Below are positions 1 through 64,000 of a stretch of 64,000 nt of DNA, in pieces. Source of the stretch: an uncultured Verrucomicrobiae bacterium. Lineage in GTDB: Bacteria; Verrucomicrobiota; Verrucomicrobiia; Chthoniobacterales; JAFAMB01. The first letter of the stretch is position 1; each line of letters begins with the position of its first letter. The DNA is taken from the NCBI GenBank assembly GCA_963762565.1, contig CAVXLD010000012.1, positions 1-64,000 on the forward strand, read 5' to 3'. The notes beneath the pieces are model-generated. The model worked only from the letters and a program-made list of their open reading frames with translations, made no database searches and was not told where the DNA came from. A program made the translations under genes and the position numbers.

Positions 1-1147
1 GCCACGTGCGCCGATATAGCGCGAACTCATCAAACAAGCGCAACAACTCCCGGGCAAACTCGATCGGCCCAAAACTGATCGCACGTTTCTTACCACGCTC
101 GATTAGGGTAGACTGCAGCTCTTTGTCCTGAAGAATGCTGATCAAAGCATCGCTCCAGAGCTCGTGGTTCGTTGGATCGACCAAAATCGCTGCGTCACCC
201 ATCTGTTCCTCGGCCCCTGGAATCCGCCCTGCCACCACCGGACATCCCAGCGCAAAGGCTTCCAAGGGCGGAAAATTCTCTGGCCCGAAAAGGCTGGGAA
301 ACACTAAAGCGGCCGCCCTCTGGTAAAGAGGAACGAGATCCGGCTGGCTAACAAATCCACCGAGGATGACTTGTTCTTCCAGACCTAATTGCGCGATTTT
401 CTCTGTTAGAAAGGGCTGGTTTTTTCGGTCCGATCCAGTCAGCACCAGCTGCAGGTTTTGTCCATACCGCTCCTTCAGATCCTTCAACATCAATAGAAGC
501 AGGATATGATTCTTGTGCGGCCACAATTGGGCGGGATAAAAAACATATGCCCGGTCGACCCCTAATCGCCGGAATAAGCCTTCCACGTCCGGGTGGGGCT
601 TTGGGGCGAGCGCAAAGGCTGGCGTCGGATGATGGATCGACCGCACTCTCTCGGGTGCTACCTGATAGAAAGCGATTATCTCATCTTTTCCCACATCGTT
701 GGGCGCGATGATGTATGCAGCGCGCTGCAGCGACCGGCGATACATTTCTTCGCGCCGGTCGAATTCGTTGAATAGGCTGACCTCGGGAAAGAATGGTTGC
801 CGCCGGTGCTGAAGATCCCAAATCGTGCTGATATACGGAATATCCAGAATTTCTCCCATCCAGGGTTGGAGATAGCAGACCAAGTCTAAGTTTCCTGCGG
901 CGATATCCGGGTAATACTCATAATCCCGAGCTGGTGGCCTGACCAAAAGCTCGGCCTGATGAAGCGTGAGCCACGGCAGTTTGATGTCGTCCAGATGGCC
1001 CGGCTTCTCCGGTTCGTAACCGATCAGATAAAACGTGTGCTTAGTTTCCTGGAGAACACCGTTGATCGCTTGCAGAATTTCTTGGATGTAGGTAAGCCCT
1101 CCGCCGATCTGCGGGTCATCTTTAGAAATTGCGATTCCGATTCTCAT
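1..1147 (-). CDS. Glycosyltransferase family 4 protein (3' end runs off the window)
   Basis: Hand translation from ATG 1147: MRIGIAISKDDPQIGGGLTY...FYPAQLWPHKNH...GPENFPPLEAFALGCPVV (GT-B/GT4 motif). Absent from the ORF track because no stop lies in the window. Confidence 0.85.
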   Translation of the reverse strand, partial: MRIGIAISKDDPQIGGGLTYIQEILQAINGVLQETKHTFYLIGYEPEKPGHLDDIKLPWLTLHQAELLVRPPARDYEYYPDIAAGNLDLVCYLQPWMGEILDIPYISTIWDLQHRRQPFFPEVSLFNEFDRREEMYRRSLQRAAYIIAPNDVGKDEIIAFYQVAPERVRSIHHPTPAFALAPKPHPDVEGLFRRLGVDRAYVFYPAQLWPHKNHILLLLMLKDLKERYGQNLQLVLTGSDRKNQPFLTEKIAQLGLEEQVILGGFVSQPDLVPLYQRAAALVFPSLFGPENFPPLEAFALGCPVVAGRIPGAEEQMGDAAILVDPTNHELWSDALISILQDKELQSTLIERGKKRAISFGPIEFARELLRLFDEFALYRRTW

Positions 1148-1158
1148 TTCGTTTTTCC

Positions 1159-2109
1159 TTACCGCAACAGGTCGCCAACCATTCGCATTTTGCGCTCAAT
1201 CACATCCCACACTTGAAGATCTTTGATTAGATCGAAGCCTTTTTCCTGGCCGACGTAATTGGGGTTGCCGGTCCGGTCCCGGCCCTCTCTGAATTTTGCC
1301 GCCACGAGGCCCTGTGGCAATGAGGGTTGGCAAAACGCGGCTGCGTACTCGCCGCGCACAAAGTACGCGTTGTTCCCAGCGCTGTTACAGCCAATCCACA
1401 GATACCCTTTTTCACCGGCCAGAAAACAGAGAGCCTTAAGCGATGTTCCCCAATACAAAAACGAGTAGTGAGCCTTTTCCCGGACGAAATCCGCCTGGTA
1501 CGGTATGGTAACCGCCTCTCGACTTCCGAAGATCCCGTTAAATTCAACAATCACCACCGCGGGGTCCACCACCGTGATCGCCTCCCAGATCCAGTAATCG
1601 TTGCCATCAACATCAACACTCAAAATCCCAAGTCGCCCGGAAAATCCAGCCTCTTGGATGATGGCGTTGATGTTGTCGCGAGTAATGAAGCGGGCCAGAG
1701 CAGTGACATCATTTCTCCAATACAGTGCCTCGCTCCGAATCGAAGCCACATTATCCTCGCTTCCATCCATAACCAGCCCTGTCCAGTTGTCGTTCAGCAA
1801 CAAAAACCGGGTATTGGATTCTCGATAATTCTCGACACCAAATTCAATAAAGCGGCGGTCGCTCTTAGCCAAACTAAGCCGGCTAATGATGTATTGAATG
1901 ATCCCATCATCGCCGAATTGCGAAAAAACGCGGAACTCAGCCTGCTCAAGTGCAATTGGATTTTTGAGGGATCGAAACTCACGCACCATCGGCTGCGCAG
2001 CCAATATCTTCGTCTGGTCGACCTGATCAGCCAGAGTATTGAGCTGGCGGTAGAGCGCCCAGATCGCATCGGGTTGAAAGTCGGAGCCCATGGCGCGATC
2101 AAACAACAT
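1159..2109 (-). CDS. Conserved hypothetical protein, FkbM-like methyltransferase fold, typical of polysaccharide loci
   Basis: VFSQFGDDGII, FIEFGVENYRESNT and LSVDVDGNDYWIW motifs. Co-oriented 11 bp upstream of the GT4 gene. Confidence 0.7.
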   Translation of the reverse strand: MLFDRAMGSDFQPDAIWALYRQLNTLADQVDQTKILAAQPMVREFRSLKNPIALEQAEFRVFSQFGDDGIIQYIISRLSLAKSDRRFIEFGVENYRESNTRFLLLNDNWTGLVMDGSEDNVASIRSEALYWRNDVTALARFITRDNINAIIQEAGFSGRLGILSVDVDGNDYWIWEAITVVDPAVVIVEFNGIFGSREAVTIPYQADFVREKAHYSFLYWGTSLKALCFLAGEKGYLWIGCNSAGNNAYFVRGEYAAAFCQPSLPQGLVAAKFREGRDRTGNPNYVGQEKGFDLIKDLQVWDVIERKMRMVGDLLR

Positions 2110-2243
2110 TTCATCCTAGCGTCAAGCGCCAATCCGTTGCGATTTCGTTCTCGTCTTCGTCTTCGTCCTCGTACTCGATCTGCAAACCGTGCCCGGAGCC
2201 GGACCGTTCCGTGCCGACGATTGGATTGCATCCCCGTCGAAAT

Positions 2244-2534
2244 TTGTCCCGAAGGGACGGAGTGATGGTAGCGACTCGACTGAGCTCGCCGAAGTCCTGG
2301 CATGAAATGCCTAGAAAATGTGGCCAGAATGGATCCGTCCCGTCTTGTCCGCCATAGCCAGGATGGCGACGGAGAAAGGGCACGGTATGATCGGCGTCGT
2401 TGGTCCCAGAGGTATTTCTCCAGGGACCCACCGGGCTTGCACCTATTCATACCGTCCCTCCAGGACGGGTCGCTTGGGGTACCCCTTCCAGGTATTTCAT
2501 GCCTGGCTACCATCATCCGGTCCCTCTGGGACAA
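2244..2534. repeat. Long inverted-repeat (REP/REPIN-like) element with two nested mini-insertions
   Basis: Left arm ttgtcccgaagggacggagtgatggtagc..ctggcatgaaatgcct is the inverse of right arm aggtatttcatgcctggctaccatcatccggtccctctgggacaa. Related half-copies occur at ~11570-11610 and ~29989-30020. Confidence 0.75.
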
Positions 2535-2890
2535 GAGGTTCTTCGTTTTCGATTCGAAACCACTCCCTGCTTAGCCTTCGGGAACTTCCATCGACCCGCA
2601 GAAACCACCTGCGATCCTCGCCCGTTTCGCACGCCTTTTCTCCACGGACGATTGCGCCTCAAGTTCGCCGAAACCCACCCCGCTGAAAACTCCAATCGAT
2701 TCAATCGTGATACAAGTTCAAATCTAGTTTTGCTTGACGAAGACTATTTCGCTCTATTATCAATTCGAAACCAAACGAAATCACCTCGTTTGTCCCCAGT
2801 ACGATGCGCTTACCGCGTTAAACGACTGGGAACGGATTAGCCAACCCGGCATTTGAACCCCAGAAAGGATTAACGAAAAACTGCATGCTT

Positions 2891-2965
2891 CCTGTCGCGC
2901 TGTCTTGTCCTCCATAGTCCGGCTCAGCCGGACGACGGAGGAAGGCTGAAGCCTGCGAAGGCGGA
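2891..2965 (+). repeat. Hairpin mini-element nested within another copy of the same family
   Basis: Outer cctgtcgcgc...gcgaaggcgga, inner cttgtcctccatag...gacggagga (2904-2942). Confidence 0.6.
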
Positions 2966-3001
2966 CGGCGCGTCGGAGCGTTCCCCTGAGAGACCAAAGA
3001 A

Positions 3002-3958
3002 ATGAAATTTACAAAAATCGCGAACGTTCTCGTTCCAGCTATCGCCATGCTCACAATGGCGTTTGGCAGTCCACCTGCCAAAGCAGCGGATCAAAAGGTC
3101 AAAATCGGCGTCGCCATGGCGCTCTTCGACGACGTTTGGTTGACCTATGTCCGAGATGCCATCACGGCTTGGGGTAAAAAGCACCCCGACGTCGATATTA
3201 CTATCGTCGATGCTAACAACGACACCGCCAAGCAGGTGGGTCAGGTTGAGAACTTCCTGGCAGAGGGCATGGATGCGGTCGTCGTCCTACCGGTCGACAC
3301 GGCCGCAACCGGACCGATGACCAAGTCAGTCGTCGCCGCCGGGAAACCTCTAGTCTACGTGAACCGCCTGCCATCCAACCTGCCGAAGAATGTTGTCTAT
3401 TGCGGTTCGAACTCGATCGAAGCCGGGATCATGAACATGCAAGAGCTTGGGAAAGCCATGGGCGGCAAAGGCAACGTAGTGATTCTCATGGGTGAGCTCA
3501 GCAACGAGGCCGCCATCGGCCGGACCGATGGGATCAAGAAAGTCGTTAAGGAGAACTTCCCCAACATTAAGATCGTCCGAGAACAGACCGGCAACTGGAA
3601 GCGCGAACAGGGCAAGACCATCATGGAGAACTGGCTCGCCTCCGGACAAGAGATCGACGGTGTGGCTTCCAATAACGACGAGATGGCGCTTGGCGCACTC
3701 CAGGCCATCAAGGCCGCAGGAAAGTTAGGCAAGATTCCCGTGGGCGGTACGGACGGCAGCCATGACGCCCTCGAATCCATGGAGCACAACGAGCTCAACA
3801 ATACGGTTTTCCAGGACCCGGTCGGTCAGGGTGAGGAAGCAGTCAACGCTGCTTATCTGATGGTCAAGAAAGAGGCCAACCCAAAAGTGGTGGATGGCAA
3901 GATCTGGATTCCGTATCAAAAGATCACCAAAGAAAACTACAAGCAGTACATGAAGTAG
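3002..3958 (+). CDS. Sugar ABC transporter substrate-binding protein (ribose/inositol/rhizopine-like)
   Basis: Signal peptide, periplasmic binding type I motifs (ASNNDEMALGA, TVFQDPVGQG), first gene of the ABC operon. Confidence 0.9.
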   Translation: MKFTKIANVLVPAIAMLTMAFGSPPAKAADQKVKIGVAMALFDDVWLTYVRDAITAWGKKHPDVDITIVDANNDTAKQVGQVENFLAEGMDAVVVLPVDTAATGPMTKSVVAAGKPLVYVNRLPSNLPKNVVYCGSNSIEAGIMNMQELGKAMGGKGNVVILMGELSNEAAIGRTDGIKKVVKENFPNIKIVREQTGNWKREQGKTIMENWLASGQEIDGVASNNDEMALGALQAIKAAGKLGKIPVGGTDGSHDALESMEHNELNNTVFQDPVGQGEEAVNAAYLMVKKEANPKVVDGKIWIPYQKITKENYKQYMK

Positions 3959-3964
3959 AGCAAT

Positions 3965-4142
3965 GCGCTACGCGCTATGACAGATGACAAATAACAAATG
4001 ACAAATGCGGCACTGGCGTCACCCCTCAGTGGATTAATTTTGCTATGCCATACGACATTTGTACGATCGATCCCTGAAGGCGCACGCCGCCCAATTTGTC
4101 ATCTGTCATTTGTCATCTGTCATTTCTTCTAGCGCGTAGCGC
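3965..4142. repeat. Palindromic cassette with heptamer (ATGACAR) tandem arms
   Basis: gcgctacgcgcta-tgacagatgacaaataacaaatgacaaat is inverted against atttgtcatctgtcatttgtcatctgtca...tagcgcgtagcgc. Confidence 0.8.
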
Positions 4143-4157
4143 CCCCGGAGGCGACTG

Positions 4158-5669
4158 ATGGGAACTGATTACGTGCTCGAAATGGAAAATATTTCGAAGG
4201 GGTTTCCCGGCGTCCGGGCATTGACCAATGTCCAGCTCCGGGTGCGCAAAGCCACCGTCCATGGTTTGATGGGAGAGAACGGCGCGGGCAAGTCCACGCT
4301 GATGAAGTGTTTGATTGGTATCTACGTCCCGGATTCGGGAACCATCACTTTCAAGGGTGAGAAGTTGCATATCACCAGCACCCATTACGCGTTGTCCAAA
4401 GGCATCTCCATGATTCATCAGGAGCTGTCGCCGGTCCCCCAGATGACCGTTGCCGAAAATATCTATCTCGGGCGTGAGCCACTGACCTGGTACGGCCTGG
4501 TGGATGTGCCGAAAATGAACCAGATGGCAACTGAGCTCCTGGATCGTCTGCATATTAAGATCAAGCCCACGGCCCGGATGGTGGAGCTTAGTATTGCTCA
4601 AAGCCAGTTAGTCGAAATCGCTAAGGCGGTTTCTTATGATGCTGATTTAATCATCATGGATGAGCCTACCTCGGCCATCACGGAGGCCGAGGTGGATGTT
4701 CTGTTTGCCATTATCCGGTCACTAAAGGCTCACGGCCGCGCCATCATCTACATCACCCACAAGATGGACGAGGTCTTCAAGATCACTGACGAAGTCACGG
4801 TATTCCGAGACGGACAGTACATGGGCACTGAAGCCACCTCCAAGTTAACCCACGGGATCTTGATCGAAAGGATGGTGGGCCGGACCCTGACAGACATGTT
4901 CCACAAAGAAGCGGTCCCAGTGGGAGACACGATGTTGGAAGTAGAAAATCTGAGCGGGCACGGTTTTCGAGATGTTAGTTTTGCCGTCCGGCGAGGTGAA
5001 ATCCTGGGACTAGCGGGACTCATGGGAGCGGGACGCACGGAATTGATAGAAGGTGTTTTTGGAGTAACTCGCACGCATGGCGGAACCATTCGGATCAAGG
5101 GTAAGACCGTGCCCGTCAGGTCTCCCAAAGACGCTATCGCTGCCGGGATGGCGCTACTAACCGAAGACCGGAAGCTCACCGGACTCTATATCAACGCCAC
5201 GGTGCGAGAAAATATGTTCATTGCCAACATCCACAGCTATCTGGTTGGACCTTTTGTCCGTTTTCGTAAGATTGAAAAGGACTGTGAAAGGATGCGAGGC
5301 GTGATGCGGATAAAGACCCCCAGCCTGCTGGAAATTATTAAAAACCTTTCTGGTGGGAATCAACAGAAGGTATTGATTTCGCGTTGGCTGTTAACCGATC
5401 CGGATCTTCTGATCCTCGATGAGCCCACCAGAGGCATCGATGTAGGCGCAAAATCTGAGGTTTATCGGTTAATGACTGAATTCGTAAAAAGCGGTCGTTC
5501 GATCATCATGATTTCATCAGAGTTACCTGAGGTTCTGGGAATGAGCGACCGCATTATGGTCATGCATGAAGGCGATAAAGTCGGCGAGCTAATGCGAGCC
5601 GAGGCCACCCAAGAAAAGATCCTGCAAATGGCGACCGGCATGAAAATCGCCACCGAACTCGCTGCCTAA
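4158..5669 (+). CDS. Sugar ABC transporter ATP-binding protein (RbsA/MglA type)
   Basis: GENGAGKST Walker A, IIMDEPT, LSGGNQQK, ILDEPTRGIDVGAK. Two ABC domains. Confidence 0.95.
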   Translation: MGTDYVLEMENISKGFPGVRALTNVQLRVRKATVHGLMGENGAGKSTLMKCLIGIYVPDSGTITFKGEKLHITSTHYALSKGISMIHQELSPVPQMTVAENIYLGREPLTWYGLVDVPKMNQMATELLDRLHIKIKPTARMVELSIAQSQLVEIAKAVSYDADLIIMDEPTSAITEAEVDVLFAIIRSLKAHGRAIIYITHKMDEVFKITDEVTVFRDGQYMGTEATSKLTHGILIERMVGRTLTDMFHKEAVPVGDTMLEVENLSGHGFRDVSFAVRRGEILGLAGLMGAGRTELIEGVFGVTRTHGGTIRIKGKTVPVRSPKDAIAAGMALLTEDRKLTGLYINATVRENMFIANIHSYLVGPFVRFRKIEKDCERMRGVMRIKTPSLLEIIKNLSGGNQQKVLISRWLLTDPDLLILDEPTRGIDVGAKSEVYRLMTEFVKSGRSIIMISSELPEVLGMSDRIMVMHEGDKVGELMRAEATQEKILQMATGMKIATELAA

Positions 5670-5681
5670 TAGAGTTGAGTT

Positions 5682-6710
5682 ATGGAAACCCCTGCAGTCG
5701 TGGCCGAGGCTCAACCAGCGAAATGGCGCCAGGCAGCTGGCCTTTTCAGAACTATCTTCAGAAAGTATGGCATCTTTCTGGTGTTCATCGCGATGCTCAT
5801 TGTCGCGTCGTTTCTGTCGCCTGCGTTTCTAAGCAAGACTAACCTCATTAATGTCGTCCGGCAGATGTCAGTTGTCGGACTAATCTCTCTCGGCGTTACT
5901 GGTGTCATCGTTAGCGCAGGGATCGATTTGTCATCCGGTTCCGTTGTCGGGTTGTCAGCTGTTGTTGCCGCCAGTCTTGCCCAGTTGCCGGATTACCCGG
6001 CTGCGTTCTACAAAGGCCTTCAATTGCCGGTATTTGTCGCGGTGCTGGCAGCCTGCGGCGTTGGCGCTCTGGTTGGACTCCTTAACGGCAGCCTGGTTGC
6101 TAAGACCCGGATACCCCCTTTTATCGCGACACTAGGCACTTTAACTACCATCCGCGGCTTGGCCTACTTGTACACTAGCGGGCGGCCCATCTCGGATTTG
6201 ACCGACGATTACAATTTCATTGGTCAAGGCGATTACTTTGGTATTCCGGTTCCGATTCTAATTCTGGTGATAATGGCGATCGTCACCCACGTGCTGTATT
6301 CGCAAACCAAATTTGGCAAATACATATACGCGATCGGTGGCAATGAGCAGGCGGCGAGGGTTTCGGGCATCAACGTCGCGAAATACAAGATGTTGATGTA
6401 CGTCTATGCCGGACTTTTGTCGGGACTAGCCGGGTTGGTGGTATCAGCGAGGATTGGTTCGGGTCAGTCCGGACAGGGGGTTGGTTATGAACTCGACGCC
6501 ATCGCCGCTGCCGTAATCGGTGGAGCCTCGCTCTCCGCCGGGGGTATCGGCACCGTGGCCGGCACTGTCGTAGGCGCGCTTATCATCGGCGTATTAAACA
6601 ATATCCTCGACCTGACTGGCGTCTCCGCTTACTGGCAACAGATCATCAAAGGCTGCATCATTGTCGGCGCCGTCATCATCGACCAGCTCAAACATCACGG
6701 AAGCAAGTGA
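5682..6710 (+). CDS. Sugar ABC transporter permease (RbsC type)
   Basis: [31 protein letters not shown] and [13 protein letters not shown] motifs. Confidence 0.95.
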
Positions 6711-6714
6711 CGGC

Positions 6715-7000
6715 GTGGAGCGCTGCCTCGCTCCCGCCTTCGCAAGGCCTACGGCGCGACAGGTGCGAGGCCGAAGGGGCCGCCACCCGTGGAGCGTGCC
6801 TCGCTTGCGAGGCCGAAGGGGTCGCCACCCGTGGAGCGCGCCTCGCTTGCGAGGCCGAAAGGGGTCGCCACCCGTGGAGCGTGCCTCGCTTGCGAGGCCG
6901 AAAGGGGTCGCCACCCGTGGAGCGCGCCTCGCTTGCGAGGCCGAAAGGGGTCGCCACCCGTGGAGCGTGCCTCGCTTGCGAGGCCGTGGTGAACAAGGAG
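6715..7000 (+). repeat. Tandem array of five 42-43 bp REP-like units plus flanks
   Basis: Unit gcgaggccgaa(a)ggggtcgccacccgtggagcgYgcctcgctt starts at 6765, 6807, 6849, 6892 and 6935. The hairpin gcctcgc-tt-gcgaggc spans unit junctions. No spacers. Confidence 0.9.
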
Positions 7001-7153
7001 AACGACCTCATTTGGAGCCCTTGCCTGTGCCGTGCTCTATCGTTTAGCGATGGAGGATTCGGGGCGCCTCTTGCTTACTATCTCCGGTAGCAGATCTAAT
7101 CCTCAATTGGCTGATACAGAGCGTCGAACAGGCAAGAGTCTCGATGACGTTAG

Positions 7154-7269
7154 CTCCTTGCTCACCACGGCCTCGCAAGCGAGGCACGCTCCACGGGTGG
7201 CGACCCCTTCCGGCCTCGCACCTGTCGCGCCGCAGGCCTTGCGAAGGCGGAAGCGAGGCAGCGCTCCAC
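7154..7269 (-). repeat. Inverted single-unit copy of the 6715-7000 element
   Basis: Reverse complement matches the 6715-7000 flanks with only one repeat unit. Another single copy lies at ~10700-10765. Confidence 0.85.
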
Positions 7270-7272
7270 ACT

Positions 7273-8226
7273 TCACGGTAACCGCTTCACGGTTTCGGTC
7301 AGCAGCCCGTAGAAACCGTCGCTATCAACTTCACTGAGCCAAAGCGCGTTAGCCGGTCTTTGAGTCACTCCTCGCCAATCCACCACGGTTTCACCGACAG
7401 TAAATTCTCCGCGGGTTTCAACCGTAACATTTACCATCCTCCCAGAAAATAACGATGGTTGAAGCAAGTAGGCGATCACCGTCGGATCATGTAACGGACC
7501 GCCCTCGGTTCCCATCAGCTTGCTTTCAATCAAACTGTATGACCGAAGGATCGCGGCAATCAAGGCTCCAGCCCGATTGCCCAGGTTTTCGATGCGTGTC
7601 ACGCGCTCTTTCGTGCTGAGCACTTGATGGGTGACGTCGAGGGGCAAGACCACAATCGGGATGCCACTTCCAAAAACAATGGCGGCTGCTTCCGGATCCG
7701 CATAAACATTGAATTCAGCGGTAGGAGTCACATTACCTTTGATGCGAGATCCGCCACCCATCAACACAACCTCCTTAATCCCGCGCCTGATTTCCGGATC
7801 CTGAACCAAGGCTGCCGCCAGGTTGGTCATTGGCCCGAGGAGACAAAGCGTTACGGTAGCGGGCCACGCATTTCCTAACGTTTTGATCAAGAAATCAACG
7901 GCGTACCCGTTGGCCAGCTCAACTTTCGGCTCTTCCAGTGGCACTCCGTCTAACCCCGTCTGACCATGCACATGTTCAGCCGTGACCGGTTCGCGGACTA
8001 ATGGTCTCGAACATCCGGCGTAAACGGGAATATCGGTTCGATTTGCCCATCCCAAAATGATCCGCGCATTCTTAGCGGTTAAACTAAGCGGAACGTTTCC
8101 CGCCACTGCCGTTAGCGCACGCAGATCCAGCCGGTCGCTCGCCCCCAAAGCGAAAAGGATGGCGACGGCATCATCCTGTCCTGGATCAGTATCGATAATA
8201 ATAGGCCGGCTGTCTTGTCTCGACAT
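7273..8226 (-). CDS. Nucleoside hydrolase (IU-NH/Rih family)
   Basis: IIIDTDPGQDDA, AGNVPL, AEFNVYADPEAA and LHDP motifs. Start trimmed to ATG 8226 because the ORF extension runs through repeats. Confidence 0.92.
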   Translation of the reverse strand: MSRQDSRPIIIDTDPGQDDAVAILFALGASDRLDLRALTAVAGNVPLSLTAKNARIILGWANRTDIPVYAGCSRPLVREPVTAEHVHGQTGLDGVPLEEPKVELANGYAVDFLIKTLGNAWPATVTLCLLGPMTNLAAALVQDPEIRRGIKEVVLMGGGSRIKGNVTPTAEFNVYADPEAAAIVFGSGIPIVVLPLDVTHQVLSTKERVTRIENLGNRAGALIAAILRSYSLIESKLMGTEGGPLHDPTVIAYLLQPSLFSGRMVNVTVETRGEFTVGETVVDWRGVTQRPANALWLSEVDSDGFYGLLTETVKRLP

Positions 8227-8277
8227 GGTTGTATGCATGACGGCGATCAACCGAATTGACAAGCCATCTCCATCGCC

Positions 8278-8456
8278 GGGGAGGGATCGCAGCCAGTCCG
8301 ACATAGCCTCTCTCGCGGGCTTTTTCTTCTCGCCGATGGCGACGTCGGATCCTCGCGATCAGTTGTTACCGAAGCCAACTACGTTCGGAATCAAGGACGA
8401 AATTACACCTTCGACTCGACACGACTTGTTGGCGCGCGAGGACGCGCGCCCTCCCT
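8278..8456. repeat. REP pair of the gggagggcgcgcgtcctcgcgcgcc family with a nested mini-element
   Basis: Same family at ~16450-16477, ~26558-26680, ~31088-31124 and ~34870-34992. Confidence 0.7.
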
Positions 8457-8487
8457 AATTCGGCAGGCCGGCACCCCCGTACCTCAT

Positions 8488-8958
8488 TCACAATGCACTA
8501 CTCGTACTAGCAACCGCTGACTCAACCCGCCGAAGAAGCGTCCGTAATTCCTGTAAAGGCTCAGCACCAATCTCAGAAATGAATTGGCTTTGTATTTTTT
8601 CCCATAACAGAAGACTGCGCTTCAGCTTCTTTCTACCAGCAGCAGTTAACTGCAGCAAGTGTTGGCGCCGGTCTTCACCGCTCGCTACCGCCACCCACCG
8701 CGCCTCGATTAGCGGACGCAAATTGCGAGTAAGAGTTGTCCTGTCCATCCCAAGTCTTTCAGCCAATCCGGTATGGCTGAGTTGCCCTGCGCGGCCGATG
8801 CTCGCCAAGAGCGAATATTGAGTAATCGTAATCTCCGCAGGCGCTAACGCTGAATCGTACAGTGACGTTAGCTTTCGAGTGGCCCTCCGTAAATCGGTGC
8901 AAGTACAAGTACCAAGCTTCGATGGCGGCAAACGATCCTGAGTAACATCATCCGGCAT
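8488..8958 (-). CDS. MarR family transcriptional regulator
   Basis: CTCTDLRRATRKLTSLYD, TITQYSLL, LAERLGMDRTTLTRNL and DRR wing motif. Confidence 0.9.
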   Translation of the reverse strand: MPDDVTQDRLPPSKLGTCTCTDLRRATRKLTSLYDSALAPAEITITQYSLLASIGRAGQLSHTGLAERLGMDRTTLTRNLRPLIEARWVAVASGEDRRQHLLQLTAAGRKKLKRSLLLWEKIQSQFISEIGAEPLQELRTLLRRVESAVASTSSAL

Positions 8959-8997
8959 ATGGTCGAGAGTTAGGGGAAATAAGCACAAAGAAAGGCA

Positions 8998-9237
8998 AAC
9001 CGCAGATGAACGCAGATCGACGCATATAAAGACTTTCAGAGTAACCGCGAATGCACGCGAATTGACACGAATAGGTCCATGTCGGCATCACGGCCGGACA
9101 ACGAATGAGCCTGTGACTCTTCATAGGCGCATCTGGTCAAGGTTGAGCTCATTTTGTGTTTTGATCATCTGCGTCAATCTGCGTTCATCTGCGGTTGATT
9201 ATCTTCCTTTGCGTCCTTTGCGTCCTTTGCGCGAGGT
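8998..9237. repeat. Nested palindromic cassettes of 9-10-mer tandem repeats (AACCGCAGAT... / AACCGCGAAT...)
   Basis: aaccgcagatgaacgcagat is inverted against atctgcgttcatctgcggtt. Family recurs at ~16770-17016, ~22930-23115 and ~28914-28985. Confidence 0.75.
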
Positions 9238-9249
9238 TTGTCTTCCGGC

Positions 9250-10545
9250 TCACGTCGCCAGCTTGGCAAAGGCCGGCAGGACCTGGGGCCGGCGCGCAAT
9301 GCACAGGACCAACATGCTTGCACAGACGCACAACGCCCCACTGGTCACAAAGGCCATATCATACGTGCCAAAGGCAGTACGCGACCATCCGGTCGCTAGA
9401 GCCGTGGATGCCGCACCCAGCTGATGAGCAGTCGCGATCCACCCGAAAACGATCGGCGCTCGTTCCCGGCCAAAGGCTACCGTCGCAATTCGAATCGTCG
9501 GTGGAACGGTTGCAATCCAATCTAGCCCATAGAACACGGCGAATAGGGGAAGACCAAACAGACCCAACCCAAAGGCAAACGGCAAGAACAACAACGATAA
9601 ACCACGGAGACCGTAGTACCAAAACAGCAGCCAGCGCGAATCGCAGCGATCCGAGAGCCAACCCGACATAGTTGTTCCGCACAAATCAAAAAGACCCATG
9701 AGTGCGAGCAACCCTGCGGCCCGGGTCTCCGGAATCCCGCGATCGCCACAGGCGGGCACTAAATGCGCGCCGATCAGTCCGTTCGTGCTGGCGCCACAGA
9801 TAAAGAAAGAGCCTGCTAACAACCAGAACGTCCGGGACCGCGATGCATCACCTAACGCGGCGAAGGCTTCACTCAAGGGATTCCGCTTGTGCGTGGGTGC
9901 CGGTTCGATGGCCGTGCCACCCCAGGGAGGAATGCCCACGTCCACGGGACGTTCCCGCATTAGCAAAAAGAAAACCAAGATGAGTGTTAACGTCAGGCCG
10001 CACAGGATGTATGCGCAGATGCGCCATCCTTGGTGCTCGATGAGCGCGCCGAACATGGGCAAAAAAACGAGCTGACCAGTGGCATTACCGGCCGTGAATA
10101 TCCCGATCACGGTGCCGCGACTTTTCAAAAACCAGCGATTAGCCACTGTCGCACCAAGCGTTAAAGCGATCGAACCAGCGCCGATCCCGACGAACGTGGC
10201 ACAGATTAGTAATTGCCAGATCGCCGTCACGCGAGTCACTGCGAGAGACGTACAGGTTAGCAGCGCCAGCGCACCAGCGATGGTTTTGCGGACCCCGTAC
10301 CGTTCCATGGCTGCGGCCGCGAATGGTCCGGTAAGACCGAAAAGCCCGATTTGCAGGGCCTGCGCCATCGAGATCTGACCCGCCGACCACCCGAATTCAG
10401 ATTCAAACGGGCGTACAAACATGGTTAGCGATGATAACACTCCGGCGGAAGAGACCAGCGTGATGAAAGTTGTTCCGACCGCCAAAAAAGGATAATTGCG
10501 GCGGTTTAGTAGATTGCCCTGGCCCTTGCTGATATTCGCTGTCAT
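9250..10545 (-). CDS. MFS transporter
   Basis: About 12 hydrophobic segments, AMERYGVRKT and GWLSDR motif-A-like loops, FYGLDWIATVPPT. Confidence 0.92.
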   Translation of the reverse strand: MTANISKGQGNLLNRRNYPFLAVGTTFITLVSSAGVLSSLTMFVRPFESEFGWSAGQISMAQALQIGLFGLTGPFAAAAMERYGVRKTIAGALALLTCTSLAVTRVTAIWQLLICATFVGIGAGSIALTLGATVANRWFLKSRGTVIGIFTAGNATGQLVFLPMFGALIEHQGWRICAYILCGLTLTLILVFFLLMRERPVDVGIPPWGGTAIEPAPTHKRNPLSEAFAALGDASRSRTFWLLAGSFFICGASTNGLIGAHLVPACGDRGIPETRAAGLLALMGLFDLCGTTMSGWLSDRCDSRWLLFWYYGLRGLSLLFLPFAFGLGLFGLPLFAVFYGLDWIATVPPTIRIATVAFGRERAPIVFGWIATAHQLGAASTALATGWSRTAFGTYDMAFVTSGALCVCASMLVLCIARRPQVLPAFAKLAT

Positions 10546-10576
10546 TGGAAATGAGACCCAAGCCCTCTAATTATAA

Positions 10577-10588
10577 GTGTAATTACAC
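10577..10588. promoter_or_regulatory. Putative MarR operator
   Basis: Perfect palindrome GTGTAATTACAC 32 bp upstream of the MFS gene, which is followed by the MarR gene. Confidence 0.5.
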
Positions 10589-10989
10589 CCATCTAACTTG
10601 CTCGACTGATGATCGCAAGCAGAAATTCGCCGGAATCCTGAACGCACCATAGCGCCCGCATCCGAGACCGAGTCTCGACCCGAACCCGGCTCCGCTTGCC
10701 AGGCGAAGGGGCGCACCACCCGTGGAGCGCTGCCTCGCTTGCGAGGCCGATGGTAACCAAGGAAGGGCGTATCCGCATCCCCATCGTCTACCTGCGCTCT
10801 ATGGCGTGGCCTGCTTTTGATTCAAGCCCAGCGGAATCATCCGCGACTTGACAAGGCATTATCTCCCTGTACTCCGCTTCTGCTCTTTGACCCACCCATT
10901 TGCGGGCGTTCAATTTGGTGCGAGAGTTTTGCTATCATCGAAAGGAGTCAGTCGCGATATGAATATCAGCGCGGAAGAACTCCGGATGC

Positions 10990-11573
10990 ATGAATGCACG
11001 GAGTCAGAAACTGGGCTTCTTGGCGGTTGCACTGGGCGCACTCACGTTTGCAGCCGTAAATTGTAACGGGTTAGCAGCCACTCAGGACGCAACAGCGCCA
11101 ATCTGGCCAACGAAAGGTTGGCAAACGTCTACCCCCGAGGACCAGGGCATGGATTCGGCAGATCTAGCTGGACTAGTCGACTTTGGAACACACACAGTCT
11201 CGACAGCCTTTTGATAACGCGGCACGGAAGAATCGTCACCGAAGCCTACTACGCACCCTACGAAGCGGGTATTCCTCATGCGGTGAACTCCGTTACCAAG
11301 GCAGTGATTAGTACGTTGACAGCGATCACCTGGAAAGATGGCTTGCTCGATAGTCCCGATCACAGGGTGGTGGATTTTTTTGATCCTAAAAACATTGATA
11401 ATCTCGATGATAGGAAAGCGGCAATTACGGTTCAGAACCTATTGGACATGACGTCGGGCTTCGACTGGACAGAGCCGCTTAACGCTTATCCCATCTCGAT
11501 GTTGGCAATGGAACGCAGCCCTGACTGGGTAAAATACGTTCTTGATAAGCCGATGCCGAATGCCCCCGGTTAA
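10990..11573 (+). pseudogene. Serine hydrolase (beta-lactamase-like), frameshifted and 3'-truncated
   Basis: WPTKGWQTSTPEDQGMDS, frameshift near 11190, then HAVNSVTKA (SxxK) and ITVQNLLDMTSG. Stops at NAPG* where a REP begins. Confidence 0.8.
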
Positions 11574-11766
11574 AACCCCAGGCTGAGTCGTATAGTCCCT
11601 TCGGGACAAAGAGCATGACCGCTGTCCACAAAAACGATAGCACATCACCGTACACGCGCAGATTCGAGGAGGAGGGCGACAAGGAGAACGATTACGAAGC
11701 CCACACCCCAAGGCACGTCCTTCTAGCTCCTAGATTCTAGCTCCTAGCTCCTTTACGCTTTAATTC

Positions 11767-12381
11767 ATGGATCCGGAAGCTCTTGGTCGCGAATACGATA
11801 AGATAGCCGCTCACTGGCAAGAGCCTTTTCTACAAACTAACGGCCTCACCCAGTTCGAAAAAGCAATCCACTTCACGAAAAATCGTGGTCCGGCCTTAGA
11901 CATCGGCTGTGGCTGCAGCCGCCGATTCATTGATTTGCTACAGAAACATGGGTTCGCGCCGGAAGGATTGGATGTGTCGGAAAAGATGATCGCGTTAGCA
12001 AGAGAACAGCATCCCCAGATTCCCTTCTACCACACTGACATCTCGAAATGGAGCTTCCCGAAGAAATACAATTTCATCTCGGCGTGGGACAGCACGTGGC
12101 ATCTGCCTTTGCATCTCCAGGAACCGGTTCTGCAAAAGACTTGTGACGGTCTTGCCGACGATGGAGTCTTTATCTTCACGACCGGCGGGTTAGATGAACC
12201 TCACGAGAAATCCGATTCGTCCATGGGCATCGAGGTAGGTTACGGCGTCTTAGGTATTCCAAAGACTTTGGAGTTACTCGATCGCTTCGGCTGCGTGTGC
12301 CGCCATCTTGAGTACGATCAATACCCCGAACGCCACCTTTACATCATTGCGCAAAAACGACCCGCTTTAAACAGGAGCTAA
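11767..12381 (+). CDS. Class I SAM-dependent methyltransferase
   Basis: ALDIGCGCS and GLDVSEKMIALA motifs. Confidence 0.88.
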   Translation: MDPEALGREYDKIAAHWQEPFLQTNGLTQFEKAIHFTKNRGPALDIGCGCSRRFIDLLQKHGFAPEGLDVSEKMIALAREQHPQIPFYHTDISKWSFPKKYNFISAWDSTWHLPLHLQEPVLQKTCDGLADDGVFIFTTGGLDEPHEKSDSSMGIEVGYGVLGIPKTLELLDRFGCVCRHLEYDQYPERHLYIIAQKRPALNRS

Positions 12382-12522
12382 GCGAGAAAACACAGATCTC
12401 CGTTGCCCCTGTTCAAAATCCGTCCTTGTGCTAACTCTTTGCGTCTTGGCATCTTTGCGTGAGACTTTTGTGTCTCTGGTTGCGGCTCTGCCGCTTCGTG
12501 TTCGTTCGTCTCTAGCGTCCCC

Positions 12523-12987
12523 ATGAATATCCATAGACTGAATTGTGCTCAACTCGAAGTAGCGACTGCCGTAGTCGAAGTACAAAAGGCCGCCTATAGC
12601 GTTGAGGCTGTTATTATTGGACATTCAGACCTACCGCCCCTGCGTGAAACCGTTCAAGATATCAAAAACTCTGCTGAAGAGTTCTACGGCTACTATCACG
12701 AAGAACTGCTAGCCGGCGTAATATCGCTAGACTCTCAGCCAAATGAAGTGCTGGTTAGCAGGTTAGTTGTACACCCAGATTCGTTCCGCCGCGGGATCGC
12801 CTCGGCGCTTCTACGTCACGCCGAGATGCAAGCCCGGACTACAAAGGCGTCCATCCTAAAAGTAAACGCAGCCGCTCGCAATTTGCCCGCGCTGGCCCTT
12901 TACCGAAAACTCAGATTTCAAAGCGACCACGAGTATACCACCCCCGACGGTGTGAACATGATAGAACTCAGAAAGACGATTTACTGA
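12523..12987 (+). CDS. GNAT family N-acetyltransferase
   Basis: LVVHPDSFRRGIASALL and NLPALALYRKLRF motifs. Confidence 0.88.
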   Translation: MNIHRLNCAQLEVATAVVEVQKAAYSVEAVIIGHSDLPPLRETVQDIKNSAEEFYGYYHEELLAGVISLDSQPNEVLVSRLVVHPDSFRRGIASALLRHAEMQARTTKASILKVNAAARNLPALALYRKLRFQSDHEYTTPDGVNMIELRKTIY

Positions 12988-13255
12988 TACTACGGTTACC
13001 TGCCCCAGATTGTCACGCTTTCCAACCACAAATGGTCGAATGATTACTAATTTTAAGCAGAAGCTAAGGGAGGAAACACAGATCTCTGTTTCCTCTGTTA
13101 CCTCCTGTTAAAGTCCGTCTTTTGTTCGGACTGTATTAGCGTCTATTTCGTGGCCAGTCGCGCCGTAGGCCTTGCGGAGGCGGATCCATTCGCTACTTGC
13201 CGCACAGTAGGCTTGGCGAACGCGGAGTCCCTTTTTGCGGCTATTCCTGTCTTGG

Positions 13256-14941
13256 CTATTGGCTATCGGCTATTTCTTTCACCGCCCCGTCGCTCCCCTT
13301 TTGCGCGACTAACCTCACTGGCTCTTTCTGCTTGTACGAAAGGAGTTCCTTATTGACGCCAAGATACATCCTGACTTCCGTCGGATTTGGACCCACATGC
13401 AGGGATTCGGCTTGCACAATCACCTCACGATCGGCCTTCGTCATCCGGTCTTGTTGCAACAGATATTGAGTCCAAGATGGAACCATTACTTCCATACGAA
13501 ATGTGTTGTGTCGGGTTGGATCTTCGAACAACTGCCAGCTAAAGGCCCCGTTTCTCAAATAAACCAACCTGACTTCCCGCATCAATTCGACAAACTTGGC
13601 GCCCCCGGTGCGGTCGAGTTCGAACTCTTGTGTGACCAAAACCGGCCCATCTTTCGGGTCGGGTCGATACAACATTTTGTAGCCAACGTTCATTACCGTC
13701 GCTGGCACAGCATTGAGATCGGCGGTCATCGTGAAATCGATGGACCATGGGTTACCCAGCAAAGTCATTAGGGTGAGCACAAACAGTATGGCGATAGCCT
13801 GTCCTAACAGCGCTGATTGTACCCCAACCGTCGCGGCGATCGTACCCCAAAGGATCCCACCTAGGGCCATGGCGCCCTGTGATACCATGATCACGGTCGC
13901 GTTCATGCGGCCTCTCGCCCATCCAGGCATCGCCCGTTGAGCGGCTACCCAAAGTTCGGCTGCGGACACCGTCCAAGCGATCCCCGCTAGAGCGGCCACC
14001 AAGAGAAATACAGGTTCTTCCCTGATGAACGCCATCAGAACCGAAACAGTAGATCCAACCACCGCGGCCAATCGGGTCAAAGTATTCGGTGAAAAACGGG
14101 CGCGCGCCCATGGTAGAATGATGACCGCAGCGACGACCGACCCGAGACCCATACTGGTATACAGCAACCCGAGATTTGACGGGCTTAGATGCAGCTTTTT
14201 TAAGCCAACCACGGGCAGCAACGCAGGGATGACCGCAATGAAAAAGGAAAATATAGCGTTACGGATTAAAACAATTCGTACCTTCCTCGAGTAGCGAACA
14301 TAGCGGATCGCGCTGGTCATGGATTCGAAGAAGTTTTCCAGCGGAAGTTTCGAAACGACCGGTTTCCACGGCGCAATCGCGAAAACCACCAGCAGAGCAC
14401 AAAGGCCGTTCATCAGGAAAACGGTATTGGGTCCGACAAAAAGCAAAAGCACTCCACCCAAGGCTGGACCTGCGATTGCCGAGATGTTCAACTGGAGGCC
14501 GCTCAAAACCGACGCGGAAGGAAGTTCTTCGTTGGAGACAATCTCTGGTACCGCGGCGGAAAAGGCTGGAGCGTTGACCGCAAATCCCATCCCAATCAGA
14601 AATACCGCGGCGAGGATGACGTAAGGCTGCAGGAGATGAAACCAACCTAAGATGGCAAGGGCGCAGGCACACACCGCCAGCCAAATGTATGCCGCGGAGA
14701 GCACCTTCTTGCGTTCAACAGTGTCAGCCAGGGCGCCTGCCGGCAGGATAAAGACGAAAAAGGGGAGAGTAGCTGCCGTCGATATCAGGGAGAGAAGCAA
14801 ACTTGACCGGCTGATGCTATTCATCACCCAGGTCGCAGCCATATCGTGCGCAGATACAAAAGTGCCGGAAACAACCGTGGCCACCCAGAGCCTGCGAAAG
14901 GTTGGATTCTGTAAGGCTCGCCAACTCGAGGTTTCAGTCAT
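13256..14941 (-). CDS. MFS_3 (DUF894-type) transporter with C-terminal soluble domain
   Basis: WRALQNPTFRRLW, LPAGALADTVERKK, WARGRMNA and RNGAFSWQLFED motifs. Start trimmed to MTETSS. Confidence 0.88.
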   Translation of the reverse strand: MTETSSWRALQNPTFRRLWVATVVSGTFVSAHDMAATWVMNSISRSSLLLSLISTAATLPFFVFILPAGALADTVERKKVLSAAYIWLAVCACALAILGWFHLLQPYVILAAVFLIGMGFAVNAPAFSAAVPEIVSNEELPSASVLSGLQLNISAIAGPALGGVLLLFVGPNTVFLMNGLCALLVVFAIAPWKPVVSKLPLENFFESMTSAIRYVRYSRKVRIVLIRNAIFSFFIAVIPALLPVVGLKKLHLSPSNLGLLYTSMGLGSVVAAVIILPWARARFSPNTLTRLAAVVGSTVSVLMAFIREEPVFLLVAALAGIAWTVSAAELWVAAQRAMPGWARGRMNATVIMVSQGAMALGGILWGTIAATVGVQSALLGQAIAILFVLTLMTLLGNPWSIDFTMTADLNAVPATVMNVGYKMLYRPDPKDGPVLVTQEFELDRTGGAKFVELMREVRLVYLRNGAFSWQLFEDPTRHNTFRMEVMVPSWTQYLLQQDRMTKADREVIVQAESLHVGPNPTEVRMYLGVNKELLSYKQKEPVRLVAQKGSDGAVKEIADSQ

Positions 14942-15124
14942 TGTAACCGAGATAATTACTTCCTCCAAAATACACCAACTCGATGCCGCGGCTATCTCCG
15001 CAGAAATCGCATTATTCGATGGCAATGATCGAACACCGCTATTGATCGGAGGGTGCGACGCAATCCAATATTCCAGAACTCCCGCCCGCACACGGAGATT
15101 GGCTATCGGCTATTGGCTATTCCC

Positions 15125-15853
15125 CTAGGGCCTGACCCCGACCTCATCCAAGTGAGCCAATAAATCGGCGGGATCTTGATATACCCGATACGCGCCGGCC
15201 CTTTCTAACTCGTCCGCTCCGTATCCACCCGATAAAAGCCCGACGCCAAGAGCCCTAGCTCGTCTGGCGGCCAGCATATCCCAAACGCTGTCGCCAACGA
15301 CTATCGAGTTCGTGATCGGCGCCCCAAGTTGCGCTGCTGCTTCCAGAAAAAGATGTGGATCCGGTTTGGCGTAACGAACCAGATCCCGGGTCACAACCGG
15401 AGTACCGGGCGCCAAGTCGAGCATTTCCAGATTAGGTCCAGCCGTCTCCAGCCGGCCGCTGGTCGCAATCGCGTGGGGCACTTTCAACGTGGCTAGGTGA
15501 CGCAGCAACTCGCGGGCGCCGGGTAGCGGCTGAATCGTTTTACTTTGACGATTGTACGCTTCCGTATGCAACCGGCGTAATTCATCCGCTTTTTCGGAAT
15601 CAATCTTTCCTCCGGTCTCGCGCAGAAGCGCATTGATGAACAAGCCGCCGCTCATCCCGATGCGGCGATGGATTCGCCAGACCGATAACTCAATTCCCGC
15701 TTTCTCTAATGCTTCGCGCCACGCCAGAACGTGCTGATACACGCTATCTATCAACGTGCCGTCCAGATCGAACAGGAAAGCCGGGATCAGTGGTTCGTTA
15801 GCGTAATCCACCGGTTTTCCTGTACTAGTTAATTCCGTTGGGCCCGGTTCCAT
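15125..15853 (-). CDS. HAD family hydrolase
   Basis: LFDLDGTLIDS, ATSG, KPDP and VGDSVWD motifs. Confidence 0.92.
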   Translation of the reverse strand: MEPGPTELTSTGKPVDYANEPLIPAFLFDLDGTLIDSVYQHVLAWREALEKAGIELSVWRIHRRIGMSGGLFINALLRETGGKIDSEKADELRRLHTEAYNRQSKTIQPLPGARELLRHLATLKVPHAIATSGRLETAGPNLEMLDLAPGTPVVTRDLVRYAKPDPHLFLEAAAQLGAPITNSIVVGDSVWDMLAARRARALGVGLLSGGYGADELERAGAYRVYQDPADLLAHLDEVGVRP

Positions 15854-15939
15854 ACAGTTGGCAACGGTAGCTCTCGCGCTTTTCGGTGCAACTCACAGGC
15901 GCTTGCGCGGGAAATTAATCCAAGCAATCCTGATCGCGG

Positions 15940-16425
15940 GTGGCCCAATACCAATTCAACGTCGAATATACTGAACCCATGGTCCGGGATGCGGTGCGCA
16001 CCTTCCTCTGGCGCCGGTTAAAGCGGAGGTGGACACTGTGGGTTGGAATGCTGCTGCTGGTAGCGTCAATGGTAATGCTATTGCTCACCGGAGACAGATC
16101 CTGGTTCCTCGGCCTGGTCGCGGCTACCCCCGGCTTTTTTGTTCTGATGCTTTGGATGCTCTACCGCGCTCATTTAACCAACTCACTCGGAAAACTGCGA
16201 CAGATGGGGGTGCCAAAAGCAGAATTTAAACTCGAGAACGACTCCCTCACCATTACTAGCGGATCAGGTGCAGCGACCTTGCCGTGGTCCACGATTCAAG
16301 AAATTCTCGTTGCGCCGCAATTTTGGGCGCTGTGCACCGCGACCAACCAGTTTTTGACTCTACCGACTGTGAGCGTTCCGCCAGAGGCGCTCGAATTTAT
16401 TCGTTCGAAAGTCCGGTCACGATAG
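15940..16425 (+). CDS. YcxB-like membrane protein
   Basis: Two transmembrane helices followed by a LTITSGSGAATLPWSTI-type C-terminal domain. Confidence 0.7.
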   Translation: MAQYQFNVEYTEPMVRDAVRTFLWRRLKRRWTLWVGMLLLVASMVMLLLTGDRSWFLGLVAATPGFFVLMLWMLYRAHLTNSLGKLRQMGVPKAEFKLENDSLTITSGSGAATLPWSTIQEILVAPQFWALCTATNQFLTLPTVSVPPEALEFIRSKVRSR

Positions 16426-16500
16426 AAATGCCGTGGACCGGTGCGATTCAGGGAGGGCGCGCGTCCTCGCGCGCCGCGAAGAGTTTAGGATTTGAATGAT

Positions 16501-16743
16501 TCAGTTCTTAATCGCTTCTTCGCCTTTTGCCGTAATTTTACCCAGGCCTTCGATGGTTTCCGCGGTGGCGTAAAGCTCTCCATGAACCAGTTCACCTCCG
16601 TCTAAGGTACCCCAGGCCCGGGCAAACTCTGTCGAGGTGACACCACCACATTCTCTCCAGATTATGTTGAGGTTGATGTTGGTTTCCTGAACCTTTTTCG
16701 CCTTTGCAAGCCGGTCCAGGATCTGGCGTTCCAAGGGGTCCAT
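16501..16743 (-). CDS. Small hypothetical protein, possible winged helix
   Basis: 80 aa ATG-initiated ORF ending KITAKGEEAIKN, wedged between repeats. Confidence 0.55.
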   Translation of the reverse strand: MDPLERQILDRLAKAKKVQETNINLNIIWRECGGVTSTEFARAWGTLDGGELVHGELYATAETIEGLGKITAKGEEAIKN

Positions 16744-17004
16744 TCATCAACATACTCGGTCACGAGGCCTCACACGAACGCAAAACCTCAACCACCGATG
16801 CACGCAGATTTACGCAGATAGGAGAGGCTCACACGAAAGCATAAAGGAAACCCAAATCTCCGTAATCTGGGGATAACGGTTCTTTCGTGGTCTTTGTGCC
16901 TCTGGCCGACCTAGCTAAGGGGACTATGGGAAGAAGCCTGCTTTTTGTGGCTATTGAACCTTTGTGCCATCGTGCCTTTGTGTGAACCTGTTTTTGATCC
17001 GCGT

Positions 17005-17931
17005 TCATCTGCGGTTTGCTTCTTCCTCGGATTTTGGGCTAAAAGCCTCTTTGAACGCCAATGAGGAAGCGATCAACTTCTTCACGTTCTCCGGCGTCTC
17101 GCCTTTCCTGTAGAGCAAACCAACATCCATGAAAGAGGGTTTCGAAGCAAAAGGCACAAAGTGGATACGGTTTCCCGCTATAGCACTTATAAATTCGGCA
17201 ACGACGGCCGGCGCAGTGCCAGATTCAACAGCCGCAATAAGGCTCAGTACGCCGTCGCATTCTTGGGTAATGATGACGCGGGCCTTGCTAACTCCTAGGA
17301 CACCGGCAACCCACTGGTGATATTCAGGAAATTCTGAAGCCCGATAACCGATCAGATTGTCTGTTGGAACGGATGACGGACGAATGGCATCGAATCGAGC
17401 CAAGGGACAAGACTTGGCGCAGACAATCCCCACCGAGTAACGATGGAGAGATTCGAACTCAACTCCCCGCATTTCTCCCGCTCTCGGCCGCAGCGTTAAA
17501 CCGGCATGCAGTTTCTTTGCTTTGATGCCCGCCAAGATCTCGCTCAGCGACAGATCGTGCAGCGTGACGGAGGAGCCAGGCGCCATTTCATGATATCGAC
17601 TAAGAATAAGGGAGATGATGGCCGCGGTCGGCGAAGGCGCATATCCTAGTTGTAGCTCCTCATAAACTTCTCCTTCCATTTGATGCGCCCGCGTTCGTAA
17701 TAGTTCCGCGTTGCGGACAAGTTCTCGCGCTCGAATTAAGAGGGCACGTCCGACTGCCGTAAGTTTTACCTCCTGGTGAGTGCGCTCAAATAGTTTGATA
17801 TCGAGCTCTTCCTCTAGATTCCGGATCTGGCGACTAAGCGGCGGCTGGGAGACGTTCAATCGCTCCGCCGCTCGTGAGAAGTTCAGTTCCTCAGCAACTG
17901 CAATGAAATAACGCAAGTGGCGCAGTTCCAT
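17005..17931 (-). CDS. LysR family transcriptional regulator
   Basis: MELRHLRYFIAVAEELNFSRAAERLNVSQPPLSRQI. Divergent from the oxidoreductase gene. Confidence 0.95.
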   Translation of the reverse strand: MELRHLRYFIAVAEELNFSRAAERLNVSQPPLSRQIRNLEEELDIKLFERTHQEVKLTAVGRALLIRARELVRNAELLRTRAHQMEGEVYEELQLGYAPSPTAAIISLILSRYHEMAPGSSVTLHDLSLSEILAGIKAKKLHAGLTLRPRAGEMRGVEFESLHRYSVGIVCAKSCPLARFDAIRPSSVPTDNLIGYRASEFPEYHQWVAGVLGVSKARVIITQECDGVLSLIAAVESGTAPAVVAEFISAIAGNRIHFVPFASKPSFMDVGLLYRKGETPENVKKLIASSLAFKEAFSPKSEEEANRR

Positions 17932-17957
17932 CGGGGGTTCGGCTCCCGAACATCGTA

Positions 17958-17972
17958 ATACCTTTGAGGAAT
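17958..17972. promoter_or_regulatory. Putative LysR binding site
   Basis: ATAC-N7-GAAT, resembling the BenM/CatM ATAC-N7-GTAT box, in the divergent promoter region. Confidence 0.45.
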
Positions 17973-18102
17973 GACGTCAGGTCTAAAAGAGTATTTCCGC
18001 TAAAGAAGCGATCGCTCCATGATCCTTGCGCAGCCCCATCTCGATAGCACTAACCGTAAATTGGCTAGATCCAACGAAGCTGAGAAGAGAGAGTAATAGA
18101 TT

Positions 18103-19011
18103 ATGAAAGCAATTGTTATCCATGCCTACGGCGGTCCCGAGGTCCTGAAGTATGAAGATTGTCCGGATCCGGTTGCAGGCCCGGGCGAAGTGCTGGTGAA
18201 GGTAGCTGCATCCAGCGTCAATCCTTTCGATTTCAAGGTGCGCTCGGGTGCTATGAAGAGTTTTATTCCCCTGACTTTCCCAGCCATTCTCGGGATAGAT
18301 GTCTCGGGTACGGTCGAGGCCGTAGGTCCGGGAGTAACAACGTTTGCGCCGGGCGACAAGGTGTTTGCCCTTGCATCTCAAGCCTACGCTGAGCGCTGCA
18401 TCGTAAAAGCCGCGGTTTTAGTGAAGATCCCGACCGGAGCAAACCTGGTAGAATTGGCGGCTCTCCCGACGGTGACCACAACCGGCGGACAGTTAGCTTC
18501 TCTGGCTCTCGGCGGACGATCAGGTGCCACTGTGCTGGTGACCGGTGCGGTTGGGAATGTAGGTCGGTCTGCGGTTTATACCGCGAAGAGTCACGGGGCA
18601 AAAGTCGTCGCCGGCGTTCTGAAACGACAGTTTACCAAAGCCCAGCTCATCGGAGCGGACCAGATCGTCGCCTTAGACGATGCTGAAGCAGTGGAAGCAT
18701 TGGAACCACTCGACGCAGTCGCCGACACGGTGGGCGGTCAAACCGCCGACGCGTTGATCAAGAAGGTTAAATCGGGCGGCACCTTCGCTTCGGTTTTGGG
18801 ACCGCCCAGCACTGCGGCAAACTTTCCGAGAGTGCAGGTCAAGCCAATGGCGGTTAGTCCGGATCCTGCTCTTCTTCTTGAAATGGCCGAGGCAGTGCAA
18901 AAGGGAGCATTCTCAATTCCTTTGGGCCAAAAATTTGCTTTGCCGGATGCCGGCAAAGCGCATGCTGCCGCGGAGAAAGGTAGCGCCGGAAAGATCCTTC
19001 TGTTGGCGTAA
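18103..19011 (+). CDS. NADP-dependent oxidoreductase (MDR/quinone reductase-like)
   Basis: MKAIVIHAYGGPEVL, ASSVNPFD, VLVTGAVGNVG and GKILL motifs. Confidence 0.92.
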   Translation: MKAIVIHAYGGPEVLKYEDCPDPVAGPGEVLVKVAASSVNPFDFKVRSGAMKSFIPLTFPAILGIDVSGTVEAVGPGVTTFAPGDKVFALASQAYAERCIVKAAVLVKIPTGANLVELAALPTVTTTGGQLASLALGGRSGATVLVTGAVGNVGRSAVYTAKSHGAKVVAGVLKRQFTKAQLIGADQIVALDDAEAVEALEPLDAVADTVGGQTADALIKKVKSGGTFASVLGPPSTAANFPRVQVKPMAVSPDPALLLEMAEAVQKGAFSIPLGQKFALPDAGKAHAAAEKGSAGKILLLA

Positions 19012-19069
19012 AGCGCTAACTTAAAACCTACGACCTACAACCTAGAACCTAAGACCTAAAACTTAACCA

Positions 19070-19458
19070 TTGAACCGAGACATCGTTAACGTCATTAAAG
19101 CTTACGAAAAGGCGCTCAATGCAAGTGACACTGCGGCCACCTTCAGCGTTTACGGAGAGGATCCTATTTTCATGCCGCAATATTCGGCGGCTCTCAGCGG
19201 CCGGGATGCGGTAAAAGCCGGTTACATCATGTTTTCAACACGCTGAAACTCAATGTTATTTTCACGGTTCATGAGGTGGTTGAAATGGGCGATTTGGCTT
19301 ACGTCCGAACGACGTCAGCGGGAAGCACCGAAATTCTCGCCAAGAAAGCGACGGTAAAAGAAGGTAACAACGAGCTGTTCATTTTTCGAAAGGAACACGG
19401 GAACTGGAAAATCCATCGTTACCTGTTCGCCTCGACTAATCCTCCTGCAGCAATTTGA
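19070..19458 (+). CDS. SnoaL/NTF2-like (DUF4440) protein with one frameshift near 19226
   Basis: TTG start, IKAYEKALNASD...FMPQYS...GRDAVKAGY, then shifted HVFNTLKL...ELFIFRKEHGNWKIHRYLF. Confidence 0.75.
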
Positions 19459-19541
19459 AAGGGAGAAGAAAGTGATATGTGCTTCGGGTTTCGGGTTCCG
19501 AGGAAGGCTAGGAACCATGAAATGGTTTGAGAGAGCAGCCC

Positions 19542-20462
19542 ATGGAGCTTCGACACCTGCGTTACTTTGTCGCCGTGGCGGAGGAGCGCAGTTTCTCCCG
19601 AGCAGCAGAAAAGTTGCACGTGTCACAGCCACCTCTCAGTCGCCAGATCCGTGATCTTGAAGCTGAATTGGGCGTTAAACTACTTGACCGAAACCGCCAG
19701 GGGGTTCGACTCACGCGGCTCGGTAACGCGGTTTTAGCCAAAGCCCGCGCTTTAATTCGCGACGCAGACTCGTTTAAGGCGGAGGCAAGGGTTCTCGATA
19801 ACGACATCCACGAAGAACTTCGGATCGGATACGCGCCGGCTCCAACCGCGGTAATCATCTCAAAAGTACTTGCTAACTATCACGAGCTCGCCCCAGGCGG
19901 GCGCATCACGCTGCAAGATCTGACTCATACTGAGATCCTGCTTGGCTTAAAGGCGAAAAAGCTTCACGCGGCTCTAACATTACGCCCGCGCGATCAGGAG
20001 ATGCGCGGACTCAGATTTGAGATAATAAGCCGCCATGCGGTGGGAATTATCTGTTCTCTCAAAAGCCCTTTCGCAGCCGCAGATACAGTACGGCCGTCGA
20101 CCGTGGCGAGCCAGGAACTGATTGTGTACCGAGCAAAGGGTTTCCCGGAATATCATAAATGGATCGCCGGCATTCTCGGCGTAAGCGCCGGTACATTGAT
20201 GGTAGCTCAAGAATGCGATGATGTGCTGGGTGTAATCGCTGCGGTTGAAAGTGGACTTGGGATAGCGATCGTTGGCGAATTTATTACTGCGGTCTCCGGG
20301 AACCGGCTCCGCTTTGTCCCTCTTGCCTCTAAGGCTCATTTTCTTGAAGTCGGGTTTCTATATAGACCAAATGGCCTCAGCGAAAATACCAAAAAGTTAA
20401 TCGCTGCCTGCTCCGCGTGTAAAACCGTCCTGTCGCGCCATAGCGTAGCGGCGGCGGACTAG
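19542..20462 (+). CDS. LysR family regulator, paralog of 17005-17931
   Basis: MELRHLRYFVAVAEE. Shares EEL.GYAP.PTA.IIS, KAKKLHA.LTLRPR and FPEYH.W with the other LysR. Confidence 0.95.
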   Translation: MELRHLRYFVAVAEERSFSRAAEKLHVSQPPLSRQIRDLEAELGVKLLDRNRQGVRLTRLGNAVLAKARALIRDADSFKAEARVLDNDIHEELRIGYAPAPTAVIISKVLANYHELAPGGRITLQDLTHTEILLGLKAKKLHAALTLRPRDQEMRGLRFEIISRHAVGIICSLKSPFAAADTVRPSTVASQELIVYRAKGFPEYHKWIAGILGVSAGTLMVAQECDDVLGVIAAVESGLGIAIVGEFITAVSGNRLRFVPLASKAHFLEVGFLYRPNGLSENTKKLIAACSACKTVLSRHSVAAAD

Positions 20463-20496
20463 CAGTCTCGACCTACAACTAGGATTGTTCTAACTT

Positions 20497-22880
20497 ATGC
20501 CCGGACTAGTTCCCGAGCAGCGACGACACTGGATTGCGGTGTTCGTCGCCCTATTTTGGGAATTAAGTGGGCCGATCGGGTTTGCCCAGCAAATCGCCGC
20601 GACGGAATCAAAGGCAAGCGCTGCGCCGACGCCGATTCCTTTGGGCGAGATCGCTTCCCAAGCTGAATCTACTTTCCGATCGGTTCAAGGCATCGAGACC
20701 ACACTATCGACCGACCAGGTCACCACTACGGTGGAGCAACGTCTCCCAGCGCTGACGGACGAGATCGAGTTGCGCGGGACAGAGATGGCTAAGTTCTTGG
20801 CTGGAACCGTTCCTTTAGAGTTGCTGTACAGCATGGAGATCGTTCTGCAGAAATATCGGGACCAACTTTCAAATTGGAACCATGATCTAACCGAGCGGTC
20901 CAAAATTCTCGACAGTCAGATTGGTCAGCTAGACAGGCTCGACCAGATCTGGAAAGCGACACTGCAACTCCCAGGACTATCTAGCGCGGCCCCTGAAATT
21001 CCTCAGCGCGTGCAGAACATCATTGACTTAATTAATCGGACCCAGGACGCAGCACGATCGCTTCGGCAAAGGGATTTAACCCTGCAGGGCCATGTTCTAG
21101 AGACCACGGCTCGATTGCAGGCAATCGCTCCGGCGTTTGAGCAAGCCCAAGCTAATGCTGCTCAGAACTTGTTTGTCCAAGATAGTCCTCCCCTCCTGAA
21201 CCTCGGGCTCGAACCTTGGAGAGAGGCAACCCACGCGTCTTTGATTCCGCCGGCGAGTGTCGCTCTACTTAAGACTTACATCCAACGCGAGCCCGCCATT
21301 CTTTATCTGCATGCGGCCATTATTTTCGTCTTTTTTCTCATTTTGTCCTGGTTGCGGCGCCGAGCAAACAAATGGACCGAGGAAGAGCCGAGCTTACGCA
21401 GCGCGGCATCCGTTTTTGATTTGCCAGTCTCGACAGCGATCACTCTGTCTTTTCTTATCCTCGGAACACTCTATTCGACAGCTCCTTTCTTGCTCCGGGC
21501 AATTCTTTGGGGAGTGCTGCTTATTCCCATCGTGCTCATTTTGCGCCGGTTAATCGATCGGGCTCTATTTCCGATGTTGGACGCCTTAATCGTCCTCTAT
21601 TTTGTCGATCAATTCCGGCTGCTCACCTCGCTCCTGCCCCTGGTTGGGCGGCTGGTCTTTGCCGGCGAAATGTTAGGCGGAACTCTGTTCCTAATCTGGC
21701 TGATTCAGACTAAGCATTTATCGTCACTTACTGGTAGCACCACTAAACTCTTTTTCCGAGGGGTCCGCCTTCTTTTACAAATTGGTCTCATCGTTTTCCC
21801 GCTAACTCTCGCGGCAAACATTTTTGGCTACGTCAACTTCGCCAATTTGCTTGGGGGCGGCGTCATCAGGAGTGCTTACGTTGGTGCGTCTGTCTATGCC
21901 GCCCTGCGCGTTGTCGAAGGGCTGATTATTATGTCGCTCGGCACACGTCCCCTCGGTTTGATCCGCGCAGTTAAGCTGAACCGGCCGATGCTTCAACGGC
22001 GTATCTGTCGGTTGTTGGATTGCTGGCGTTCGTCTACTGGCTCACTCTGACGCTGAACTTTTTTGGGCTCCGAACTCGATTAATTGCGACCACCGAAGAT
22101 GTACTCCGGGCAAACCTGGCCATCGGCTCTTTGAGCATTTCGTTACAACAGATACTCGTCTTTTTGGTGACGCTCTGGGCTGCTTTCGCACTCTCCCGCT
22201 TCCTACGTTTTCTTCTTGAGGAAGATATCTATTCCCATTGGCATCTGGCCCGAGGCATTCCCCAAGCAATCTCAACAATGGTCCACTATGCATTGCTGTT
22301 AGTTGGATTTTTTGTCGGGTTAGCCGTGCTGGGCGTTGATCTGACTAAGGTGACGATTCTGGCTGGAGCATTTACCGTTGGAGTCGGATTCGGACTGCAA
22401 ACGGTCATCAATAATTTCGTTTGTGGCTTAATCTTGCTTTTCGAGCGTCCGATTAAAGTTGGCGATGTTATCCAAATTGACACCGACACCGGCGAGGTCC
22501 GGCGCATCGGTATCCGTGCGTGCATCATTCGCACAACCGACGGTTCTGAAATCATTGTACCGAACGGAAGCATTATCGCCAACAAGGTGACCAACTGGTC
22601 CTTGTCGGACCGGTACCGCGCGATTGAAGTGCCAGTGACTGTGGCTCGAGGCACGGCTCCGCAACGAGTAATCGACGTATTGATAAGCGTCGCTACTAAC
22701 CGACCCGGGATCACGAGAGAACCGGCTCCCCAAGCCTACGTTGTTAGCTTCGGCTCCGCTGCAGTCAATTTTAGCCTTCGGGTTTGGACCGATCAAGATG
22801 ACGACTGGATCCAGGTGCGAAGCAATCTTGCTGTCGCCGTCGATGAGGCGCTCAGTCGTGAGAATATTGCCGTCGCCTGA
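20497..22880 (+). CDS. MscS/MscK-like mechanosensitive channel, split by one frameshift near 22013
   Basis: Coiled periplasmic and TM region, then GVGFGLQTVINNFVCGLILLFERPIKVGD and IIVPNG...NW. Confidence 0.85.
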
Positions 22881-23123
22881 TTCTGGGACACGGCACGCCC
22901 GGTGGAGGCGAAACCAAACAAAAAACAACAACCGCGAATGCGCACGAATTGACGCGAAGATAAAACAATGAGCTCAACCGCAGATTAACGCAGACGTACG
23001 CAGATATACGCGCGGAATCGTCTCTTGGGATTTTGCTTCACCCATATCTGTGTTCATCTGCGGTTCGCTTTCTTTCTCGAGTCGTTTCGCGTCAATTGGC
23101 GTGAATTCGAGGTTCTGTCTGAT

Positions 23124-23861
23124 TTAGCTAGACTCCTCCAGCACAAAGATCATTTCTGGCGATTGCTCTGGCTCAAATGGGCTTCTATCCCAATCACCGT
23201 ATACTTCACGGACGACGAGGCCAGAACGGGCGATGAAGGTTTCGACCTGCGGTCGAGCCAGAAACCGCAACGTGCTGCTCGAGGTGAGTGTCACGTCGGG
23301 GAATTCGAATTGTTGGTCGAAGGAAATCAATTCTCCTGACGCGTTCGTAATCTGTAAGGTCTCGCGTACTCGGCCACCCGGCAGCGGGTGCACTACAGGC
23401 GCATGCGTTCCCCAAACGCGAACCCAGTCGATGTTCGGATTACGAGTCTCGAACGCTGCCTTGCCGCCCGGCTTCAGATGCCTTCGCATCGTGCCCAACA
23501 CCGCCAACACCTCTTCGTCCGTCAGTAGTATTTGAAAGGCGTGTCCCATCATCACTATCAGATCGAACCGGTTCTCCGAGCGATAATCCTGGGCATTGGA
23601 TTGAATCCATTCCACTTTATCCGCATAGGGCTTTCCGGCAGCGATCGCTAACATTGCTCCCGCCGGATCAACCCCTGTCACTTGGTGACCCCGCTGCGCA
23701 AGAGCACAGCACAGCGTGCCCGTACCACAACCAAGATCAAGTACGTGGCAAGAGCCCTGGCCGGCGAGTGCTAAGTAAAAATCGGTATCTTCAGCCCACG
23801 GGTTGTCGAGGTCGTAGACCCCTGCCAGCCGAGAGTCATGGTAATTCAGGTCCTCCGTCAT
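23124..23861 (-). CDS. Class I SAM-dependent methyltransferase
   Basis: VLDLGCGTG, GVDPAGAML and HLKPGG motifs. Confidence 0.9.
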   Translation of the reverse strand: MTEDLNYHDSRLAGVYDLDNPWAEDTDFYLALAGQGSCHVLDLGCGTGTLCCALAQRGHQVTGVDPAGAMLAIAAGKPYADKVEWIQSNAQDYRSENRFDLIVMMGHAFQILLTDEEVLAVLGTMRRHLKPGGKAAFETRNPNIDWVRVWGTHAPVVHPLPGGRVRETLQITNASGELISFDQQFEFPDVTLTSSSTLRFLARPQVETFIARSGLVVREVYGDWDRSPFEPEQSPEMIFVLEESS

Positions 23862-24007
23862 TGGTCTCTGAAAGCGCTACGTCGCTCTGGAGGAGCCATA
23901 TCCTTATAGCTCACCGGGAACGGCGAAACCAGCTCCGTATGAACGATTTCCGATTGAGAACGTCCGACGGCAATGGCTCGTTGCCGTTTCTTTTGGCCGA
24001 AAAGAGG

Positions 24008-26475
24008 CTATTCGTTGAGAACTCTAACAGGGTCTATCTGTAACGCCTTCACCGCAGGCAACAGACAGGCGAATAGCGAGGCCGTCCCAAGCACCAAAAC
24101 AGTCAATGCGAGTGTGATCGGATCGTACGAAGATACCCCATACAGCAAGTCTTCGATGAAACGCGCCAGTGACAGCCCAGTCAAAATCCCAATCGCTAAA
24201 CCAACTCCACGGGCCCTAGCCCCTGTCGGCCACCAGGTGAAGGATATTGCGAGCTCGTGCACCCAAAGCGATCCTGATGCCGATCTCTCGATCCTTCTGG
24301 CTGACAAAGTAGGAAAGTATTCCGTACAGCCCGACTCCTGAAAGAAACAATGCCGCACTCGAAAATAATACAACTAGCAAAGTGGTCAGCCTACGAGCGA
24401 CGAACCGTTCAGCGATAACTTCATCGTACGGGTGCACATCGAATATCGGTACGCCAGGATCAATCGAAGTGACCGTTTGCCGGATAGCCGCTGCCAAGGT
24501 AGTGGAACTAAGGTTTGAGCGGACAATTAGATACTCGTCCGTCGAATCTGTCTGCGTAACTGGGTGATAAACTTGAAACGGAACTTGCCATTCACCAGGA
24601 GTGTCATGACAAACGTGTGGAACCACGCCGACGATCGTGTAGTGCGGGTGATCTTGGAACCGATAATTGCCGCCTCCTCCCCCTATGCTGAGCGTCTTGC
24701 CGATGGGATTTTGACCGGGAAAGTATTGATCCACCAGCGCTGAATCCACAAGGATGACATTAGCTTTGCCGGCGGTGTCTTGTGAATCAAAGTCACGGCC
24801 CAGCAATATGGGGATTTGCATCGTCCGAAAATAGTCGGAAGAAACCTCTGCCGGCGTCTAAAATCGGTTCCTGATCGGGCTCCGGCAGCGGCTGACCGTC
24901 GACGGTAAAAGAGAAAAGGTCGGTCCATCCGAGGTTAATGGAGGATTGTTATTCAGCGTGCCTCGGTTACTCCCGGGATTTGTCGGAGTCTTTGTAATCA
25001 ATTCATCCCAAAATGAGCGAATCTTAGTATCGTCTTTTTCATATTTGCGCCTGTCAGATTGATCCCAGCTACAAGTAGATGGTTCGGGTTAAATCCGAGT
25101 TCTACCGTTTGGGTAGCATAGAAACTGCGAATCAAAAGCCCGGCCGCGACCAGTAAGACACAGGTCAGTGCGACCTGCGCCGTTACCAAAGCGGATTGGA
25201 TTCGTTGGCGGTGCGGTCCACCGGTCCCGGATCTGCCACCTTCACTTCAGTGAAGGCGCCAGCGTCACTTGAGAAAGGCTCCAAGCCGGAAGAAGCCCGG
25301 CAAGCAGTGACGTAATGAGAATCGGACAAAAATAAAACCCAGTGCATTGTATTGACCCGCAATTCCTGTAGATCGATAGAGTATCCGTCGGGATTAAGCT
25401 TTTGTGGCCTGGACAGCAGACTTCAGCAATCACGAGTACCTGGCAATTCCGCCGATAGCCGTTAATAAGAGTGGTTTCCAGCAACAACTGACCAATGACT
25501 CGCCAGCGAGACGCTCCCAGCGTAGCTCGGATCATGATCTCGCGCCGCCGATGCAATCCTCGAGCGAACAACAGGTTCCCGACGTTTAAACAGGAGACAA
25601 CCAATAGCACAGCCAGCCGCAGCTGCTAATAGCCAGATCGTCGTCGATAGTCATGCACGATGAAGCCCAGCAACGGGAAAACCCGCAGACTCGCGGCCAA
25701 TGATTAACACCCGGGTAATGAATGAATAGATTCTCTGGATAGTCTTGAGGTCCGCCTCTGCTTCAGAAACGCTAACCCCAGCTTTCAACCGTCCAAAGCA
25801 AGCGAACAGGTGAATTTGTCGTTCCGCGAACAGCTCGATCGATAAGCGGTGGAAGGCACGACTGCGTGAAGCGGTAAATAAACATCGATACCCGGTGGAC
25901 CCCAATCGTCCAATTGCGATGGCACGATTCCTATCATTTGTATACTGAGGTCATTCAGAATGACGTTTTTGCCTATAATGTTCGGATCCGACTGAAACCG
26001 GCTCCGCCAACAACGTTCGCTAAGCACTGCAACCAAGGGTCCGTTTGTGATATCTTCGTTCTCGGTAAATATCCGGCCGAAGAATCACGGGTCAGACCGG
26101 TCATCTCTGAACAAGACTGGACGACACAAAAGCGGCTTGCAGAGTTGCGCCTCACCATTTGTACGCAGATCGACGTGTCCGCTCCACCTTTAATCCGAGA
26201 GAGTCGAACGTGTGCTGTGCCGCCGCCATGTCGACATAGTCAGGGATAGTCAAAGACACTGAAAGGATGATTGTTGATACGGTTAGTCAAACTTCGACCA
26301 GACGTTCAGAGCTTGGAAATGGTAACGGCTTCAGAATCACCGCATCGGTCAGGCTGAAAATGGCCGTACTCAAGCCGATGCTGAAGGCAAGGATCACGAT
26401 CGCCGTAATGGTAAATCCCGGCGCCTTGAGAAGCTGTCTTAGCGAGTAACGGAGATGGGATAGAATAGCCGGCAT
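24008..26475 (-). pseudogene. ADOP/MacB-FtsX-like ABC permease, multiply frameshifted
   Basis: Collinear fragments: LRYSLRQLLKAPGFT, CLNVGNLLFARG..RRREI.IRATLGASRWR, AQVALTCVLL, REIGIRIALGA, IDPVRVLNE. Confidence 0.85.
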
Positions 26476-26786
26476 TTTGGGTTAATGCGCGATCAGTCAC
26501 CTCGCCAAGCACGTTGCACGCCAGCTTAATACGGAGGGTTTTCGCCGGCCCATCGCCGGGAGGGATCGCGTCCTCGCGATCCGTGGTTACCGAAGCCGAG
26601 GATGTGGTGTGTCGGGGATGAAAACAATGCCGTTGAGCGGTGGCAGATCATCGCGGCGCGCGGGGACGCGCGCCCTCCCGCGTTTGCACCTTGCGACTGT
26701 GATCACCAAGTCAGTAATCAGTTGATGCGGCGGCGTCTCAAACTGAGATGCGAACGTCTCATTTTGGGAGAGCTCACATCAGCTTG

Positions 26787-27929
26787 CTACTGCTGCTTGC
26801 TTGGCGCATCGGGTAATCTTGTCTGGTCGGTGACCCAATTTGCTTCCCAAGTCTTGCCGCCATCGTCAGAAAAAGCTTGCTCGAAATGCGGCGAATCGGT
26901 TTCTAGTTTCGTCCAATCAAATCGGACAAAGATGCTTTTGCCGTCTAGATCGTCTTGCGCGTAAAACTCGCCGTGTCCGTTCTTGAACTGTCCGATCTGG
27001 GGAACGACCACCACACCATCTTTGCTATTGGCCCAATAGAGCCGCCACTGGTGGGTACGTGGATTGAACAAACGCACAGTAAGACCTTCGATGTGGCCCG
27101 TCGGGCCATCAATGTCCACCGTGTCCAGTTGGGCACGACCGTCCCAGAGCGGGTAACAGGCGCCGGTTCCATCATATTCCACCCAGCTCGTTGAGCCAGT
27201 CAAAGGGTGCAGCCGTCGCTTCAAATGGTACTTCCAGTTGCCAAGCAAAGGATCAAAGTCGTGGTTACCATCGTTTCCGGCGTTTGCCTTGCTCTGCGAA
27301 TTCGTTTCGGTCGTCACAGGCGTTTTCTCCGCTGCGTCCGGGAGCCGCGTCATGTCGGAAACCCAGTTCGCATCCCAGGTTTTCCCGCCATCGTCTGAAA
27401 GCGATTGCTCGAAGTGGACGGAATCTGCGCTGGGTTTCGTCCAAACATAACGAACAAAAGTGCTTTTCCCATCAGAAGTGTCCTCGGCGTAAAACTCCCC
27501 TCGTCCATTCTTGAACTGGCCGATCTGAGGCGAGGCAAGAATGCCGTCCTTGCTACTGGCCCAGTAGAGGCTCCACTGATGAGTTTTCGGATTGTAAGTG
27601 CGGAGCGTTAAACCTTCGATGTGGCCTGTCGGGCTATCGGCTTCGAATTCATTCAGGTTAGCGCGGCCATCCCAGACCTTTCGATAGACACTCGTCCCAT
27701 CGAACTCAGTCCAGGTATTGGCCCCGGCAGCCTTACGTTTGAGGTGCACTTTCCAGCGGCCGAAGATGAAATCAAAGTCGTGTTGGCCATCGTGCTCAGC
27801 CACGGTTGTCTTTTCATCCGTTGAACTAGCCTGGCCCATCGCCCTTAGGCAGACAAACAAGACGGTCAGAACAATACCAAGGACGAACGGCGGCAGAAGA
27901 AGGGCTTTGGGTTTTTGCTTTGGCTTCAT
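26787..27929 (-). CDS. Secreted protein with two tandem DUF1579-like domains
   Basis: Signal peptide plus a duplicated HDFD..G.W...EGLT.R.NP.THQW.LYWA...FEQ..SDDGGKTW.NW domain. Confidence 0.8.
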   Translation of the reverse strand: MKPKQKPKALLLPPFVLGIVLTVLFVCLRAMGQASSTDEKTTVAEHDGQHDFDFIFGRWKVHLKRKAAGANTWTEFDGTSVYRKVWDGRANLNEFEADSPTGHIEGLTLRTYNPKTHQWSLYWASSKDGILASPQIGQFKNGRGEFYAEDTSDGKSTFVRYVWTKPSADSVHFEQSLSDDGGKTWDANWVSDMTRLPDAAEKTPVTTETNSQSKANAGNDGNHDFDPLLGNWKYHLKRRLHPLTGSTSWVEYDGTGACYPLWDGRAQLDTVDIDGPTGHIEGLTVRLFNPRTHQWRLYWANSKDGVVVVPQIGQFKNGHGEFYAQDDLDGKSIFVRFDWTKLETDSPHFEQAFSDDGGKTWEANWVTDQTRLPDAPSKQQ

Positions 27930-28127
27930 CGCGTCGGAAATAGACCTAGAGAGTACCAGTTTTATAGTGCCACTTGGCGAGCAATTCGTAAGACCACTTT
28001 TGAGCAGCGTTCAGTCTCAATCCTCCTCTGCGACGAGGACGAGTAACTCAGCAACGCGGCGCATTTAAAGGGTGGGAAACGAACACGATAATTTTTGTGA
28101 ACGGCCCTGCGTGGACGAGCACCCAAG

Positions 28128-28345
28128 GCCTGGAGGGGAGCCGCTTTGCAGGTTAGCAGCTCTGTAAGTTGCCAGCAGGCGGCTCCCGGGCACGGTCCAG
28201 CGCTAGGCAGTTCTATAGGCGGCTTCCAAATCGGCGGGTTCTGCCCACCCGGTCCTTCCTGTATGGCTGACACTGGGTCATTCCCGGAAGCAGCCTGCTG
28301 CCGACCGGTAGAACTGTCACCCTACAAAGCGGCTCCCCTCCAGGC
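28128..28345. repeat. REPIN-like inverted repeat
   Basis: gcctggaggggagccgctttg is inverted against aaagcggctcccctccaggc. A second copy lies at 29698-29989. Confidence 0.75.
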
Positions 28346-28441
28346 GTTGGGCGGCCGACGACGCGTGTTCCTTAGGAGGACGAAGCGCCTTGAGTGCGCA
28401 GGGCATTCACACTAAGGTCAGTCCCACCCCAAAACGACGTC

Positions 28442-28903
28442 GTGAAAGAACAATTGCCTCGAAGTCCTTACGACATGGTGGGCGGTGTCATCTACTTTCC
28501 GCGGATGCTCGATAAGATGCGTTTACATGCCCGCGCTGCTCTTCCCGAGGCTTACCACAACAACCTGGGACGCGAGTTCGACGGCCATTGCCTCGCATTC
28601 CTGAATGTGCAGTACGCGGATCTACGGGAGCGAATGCTCAGCGGCGGCTCAGATGAGGAGATTCTTGAATGGTGTTTCGCCAACGGCCGCCGGCCCAGCA
28701 GCGGTGAGATCGAGATATTCAATGGATTTATGCAAAAAGCCGGTTGGCGCGACCCCTCAGGTGAGCGCCTTGGCCCCCTGCTTCAGCGATCAGGTCTGGC
28801 GCATCTTGACCGCCAGTGCGCGACCCGGTTCGATTTTATCGAATTTGATGAAGGCCGTACACCACCCGATTTCCGTAAATGGGAACCACCTCGGCTCTCT
28901 TGA
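28442..28903 (+). CDS. DUF5069 domain protein
   Basis: PRSPYDMVGGVIYFPRMLDKMR, FDGHCLAFL, SDEEILEW and FIEFDEGR motifs. Confidence 0.8.
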   Translation: MKEQLPRSPYDMVGGVIYFPRMLDKMRLHARAALPEAYHNNLGREFDGHCLAFLNVQYADLRERMLSGGSDEEILEWCFANGRRPSSGEIEIFNGFMQKAGWRDPSGERLGPLLQRSGLAHLDRQCATRFDFIEFDEGRTPPDFRKWEPPRLS

Positions 28904-28996
28904 CCTTCATCTTAACCGCGAATGGACGCGAATTGACACGAATGACTGTCTGTTATTCGCGTTCATTCGTGTCCATTCGCGGTTGATTCCTCTGAT

Positions 28997-29326
28997 ATGG
29001 CTCGCAACAAAGTGTTAGAGCAGTTGCTGGGCGACGATCTCGCGCAGGTGCGCGGGATAACCGAGAAATCTATGTTCGGCGGTTGGGCCTGGCTCCTGCA
29101 CGGCAACCTCCTCTGCGGCGCCCGCAATGACGGCATGTTGGTGAGACTTGGCAAGGGCAATGATGCCTGGGCGCTCGCAATTCCGGGTATCGCTCCAATG
29201 ATGATGAAGGACCGGCAAATGCATGGCTGGATCAGAGCAACACCGAAAGTGTATGAGGATGATATTCTGCGCCGCAACCTGCTGAAAGCAGCGCTCGATT
29301 TCACCCGCTCCTTACCGCAGAAATGA
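28997..29326 (+). CDS. TfoX/Sxy N-terminal domain protein
   Basis: EKSMFGGWAWLLHGNLLCG, MLVRLG, MHGWI and SLPQK motifs. Confidence 0.8.
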   Translation: MARNKVLEQLLGDDLAQVRGITEKSMFGGWAWLLHGNLLCGARNDGMLVRLGKGNDAWALAIPGIAPMMMKDRQMHGWIRATPKVYEDDILRRNLLKAALDFTRSLPQK

Positions 29327-29391
29327 GTTCGCGCGACGGCACATCGTGCTCGTCGTTGTCCTCGTCCTCGATTCGAAACGGCTGACAGGTC

Positions 29392-29670
29392 CTAGTGTGC
29401 TGTCCCATAAATAACGTGGCTTTCGTTGCGATCAAAATGGGCCGCCGGCAAGGCGCGAGGAGGGCGCGTATCTTGATCGATACGTAACCGACGAGCAACG
29501 CAGCCGCCGGCCCATTTTCATCGCAACCCTCCGGGCCGTGGCCAGTTGGCTGTTTTTCTGCGTTGCTCGCTCGACCCGTATGAACCAGATATGGGCGCTT
29601 CGCTCGCGCCTTGAAAAACAGCCAACTGACCGACGGCGAAAGCCACGCTATTTATGGGACAGCACACTAG
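29392..29670. mobile_element. MITE-like element 1 with 34-bp terminal inverted repeats and CTAG ends
   Basis: ctagtgtgctgtcccataaataacgtggctttcg vs cgaaagccacgctatttatgggacagcacactag (one mismatch). No transposase. Confidence 0.75.
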
Positions 29671-30050
29671 CAGACTGTTGAAAAACGCATGTCTTCTGGC
29701 CTGGAGGGGAGCCGCTTTGGCACGTAACAGAAGACCCCGCGATATTTGCCTGGACGGGTGCATGACCGGAAATCTCCTTAAACAGGCGGCTCCCGGGAAC
29801 GTTTCAACGCGTGTTAGGTTTGTTGGCACGACGCCCGGATGAACAATCTCCGAACGGAACTATGGACAAAACATTGCGTGCGGTAATTCCCGGGAGCCGC
29901 CTGTTTAACAGCCCTATTTGGCTTTCCTCGCAATGGATAGAATATCACGAGATCTTTAGGCTCGTTCCAAAGCGGCTCCCCTCAAGGCCAGGCTGCTATT
30001 ACCTTGTCCCTCCGGGACAGCCGACCTGCGTTTTTTCAACAGTTTGCTAG
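29667..30050. mobile_element. MITE-like element 2 with CTAG ends
   Basis: ctagcagactgttgaaaaacgca vs tgcgttttttcaacagtttgctag. Shares a CTAG with element 1 and overlaps the stop codon of the next gene. Confidence 0.7.
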
Positions 30051-30904
30051 GTTAAGGCGGTAAGGTAAAACGCTAGCGTTCCCGTTACTGTTACGGCCGC
30101 CACCAATACCACGACATAAGCGGTATATAACCCGAAAAACGTCATGGCGGTCCCTCCCCAGGATTGACCGTAAACCTTCTTCTGAGCAAGAAACAGATAA
30201 ACGGCCAGCCAAAGCCCCACCAGGCTAGCCACCCATTTGATCCAATCTAGGTGCGCGCTGCTAGATATCGCACCCAACAAGGTTTGAACCAGCGCGCAAA
30301 CGAAGAAGGCGCTATGAAGATGGAAAGCGAAGACCAAGTGAGCCAGGTAGGGGCGTTTGCCGCGAAGATATATCAGCTTCAGCAAGCCAGCATATATGGG
30401 CACGCAAATAAGGATCAGCCATTGTAGCCGCTCGATAAATTCCGCGACCAGATGAGAGGCGAACTCCTGTTCGCTCCCGTATTTGCTGATCATTTTTGCC
30501 TCGAACTGCTGGTCCCCATCAGCCCTTTGTTCGTTTGGAGCCGCATGCTCATGCTGACCAGCCGGCACATCGCCTTTAAACACCACGAGGGCTGCATCCG
30601 GCTTAGCAAAATGAAGTACTAAGAAAAAGAGTAGGCTGATACTGACATACAAGCGGATCGGATTCAGAAACCGAATTTGCTGTCCTTGCAAGAACCGTAC
30701 CGTTAGTTCGCCTGGCCGGGACAGCAAAAGCCACAGTGTTTGAATTACCTTCCCGTCAAAAGCGAGAAAAGAATCTAAAAAATCACGAAAAACGGTTCCG
30801 AACGATTGGTGGTAATCGATGTCTCGCTGACCACACCGCGAACAGTAGGGTCCGACCAAAGAGGCTCCACAATTTCTGCAGCTGCTTGAGACGGAATTCG
30901 ACAT
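30047..30904 (-). CDS. DUF3667 domain membrane protein
   Basis: CRNCGASLVGPYCSRCGQ zinc ribbon, RPGELT, NPIRLY and HLVFAFH motifs. Confidence 0.85.
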   Translation of the reverse strand: MSNSVSSSCRNCGASLVGPYCSRCGQRDIDYHQSFGTVFRDFLDSFLAFDGKVIQTLWLLLSRPGELTVRFLQGQQIRFLNPIRLYVSISLLFFLVLHFAKPDAALVVFKGDVPAGQHEHAAPNEQRADGDQQFEAKMISKYGSEQEFASHLVAEFIERLQWLILICVPIYAGLLKLIYLRGKRPYLAHLVFAFHLHSAFFVCALVQTLLGAISSSAHLDWIKWVASLVGLWLAVYLFLAQKKVYGQSWGGTAMTFFGLYTAYVVVLVAAVTVTGTLAFYLTALT

Positions 30905-31441
30905 CAACGAATGGCAGATAGCATCGTATTAGAACCGACGCGAGCATTCTGAATTACTGCTACTACCGAACTCCTGAACTCCTGTTTTTACGAATTTTGA
31001 ATTCGTCTCACTTCTTTGTGGCGTTAGATTAAAGCAGCGACGAAACAGTATGGTGATCGGGGCGAAAATATGCCTTTGGGGTTGTGGCACGTCCTCGCGG
31101 CGCGCCGGGACGCGCACCCTCCCCGAAATTGCGCGAGGCGTCCGCGCCCGAAGCCGTGTAGTTATTTACCGGCCTTCCAAAAGAGCCGCTGCTAAAAAAA
31201 ATGGGTTTTCCATGCCCCCACGATGGAACGGAATTCCTTTGAAAGATTGGACCGCTTCAACCCCGGTTGGATGCCCTTATCGAAAATTCGCCAACCGCTG
31301 CTGCCCTGGTGCAGGCGCTCGAGCTACCGAGCGCCTGGTTCACGGACCTCTTTGCTATCTGCTATTTGCTATTTGTCATTCTGAACGAGCCTAAGCGAAT
31401 TCAGCTCGGCGGCGCCTCCTTGAACTCCTGAACTCCTTCTT

Positions 31442-34363
31442 TTAAAACTTCTTTTCTACTTCCACGTAGAAATACCGGCCATAAGCGTTGGCGGTCGTGG
31501 GGTCGAAGCCATAGCCGTCGTCCACAAATGGCGGATTGGTATCGAAAATATTGTTTATGCCGAAGGTTAACGTTGTGTTCGCTAGCCAATAACGGACGCC
31601 ACCGGTCGCGCCTTCCTTTTTCGGCAAAATCGCTTTTTCACCCACGATCTTTTTACCGTCTTTGGAATAACCCGGAGCGGGGGTCTGGGCGTTCACTTCT
31701 TCCGGCGCGCCGAATTTATAGGAGATTTGCCAATCCCAGGTGGTCCAGCTACCGACCCGGTGCACAAAACCGTTCGGCTGCACCGATGCTTCTGGGTCGG
31801 TACCTTTGTAGTTGTCGTTACCGTCGTGATAAGAGTCGGTGAAATTGCAGACAATACCCGTCCTGAACGTATCGATAGCAAAAACCGTTTTGCTATAGTA
31901 AATGCTGGCAACCAGCTTCAAATCAGGTAGTCCGAAACTGTCGTCTTCTAAATAGATCGGCGTTGGGGTTACCGCAATTTTACCAAACGTCGTGTTAGCG
32001 GAACTATTCTTAATGTTCTGGACCGCGTAGTTGTACTGGTAACTGGCGTTCGCTTCGATATCGAGTTTGCCCCAGCCGTATTCTTTGGTGACGTAACTGG
32101 CTCCGAAATCGATCCCATCAATAAGCACGGCGCCCAGGTTCACAAAAGGATCGTTAATATAATTGATCTCGCCATTCGGAAGACGTTGTACCAAGCCGGG
32201 GAATTGACTTTCGTCATCCAGGACCTGTTGTGGATTCAACTGGCTGATCTGGTTGTGTAAGGAGATTTGAAACCAATCGACGTAAGCCGTGAACCCGTTG
32301 GCCCATCCCCACCAGCTGTGCTCGGGATCGCTAGAGCCCGGCGTCCACACGGCTCCCGCGTAGTAACTGTATGAGGTTTCCGGTTCCAATGCCGGGTTGC
32401 CCTGGACGTGGACGAAATAGGTTTGGGTTCCAAGCTGCGGATTTTTCGGATCCACTAGAGCGGCTTCTTCGACGAACGTGCCACTGTAGAGTTCCGGAAG
32501 GCTGGGCGCGCGGTACCCTTCCGAGTAAGTAGTCCGCAACGTGAGATCGTCGAAAGGCTTGTAACGCAACAAAAACTTCGGCTTAGCCGCAGAACCGAAG
32601 TCGCTGTACTGATCGTAACGTTCTTGGAGGACGACTTCCAAAAGACGCGCACCGGGAGCCGACCATTTATTGCCCAACAGCGGAATCGTCAATTCGGCAA
32701 ACGCGCTTTCCACATAGCGCCGGGCGCTGGCGGTGCTTTGTGGGCCGCCGCTCCCGACAATGTTGCCATCTCGCGAGTTTGGGTCCGCGGTCGTTTCATA
32801 AGCGTCATCTCGATACTCGGCGCCGCCGCCGACCGTGACAGTACCGGAAGGAAGATCAAAGAGATCACCACCGGCTTTAATCGCCCAAGTACTGAGTGAG
32901 GTGCGTGCTTTTTCGTCAGCCGTCAGCCTCAGAGCATTCACGAGTGCGCCATTCGGATTTTGTACTGCGGAGAAATCGACAAACGGATTGTAGTAGGTAC
33001 CGACGAATCCAGGAAGCTGGCCATTGAGCGCCTCTTGCAAACCGGTCCGAGAGATTTGGTTATAACTGATTCTTTCTGCGTCAGTCTCTGAATACAGGTA
33101 ACTGGCATCCACAAACCAGTTATGCGGAAGTTGAATCGTGGCGCCAGTGATCGTTGTGATGGCGTCAACGGTGACAACTTGTTTTTGAGGCCCAAACTCT
33201 AGCAATGCATCGCCAATTGGTACTAACGGTTCACCCCACGGATTGTACGGATTGTTCGCCGGAATAGTGATGTTGTCGGTCTGGCTGGGACCGTAATCGG
33301 GAATTTCGCTATTCTCCTTGTTCCGTTCCAACGTCAGCTCTTCATAAAGTTTGAGCCAAGAAGTCGGTTCATAGTTGATCTTGATCAGGCCGCCGTAACG
33401 ATCTTCCCGAGGATTGATTTGGTAGTCTGCAACACTGCCGTATTCGTTCAACGGTGAGTTAGGCGCATAAAAGTTTTTCGTCGTGATGTTTGGCCCTTTG
33501 GTTCCGGGAATCACGGAGTAAGTGTTGCCGCTGTTTAAACCGAAGAAGTTGCCATACGGACTGTCGATGGTATCCCAGTCATAATAGGATCCTAAATTAG
33601 TGTGATCCAGGTTAGACGAATAACCGCGATCCGACATCATGATCGGGCTCGATTCGTAATAATCGAATGCGCCAAGGACACTGACCTTGGAGTTATCACT
33701 GAGGTGATCGACAATCCCGGAAACGACCTGTAGGTGATAGACCGAATAATCGTCCCGCTGGCTCACCCCATAGTGGAATAGGATATCCGCTCCTTCATAT
33801 TCGTCCTTGAGAATTAGGTTCACTACGCCTGCGACCGCATCGGAGCCGTAAGTGGCGCTTCCGCCGTCTTTCAGTACTTCGATCCGATCGACGGCTGCCA
33901 GCGGGTAGGAGTTAAGGTCAACAAAGCTTTCGGTGCCGTTTTGCGGAAACGGAAAGGGAGCGACCCGATGGCCATCCACCAGCGTCAACGTTTCTGCCGT
34001 ACCTAAGCCACGGAGATTGACATTGGATGCCGCCGGCGAAAAGCTTTGCCCGGCGTTAAGCGCGGGCGAGAAGCTGCTGAGGTTCTGCGGCAGCCGTTGC
34101 AGGACATCTGAGACGGTCTGGTCTCCTTGGTCTTTAAAGAACTGTTGGTCCAGAGTGACGATCGGCTGAGGACCATCTCCGATTCGCGGCACCAAGTAAC
34201 CGGTCACGGTCACTTGTTGTAACTCACTACTTTGCGGAGCAGCACTCTGGTCACTGGCGGGCGTGGGAGACGGGTTATTTTGTTGGGCTTGTGTGGTCCC
34301 CGCAACAGACAACAGGGCGGCAGCGATCGCGAAAGCGATTCGCCGGATGTTATAGCTTTTCAA
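31442..34363 (-). CDS. TonB-dependent receptor
   Basis: Signal peptide, VTVTG TonB box, plug motifs (NLRGLG, TLTLVDG, RIEVLKDGGSATYGSDAVAGVVN) and C-terminal GRYFYVEVEKKF. Confidence 0.95.
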   Translation of the reverse strand: MKSYNIRRIAFAIAAALLSVAGTTQAQQNNPSPTPASDQSAAPQSSELQQVTVTGYLVPRIGDGPQPIVTLDQQFFKDQGDQTVSDVLQRLPQNLSSFSPALNAGQSFSPAASNVNLRGLGTAETLTLVDGHRVAPFPFPQNGTESFVDLNSYPLAAVDRIEVLKDGGSATYGSDAVAGVVNLILKDEYEGADILFHYGVSQRDDYSVYHLQVVSGIVDHLSDNSKVSVLGAFDYYESSPIMMSDRGYSSNLDHTNLGSYYDWDTIDSPYGNFFGLNSGNTYSVIPGTKGPNITTKNFYAPNSPLNEYGSVADYQINPREDRYGGLIKINYEPTSWLKLYEELTLERNKENSEIPDYGPSQTDNITIPANNPYNPWGEPLVPIGDALLEFGPQKQVVTVDAITTITGATIQLPHNWFVDASYLYSETDAERISYNQISRTGLQEALNGQLPGFVGTYYNPFVDFSAVQNPNGALVNALRLTADEKARTSLSTWAIKAGGDLFDLPSGTVTVGGGAEYRDDAYETTADPNSRDGNIVGSGGPQSTASARRYVESAFAELTIPLLGNKWSAPGARLLEVVLQERYDQYSDFGSAAKPKFLLRYKPFDDLTLRTTYSEGYRAPSLPELYSGTFVEEAALVDPKNPQLGTQTYFVHVQGNPALEPETSYSYYAGAVWTPGSSDPEHSWWGWANGFTAYVDWFQISLHNQISQLNPQQVLDDESQFPGLVQRLPNGEINYINDPFVNLGAVLIDGIDFGASYVTKEYGWGKLDIEANASYQYNYAVQNIKNSSANTTFGKIAVTPTPIYLEDDSFGLPDLKLVASIYYSKTVFAIDTFRTGIVCNFTDSYHDGNDNYKGTDPEASVQPNGFVHRVGSWTTWDWQISYKFGAPEEVNAQTPAPGYSKDGKKIVGEKAILPKKEGATGGVRYWLANTTLTFGINNIFDTNPPFVDDGYGFDPTTANAYGRYFYVEVEKKF

Positions 34364-34479
34364 TCAGATCTCCTTGGTTGGAACAAAGTCCGTTTTTGTT
34401 GGTTAAGGTGGCTAAATGGAGGCCCGCAGCTGAGAGTTACCGGGTCTTCCGCTGCGGGAAACGGAAATCGTTATAAATA

Positions 34480-34498
34480 ACTGGACTAATTGTCCAGT
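34480..34498. promoter_or_regulatory. Putative operator upstream of the TonB-dependent receptor
   Basis: Perfect dyad ACTGGAC-TAATT-GTCCAGT about 117 bp upstream of the start. Confidence 0.45.
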
Positions 34499-35140
34499 CA
34501 TCTAGGGATATGACGGCGGATTTGAACACTTTTTTTCTGGGTTGGTGACCTCAGACAGACCGGTTTTCAGGAGGCGATTTCCATCGTATGTTCAAGTTAA
34601 GGCTACTGATTCAGTAGGGAAGAAATAGGCCCGCGTCAAGTCCCTGTTGAGAGCAGCTAGATAAGTGACTAATCACCATCGAGAAATAGGGTTTGCGTTC
34701 TTAAGTTAAATTGCCGCATCGAATACTGCTGTAATCAAGGGTACGACGAACGCATCAAACCGATTGGGACATCTAAATTCGGTCTAGCAGATCGATTGAA
34801 ACGCAGTTTGATAGAGCCGCGACTTGTCCGATGTAGCTAAAGGGGGAGATGGGGCGAAGTCGGAAGCGCCGGGAGGGATTGCGTCCTCGCGATCCGTCGT
34901 GACCGAAACCGGGGACGTGTTTTGATCCCGGAAGAAAATACGCCGCTGGGTGGTGGTACGCCCTCGCGGCGCGCGAGGACGCGCTCCCTCCCCGAATCCC
35001 GGCCCGCCAACGCGGGGTTGGAGATGCTTTTTCAGTGCGGTTTCGCTGCCCGACTAACCCACGGCGGAAGCCCTGCGCTATTATGTATAGCCGCTTCGCG
35101 GCAAAATCCGACACACACCCAAGCCGAGAATCCTGCGCAT

Positions 35141-35975
35141 TTAAGTCAGCTCGACGCCGCTGAAGCGCAGAGCACGCGCGTCGCGAGCGACGATATTGTT
35201 CATCTCCTTGCTCAAGCAAATCGCGGTCATCGACGCCGCGCAGCAATCTTCCCGCAAGCGCATCAAAACGCCCCGCGGCAATATCGGCGATCAATGCGGC
35301 AGCGCGCGTGGGCGGGATGTTCACCCCGTCGTCAAAGAGTTGCTGAAGCTCAGGCAAATAGGTTTTACCTGCTTCGGAGAAAAGCTGCAGCTCGGTCATC
35401 GACGTACGCACCAGACCCGGATCGACCGCGAAAGCCAGCACCCCGCGATCTTTGGTCGTATCGTTGAGACATTCAGTAAAGCGCATGATCGCCGCTTTGC
35501 TGGACGCATAACCCGATCCGTGCGGAAAGCTGTTACCGGTGCCACCGCCGACTAGGTTGACGATTCGGCCCTTACCGCGAACGACCATTGTCGGCGCAAC
35601 CGCGCGACAGGTGTGGAATGTGCCACGTAGATTGATCTCTACATCCTGCCACCAGATATCGGGATCGCATTCCCAAATTGGGCCGAAGGCTCGGAAAGAG
35701 CCATGGTTATTGACGAGCAAGTCAATTGCACCCAGTTCCGCCACCACCCGGCCGAGCGCATTCTCGACAGCGAGACGATCGACAAGATCTACGGGAATAG
35801 CGATCGCTGACCCGCCTTCGCCGGCGATGAGCGAAGCCGTCTCTTCAATTTCGTGTGCCGTTCGCGCCAACACAGCGACCTTAGCGCCACGCTGCGCTTG
35901 ATGAAGCGCGATCTCGCGCCCGATCCCCCGCCCAGCTCCCGTGACCACCGCAACCGTGCCTTTTAGATCAATCAT
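35141..35975 (-). CDS. SDR family oxidoreductase (C-terminal frameshift near 35210)
   Basis: TGAGRGIG, LLVNNHG, YASSK. A plausible end EMNNIVARDARALRFSGVELT* lies in another frame, stopping at 35141. Confidence 0.85.
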
Positions 35976-36149
35976 GAAAATCTCCTTCGCAATTCTGTTC
36001 TAGACATATTCCAGGATATGCCGGCGAAGAAAAGCTCTGCCTGAACTCCCTTCTAGATAGCGCGCTAAATGACGGGCGCGATCTTCAGAAGGAATGCTGA
36101 AGATCGCTGCAAAACGTCACGGATATTTTAAGGGGCTACGCCTGGCCGG

Positions 36150-38690
36150 CTACGGCGCCGTCACCGTGAACACGACGCCGCCAACGCCATGCCCCCCAGA
36201 AAAGGTCGTGCCATAGAGGTTGCCGCTCGGATCCTGGATTAAGGCCCCGTTGGGACCAACGCCGCCCCGGTCGTACAGCACGTTGAAGCTGTGGAGCACA
36301 GTGACGTTCCAGACCGTCCCGCTTAGGGGTGCGGTCAGCTTGAATACTGCGCCCCAGTTGAATGCGCCGCCTTGCGGTGTCACGCCATAAAAGCCGTCAG
36401 TGCCCGCGAGCAGACCGACATTGGGATCAAATCCGTCAGTGCCGTTGAAGCTGTGAAGCAAAACCTCGATCCAAGCCGCCCGCGCACCGTCCGGCGGGAT
36501 AAGTTTGAAGACCGTGCCGTCACCGTAAAGGCCGCCTTGGCTTGTCGTGCCATACAGCGCGCCGGAGGCATCAGCAACCAATTGCTCCGCTCCGGGAATG
36601 GCTCCGTCGTTGCCGTTAATATCGTTGAAGCTGTAGAGCACGGTCTCCGTCCATTGGCCGCCCGGATTGGCCGGCGGCGTCAGCTCGAAGACCGTACCTT
36701 CACCCGCCGATCCGCCGACATAGGTCGTGCCGTAAAGCTCGCCGTTCTTGCCAAGCAGGAATGATCCGTGCGGGGCGGAACCGTCCGGACCCGAGAAGCG
36801 ATAAATGATGGTCGCGGTCCAGGCATCCTGGCCCTTTACCGGAGGAGTCAACTTGAACACGGTGCCATTGCCCTCCTGGTCGTTGCTGGTTGCGATCCCG
36901 CCCTGGCTTGTCGTGCCGTAGAGCGCGCCGCTCGTATCGGCAATCAAGCCACCTTGCGGAAAGGCGCCGTCGGAATTAGCCACGCCAGTGAAGGGGTAGA
37001 GAATTTTCTCGGTCCAAGCCTCGTGGCCGTCGCTCGGAGGCGTCAACACATAGACCGTGCCGTAGCCGCCGATAGCGCCGCCGAACGGTCCGCCGGCAGT
37101 GGTCACGCCATAGAGCGCGCCGTCGTTGCCTTCCACCATCGGGCCGGTGGCCTGGGAGCCGTTCGCGCCGTTGAAGCTGTGGATCACCGTCTCATGCCAA
37201 GCGGTTTCACCGGCTGCGGGCGGGGTTAGTTTGAAGATCGCGCCGTGATTGTGGGTGCCGCCGCTGCTCGTGCCGCCAAAAAGCGTGCCGTCACTTCCCC
37301 TCAGCAATGCGCCGGCCGGATACTCCGCATCGTTCCTGGTGTCGGGAAACCGGTACAGTATTTTGTAGCCCCAAGCGGAGGCACCTTCTCTCGGCTGCGT
37401 CAGCTTGAAGACGATCCCGCCGTTGCCGTCCTGGGTACCCCCGTCATAGGTCGTGCCGATGAGCGTGCCGCCCCCGTTGAGGACCAACCCGATCGGGTTG
37501 GCGCCGTTCGTCCCGTCGAAGTTAACCAGAGTCGCCTCAGTCCACGCCGACTGCCCTGGCGCCGGCGGAGTCAGCGCGAACACCGTGCCGTAGCCGTTGC
37601 TGTTGAAATTGTTGGTCCCGTACACCGTCCCATCGGAACCGAGGACGGGGGTGTTGTCTGGCGAGCCGCCATCGGCGCCGCCGGTGAAGCTGTAGAGCAC
37701 GTTCTCCGACCACGCGGTCTGACCCGCGACCGGCGGTGTGAGCGAAAAGATCGTTCCCCAACCGGATGTTCCGCCGGCGAAGGTCACGCCATAGAGGATT
37801 CCATTTCCATCGCGTACTAGTCCGCCATTCGGGAAGCTCCCGTTCGGAGCCCCGGCAAAATTGTATAGTATGGTCTCGCTCCAGGCTCCCCCACCGTTTG
37901 CGGGCGCTGTCAGACGATAGACCGTTCCGGCGCCGTTCGTGCCGCCAGCCGATGTCATGCCGTAGATTGTTCCTGTGTCGTCGCGGACCAGGCCGTTCGT
38001 CGGGCTAACGCCGTCCGGGTTGCCGTGGAAGGTGTACAGCACAGCCTCGGCCCACTCTTTCTGGCCGGCAGCCGGTGGAGTCAGGCTGAACACCACGCCG
38101 GCGTTGGCCGATCCGCCACCGACGGTCGAACCATAAAGAATGCCGTTCCCATCGGCGATCAGCGTGCCGTAGGGCGCGATCCCGTCGCTGCCGCCCTCGA
38201 AGTTGTAGAGGATGGTCTCAGTCCAGTTCCCCTGCCCTGAAGCAGGCGGGGTCAACATGAAGACCACGCCATAGCCGGCAGTGCCGCCATTTCCAGTAAC
38301 ACCATAGAGAACGCCATCCTTGCCCAGCATGAGTCCGGAGGAAGGCGTAGAACCGTCGGGCGGACCGGTGAATGTATGGATGACTTTCTGGCTCCAGCCC
38401 GACTGCCCGGCCGCCGGCGGGATCAGCTCGAAGACCGTCCCGTTCCCTGAGGCGCCACCAACATCGGTCGTTCCGTAGTAGACGCCGTTGAGGCCGGGGG
38501 TCAGTGCTGCCTGCGGCTGATCGCCGGTGCGGATGACATTGAAATTGTACAGAACAGATTCGATGGGGGCGGCCGGTGCGGTCTGTGCCCCTACGGTGAT
38601 CGTTAACAGACAGCTCGCATAGGCGAGACGGAGAAACGAACTCGGCACGGTGGGGAAACCCCGGAATCGAAGACAACGGACGCTCTTCAT
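36150..38690 (-). CDS. Secreted Gloeo/Verruco (GloVer) tandem-repeat protein, probable beta-propeller
   Basis: About 13 repeats of P.g.L...dG.LYGTT..GG...GTVF.LTPP.....W.E.vLYsF after a signal-like N-terminus. Confidence 0.88.
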   Translation of the reverse strand: MKSVRCLRFRGFPTVPSSFLRLAYASCLLTITVGAQTAPAAPIESVLYNFNVIRTGDQPQAALTPGLNGVYYGTTDVGGASGNGTVFELIPPAAGQSGWSQKVIHTFTGPPDGSTPSSGLMLGKDGVLYGVTGNGGTAGYGVVFMLTPPASGQGNWTETILYNFEGGSDGIAPYGTLIADGNGILYGSTVGGGSANAGVVFSLTPPAAGQKEWAEAVLYTFHGNPDGVSPTNGLVRDDTGTIYGMTSAGGTNGAGTVYRLTAPANGGGAWSETILYNFAGAPNGSFPNGGLVRDGNGILYGVTFAGGTSGWGTIFSLTPPVAGQTAWSENVLYSFTGGADGGSPDNTPVLGSDGTVYGTNNFNSNGYGTVFALTPPAPGQSAWTEATLVNFDGTNGANPIGLVLNGGGTLIGTTYDGGTQDGNGGIVFKLTQPREGASAWGYKILYRFPDTRNDAEYPAGALLRGSDGTLFGGTSSGGTHNHGAIFKLTPPAAGETAWHETVIHSFNGANGSQATGPMVEGNDGALYGVTTAGGPFGGAIGGYGTVYVLTPPSDGHEAWTEKILYPFTGVANSDGAFPQGGLIADTSGALYGTTSQGGIATSNDQEGNGTVFKLTPPVKGQDAWTATIIYRFSGPDGSAPHGSFLLGKNGELYGTTYVGGSAGEGTVFELTPPANPGGQWTETVLYSFNDINGNDGAIPGAEQLVADASGALYGTTSQGGLYGDGTVFKLIPPDGARAAWIEVLLHSFNGTDGFDPNVGLLAGTDGFYGVTPQGGAFNWGAVFKLTAPLSGTVWNVTVLHSFNVLYDRGGVGPNGALIQDPSGNLYGTTFSGGHGVGGVVFTVTAP

Positions 38691-38859
38691 AGGTAGTAGT
38701 GTGTTTTCCTCTCCAGCTTTTGGTGCGCCAGCCGCGAAATAGCAACGCCGGGCTCCATAGAGTCCTATTCCCGGAAAAAAACCAGGAAGTTGCGCGACTT
38801 TTTTCGACTACCGTAAAAAAAGACCGTGAAAGGTGAAAAAGAAGGGCGCTGTAAAACTG

Positions 38860-39065
38860 AATTTCACAGAAGATCACAGAGGCCGCAAAGACCAGACACT
38901 TTGAACAGAAGGAAAGGGAGGCAACAGAGGTAGCAGATCAATTACTGGGTAAAGCCTCATTCCAAGGAACCCTCCGTTACCTCCGTTACCTCTGTTACCT
39001 CCTGTTTAAAATCAGTCTTTGTGGCCTATCAGTCTTTGTGTCCTTTGTGACCCTTGTTGTGGAAA
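38860..39065. repeat. Nested palindromic cassettes of 9-mer tandem repeats
   Basis: cacagaagatcacagagg / ctttgtgtcctttgtgac encloses aacagaagg..gcaacagagg / cctccgttacctctgttacctcctgtt. Relatives at ~12367-12465 and ~13053-13112. Confidence 0.65.
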
Positions 39066-39096
39066 TTCCCGTTTGGCTACTCCTTTGGGTGCTACC

Positions 39097-39125
39097 TTGC
39101 GTGCCCAACTTAAAATGCGTATGCT
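39097..39125 (+). promoter_or_regulatory. Putative sigma70 promoter of ssrA
   Basis: TTGCGT-17 bp-TATGCT just upstream of the tmRNA. Confidence 0.55.
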
Positions 39126-39141
39126 GTTTTTCTCCTTAAAT

Positions 39142-39490
39142 GGGGGCGTACTGGTTTCGACTGAAGGTCTGATAACCGGATCGCATGCCGAGGACGACTC
39201 GTTGGCCTCGTTAAAAATCGAGTCAAAAAAAATAAACGCCAACCAAGAACTGGCTCTCGCGGCTTAATTGACCGTGACGTTCCCGACCGGACGCCTGCTA
39301 AGGCCGGGAGCGACGACAGCAGGCTGGTCCGAAGGCGGGGCGACCGCGCTGGAGGACGAGAATTATTTCGTGGCCGCAAAGGTGAGTCGTATGCGCCGGT
39401 CCATCTGGCTCACCTTATAAAGACCGGCTAAGCATGTAGACATTCGGAATGATGGTCTTTAGGACAGGGGTTCGACTCCCCTCGCCTCCA
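39142..39490 (+). ncRNA. ssrA: tmRNA; tag peptide ANQELALAA at 39238-39267
   Basis: GGGGGCG 5' end pairs with CGCCTCC-A including the G3-U70 alanine wobble. T-arm GGGGTTCGACTCCCC. Tag frame ends LAA*. CCA is not encoded. Confidence 0.96.
39464..39490 (+). repeat. attL core
   Basis: acaggggttcgactcccctcgcctcca, identical to 58026-58052. Confidence 0.92.
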
Positions 39491-39960
39491 AATTGCTCAG
39501 CGTAAGTAACTTACGTCGAAGATAAGACCTGAGTAATAACAAAACCAATAACAAGTCCGGCCTCGTCCATTCTCATCCGCACACGCAGTCCAGCTGCACG
39601 CGGAGATGCATATTACAATTCCGACATGGTGCGGGGGTCCGAGGCGGATTATGTAAGGCAAGACTCGTTTGGCCTTACACAAAGTCGCTTGAAGCTATTT
39701 CGCTTTACACAAAGTGGGGCGTTTCTCCGCCCGACTTTCCGCCTCCCGCCCTTAGCTCACGTTTTGGTTTTGATTCTTGAGAGCGAGGAACGAGCGAGCA
39801 AGTAATCAAAAACAAAATACGGTGACCTTTCAGTGCGAAGCGGAAGCGAGCTCAAGCTCAAAACGGAATAAATGGGGGCAGCCCGTAGGGGGAACCGTTT
39901 ATGCCGGATTTGAGCGTTGAACTCGCTGGAACGGAGCGCTACGGCTGCGCTCCAACGCAG

Positions 39961-39991
39961 CACAAACAGCGCAAAGATTGCGCTATTCGTG
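39961..39991. promoter_or_regulatory. Putative AbiEi autoregulatory inverted repeat
   Basis: cacaaacagcgcaa-aga-ttgcgctattcgtg, 40 bp upstream of the abiEi ATG. Confidence 0.5.
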
Positions 39992-40030
39992 TTGATGAGG
40001 GGTTTTTCCGCGATAAAATATATTCTGAGC

Positions 40031-40633
40031 ATGAAACGGTCTTCCAAAGACTCCGAAGCCAGACTTTTCGCCGTGGCGGAAACTCAAGGCGGCTTTTTCA
40101 CCGCCAAACAAGCTGAGGATGCGGGTTTCGATCGGACGCATCACGCTTATCACGTGCGGACGGGAAATTGGCTAAGGGAACACCGTGGTGTTTATCGCCT
40201 GACTCGGTTTCCCATGCCCGAACGTCCAGATCTAATCCTTTGGTCTCTTTGGTCTAGAAACCGGGATGATCAGGCTCAGGGTATTTACTCTCATCAAACG
40301 GCACTCAGCATTTACGATCTTTCCGATGTCATGCCGGCTAAATTGCACATGACGGTTCCTCGCAGCTTTCGCCGCAACGCGGAAATTCCCCCCATTCTGA
40401 TTCTCCACTACGATGACATTTCCGCCGACGAAGTAGAGGAACGAGAGGGGTACCGGGTGACTTCTCCGATCCGGACCCTCGTGGATGTCCGGCACGAGGT
40501 TTCCGACGAACTATTTTCACAAGCATTCAATGAGGCGAAAACACGCGGACTAATCACTGGCGCGGACGTCGAGCGTTACCGTGATAAACTGCCAGGTCTT
40601 GTTTCGGGCCGTAAACGTCTCAGAGCCGCGTGA
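40031..40633 (+). CDS. abiEi: Type IV TA antitoxin, AbiEi family
   Basis: AETQGGFFTAKQA, HRGVYRL, SHQTALSIY, LHMTVP and VTSPIRTLVD motifs. Overlaps the toxin start (GTGA). Confidence 0.88.
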   Translation: MKRSSKDSEARLFAVAETQGGFFTAKQAEDAGFDRTHHAYHVRTGNWLREHRGVYRLTRFPMPERPDLILWSLWSRNRDDQAQGIYSHQTALSIYDLSDVMPAKLHMTVPRSFRRNAEIPPILILHYDDISADEVEEREGYRVTSPIRTLVDVRHEVSDELFSQAFNEAKTRGLITGADVERYRDKLPGLVSGRKRLRAA

Positions 40634-41478
40634 AGGATCACCCTCGTCAATACGCCACGGCAGCTGCCTTTCGGGTAGCCCTGGAAACGCGGCTCAAATC
40701 AATAGCAACGGCCGAAGGCGTTGATTTGCAACGTCTGCGACGCCAGGTCTCCTTTGACCGTTTGCTTGCTCGCTTCTTTGAGAAACGCAATGCACCGTGG
40801 CTACTAAAGGGCGGCTATGCGATGGAATTGCGTCTCCGGACGGCGCGTACAACGAAGGATATTGACATTTCTCTGCCCGCTAACGCGGCCGCTGGACTTG
40901 GCGACGAAATCCTGGTGGAGTTGCAGCGAAGCGCACATGCCGACTTGGGAGACTTTTTTGCGTTCACGATTGCTGAGCCGCAAATGAATCTCGATTCTGC
41001 TCCCCAGGGCGGAGCACGGTACCAGGTGACAACCAGGGTTGCGGGCCGCCTTTTCACGAGATTTCAGCTGGATATCGGAATCGGCGACGCGGTTGTACCG
41101 CCAACAGAACTGATCGAAGGACGCGACTGGCTGGGTTTTGCCGGTATCGCTCCCGGAAGATTCATGGCGATTTCCAAGGAGCAGCAATTTGCCGAGAAAC
41201 TCCACGCTTACACTGTGCCGAGGGCTGATGCGCCGAACAGCCGGGTGAAAGATCTAGTAGATATGATCCTGCTGATTCAGATGGAGACAATGGACAGAGC
41301 CATTCTCGAGCAGGCAATTCAAACCACGTTTGAATTGCGCGGGACGCATGCTGTTCCTTCTATTTTACCGAAACCACCGGAATCGTGGATATCGCCATTT
41401 GATACCATGACGAAAGAATGCGGCCTCGAATTGACGTTGGCTGACGCCGTTCGGATCCTCACAACCTATCTTCACTGA
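40630..41478 (+). CDS. abiEii: Type IV TA toxin, AbiEii nucleotidyltransferase
   Basis: LLKGGYAM, RTTKDID, AEKLHA and RVKDLVD motifs. Confidence 0.92.
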   Translation: MKDHPRQYATAAAFRVALETRLKSIATAEGVDLQRLRRQVSFDRLLARFFEKRNAPWLLKGGYAMELRLRTARTTKDIDISLPANAAAGLGDEILVELQRSAHADLGDFFAFTIAEPQMNLDSAPQGGARYQVTTRVAGRLFTRFQLDIGIGDAVVPPTELIEGRDWLGFAGIAPGRFMAISKEQQFAEKLHAYTVPRADAPNSRVKDLVDMILLIQMETMDRAILEQAIQTTFELRGTHAVPSILPKPPESWISPFDTMTKECGLELTLADAVRILTTYLH

Positions 41479-41795
41479 TAGTCGTGAACGCCAGAAAACG
41501 ATTTATCCATTTTAGGTGCTGCTCGATCAAATAGAGAGTGGTCGCTAACAGACTGTATTCCGTTCGTTGTAATGAAGGAGCTCGGCATCGATGATAGCTC
41601 AGCCTAGCGATCGCCATTTTGAGCAGGCCGGCTTTCGAATTCCGCTAAAAGACTAACTTTTTTCGTTTGACAGCTTTTCCGTCTCATTTGCTGCTAAACG
41701 GGTAGTTCACAAGAACTCACCAATACACATATCCGCTCTTTGAAGGTCGGAAAAACCTCCAAAACTGGCGCCAGGCGGTTTGCTATCTTGGGCTC

Positions 41796-42038
41796 ATGCT
41801 AACCACAGAAATCCGGCTGGATACTCATAGCGGTCCTGTCACGCTCAACCCGCGGTGGCTTCGAATACCGGCCGCGGTCAAATACTCGGGTCTTTCTAGA
41901 TCAAAGCTTTATGAATTGCTTTCGGAAGGACGAATTCGATCCATATGCGTAAGGTCACAAAAGGGAGCACAACGTGGAGTTCGTCTCATTGACAGAGAAT
42001 CGATCGATCTTTTCATGGAAAGCCAAGAGTTCGCTTGA
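41796..42038 (+). CDS. Excisionase/AlpA-like HTH DNA-binding protein
   Basis: WLRIPAAVKYSGLSRSKLYELLSEGRI...RLIDRESIDLFM. Confidence 0.8.
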   Translation: MLTTEIRLDTHSGPVTLNPRWLRIPAAVKYSGLSRSKLYELLSEGRIRSICVRSQKGAQRGVRLIDRESIDLFMESQEFA

Positions 42039-42955
42039 AAATAACGATGGGAGAGGAAAAGAGAGCTTTCAAAGGGGTATGGATCTGCGCTGCTATTTTT
42101 CTCGATGAGAAACTAACTCCGGCCGAGAAGATATTGTTGGCAGAAATCGATTCCCTTACCGCAGACGATCAGGGTTGTTATGCCAGTAACGCACATTTTG
42201 CAAAGCGCCTGGGTGTGACCGAGTCGCGTGTCAATCATGTTGTGGCGCGGTTGACTCGTGAGGGATACATCATTCGGGTGTGTTACGACGGCCGAATTTC
42301 GCATAGGGTTGTAGCACCGGAGTACAGCAGCAATCCGGCGACTTCACGCCGATTGATAGAACGACACCGCAGACTTGCTAAAAATAGCAGTTCTGAATTG
42401 TCACATTCGGAAGATAGCAATTCAGAGTTGCTAAAAATAGCAACTCTGAGCTGTCAAAAAGAACAGCCCAGAACTGTCGAAAATAGCAGCGCCTTATTAT
42501 TAAAGAAAGTACCAACAGAAAGTACCAACAGAAAGAGAGAATACGACGACGACTACTTATGAGGAGAATAAACCTAAAGAAGCGTCGTCGTCGCGTTGTG
42601 CTTCTCTCTCTGTTTTGTCAGGCGGGGCGGAAGAGCCAGCTGCGGAAGCGTCGGATGAATTGGGGATGGCGAACGCGCAGGGCGACGCGCTAGCGCTTGA
42701 GCTCGGCAGGGAGTTCCGGCTCACTGGTAAGCAGCGTCAGACGGTGACTGAATATTGTGAGTCACACGGACAGGAGTATGTGCTTGGTAAGGCAGAGATC
42801 GTGCGATCGGCGCCGAGGAAAAACGCGGCGGGGGCTTTGCTAGGCGCGCTACGCGAGGATTGGCAGCCGCTGTTGAGACCGAAAAAAGGGCAGACAAAGC
42901 CGCGCGGTTAGCGGCCTCCAGGGCAATGGCAGCAAGGATGGGCTGGGAATGGTGA
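42035..42955 (+). CDS. Phage-type replication initiator (N-terminal HTH), with frameshifts near 42540 and 42870
   Basis: RAFKGVWI...LTPAEKILLAEIDSL...CYASNAHFAKRLG. Low-complexity linker with iterons, then TTTT and KNAAGALLGALREDW in shifted frames. Confidence 0.7.
42370..42493. repeat. Palindromic iteron array, putative replication origin
   Basis: Five related dyads starting at 42370, 42393, 42423, 42446 and 42469, followed by an AT-rich tract. Confidence 0.65.
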
Positions 42956-44729
42956 TGGGAACATCATCTTGCCAGATGTGCGGGCGGGAGCTTGGAGGCG
43001 TCCGGCGGCGTAATTGTGTGCGGCCGGAGCTCCAGGTTCGCGCCGAGCGTGTGTGACGGATGCGCCGGAGCCCGCTAAGCCAAGGAGCAGGCGCGCAAGG
43101 ATCCGAGCAGGAACCGTTGGGAGCGCCTATGTCCAGAGCTATATCGATGCACTCCAGGTTATCGCGACACCGATGAACATTACTACGAATTCCAGAGAGG
43201 GTCAGCGCAGCCAGCATGGTCCTGTGTAGAAAAGTTGCGTGAATCCGCTCCTTTAGTCACGGTGATGTCGATCAGAGCAGTCCCATCCGAAGCCAGCATA
43301 AGCTGATGCTGGTCATTAGCGTTTTCTACCGGAGCTGCTGCTGGCTTTTGCGTGCCGTCACAGCCGGTATCGGCAACGACCAGCAACAAGCGATAACGAC
43401 CGGTAACAAAAAGGGCTGACTGTTATCGACGCTTGCTGCTTATTGCCAGTGTATATATCCACAAGCTACTTTCGCCAGCCTAACGAAGTTAGGGGCATGT
43501 GCGACAATTCAATATCGAGCGAAGCGAGTCCTTGTTTTGGCTGCCGAAGGCGACTAACTGACGCGAAGCAGTGCACCTCTTCTGGACGGACTATACATAG
43601 GCAATGACACGAAATGATCCGCGTGACTAACCCATGCTAGACACTAGCGCGATAGGGCAGAGCGGCCGATGGTTGGTAAGGTAGTGGACACTTCCATGGC
43701 TGAGTTGGTGTGTTATCGAGCGCTGCATCTGTCAACGGCGACTATCATTAGAAGGAGCGGAAAGTCCGAGGCGAATTCATCCGGCTCTGGCGGAAGAATG
43801 CGGGCTTGAGCGACAAACTGATTCTTAAGGTGCCCGGCCGCCGACTTCTCTACATCGTGATCAAGCCGGATGACTCGGCGGGCCGAAGAGCGAACTCCTA
43901 AAGAGGGAGGCGCGGACGTAATACGCCGCCCCGAAAACTGATCTGTCGCCGCACGATCCGGCGATTGAGCTTCGCTTAGTTTGTGCGAAGGGCTCAGGTG
44001 CATCTCGAAGATAGAGGCTGAGCGGAAGCTTCGCACGGGTCCCGATGGCGGCTTCTGGACGTCAGAACGCTGCATCTCCTGGGCTCTCAGAGCCTCACCT
44101 GGAAAATCGTGAAGTTAAACAGCTGGAGCCTGACCACGGCCGCGTTGGCAGAGTCCAGTTTTCCGGTTCACTGGATTAAGCATCCAAAGGTCAACGCCAA
44201 AGCCTGGCTCTTGGTTGCGGCCGCGATGGTCCGCCCGGTTGTCCTCGCCCTATCTTTACCGCGCTCCAAGTCCTTCCGCGCTGTCGCTGAAGATCCGCAA
44301 TGGGTGTCTTCCACTACCTCACGTCACAGACATTGATGAGCGTGTATGAGGCTTACATGCTTGTTCCGCCGCCACCTTTTCGGCTTTGCAGACGAATGAT
44401 TTGTCGTCCTCCATTAGACCATTGCAACCAACCTGCTCGACCTAGCGCGTGATCTGAGAAATGAGAGCCATGACTCGTTAATGGGCAGAATCAGTCAGCC
44501 GCGTTGCGTTCGATTCCAAACGGGCTCGCCCCGATTTCGGCCTTGGGCTGAAATTTTCTATCACCTCGTCTCACTGATCCTCGGTCCGAGAACGACGGTT
44601 TTGTTACCGGACGGCGGGCTTAATCATTTTTCACACAGTTTTCCCACTTAGCTTCCACTGGAGAGATAGTGTTCTCTTTGATCGACGCGATCACTTCTTT
44701 TTGCACTCTCGTACACGAAGGTGTCTTGG

Positions 44730-44908
44730 AGGAAGTCGGCCACGACAATTGGCTGATCGCCAGTGTCGAGATTGATCACCCTCGCCGCCTGTTCCAGGAG
44801 CGGCAGCGCCAAGGCGCCGCTGGCTGCCGGAATCGCAGCGTTGTTGTTGTAGAAACCCTTGCCTTCCATGACGCCGACCGGTGACCTCGGTTCGTGCGAC
44901 GTCCCCAC
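44730..44908 (-). pseudogene. N-terminal fragment of a SAM-dependent carboxyl methyltransferase (SABATH-like)
   Basis: VMEGKGFYN...LALPLLEQAA...PIVVADF, after which similarity breaks off. Confidence 0.6.
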
Positions 44909-45003
44909 TCAGCGAGTTCATAGTGCGAGATTGACTACGGCCCGCCTATTCACGCGTTTTCAATGGAATTTATGCTTTTTAGATTTAGATTGCGAAAGTT
45001 CAA

Positions 45004-45350
45004 ATGAAAGGTCCCCCCCTTGGATTCCAATCGGTCAAGGTAGTTGCACTGGCAGCAACTGATGTCGTTCGGGCCAAACGTTTCTACTCAGAGACTCTTC
45101 AACTGGAAGAAGATCGCGAAGCGACCGACGAGGTGGGTTCCCGAATCGGTTGGCTGGGTGCGCTGATTACTCGCCAACATCCTCCTACCGACGATCCAAA
45201 TCCGCGCATCACTTTGCAAGTACAAGACGCTCGAGAGACCGAAAAACGACTAACAGAACGAGCAGTCACAATATCTGATCCGGTAAAGTTGTACGAAGAC
45301 AAGTTCTGGGTCGGTGGGTCCTCAACTCGGGAACAAACTCTGGTTTTGTT
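45004..45350 (+). pseudogene. VOC/glyoxalase family protein, degraded
   Basis: VVALAATDVVRAKRFYSETL and RITLQVQD motifs. C-terminus out of frame. Confidence 0.6.
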
Positions 45351-45798
45351 CCTACGCCTAATTCGCAAGCTCTCCCAGGACGAACGTCGAGCTCCTAGAG
45401 CAAGTCCGATCCGTACCGGGCCAGCGTCGAGTTTTCGTTTTGCACCATTTGGATTGCCGGCGTTCAAGCTGGGAAAGGCCACCGCCGAAGCAATAGCGGT
45501 TTCTGGGCTACGGCGCAGCTAACTGGCGTCAATTCTTCTCTGCTTTGTCGATGTTAACGTCGACATTGCTTTTGAAATCTTTTAATCCCCCTTGATTACC
45601 ACCGATGTAAAGTTTGCCTTTGTAGACGATCAAAGCGCCCGGGCACTCGGGGTCGGCTAGCGGAAGCATCCTGCCAGAAGCCATCGGTTGCGTCCGGCGT
45701 GGAACCCTACGGTTCTCTTGAGGTTTGCAATCGGTGCCGTGCCGGAGCAGTTCAGTTTTTCAGACCATGCAGGTCAGCTTAATCCCTGGAGCTCAATT

Positions 45799-46120
45799 AT
45801 CCCGAAGTATTTGACGGGAGTCACCGCCGTGCGCCGGAGGGAACAAGGGCCTACTGAAAGAAGGGGGTACAGCGCGGCGCGCTGTTGTCGAGAAGTTGAT
45901 GAAGAGCCTAGGCGGTCACCTCAAGGCTTACTATTTTGCGTTTGGGGAAAACGACGCCTACCTCATTACTGAAGTACCTGACAACGTGGTTCACGCTGCT
46001 CTCTCTCTCACGGTAAGTGCGTCCGGCTCGATACGTACGAAGACGATTGTATTGCTTACTCCTGAAGAGATTGATCAGGCAGCAAAAAAGACAGTTAAAT
46101 TTCGACCTCCGGGAGGCTAA
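45799..46120 (+). pseudogene. GYD domain protein with damaged 5' end
   Basis: PKYL...KGLLKEGGTARR...LGGHLKAYYFAFGEND...TIVLLTPEEID. Start reads ATC and a frameshift lies near 45840. Confidence 0.7.
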
Positions 46121-46177
46121 ACCGATTAGCGGTTCCTGCACAAAACGGCCGGAATGGCGTCACGAGTTTTCGTACCG

Positions 46178-46215
46178 AGGGTACTAGAGAGATCCGTGTA
46201 ATTTTATACGCTAAG
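46178..46215. repeat. Tn3-family 38-bp terminal inverted repeat
   Basis: agggtactagagagatccgtgtaattttatacgctaag fits the GGGG...ACGCTAAG pattern and abuts the tnpA 3' end. Confidence 0.7.
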
Positions 46216-46887
46216 GACGACCCTTTTTGCGCGACGGCGCCGGCGGACGAGCTTTCGATCGATGATATATGGCCGTAGAGCACGACGTTATCCCACTCGA
46301 TGGGGCTGACGTGTTCCAGCAGGGAGAGATCGATTCCATTGGCGACCGGGTCGCACTCACTCAGGACCCGAGAGATTTCGCACGCCTGCCAGTAGACGAT
46401 GCACGCCAGGATCAGGTTCAGGCAGCTGCATGTGTTCATCTGCCCCCACAGCTCGCGGGCTTGATCCGGCCGCGTCGCCCGTAAAAGACGTCTCTGGCCG
46501 AGGCATGGAGTTGCTCGACCTCGAGCAAGCCGCGCCGGATGCGCGGCGCAGTTCCGGCTCCGAGAGGGACTGGAGGATGAACTCGGTCTTGAAGATGCGC
46601 CCGAGATCCCGATTGGCGCGGTAGAACCGGTTCTTGGCGCTGAAGCCTACCAGGCGTTTCAGGGCCACTGACGCCGTGACGTGGCCGGCCTTGAGCGAGG
46701 CGTAGAGTTGACCCATGCGGTCCCAATGCTCGGCGATCTGCCGGTGTCGATGGTTTGATCGGCGCGGCTGATCAAAGACGCAAGCGAACCGTAGTCGCGG
46801 TTGGATCAATCCGGTAGATCGCTGGTGCTGGACTCCTCGGATGCGCGGGCAGAAGCGCAAGCCCAGCATGGCGAAGGCGGCGAGGTT
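46204..46887 (-). pseudogene. tnpA: Tn3-family transposase C-terminal remnant
   Basis: MLGLRFCPRIR, LGRIFKTEFIL, LNLILACIVYW and HVSPIEWDNV in several frames. Confidence 0.85.
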
Positions 46888-47310
46888 GGGGTAGGCACAA
46901 AACGGAAAATGAAGCCGATAACGCAGGGAAATCTCCTCGTAGTCAGAGTGCGAACCTTGGTCAGCAAGGCTAAATCCTGCGCCACAAGGCAGCCGGTTTT
47001 CGCGTGCCAGTCGTCACATAAAACGAGCTGTAATCTAATTCTGGAGCGTTTTTTAAGGACGAATGATCCTCGGGAACGCCTGAGCATACTTTAAGTTTCC
47101 GTTTCGTGAGGTCAGGCGTAATCCAAGACCAGACACTGCTTTAACTGGACGTAGTTGATCGCGTACGGAAACCCCAAGGCGCGTGATTTTCGTCTTGCAA
47201 TAAAATATTGGGATGACTAATTGTCTTAGATCTGAAAATGATATTTAAAGTCGAATAAATCACTGAACGTCATGAATGAAACCGCGAACGGACACCGTTG
47301 AAAAATTGAG

Positions 47311-48718
47311 ATGAAAAACGTGAATGACATATCCAAACAACTCAAAGGCATCGCTCTCTGGAGGGGCTCCACAGTACGGTAAGCGTTCCGCCGGGATCCG
47401 CTCATCCATGGCGGCAATATCTCGCGTTCGCGGGACCGGCCATGCTGGTCAGCGTGGGTTACATGGATCCCGGAAACTGGTCCACGGACTTGAGCGCCGG
47501 GGCCGGGTTCCAATACGAGCTGCTCTGGATCGTGGGCCTGGCGAGCCTCATGGCGATTTTCCTGCAGGTGGTCTCCGCCCGGCTCGGCGTGGTGACCGGC
47601 AAGGACCTGGCCCAATGTTGCCGGGACCATCTGCCCGGGTGGACGCGGTGGCCGAATTACCTCAGTTGCGAGATCGCCATCGCCGCCTGCGACCTGGCCG
47701 AGGTGCTGGGCAGCGCAGTCGCCATCCATCTCTTGTTCCCGCGCATTTCGCTGCTCGCCGCGGTCATCATCACCGCGTTCGACGTGCTTCTGCTCCTGTC
47801 GCTTCAGAGGTTGGGGATGCGGTTGATCGAGGCGGTGATCGTCGTGCTCATCGCGACGATCGGCGTCTGTTATTTCATCGAGATTTTCGTGCTACCGCAG
47901 ACCACGCCGAATCTGCTCGAAATGGCTTCTGCCACGGTCGCGCCGAACCTGGCAGCTTTCTTCCGCAACAAGGACATGGTTTACATCGCCATCGGCATCA
48001 TCGGCGCCACGGTGATGCCGCACAATTTGTATCTGCATTCCGCGCTGGTTCAGTCGAGGAAATTGCAAGCCGACGATGCATCGGTGCGCCGGGCGATCAA
48101 GTTCAATACACTGGATTCCGTCATCGCGCTGTCGCTTGCGTTTTTTGTCAATGCCGCCATCCTGGTGCTGGCGGCGGTGGTCTTTTTTGGCAAGGACAAG
48201 CTGACACTGCCCGGCGGCGAGGTGGTGGCGTTCAACGCGGACGCGGACTGGATTCAGGTGGCCTACCTGACGCTGTCGCCGCTGCTCGGCGTGGCGGCGG
48301 CAAGCCTTCTTTTTGCCCTGGCGCTCCTGGCCAGCGGGCAGAGCAGCACCATCACGGGTACGCTGGCCGGGCAGGTGGTGATGGAGGGATTCATGGATTG
48401 GAAGATCCGGCCCTGGGTGCGCCGGTTGATCACCCGCGTGGCGGCCATCATGCCGGCGATCTTCCTCATCGGCATGCGCGGGGACGGCGGAGTGAACGAT
48501 CTGCTGAACCTCAGCCAGGTGGTGCTGGCCATCCAGTTGCCGCTGGCGATGTTTCCGCTCCTCTGGTTTACCGGCTCCCGGAAGCTGATGGGATCGCATC
48601 GCAACGGCTGGTTCCTCGCCATCGCTGGCTGGGCATCCGCCTGCTCATCACGGCGCTGGACATTTATGGTTTGCCGGGCGCGATGCATGACGCGATGGCT
48701 GTATTCGCATCTCGCTAA
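47311..48718 (+). CDS. mntH: Nramp divalent metal (Mn2+) transporter with two terminal single-base frameshifts
   Basis: VGYMDPGNW, DLAEVLG, GATVMPHNLYLHS and GQSSTITGTLAGQ signatures. Confidence 0.92.
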
Positions 48719-48733
48719 AATCATTAGAAGTCT

Positions 48734-49170
48734 ATGTACCAAAAAATATTGGTAGCCCTGGATGCGACGGAGGCGGATGAGACGATCCTGGAGCATGTGA
48801 CCGCGCTGGCGCTGACCTTCGACAGTTCGTTGGTGATCCTGCACGTGGCGGATGGCTGGGCGGCGCGATTGTTTGGCGCGGATGCGGTGAGCCGAGATCC
48901 AGCGACGACAAGGCCTATCTGGAATCAGTCCGGGCCCGGCTGGCGGCGGAGGGCATGCGGGTCGAGGCGGAACTGGCTTACGGTGAACCTGCGGATCAGA
49001 TCGTCAGATGGGTCGAAAGTCGTGGGCTGTGACCTCGTGGCGATGTCCACCCATGGCCACCGGTTCATCAGCGACCTGCTTTACGGCAGCACGGCGGATA
49101 ATGTGCGCCACGGGTGGATGTGCCGGTGCTGATGCTCAAGGCGAGGAAAACACCTGCCAATCGTAAGTAA
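48734..49170 (+). CDS. Universal stress protein (frameshifted)
   Basis: MYQKILVALD, LHVADG, GEPADQIV and DLVAMSTHGHRFISDLLYGST motifs. Confidence 0.82.
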
Positions 49171-49319
49171 CACTATCCCCTCAATCCTGCTTGAGCGTGC
49201 CGCGTCGTGCTCGGGGTGGCTCCCCTCTTTATCTAAAAAACCTTCACCAGAAGAGCTCCGACTTAGGCTCTGGAATTTGGAGTACAAACATCTCGGCACC
49301 TGAAGCGTTGGAGGGGAGG

Positions 49320-49680
49320 ATCGAACAACTGAAAGCGGAGAGGACTACCTGGTCTGTATATTTGAGTCTATAGAAGAGAAGGGATAGGGAGATCTAGTCG
49401 CCGAATGTGGCTGAGTCTCTTGCAGTGGCCGAGTCAAGCGCTTCTGCGATGATCATGCGGTTGGCGCAAAAGGGCGATCTAAAGCATGAAAAATATCGGG
49501 GATTCACGCTCACGGGTTCTTGCAGAACCGCCACGGGCCGAGAGGTTCGCGCTCGGCGCTGGGGATTTACAGTTTTTTTGCAATCCCTCCATCCTCCAAA
49601 GAATATGATTCAACACGATGTCGATGGGTTGGGATAACGGCCCAGCCAGACACTCGAGCAGTTAAAGTTACTTGGTTCAA
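49320..49680 (+). pseudogene. DtxR/MntR-family metal-dependent regulator
   Basis: ESGEDYLVCIFESIEEKG, then a stop, then VAESLAVAESSASAMIMRLAQKG..HEKYRGFTLT...HDVDG. Confidence 0.7.
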
Positions 49681-49879
49681 CTGGAGCAAGACCAAATTGG
49701 GTCCAAACACGAGCTTAAACCGCCAGCCAGAGGGGTGGTAAGCAATCCACTTGCCTACATAAACTCAAATTTTGTCCAGATTGTTGAACAGCCAAAAAGT
49801 GTTAGCTAACTGAAACTCCTAACCATTAGATTAACTTCCTACTTACTTCTCACGAAAAGCTCTCATCCGTCTCCCTTCT

Positions 49880-51315
49880 ATGGCTCGTCGTCCGACGGTC
49901 TGTTAGGTGGTTGTTGCTTAACAGACAGACCAGACCCAGACCGGTCGGCTACCTGCTGGCAATAGGATCTGCACCGTTTTTTTTCTCGTGGTTGAGTTCC
50001 GCGCAACAGGCCTGGCCAAGCCCTTCTCCGACCTTGGTCTCGGTGGACGGAAAACAAGCCACAGCCTGAGCTTCCGGTGGAAACGAAGTGGACACGATCA
50101 TGCAAAATTGGGCTATCCATGGAGATGCGATTGAAGTTCTCGAAGGCCAACCGGGCTCCCATGACCCTTATAACGGTACGAATAGTCTGCGTTCGACCGA
50201 CAATTTCCGAAGACTTCCATGGCCGATCTCTTCTTTGATTTCCGGCTATGGCCCGGAGCAGAATTTTACTTCAACCCAGAATATTATCAGGGCTTTGGTT
50301 TAGGAGTTACTACGGTATCGCTGAGTTCCCCAACTCCAGGCATACAAGATTGGCAAGTATCGCGGTGATGTGTTCCTTCCCCATTCTTTTATTCGTCAGA
50401 TTATCGGCTTCGGAGGTGAGCAAGAGCATCTGGACGCCGGTCCGCTGCAGTTAGCTGAAAACGTTGATATTTCGCGGCTGACGATTACCGCGGGCAAAAT
50501 GGCCATCACGGACCAATTCGATAACAACACTTATTCTCACGATCCGAGCTCGCAATTTCTAAACTGGACTCTGGTCGATGCCGGTGCTTTCGACTACGCC
50601 GCGGACTGGTTGGGTTTTGAGTACGGTTTGACCGTCGAACTAAATCAAAAAGCGTGGCTGCTCGAGTCGGTTATTTTACTGTTCCCCGGTCAATGATCGT
50701 CTGGGGACCGATGGTCACTATCTTAAGGCCTATCAGCTGGCTGGTGAGCTGGAGGGACGATACCAAGCTCTTTGGCCATCCGGAGAAAGGTTCGCTTTAC
50801 TGGTTGGCTCCTGCACCAACATCTGCTGATTTTACGTCGCTGCTTGCTGATCAGAGTATCCTCATTAACGGCCTGCGCGAGCCTACCGATGGATTATGAC
50901 TGATTCTTGGCTTCGAACAGGAATTGGCGAAGGACGTCGGCGCGTTCGCTAGGTTCGCCTATCGGGATTCGCGTCTGAAGCCTACATGTTAGATAATCGA
51001 TCAAGCGCCTCGGTTGGTATTACTGTGAACGGTGAGCGCTGGGCTCGCTCAAACGATATTTTCGGAGTTGCCTTCGGGCTGGCCGACATCGGTGTGGCGC
51101 ATCGCGACTACTTTAACGCCGGTGGCTTGGGCGTCCTGATTGGCGATGGCGAGCTTCCCCATTTCGGCTACGAAAATTTCACCGAAACCTTTTACGATCT
51201 CGCAGTCTACAAGAACTTGAGTTTCACCCTGGATTGCCAACTCTTTTTTAATCCCGGCTACAATAGTGACAAAGGGCAGTCAGCGTTCTCTCAGGCCCGA
51301 TCACGTGCGCTCTAA
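49880..51315 (+). pseudogene. OprB-family porin resembling the high-affinity Mn2+ porin MnoP, multiply frameshifted
   Basis: RLTITAGKMAITDQFDNNTYSHDPSSQFLNW, GAFDYAAD, GGLGVLIGDG and NPGYNSDKG motifs. Confidence 0.72.
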
Positions 51316-51439
51316 GACGATGCAGCAATTCGAGCGAAGGCGCTATGTCCGACGAATCTGTGACTCGCGTGTACCAGCATCCCCGGCGACTTGAATAAGA
51401 GAAAGTGCCTGGCATTCGCCCTCTTTTTTGTCGGTTGGA

Positions 51440-51982
51440 TTACCGTCGGGAGCAGATCGAGAAGTCTGAGGACTGGGAATCGCAGTCGCAGAAACCATCG
51501 GTGTAGGGCTTGAGTCGAGTAGGCTTTGGTGCGCCATCGGGCACCTGGAAGTTTCCACGATAACCGGCATCATCGAGATATCTCTGCGAGTCACTTGGCT
51601 CCGGCGGGCAACGAACGAGGATGCGGTCCCAGTCAACCAGGACCGTCCGCACCTTGGACCTGAATGATCTCATTGTCCGGGCGGGCACCCCGACAGCCTT
51701 AATTTCACTCAGTAGCGTGGTTCGCGGCGAAACGTCTCGACCGACCCGGCCAGTAACCAAAGTCTGCCTGTGTCCGGACGTATCACGAGAAATCCCCCGC
51801 TTTCCAGTCTTAGTGACTGAGAAATCAAACTGCAGGTCCGTATTCCGATCATTCGGGGCGCTCTTGTCGATCAGATCCTGAGCCGGTAGGGAGCCTGCCA
51901 ACCCCAAAAAAGAGTTAAACCGCGCCACAGCGATTCACAACACGATTGATATCGACACCCGGCCAGTATCGTGATATTCCAT
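51440..51982 (-). pseudogene. Degraded gene, possibly a PfkB-family kinase remnant
   Basis: LVTGRVGRD...LLSEIKAVGV resembles the PfkB signature-1 region. Heavily disrupted. Confidence 0.25.
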
Positions 51983-52378
51983 CGCCCTTAATTCGGACGA
52001 ATTCCGGCATCGGTCAATAAGGAGCGCTGACAGAAGCCATTCGGGTTCCAGAGACTGGCTCTAACTGATAAATTAATACGACGCGAAGTATCGCTATCAA
52101 CAGGCCTTTGATGTCGATCCGAATGATGTCTGAATCTGAACGCTGAAACGCGGCTTACCGGTTAGCCTCCCGTGAGCTCAAAGACGTCGTTATGTGACCG
52201 TTCGGTGAGAAATGCTCCATGCTCCTGATTGGATCAGTGAAGACGATGGGGTTGAGGTCTGGCAGCTACCATAAGGATTTTGACTTTTTTTACCTCTTAT
52301 CCAGCTAAGGCGAAGCCGTCCGAGGCGTTGGATGCATGTCGACACCTTCTGGAAAGCCGCGAGAAAAGCGACAGCCGA

Positions 52379-53640
52379 TTAGTTTCGCGGGATGAAAAGA
52401 AGAGCACTTCGTTCAGGCGAACTCCCACAAGGCCCACCACCGCCACCACCGCCAACCCAAGCAGACCTTCCTCCTGAATCCTGCTTCCTTGTTATGCCTC
52501 GGATCAGCGGAACGTTAATTAGAATACTGGTAAGGCTCGACAGGATGATCCCATTACCGCCGGTCGCCGCGGATATTCCATGGTAAGCAATCAGCGTCGC
52601 CGCTAACGCAATAGAGGAGGCACTCGAAAGTAGGCCTCCCGCCGCGCTGACAAAGTAAAAACTCGGCGGTCCAAAATTCCGTTGAGCAAGAGCGCCAACG
52701 ACGTTGAGCGCCAGAAAAACCAGGCGACTTAAGGGCTGCGGAAAGCTTAAAAGGCGACTTAGAGCAACGCGGCCGTTTCTCCTGAACTGGCGTCTGTTGG
52801 GTAACGCCGCCACAATACCGCGCTGGCTAGTAGCATCAGGGTCAGCGGTATGCGCATGCCGTAGCCGCTTGTGAAGCCAAGACAATAACGATCAAACCGT
52901 TGTGCAGGACCATTGCCCCGGTCGCCAGCATGATCCCGCGATAGACCGATCGTTGTAGCGGCGCACCACTTCTTTCAGGCGAGTGGTCAGCTCGACTACT
53001 ACCTTCCGACTATTGACCAGGCCACCAAAGAACGCCGTGATCTCCATTCCCCGCGGCCAAAGCAATCATCAAGATGTAACTAACGATCCCAATTCCCGCG
53101 ATAATGATTACGCTGGCCCAGTTTGATTGCGGTTCGATCAGTCCCCATGGATCGACCGCATGGAGGGTAGGACCGAAAAATGACAAGTGTTAGGATCGCC
53201 AAGAGGATTGCCGAGCGGAGCTCTTTGTCGGACAACCCCCTCAGCCCCCCGAGATTGGCTGTTTCCAAACAAGCAGTGCGGCTTGACGACGCCAACCACA
53301 AGGGAGTGAAAACGTGACCTTGACCACAAAGGATTCCAGCAAATCCACCCAGTGTTAAAGCGGTTGAGGTCGTTAAGGCTAACGCTTTCTGCAACACCAT
53401 TTGCCGGTAGTTCTCCATGAGCCGCCATCGCCACAAAGCCCAATGCGATCGTGGAGAACATCGCCGATAAAACCTCCCAAGCATCCGAGCAAAGCCGTAA
53501 GGGCAAAAGTTCTTACGCCGTTCTTACCGCTGCGCTCGCGCTCCAGACCGATAAACAAGCCGATGGCGACCGCTAGGCCAGTCGGGTCAGAATCGGGACA
53601 AACGGCCAGTGCGACACCTGCCATAATTCGAAGCTGCATC
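52379..53640 (-). pseudogene. MgtC/SapB + DUF4010 membrane protein, frameshifted
   Basis: IGLFIGLERE..GVRTFAL, LTTSTAL, ELRSAI, DPWG, FGGLVNS and GGLLSSAS fragments. Confidence 0.8.
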
Positions 53641-53767
53641 TTGAGCAGTTCCCATCGTTGTACTCCAAACAGCGAACGTAAGGCTCTGGACCGGGAAGTC
53701 AGAGACAACAACTTTAAAATCGCATTACGAAGGACGCGTATGGTAGCATCAAGGCGATCTTTGAGGA

Positions 53768-54195
53768 ATGGCGAATCAGAAACAAACCACATTTAATCCA
53801 AAGAAGGAGGTCTCCGTGATGGCATGGATTGAGAACGACGAAGGCGATGTCTTGCTGGTTCGGCAGACAGCCGGACAAAAGCTTTGGACGCTGCCAGGGG
53901 AAAGGTCAAGCGAAACGAATCGCTTGAGCGTGCCCTAAAGCGCGAGATCCGAGAAGAGACCGGACTCAGGGTTGTAGCAGTTCGTTATCGGCAGATGTAT
54001 GACCGACCCAAGCGCGGAGCAATGACTATCTTGTTCGCAGTCTCCGTGAAAAGGAACCCTACCCGAACATATTTTCCGACTCGTGAAATCGCCGATCTTG
54101 GTTTCTTCGATCGTTTGCCCGCTAACGCCACGCCGTCGGCTAAATTCTTTTGGAAGGCAGAATATTCGGGGAAGCATTTCCACCCTCCAGGTTAA
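53768..54195 (+). CDS. NUDIX hydrolase (frameshift near 53900)
   Basis: VLLVRQ..WTLPG/GKVKRNESLERALKREIREETGL Nudix box. Confidence 0.82.
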
Positions 54196-54419
54196 CACCT
54201 TAAAGACCACATCTCTTTACGGACCAACTGCCTTGGTTTCAAGACGTCGGCAGCAGGTCTTTTCAGTTCCTCCCCTAACCGCTTCTCAGCTTGGAGAAAA
54301 GACTTTCTCCCCGTCGAGCCCCAAAGCGGTCTCTCCTTCCTCTTTCTCCTAGGACGAACCAGGTTCGCCTAATACCACTCCTGTACCAAGTGTCTGGCCA
54401 TCGCCAGATTTACTTCCGC

Positions 54420-54633
54420 CCCGCGGAGGCCTCTCCAGCGCAAGAGTGCCGTCTACGGCTTAAACAGCAGGCTCCCACTCTCTCGGCAAGCCTCGGGGGT
54501 CCCCTCTACTTAAATCCTCAACCCGTCTCGTTCCTCGCGGCTCTTGCGCCTTCCAGGCTTCTTCCGCGGGTCGCTCTGCTAGCGCTTCGCTTTCGGTTCG
54601 AAAAATATGCCCAGCATAGTTTTTCGACCGAAA
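54420..54633. promoter_or_regulatory. Long stem-loop leader upstream of DUF932 (possible ssDNA promoter or priming signal)
   Basis: Inverted pairs cccgcgga/tccgcggg, gcgcaagag/ctcttgcgc and tttcggttcgaaaaa/tttttcgaccgaaa. Confidence 0.4.
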
Positions 54634-54717
54634 CCGAACGTCGAAAAAACTCCGGCAGCTCCCAAAGCCTCGCCTCTCTGCTGCGGCTCACAGAACCAAC
54701 TAACCAAATCGACTAAC

Positions 54718-55135
54718 ATGAGTACAGCGTAAGACAATCACTCCACCAGATCAACAGTCCCTGGAACGGTAGCAATTTCTGATGATGAAATGCGCCGTTT
54801 TGCTCCGAGTGTTTTCGCTTCCCAACCAATCGAAGGCGTTTCGGAAAGGTACAGTTTCCTTCCTACTTCCTCCATTCTCAACGGGATGCGCGAAAATGAT
54901 TGGGTTCCCGTACGCGCACAAGAGCAGAGCACTCGAACGGAAGCGCGGCGCGGCTTCCAGAAACACGTTGTCCGGTTTGCTCGGGTTGAGCATCTCCAGA
55001 ACCTGGGAAAAGAACCAAGTCCGGCCCGAGGTCGTTCTTGTGAACAGTCACGATAAAAGCAGCGCTTACCAGCTTCATTGCGGTCTGTTTCGGTTGGTGC
55101 GCACCAACAAAGATTCGGTGACACGAGGCACATAG
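54718..55135 (+). pseudogene. DUF932/DUF945 mobile-element protein, truncated
   Basis: MRRFAPSVFA..SERYSFLPT, FQKHVVRF and PEVVLVNSHDKSSAYQLHCGLFRLV motifs. Confidence 0.8.
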
Positions 55136-55425
55136 CCACAAGTGTGAATGCGCTGACGGGAAGCCGTCTTGAGTTTGGCTACACAAACATGACGGCAGAA
55201 TTTTTTGTCGAACCTGCTTTGTGCAAGGGGTCTAAACTGATCTTTAAAACTTTTAAGGGCGAGGCGTGAAATTCAAGTTGCTAAGACGCCAATCGGATTA
55301 AGCTGACGATTAAGCAGAAAATCTCGTCCTGATTTTAGGGTGTCTGCTGGGATCAAATTACCTCCACTGTCTGCCTAAAACCGCACGAAGAACGCAGAGC
55401 CCTGCGATTCGGTCGCGCTATCTCT

Positions 55426-56085
55426 TCATCCCTTGCATTTCCACACCGCAATGCCGGTTTCTGAATCTAACACAATGTGATTCGGAATAGCGGCTCCTAG
55501 TCGTTGCCCGGCGCTAAGCAAAAGGGCGTTGTTAGAGCGGCGAGAAAAGCCGTTGGGCCCGTGGTAATGGCCAAAGTGAACAAAATCCGGTTGAGCTTTG
55601 GAAATCATCGCCTGAGCCCGGCCTGGATCATGAATTAACAAAAGCCACGGTATAATGCGTTCAGCTTTCAAACGTTGGCCTTCTTCGATCACAGCATGTT
55701 CTCGCTCAATCGACGATGAAAAAGGGATTGTCGTCACGATGAGTTGTTCGCCGATGCATCGTGTTTGCCCGTCGCCCACAAAGCCGAGCGCATCACCAAT
55801 TTCTTCCAACCAAGACGCCGCATAGCAGGTCTCCCCGCCTTCTACTAATGGCGGTAACACCTCAATCTGATCGTGGTTCCCGGAACAAACAGCTAAGGAA
55901 GTTTTCTGCGTAAGTCGGCGCCAGAATTCTTTTACAAGGACCAGTTGGTCTTCGATCGGGACTTTGCTGAAGATGTTGAGTAGGTCCCCGGCGATCGAGA
56001 CTAACTCATATTTGCTGGCCTCGTCTTCCAACCAACGGAACCAATCCTCCTTATAGTGCAGGTCCGCGGTGAGCAGGATTTTCAT
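55426..56085 (-). CDS. Calcineurin-like metallophosphoesterase
   Basis: ADLH, AGDLL, SGNHD and FGHYH motifs. Confidence 0.88.
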   Translation of the reverse strand: MKILLTADLHYKEDWFRWLEDEASKYELVSIAGDLLNIFSKVPIEDQLVLVKEFWRRLTQKTSLAVCSGNHDQIEVLPPLVEGGETCYAASWLEEIGDALGFVGDGQTRCIGEQLIVTTIPFSSSIEREHAVIEEGQRLKAERIIPWLLLIHDPGRAQAMISKAQPDFVHFGHYHGPNGFSRRSNNALLLSAGQRLGAAIPNHIVLDSETGIAVWKCKG

Positions 56086-56451
56086 GTTGATTCGAGATCC
56101 TCTTCTCTACGGCAGGGCGGCAACCAATTACGCCAAAAAGGGCTAGTTTGGTAGCCCCAAGGATTTATAACCAGTTTAGATCGTCTTGTCTGCTTTTGAT
56201 AAACTCGCTTGCTCTTCCTTTGGCGGCATCACCATTTTTGACGGAGAGGGTTATAGTCAGTGGATCCATCCCCTGACGAACTACGGCCAGACGTTGCTGG
56301 CTGACCAATTGGAGAACCTCAGCCAACACCGCTGGCGGTCCGGCTATTTCCGCGGTCGCAACCGGGTGAAGCAACACACCTTGTCTTCTTCCAAGAGAGC
56401 CCCATGCAGATACGAACAAGTCACCGTCTGAAACGATTCGCTAAGCGTCTT

Positions 56452-56572
56452 ATTACTTATGTGCACTTATTATCACTTATGATCGCTTCCCCAATCGAGA
56501 ATAGGAGCCGAGTGATAATATGTAACCATAAGTAACCATATTCTGATTACATATGATTACTTCTTGGAGATA
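56452..56572. repeat. AT-rich cluster of short direct repeats
   Basis: acttat x3, gtaaccata x2 and tgattac x2. Confidence 0.4.
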
Positions 56573-56767
56573 CCGTCTCAACTTAATCCGCAAGGATTAG
56601 GGGAGACGTCTGTTAGAGCAAAAATGGCGACCGGAAAATGTATCTACTCGAAAAATGTGGGCGGACACTTTGTGTGTTCGCGAGCGTGCGGGACTTGCGC
56701 CCAGCGGCGTTTTTGAGCGATCCGGGTATGCTGAGGATAGTGGAGTCACGGTCAGCAGCCAGCGCAT

Positions 56768-57907
56768 TTAGACCGCAGGAAGAGCCTCAGTTGCCTTCTG
56801 GAGCGCGTCGCGACCAACCGATACGTAAAGCTCATGCATCGCTTCGCTATCGTGCCCGATGAGCGCTTGCGCTACAGCCGCGGGGACACCGGCCTCGTGG
56901 AGCATCGTCGTCGCGGTCCTACGTAGACTGTGAAATGACAGGGGTTCAACGTCTCTCCTGGATTGTCGACCTTTCCCGGCGCTTTTGTGATTCTTCTTTT
57001 CCCGCAATCCAGCGGCTGCAAGCAGATCGGCGAATTGATTGCTGAGATTGCCAGTTTTGTGCTGGCGCTCGACCAAATCAAAAGCTTTCGGGTGGATGGG
57101 CGCTGCTGGATCGTCTGTGACATCCAAGGACGCGATATGCTTTCGAAGAGTCGCCGCCAGCGGAAGAATCATCGTCTTTCCGGTCTTCCGGGTTGAAAGA
57201 CGCAGCTCGTTGCGCAGCAAATCGAGATTGTTCCAACGCAACGTTGCGACATCTCCCAATCGCTGGCCGGAGTAGAGTCCGAAAAGGATCATCGAGCGCC
57301 ATTCATCACTGGCTAGGTCTAAAATGCTGCGTAGTTCCGTCAGGGTAAATGGGCGTTTAATTTTCGATGCTCGTTCCCTCCTAACTGGCTCAACGAATTC
57401 GGTAGGATCTTCCGTGATGACGCTATCTCGCCGGGCGCTCTTAAACATCATTTTGAGAGCTTTAAGATCATGGTTCGCGGTCTTCGCCGAGACTTGCTTG
57501 GTCAACGAATTTCGGTAAGCCACAACATCTTGCTTTGTGATCTCGCGGATGGGCTCATCCACCCGACCGCCAAGAAACTCCACAAATTTGTGCAGACTGC
57601 CGCGGTAAAAGGTCATCGTGGATCGAGCGGTCTCCGCGACCTTGGCGCTCAGCCAATCGTTTAAGTACTGGCGGAAACTGGTCCGCACGATCTTTTCGCC
57701 GGAGAGCTCTTCGTGCAGTCTCACCAAAACAGCTTGCGCTTGTTTGAGGGTTCGCTTGGTCCGTGCTGCCTTCTCGAATTCATCCGCGAGCTTTTGCGCC
57801 GTCTTGCGGCTTGTCTCTTTCGTGGTGATGCGCCGTTGGCGCCCGTTGTGATCGCGAAAACAGGCTGTGAAATACTTTGATTCCGGATGCTTCCAAATGC
57901 TAGCCAT
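56768..57907 (-). CDS. int: Tyrosine recombinase / integrase
   Basis: Arm-binding-like N-terminus, SGQRLGD (R), RKTGK (K), FHSLRRT (HxxR), IGHDS and LY (Y). Adjacent to attR. Confidence 0.95.
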   Translation of the reverse strand: MASIWKHPESKYFTACFRDHNGRQRRITTKETSRKTAQKLADEFEKAARTKRTLKQAQAVLVRLHEELSGEKIVRTSFRQYLNDWLSAKVAETARSTMTFYRGSLHKFVEFLGGRVDEPIREITKQDVVAYRNSLTKQVSAKTANHDLKALKMMFKSARRDSVITEDPTEFVEPVRRERASKIKRPFTLTELRSILDLASDEWRSMILFGLYSGQRLGDVATLRWNNLDLLRNELRLSTRKTGKTMILPLAATLRKHIASLDVTDDPAAPIHPKAFDLVERQHKTGNLSNQFADLLAAAGLREKKNHKSAGKGRQSRRDVEPLSFHSLRRTATTMLHEAGVPAAVAQALIGHDSEAMHELYVSVGRDALQKATEALPAV

Positions 57908-58025
57908 GCCTAATAACATTTCTAATAACATCCAGCATCATCCAAAGCAATCCATGTCTTCTATGACTCCGCGAATCCTCTCTGAAAGCACATCTACGGA
58001 CGTCTCTGGATGGATCTTCGGCGAA

Positions 58026-58052
58026 ACAGGGGTTCGACTCCCCTCGCCTCCA
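58026..58052 (+). repeat. attR core (duplicated ssrA 3' end)
   Basis: Identical to 39464-39490. Confidence 0.92.
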
Positions 58053-58255
58053 GAACTTCGCCCCGTCGTCTCAGGCGCCGGGAGGCTACGTCTGGCAGGC
58101 CAAACTCAGCCGCAGCCCTGACTTTCGAGCTCCAAATAAGGGGCGAAGTCTGTCCGACATAGCCTCCTGGAGTTTCAGACGACAGGGCGACGTCGGACTT
58201 TCGTCGCTGCCACCAGTCCTTGCCATATGTTCGGAGCGGCGACGTTTGGCAGGCC
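58049..58255. repeat. Cluster of three hairpin mini-elements
   Basis: 58049-58099 (-), 58149-58197 (+) and a degenerate ~58198-58254 (-). Confidence 0.6.
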
Positions 58256-58344
58256 AGACTTCGCAACTACACCAAGCGAACTTTCTTAGGCGGAGTGATT
58301 TTGTTAAGATCAGCGGGCCATCAGACCCTCAATATCGAATTTTA

Positions 58345-58716
58345 ATGTTTCACGTCTACGTCATCGTCTCCGAACGTGCTGCAGACCGTTACTACATCGG
58401 CTTCTCATCCCGCCCCGATGACCGTCTGGCCGAACACAACGGTGGCAAAAATTCATACACCGATGAAAGCCTGCGGTGGCTGCAGTCTGACTACATCGAC
58501 CTTCTGCTGGTTCATTGGCCTCGGGGAGGCGCTTCCATCGAAGAGCAAATCGAAGGCTTAAACCGGGTTGTAGACGCGGGCAAGGTTCGGCATATCGGCG
58601 TGCACAACTATAATGTCGCGATGATGCAGATCGCGGTTAACATTTCGAAACCTCTTTACTTTCGCGTCCCAGTCAATGGTCGCAATGGCTGTCATCTCTT
58701 GGTTTGGTCTTCGTAG
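58345..58716 (+). pseudogene. Chimera of a GIY-YIG nuclease N-terminus and an internal aldo/keto reductase fragment
   Basis: MFHVYVIVS..RYYIGFS..DRLAEHNGGKNSYT joined at ~58461 to DESLRWLQSDYIDLLLVHWP...GKVRHIGV.N. Confidence 0.78.
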
Positions 58717-59189
58717 ATGCCCACCATAAGGAGCCATGCGCCCGAAATGAGGAATGCGAATAAAACAATGATTGCGATAGCTGCGATGTAAAGCCCTGCG
58801 TTATATCCGAGAATAAGGAAAATTGCGCCTATAACTTCAGCGAGGTAACAGATTGTGCCGCCCGCAAGCCGCGGCGTGTTCAATCCAATAGAACTCATGC
58901 CCGATCTGATAGCTACAACATAGCCCCTGATGAAGATGCCGGTTGCGATGAGCCAGAGAACAAGCCACTCAAAGCCGAGCACTCCAAGATTTTGATTTCC
59001 CATAAGCGCTAAACTGCACGCCATGAAAACTGCAGTGAAGCCCGTTAGCATGTTAATTGCGCGGTTTTTATGTGTCGTGTTTTGGAGAATGATCTCGTGA
59101 TTGATCGACATCGCGACGAAAATCAAACCTGCAAGTGCCGCCGCGCCGCTGCCCACCATAACAAAAAAGTTATTCCATTGATCCGGCAA
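58692..59189 (-). CDS. Hypothetical membrane protein
   Basis: WNNFFVMVGSGAAALAGLIFVAMSIN...AWLLMV, about five TM segments. Confidence 0.75.
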   Translation of the reverse strand: MPDQWNNFFVMVGSGAAALAGLIFVAMSINHEIILQNTTHKNRAINMLTGFTAVFMACSLALMGNQNLGVLGFEWLVLWLIATGIFIRGYVVAIRSGMSSIGLNTPRLAGGTICYLAEVIGAIFLILGYNAGLYIAAIAIIVLFAFLISGAWLLMVGIYEDQTKR

Positions 59190-59493
59190 ATAAATATTTT
59201 CCCCTCAGTTCTAATTCCAGCACGGGTACGAGCCCTGGACACAGGGTGGCCCACATCTGTTAGCCCTAAATGTTTGGGTGTCCTAGGTCCCGCCTTTGCA
59301 ACCTGGGAACGCTAGCTCATTCGGCCGACTCTCGTCAATCGCCGCAAATGTCTCAATTCGTTACTTGGCCTGATATCCGTCGGCGCAATCGGCGAAAAAA
59401 GCTGCGACCATTGGCCGCCCTCATATTTGGCGCTGGCTGATCCTCTCCCAGCCGATTGGTTTTCTTTGCGGAGCAACCGGAAAGATATTTAGT

Positions 59494-59511
59494 TGACTGT
59501 CTAGACGCTTA
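59494..59511. promoter_or_regulatory. Putative TetR operator overlapping the tetR promoter
   Basis: tgactgtctagacgctta overlaps the TTGACT -35 element. Related to 60112-60129. Confidence 0.55.
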
Positions 59512-59526
59512 TTATATTGTTCGTGC

Positions 59527-60093
59527 ATGTCCCGGCCGAAGAGTGACGAGAAACGCAGTGCCATCCTGGAGGCGGCTACGCGCATAATCGTTACTCAAGG
59601 GTTGAGTGCACCCACGGCAGGCATAGCCAAAGAAGCCGGCGTTGCCAATGGTTCGCTCTTCACCTACTTCGGGACCAAAGCGGAGCTTTTCAACCAGCTC
59701 TACGTTGAGTTGAAGGCAGAAATGGCCTCCGCTACCATGAGGAGCCTTCCGGAGAAAGCTGAATTGCGTGAGCAGATGTTTCACATCTGGCAGAACTGGA
59801 TGAACTGGGCAGTGTCGTTTCCCGAGAAGCGGCGAGCATTGGCTCAGCTCGGCGTATCCGACGAGATCACGCCGGCGACCCGGGCAGCCGCGCACAAGAC
59901 CATGGCAGGAGTCGCCGAGCTCTTGGAACGGACTCGAACAAACGGTCCCATGCGCAGGGTCCCGATGGGTTTCGTTGTCGCCATGATGAACTCAGTGGCG
60001 GAAGCCACCATGGATTTCATGAGTCAGGATTCAACTAACGCGAAGAAGCACTGTAAAGCCGGTTTTGAAGCCCTATGGCGGATGCTGGCCTGA
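59527..60093 (+). CDS. TetR family regulator
   Basis: ILEAATRII..G...IAKEAGVANGSLFTYFGTKAEL. Confidence 0.93.
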   Translation: MSRPKSDEKRSAILEAATRIIVTQGLSAPTAGIAKEAGVANGSLFTYFGTKAELFNQLYVELKAEMASATMRSLPEKAELREQMFHIWQNWMNWAVSFPEKRRALAQLGVSDEITPATRAAAHKTMAGVAELLERTRTNGPMRRVPMGFVVAMMNSVAEATMDFMSQDSTNAKKHCKAGFEALWRMLA

Positions 60094-60111
60094 TTTTTTT
60101 TGGCGTAGTAA

Positions 60112-60129
60112 TGACTGACTAGACAGACA
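60112..60129. promoter_or_regulatory. Putative TetR operator upstream of the SDR gene
   Basis: tgactgactagacagaca, an imperfect dyad centred on CTAG. Confidence 0.55.
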
Positions 60130-60158
60130 ATCAATTTAGCAGAAAGGAAAACGTTTTT

Positions 60159-60905
60159 ATGAAAATCGCAATTATCACAGGTGGAAGTCGAGGGATAGGA
60201 AAAAGCACAGCGCTCAATCTAGCGAAACGGGGTATTGGGGTCATTCTTACCTACAACAGCCATGCGGAGGAAGCAGAAGCTGTTGTAGCGGAAGTTAAAA
60301 AGACCGGTGGAAAGGCCGTAGCGCTTCAGCTGGACGTGACCAGAGTCAAATCGTTTGGGGGTTTCGCAGCCCAAGTTTCGCAAACTCTCGACGAAGATTT
60401 TAGCCAGAAGACCTTCGATTATCTCGTCAATAATGCCGGTATCGCCCAGCGTACTTTGATCAAAGATGTAACCGAAGAACAATTCGATGAGTTAGTAGAT
60501 GTTCATTTCAAGGGTGTCTTTTTCCTTACCCAGAAATTGATCCCGCTAATGTCGGATGGGGGACATGTGATTTTTGTTTCGTCGGCTTTAACCCGTCTCA
60601 CGAGCGGAGCCGGCGTTGCCGTTTACGCTGCGGCAAAGGGCGCCATAGAAGTCATAACGCGATATTTCGCTTCTGAATATGCCAAGCGGAAAATCCGCGC
60701 AAATTGCGTGGCTCCAGGCGCCCTGGACACCGATTTCGCCGGAGGAAGAACGGATGAGCTGAGAAAATTCATCGGCGAGCACACGCTGCTTGGGCGTATT
60801 GGCCTAGCTGATGATATCGGACCTCTGATCGCTGTGCTCCTTTCCGATGATAGTCACTGGGTGAACGCGCAGAGAATTGAAGCCACCGGTGGAACAGCTG
60901 TGTGA
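60159..60905 (+). CDS. SDR family oxidoreductase
   Basis: TGGSRGIG, LVNNAG, YAAAK and NCVAPG motifs. Confidence 0.95.
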   Translation: MKIAIITGGSRGIGKSTALNLAKRGIGVILTYNSHAEEAEAVVAEVKKTGGKAVALQLDVTRVKSFGGFAAQVSQTLDEDFSQKTFDYLVNNAGIAQRTLIKDVTEEQFDELVDVHFKGVFFLTQKLIPLMSDGGHVIFVSSALTRLTSGAGVAVYAAAKGAIEVITRYFASEYAKRKIRANCVAPGALDTDFAGGRTDELRKFIGEHTLLGRIGLADDIGPLIAVLLSDDSHWVNAQRIEATGGTAV

Positions 60906-61045
60906 CCTAAGGCGACGTTTTGTAAGGGGGAGCAGTTCGTCCTTATTCTGCTGAGGGATTATCTTTTAAGCCGGTTCTTCCCTTCCCCGAAAAATCTCCT
61001 CACTTCCCATAAATCCGTAAGGTGCTTCCTTCTCATACATAGGCT

Positions 61046-62176
61046 ATGCGCTTTACACAAACCCCCGTCCTCCGGAAATTCTCGATCGCGCTTTTAGGCG
61101 CGTTGATCGGCGGATCCACCTATGCGCAACCGGAAACGCCGATGATTAAAGAAGTTAGCGTTGAGATCATCTGTCCGCTTACCGGTCCCAATTCAAAGGT
61201 CCCTACCCTTATGAAAACGCTCGATCTTTGCGGGACCGATTTGGGAATCATGACTGAAGCTGATGGACGCATCTTTTTCGCCTTTGGTGATACCTTCGGT
61301 TATCCCTGTTCGGGACCTGGTGGCCCGAATTGGCGATCTAACACGCTAGGCGCTACAGCAAATCATAATCCGGATAATGGCGTCGAGTTGACGGATTGGC
61401 TCACCAACTCCGACGGCACGGCCAAAGCGATCATCCAAGGCGCTCATCAACCGCCGTTCACCGGCAAACATGGTGAGCAGACCAAAATCCCCACTTCGAT
61501 GGTGACCGTCGGCGGCCGGATCTATCTAGACTACATGTCGGTGCACGGTTTTGCCGCCAAGGGCGGTGTTTGGGACTGCAATTATTCGCAGTTCCTTTAT
61601 TCCGATGACTTCGGGAAGACATGGACCCCTGCCGCAATAAAATTCGGGGACAGCAATTCTAACTTCAACATGTTAGCGCTCACTGATGAAAATGGCTCCG
61701 GCAATGAACTTACCCGGTATGCGTATGCCATCGGGACACCATGCGGCCGCTTTGGTGATGCCAAGTGCGGCCGAGTCATTAAGGAGAATGTGCTCGACCC
61801 TGGCGCCTGGGAATATTATGTGGCCGGGAAAGACCCCGCACATACTTGGACCCCGGACCGGTCTGCGGCATCCGAGGTAATTCCAGCACCGGTCGGAGAA
61901 GGATCGATATTATGGGATCGATGGATTAACCGCTGGCTGTTCACTTATCTCAACGAGAACACGGCTCAGATCGAGCTTCGGGAAGCCCCGAATCCGTGGG
62001 GACCATGGAGTGTCCCGATCGCCTTGGCCACAGCACAACAATTCCCGCAGCTATATGGCGCGTTTATGACCCCGTCGTTTCTTCGGGACTCAGGTAAATC
62101 GTTGTATTTTGTGATGTCGATGTACGGTCCCTACGAGGCGTTCCTGATGAAGGCGGAATTGGAGACGTACCAATAG
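61046..62176 (+). CDS. Secreted DUF4185 domain protein (beta-propeller, glycosidase-like)
   Basis: GTDLGIM, FAFGDTFG, NWRSN, PVGEGS, PWGPWS and QLYGAF motifs. Confidence 0.82.
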   Translation: MRFTQTPVLRKFSIALLGALIGGSTYAQPETPMIKEVSVEIICPLTGPNSKVPTLMKTLDLCGTDLGIMTEADGRIFFAFGDTFGYPCSGPGGPNWRSNTLGATANHNPDNGVELTDWLTNSDGTAKAIIQGAHQPPFTGKHGEQTKIPTSMVTVGGRIYLDYMSVHGFAAKGGVWDCNYSQFLYSDDFGKTWTPAAIKFGDSNSNFNMLALTDENGSGNELTRYAYAIGTPCGRFGDAKCGRVIKENVLDPGAWEYYVAGKDPAHTWTPDRSAASEVIPAPVGEGSILWDRWINRWLFTYLNENTAQIELREAPNPWGPWSVPIALATAQQFPQLYGAFMTPSFLRDSGKSLYFVMSMYGPYEAFLMKAELETYQ

Positions 62177-62177
62177 A

Positions 62178-62447
62178 GGAGCTAGGAGCTAGAATCTAGG
62201 AGGGTTCTTTGGTGGGGCGAGGCTCCGGACTAGCCGACAGGACATCGCAGGGCGAGATGGCATTTCATTGACACACAGGATGCAATACCTGAGAGCAGCC
62301 GAGCCGTCGGTCGCACAATCCTCGGCTCGGCAGCTTTTTGATGATGCGCCCGGTCGATCGGTGAACATCATCCTGCCCTGTGACCCTCTCTCGGTCATTC
62401 GGGAGCCTCGCCCCACCAAGAAACAGCCCTACTAGCTCCTAGCTCCC
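62178..62447. repeat. Heptamer (TAGGAGC) inverted arms enclosing a REP pair
   Basis: ggagctaggagctagaatctagg vs ctagctcctagctcc, with inner ggtggggcgaggctcc vs ggagcctcgccccacc. Same heptamer at ~11722-11752. Confidence 0.7.
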
Positions 62448-62456
62448 GGCCTTAAT

Positions 62457-62894
62457 TTACTTCTTGAAACTGACGCGATCGTCCGTCTCCAGGTAGTCAG
62501 CGAGCGTGCTTTTCGCTGGGTCGAGCCCCAACTTGGCGCATTCGCCATCAAACCATTCTCTTTTCTCGGGGTCGCCATGCGGATTGTAAGATTCGACCCC
62601 ATCCGACCATGCCTTCACCTCAGCCGGGCTCTTGGTGGCGCCATGTTTGTTGAACCAAGCCAAGACTTCTTCATCGCTGGCGCCGGACTGCAGCACTCCT
62701 TTGACGTCGTCAGCCTTGACTCCTTTGAAGTCGAACAGGTTCTGATCGAGCGGACAGGCGTAATGATATTCACCGACGGTCCCATTGATGGTCGCGCGGC
62801 CTTTATCAATCATTCGCGCCATCAAGGCATAATCGCCGAGTCGTGTCCGCGGGCTCCGCGGAGCTTCTTTCGTCAGGTCTTTTGTAGCTGGCAT
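62457..62894 (-). CDS. DUF5069 domain protein (second paralog)
   Basis: APRSPRTRLGDYALMARMIDKGRA, GEYHYACPLD, SDEEVLAW and LETDD motifs. Confidence 0.82.
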   Translation of the reverse strand: MPATKDLTKEAPRSPRTRLGDYALMARMIDKGRATINGTVGEYHYACPLDQNLFDFKGVKADDVKGVLQSGASDEEVLAWFNKHGATKSPAEVKAWSDGVESYNPHGDPEKREWFDGECAKLGLDPAKSTLADYLETDDRVSFKK

Positions 62895-63083
62895 AGGTTT
62901 TTGCTCCTTCGACAGAATGTTGTAGGAAAGACGTTCAAAATAAGGCAGCCAAGCAGCCACTTAAACGTCAATCGTCGTTAATACAGCACTTGCTGTTTAA
63001 GGTGTCAAATTACTGAACGCTTCAACACGAGCAGCAACTCTTACTCGTTTGAGTATAATCCCGATAAGCAGGTTGGCGCTCTT

Positions 63084-63518
63084 ATGAAATATCGGATCCG
63101 TCCCGTCGTTGCGGAGGATGCCGCTCATCTGGTTAGCCTGGTTGCCCAGCTTGGTTATCCTGCGACGGCAGACTTTATCCTGGAGAAGTTGGATCAGCTC
63201 TCTGCGACCCCCGGAACCGAAATTCTTGTCGCCGAGGAGGAGGGTGAGGTAATCGGCCTGCTATGCTTTTCAATCCTCCCTCTCCTACACGTCAGTGGAG
63301 GCCTGGGTCGCATTAGCGCGTTAGTGGTCGCCTCTCAGTTCAAAGGGCGCGGCATCGGCAAAAGTTTAGTGGCGGAAGCGGAAGAGTTCGCTTGGGAGAA
63401 CGGTTGCGCCCGGATTGAGATCACGAGCGGCGAACACCGAGCGGATGCTCACGCCTTCTATGAAGCGGTCGGCTACACGCAAGATAGCCGGAGGTTCATC
63501 AAGCACCGGCCCGGCTAG
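63084..63518 (+). CDS. GNAT family N-acetyltransferase
   Basis: RISALVV..FKGRGIGKSLV and AHAFYEAVGY motifs. Confidence 0.9.
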   Translation: MKYRIRPVVAEDAAHLVSLVAQLGYPATADFILEKLDQLSATPGTEILVAEEEGEVIGLLCFSILPLLHVSGGLGRISALVVASQFKGRGIGKSLVAEAEEFAWENGCARIEITSGEHRADAHAFYEAVGYTQDSRRFIKHRPG

Positions 63519-63545
63519 ATACTTGCCATTCGCTCCTGTTTGAGC

Positions 63546-63941
63546 CTACGCCCTGGAACCCGCTCCGCGCAGATTCGGTTGTGGTCGTGACGACTCAACT
63601 AATCCGCCGGCTTCTAGCCAGTTCTGAAGGCCGCCCTTAAGTGAGAAAACCTTCTGGTATCCTAGCCGTCTCAGCGTCTCGGTAGCCGAAGCACAAGAGC
63701 TCCCAACCGCACAATAAATCACGATAGGCCTGTCGAACTCCCGCGCGATCTCGAGCACTTTGCTCTGTAGCGTATTCCGACCGACATGCAGCGCGCCTTC
63801 GATATGCCCGACGAGATATTCGCGTTCGTCGCGGATATCGATGACTAAAGGGTGCGGTTTCATGCGCGCCAACTGATGGGGCTCTATTTCACGAATCCCG
63901 GTTTCATGTTCCGTACGGGTTATGAGCGATAGCAGCTTCAT
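63546..63941 (-). CDS. Rhodanese-like domain protein
   Basis: VIDIRDEREY..GHIEGA, IVIYCAVG and SLKGGLQNW motifs. Confidence 0.88.
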   Translation of the reverse strand: MKLLSLITRTEHETGIREIEPHQLARMKPHPLVIDIRDEREYLVGHIEGALHVGRNTLQSKVLEIAREFDRPIVIYCAVGSSCASATETLRRLGYQKVFSLKGGLQNWLEAGGLVESSRPQPNLRGAGSRA

Positions 63942-64000
63942 CGGTATTGCCTCCGGAGGTTCGGCGCTTCGGGCCAATTTTAAAGCACCCTAGATCAGTA

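Follow-up and report, generated by a model that had tools for sequence, protein, structure and literature searches.

A probable decayed GIY-YIG nuclease cassette at a tmRNA 3′ end and a dispersed family of mobile hairpins in an uncultured Verrucomicrobiae bacterium

In the stretch of 64,000 nucleotides analyzed here (the window), which comes from contig CAVXLD010000012.1 of an uncultured Verrucomicrobiae bacterium, copies of a short hairpin cluster between a displaced 3′ end of the tmRNA gene and a truncated GIY-YIG nuclease gene, and further copies are scattered elsewhere in the window. This arrangement raises the question of whether the hairpin is a mobile element and whether a nuclease of this kind is its partner. 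The features of the locus are as follows.

39142..39490, + strand: tmRNA gene ssrA (ARAGORN; Rfam RF00023, 165 bits), encoding the tag ANQELALAA
39491..58025, no strand assigned: integrated island of about 18.5 kb (27-bp direct repeat, integrase gene)
56768-57931, − strand: tyrosine integrase (Pfam PF00589, E 2e-16; ORF list)
58026..58052, + strand: displaced ssrA 3′ end, the right att site of the island (blastn; partial Rfam tmRNA match)
58049..58099, − strand: leader hairpin 1 (covariance model R1, described below, 19.1 bits, E 0.019; position matches that in congener G002)
58140..58152, + strand: half-site GGGGCGAAGTCTG, preceding hairpin 2 (sequence; GAAGG[ACT]TG counterpart in other phyla)
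58149..58198, + strand: leader hairpin 2 (R1 25 bits, E 0.0006; conserved in G002)
58198..58254, − strand: degenerate stretch with the 5′ half-site GGCCTGCCAAACGTCGCC only (no R1 match; poor fold; absent from the G002 spacer)
58345..58461, + strand: truncated GIY-YIG gene, first 39 codons (Pfam PF01541, positions 2-41 of 78)
58462..58716, + strand: internal fragment of an aldo/keto-reductase gene (Pfam PF00248, profile positions 92-149 of 291, E 2e-14)

Positions 58026-58052 repeat 39464-39490 exactly over 27 bp (blastn), and an integrase gene lies just inside the repeat; 39491-58025 is therefore an island inserted into the 3′ end of ssrA. The island displaced the DNA that formerly lay downstream of ssrA and split ssrA from the hairpin/GIY-YIG cassette. 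Leader hairpin 1 consists of a CCTG tail, a CCAGAC stem, GTAG, an inner part, CGAAG, and the closing stem, and its 3′ arm overlaps the TCCA of the ssrA end, an overlap that had already been noticed in the initial annotation. Leader hairpin 2 is made up of a TCTG tail, a TCCGAC stem, ATAGCC, an inner part, GGCGAC, and GTCGGA, and its core is identical to that of the commonest dispersed copies. The two hairpins lie in inverted orientation, and the pair folds as one long hairpin (−32.7 kcal/mol, z −1.9; 9 of 200 shuffles were as good). Leader hairpin 2 is separated by 147 bases from the ORF start at 58345. The GIY-YIG stump retains Y5, Y17, R27, and H31 in an alignment with an intact orthologue (P0001), and the part with E63 is missing; the aldo/keto-reductase fragment follows in frame after codon 39 as a rearrangement scar, so that the truncation proposed at about 58461 is correct. 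At this locus, Rfam returned the tmRNA and chance-level matches only, and no terminator-like site was found.

Comparison with relatives shows what the locus once looked like. In the congener G002, an intact tmRNA gene is followed by the same two hairpins at the same places and then by an intact 83-aa GIY-YIG gene, which is itself preceded by a tandem partial copy. The intact orthologue P0001 has 83 residues, and the only domains that Pfam assigns to it are of the GIY-YIG type (PF01541, E 3e-13 over residues 2-70); a sequence search of the PDB returned UPF0213 and SLX1 GIY-YIG domains only, SLX1 being among the nearest solved relatives, and NCBIfam holds no family for P0001 or for a second protein, P0002. 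The relative G012 has a solo hairpin after the tmRNA gene without the nuclease gene, and a T-rich run follows the plus-strand hairpin in both G002 and G012. In G001, G016, G017, and G020, the DNA downstream of the tmRNA gene is other DNA; that of G001 contains neither hairpins nor the gene, and its flank is unrelated, so that it does not represent a clean empty site. We consider it very probable that 58049-58461 is a decayed GIY-YIG cassette of the kind found at tRNA ends. Given that the island split the locus and that the gene is cut after codon 39, the local partner nuclease gene is dead, and the present hairpin copies are relics or passengers.

Small GIY-YIG genes in the bacterial family nearly always sit behind tRNA genes: ARAGORN placed a tRNA upstream at 17 of 20 loci, and a tRNA 3′ fragment was present at one more. 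The truncated gene belongs to a group that we call clade A, recognizable by the C-terminal signature YLKSGSGxAF and found in tmRNA, tRNA-Tyr, and tRNA-Gly types; all sequences of its alignment have Y5 and Y17, and seven of eight have E63. Hairpins separate the RNA gene from the start codon at 10 of the 12 clade-A loci in the family, and no hairpin was found between the tRNA and the gene at any of 11 loci of other small GIY-YIG types, which often start 12 nt past the tRNA. Tandem partial duplications comprising the leader and the gene start occur in five relatives. The genome studied here contains a second dead clade-A cassette (C2:9270-9505), located after a tRNA-Gly fragment and including a gene fragment at C2:9415-9504; both of its clade-A copies are fragments, no intact clade-A gene was found in it, and its sole intact small GIY-YIG gene, on contig C1, is of another type. 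A view of the GIY-YIG gene as a mere bystander, based on a scan that was too narrow (1 of 20 loci), was overturned by a wider definition of the hairpin together with a reading of the leaders.

The hairpin family itself is confirmed as real and above chance. Its members share a layout of a 4-nt 5′ tail (CYTG), a 6-bp outer stem, RTAG, a variable inner part, CGA[AC], and the stem again; the core is a mismatch-T:A-mismatch, written RTAG/CGA[AC], and the inner part is between 4 and about 45 nt long. The strict pattern CYTGYCCGMCRTAGC-N4-60-GCGAMGKCGGR matched 104 times in the 6.1-Mb genome and not once when the pattern was reversed, and a looser, stem-checked scan gave 251 matches, against 78 in the reversed genome. 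The outer stems covary among subfamilies (TCCGAC in 91 copies, TCCGCC in 31, CCCGAC in 8, TCCTCC in 4, and CCCGCC in 2).

The copies in the window were evaluated, with filters off, by means of R1, a covariance model built only from 48 leader hairpins of other phyla, a training set picked by a stem-pairing regular expression. About 12 copies had been proposed in the initial annotation, and R1 regained six of them at E<0.1 (58149-58198+, 2904-2943+, 8293-8350+, 6732-6762−, 58049-58099−, and 2344-2377+); three more were weak matches with E values of 1.4 to 5.7 (those at 20429, 7221/7233, and 13154). The proposed copy at 13196-13226 is a partial match only, the one at 58198-58254 on the minus strand amounts to a half-site, and two entries, 2891-2965 and 2904-2942, are the outer and inner members of one nested pair. 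The copies outside the leader are listed here, including one that had been missed.

2344..2377, + strand: solo copy (R1 E 0.09)
2891..2965, + strand: nested pair, outer member CCTGTCGCGCTGT..GCGAAGGCGGA, with the inner copy 2904-2943 inserted at GT^AG
6732..6762, − strand: copy in the loop of a GCCTCGCA^AGCGAGGC repeat (R1; loop-insertion scan)
7221..7251, + strand: copy in the loop of a GCCTCGCA^AGCGAGGC repeat (loop-insertion scan; weak R1 match)
8293..8350, + strand: 57-nt copy within a GGGAGGGATCGC..TCCTCGCGATC shell repeat (R1)
13154..13185, + strand: weak copy (R1 E 5.7)
20429..20458, + strand: solo copy of 30 nt (filled/empty comparison with congeners; exact ends)
34823..34865, + strand: previously missed copy, CTTGTCCGATGTAGCTAAAGGGGGAGATGGGGCGAAGTCGGA (R1 E 0.32; stem-checked scan)

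Orthologous sites in congeners reveal that the hairpin moves. This genome (G000) and G004 carry the 75-nt nested element at 2891-2965, and the site is empty, to the base, in G002, G003, and G005; the site at 20429-20458 is filled in this genome and empty in G002 and G004. Both inserts begin with CCTG and end with GCGGA; their boundaries are exact, and the target is not duplicated. The presence/absence pattern expected of a mobile element was seen at both of the sites compared, and window positions 34300-35400 gave no usable orthologue for a third comparison. Hairpin copies are also nested within other copies at GT^AG, and 23 copies, of at least three subtypes, occupy the loop of the repeat GCCTCGCA^AGCGAGGC. 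An empty loop that is a candidate target for the hairpin reads GCCTCGCAAGCGAGGC. The hairpin is shown to be a mobile insertion with exact ends that leaves no target duplication and lands in the loops of other hairpins at W^AG sites; the suggestions that it is a true small insertion element and that its copies interrupt other repeats are both borne out, the latter by nested, loop-inserted, and shell-embedded copies.

Mobility of the hairpin is nevertheless not the best explanation of most of its copy number in this genome. Among the 104 strict copies, 82, plus about seven variants, lie at the apex of a shell repeat (GGGAGGG[CA][GT]CGC..TCC[CT]CGCG), and the shell with the hairpin inside forms inverted doublets of ~240 bp. 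The shell is more abundant than the hairpin, and 437 of 547 strand counts represent uninterrupted shells. As the shell is mostly uninterrupted and most strict copies lie inside it, the bulk of the copy number here is better explained by composite amplification together with this REP-like shell.

The association of hairpin and gene extends far beyond the bacterial family. Scanning one genome for each species yielded 586 clade-A relatives, the best 80 of which were analyzed; these 80 span Verrucomicrobiota, Acidobacteriota, Planctomycetota, Lentisphaerota, candidate-phyla bacteria, Bdellovibrio, Geomonas, and alphaproteobacteria. A tRNA or tmRNA gene (the latter in 14 cases) lies on the same strand, no more than 700 nt upstream, at 54 of these best 80 of 586 loci, which agrees with the proposed home next to such genes; no tRNA was called upstream at the other 26. 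A hairpin occurs within 450 nt upstream of the gene at 64 of the same best 80 loci, compared with a background of 0.20 per 450 nt for those loci. The minus-strand leader copy has the tail GGC[CT]TG and a stem that begins with CCA; the far arm of this copy complements the CCA terminus of the RNA gene, and in the cross-phylum flanks this CCA arm abuts the tRNA end. The plus-strand copy is preceded by GAAGG[ACT]TG, as judged from the flanks of 40 plus-strand leader hairpins. In the alignment of the 48 short leader hairpins, covariation is seen at the inner pair (CG in 23, UA in 20, unpaired in 1), and outer-stem pairing in that alignment is partly imposed by the selection, since the regular expression demands it; the A and G of RTAG are invariant, and the motif sits inside the stem-loop, between outer and inner stems, and not 5′ of the hairpin.

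Across the best 80 loci, 107 of 118 R1 matches fall within 500 nt before the gene, with 48 of the 118 being the training sequences themselves. Genome-wide counts with R1 are lower bounds, with 150 candidates scored per genome, and the model shares assumptions with the regular expression for the hairpin. The profile scan gave at least 52 copies at E<=0.01 in this genome, at least 20, 2, 52, 29, and 42 matches in five carrier genomes of other phyla, and at least 2, 0, 0, 0, and 6 in five relatives without the gene. Among 43 genomes of the family, which are related and hence not independent, a clade-A gene or fragment was found in 10 of the 14 with at least five R1 matches versus 4 of the 29 with fewer. 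Exceptions occur in both directions: G015, G021, G024, and G017 are rich in hairpins (47, 52, 28, and 31 R1 matches) and have no detected clade-A gene, these four being metagenome-assembled genomes (MAGs) that are 61-87% complete, as many of the relatives are fragmented MAGs; G010 has a clade-A gene and no R1 match. The genome studied here has the most strict hairpin copies, yet only fragmentary clade-A genes.

The hairpins might be REP-type elements moved by a Y1 (RAYT/IS200-like) transposase encoded elsewhere, their closeness to GIY-YIG genes reflecting only a preference for tRNA ends or intergenic hairpins that the two share. This genome has 13 Y1_Tnp matches, those of the window contig lying at 531636 and 565110, and five short RAYT-like genes that are flanked by REPs of their own. 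In favor of this reading one may also cite the RTAG conserved in the hairpin, given that E. coli REPs characteristically have a GTAG next to theirs, and the mode of insertion, since IS200/IS605 elements also insert precisely and without target duplication. The parallel with REP/REPIN and RAYT pairs reaches further, to short hairpin repeats that often form inverted doublets, many hairpins for a single enzyme gene or a few, and repeats that persist after the gene is lost. A REP usually flanks its Y1 (RAYT) gene on either side, in inverted orientation. However, the 5′ hairpin motif was found within 1.5 kb of none of the 13 Y1_Tnp genes in this genome, and no Y1_Tnp match occurs in the 64-kb window, as the statement that it lacks a RAYT had implied. 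The REPs that flank the five RAYT-like genes here, and likewise three RAYTs in G012, differ in sequence from the hairpin; among the RAYT loci of this genome and the three of G012, the shell repeat was represented by a single half-shell, 130 nt after the RAYT at C9:102172-102684. In addition, 38 of 41 relatives have Y1_Tnp regardless of the presence of the hairpin. At the best 80 of 586 loci, from many phyla, the hairpin clusters in the last 500 nt ahead of the GIY-YIG start; the association seen is with small GIY-YIG genes at tRNA and tmRNA 3′ ends and not with RAYT genes. The two systems also differ in that the clade-A gene encodes a hydrolytic GIY-YIG nuclease and not an HUH tyrosine enzyme, and in that its hairpins are confined to the 5′ side and its location, at tRNA/tmRNA ends, is fixed. 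We therefore regard mobilization by a Y1 transposase as unlikely.

A second alternative, which we find still harder to credit, dispenses with any dedicated mobilizing enzyme: the hairpins would be cis-acting parts of the cassette only, serving as the end of the tRNA or tmRNA transcript, as a regulator of the nuclease gene, or as a recombination site, and solo copies would arise by recombination, by slippage, or by the decay of former cassettes. The single long fold of the leader pair, the T-rich run in G002 and G012, the tandem duplications in five relatives, and the existence of cassette remnants without a gene are all consistent with such a role. Against this stand 30-nt solo copies that interrupt unique DNA, precisely bounded and missing from the same sites in congeners; moreover, different subtypes occupy the same W^AG position of other repeats, and a search for a terminator-like site at the locus found none.

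The least probable of the alternatives, to which we attach little weight, is that the cassette homes to pre-existing hairpins, including look-alikes at tRNA ends, that its nuclease cuts, in the manner of free-standing homing endonucleases and without spreading hairpins. The arm of the minus-strand hairpin always includes the CCA of the RNA gene, no tRNA was called upstream at 26 of the best 80 of 586 loci, and tandem re-insertions occur at the same end; yet genomes without the gene mostly lack the hairpin, and hairpin copies far outnumber genes. Seg enzymes of phage T4 carry extra DNA-binding parts, whereas the clade-A protein (83 aa, single Pfam domain) has no joined DNA-binding domain of this type. 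The resemblance to SegB, a free-standing GIY-YIG homing endonuclease in the T4 tRNA gene cluster (PMC2330249), lies in a GIY-YIG gene among or beside tRNA genes, in selfish-looking behavior, and in duplicated flanks; Seg enzymes cut double-stranded DNA and are not known to be associated with a dispersed hairpin family. The same landing place is used by tRNA/tmRNA islands with tyrosine integrases, of which 39491-58025 with its 27-bp att repeat is the example in the window, but the clade-A cassette is only about 0.4 kb long, has no integrase, and has as its junction a hairpin built on the CCA end.

The closest known system is Ssn/SRM. SsnA of Neisseria meningitidis (CDD cd10448; Chenal et al. 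2025) is a GIY-YIG protein of 94 residues whose binding to an oriented hairpin, the NTS, requires that the DNA be single-stranded; the cut is made upstream of the hairpin. Related hairpins, termed SRM, flank the homologues of SsnA and reach hundreds of copies in many genomes, and in their Discussion the authors liken NTS-ssnA-NTS to RAYT/REP (PMC11893778). Clade-A proteins are likewise single-domain GIY-YIG proteins of about 80-95 residues, their Y5, Y17, and E63 align with the mutated Y6, Y17, and E64 of SsnA (Fig. 3 legend of PMC11893778), and an oriented hairpin with a conserved 5′ tail adjoins the gene, with tens to hundreds of solo copies per genome. The combination of a minimal GIY-YIG nuclease with dispersed hairpins is thus an already published concept, and the suggestion of a new kind of system gives way to this precedent (PMC11893778).

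Clade A nevertheless differs from Ssn as the latter is presented in that paper. Its hairpin has another sequence than SRM: the SRM pattern HGTCWYN(0-2)YYVSBRHN(0-5)WNVSBRGN(0-2)RNCYNB is not enriched in this genome (30 matches versus 25 in the reversed genome) and was found near the gene at none of the best 80 of 586 clade-A loci and at none of nine local or relative loci. The clade-A hairpins form an upstream inverted pair, whereas NTS lie on both sides of ssnA, and the clade-A cassette sits at tRNA/tmRNA 3′ ends, whereas the main text of the Ssn paper contains no mention of tRNA or tmRNA (PMC11893778). Geomonas paludis and B. bacteriovorus carry clade A in our scan, yet Supplementary Data 4 of that paper, which concerns other assemblies or strains, has no cd10448/ssnA homologue for them, an indirect indication against placing clade A in cd10448. 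Bacterial SLX1-like proteins are a sister clade of Ssn according to the review file of the paper, and clade A, its hairpin, and its position at tRNA ends are absent from the available text (PMC11893778). A literature search, with most subscription journals outside its range, found no description of the clade-A cassette or hairpin.

Taken as a whole, the comparisons lead us to favor, with some confidence, a decayed minimal cassette of tRNA/tmRNA 3′ ends in which the nuclease is paired with its leader hairpin and from which the solo hairpins derive. Such a cassette, situated at the 3′ end of an RNA gene, contains two inverted copies of a single conserved hairpin (stem, RTAG, small inner hairpin, CGAAG, stem), one arm of the leading copy being built on the CCA end, and then a single-domain GIY-YIG gene of ~80 residues. 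By analogy with SsnA and the NTS, the nuclease may bind the leader hairpin, its putative cognate site, in single-stranded DNA and cut beside it, and this activity could have founded both the home at the CCA end and the solo copies. GIY-YIG enzymes hydrolyze DNA without a covalent intermediate, and reinsertion would therefore need other factors; because these enzymes only hydrolyze, host repair or replication would have to complete the insertion. In the window, the integrase island later separated the cassette from ssrA, and a rearrangement truncated the nuclease gene after codon 39. The partnership of hairpin and nuclease first suggested for this locus stands as an association, at 10 of 12 loci in the family and 64 of the best 80 of 586 across phyla; that the two form a functional pair is, in our estimation, rather probable, while the further step that the nuclease drives the spread of the hairpin, which we infer, is doubtful enough to be put forward only as a possibility. 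The most far-reaching form of this proposal is about as doubtful: clade A might be a second, hitherto undescribed minimal GIY-YIG family, an SLX1-like sister of Ssn, whose self-propagating cassettes of ~0.4 kb home to tRNA/tmRNA CCA ends and whose nuclease spreads the leader hairpin, as a non-autonomous mobile element, via single-stranded DNA.

Within the window alone, the element is a dead relic, and its local biological weight is thus small. If the link between nuclease and hairpin is functional, the idea derived from Ssn, that a nuclease of ~90 residues reads a hairpin in single-stranded DNA, would extend to a second and very widespread clade, which has a hairpin code of its own and of which at least 586 relatives occur when each species is represented by one genome. 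If the broader proposal is true, clade A would be a GIY-YIG counterpart of RAYT/REP, in which DNA transposition is started by a purely hydrolytic nuclease. By itself, a functional link would supply new enzyme/site pairs for single-stranded DNA tools and account for a common class of junk ORFs of the 'SLGEGG/ADK' type and of hairpins between genes, seen in Verrucomicrobiota, Acidobacteriota, Planctomycetota, and others, as well as for the position of tiny GIY-YIG genes behind tRNA and tmRNA genes.

Among the abundant repeats of the source genome (G000, with contigs C1, C2 and so on), the REP-like shell repeat, GGGAGGG[CA][GT]CGC-G-TCC[CT]CGCG[CA][GT]CC, gave 547 strand counts genome-wide, and in 110 of these the small mobile hairpin lay at the apex, forming inverted doublets of ~240 bp. 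The sequence GCCTCGCAAGCGAGGC, the core of a very abundant tandem repeat, gave 419 strand counts genome-wide; the tandem repeat based on it adjoins a 353-aa Y1-like gene with a long C-terminal extension.

C10:438340-438590, shell repeat, example site
C1:531653, right flank, GCCTCGCAAGCGAGGC-based tandem repeat, example site
Window 6733-7251, GCCTCGCAAGCGAGGC-based tandem repeat, example site

Five short RAYT-like genes of the same genome each carry their own REP hairpins on both flanks; BLAST counted 6-60 copies of these hairpins, which are of the GTAGCC-, ATAGCC- or CAGCC-type.

C7:408676, RAYT-like gene
C3:712440, RAYT-like gene
C3:55401, RAYT-like gene
C9:102172, RAYT-like gene
C1:119023, RAYT-like gene

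Further small GIY-YIG loci, together with features of the ssrA region, were recorded in G000.

C2:9270-9505, second decayed cassette of clade A (minimal GIY-YIG nuclease genes at tRNA/tmRNA 3' ends)
C1:179900-180460 (L032), intact 84-aa GIY-YIG gene of a type other than clade A
Window 39491-58025, island of ~18.5 kb with a 27-bp att repeat, integrated into the 3' end of ssrA
Window 58692-59189, minus strand, hydrophobic 165-aa ORF adjoining the rearrangement scar

The decayed cassette runs from a tRNA-Gly(GCC) 3' fragment through a hairpin to a GIY-YIG start that stops short after ~30 codons. At L032, the GIY-YIG gene starts 12 nt past tRNA-Lys(TTT) and lies between two partial tRNA-like copies, one with an insert of ~23 nt in its anticodon region; repeats of the tRNA 3' end flank the gene on either side. 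A tyrosine integrase lies at the right end of the ssrA island, and the sequence immediately left of the att repeat is still like the tmRNA 3' domain (partial Rfam match). Pfam returned no family for the hydrophobic ORF.

In relatives, leader hairpins and GIY-YIG codons 1 to 8-57 form units that are repeated two or three times ahead of an intact gene.

L009 (G020), L012 (G004), L023 (G022), L016 (G005) and L002/L003 (G002), tandem leader and gene-start arrays
L128 (G015:C210) and L129 (G021:C45), UvrC/Cho-like GIY-YIG ORF of ~290 aa, genus g11

In the two g11 genomes, hairpins are numerous and no clade-A gene was detected; at L128 and L129, hairpin copies lie immediately upstream of the extended N-terminus of the ORF and are also translated into it as SLGEGG-type peptides.
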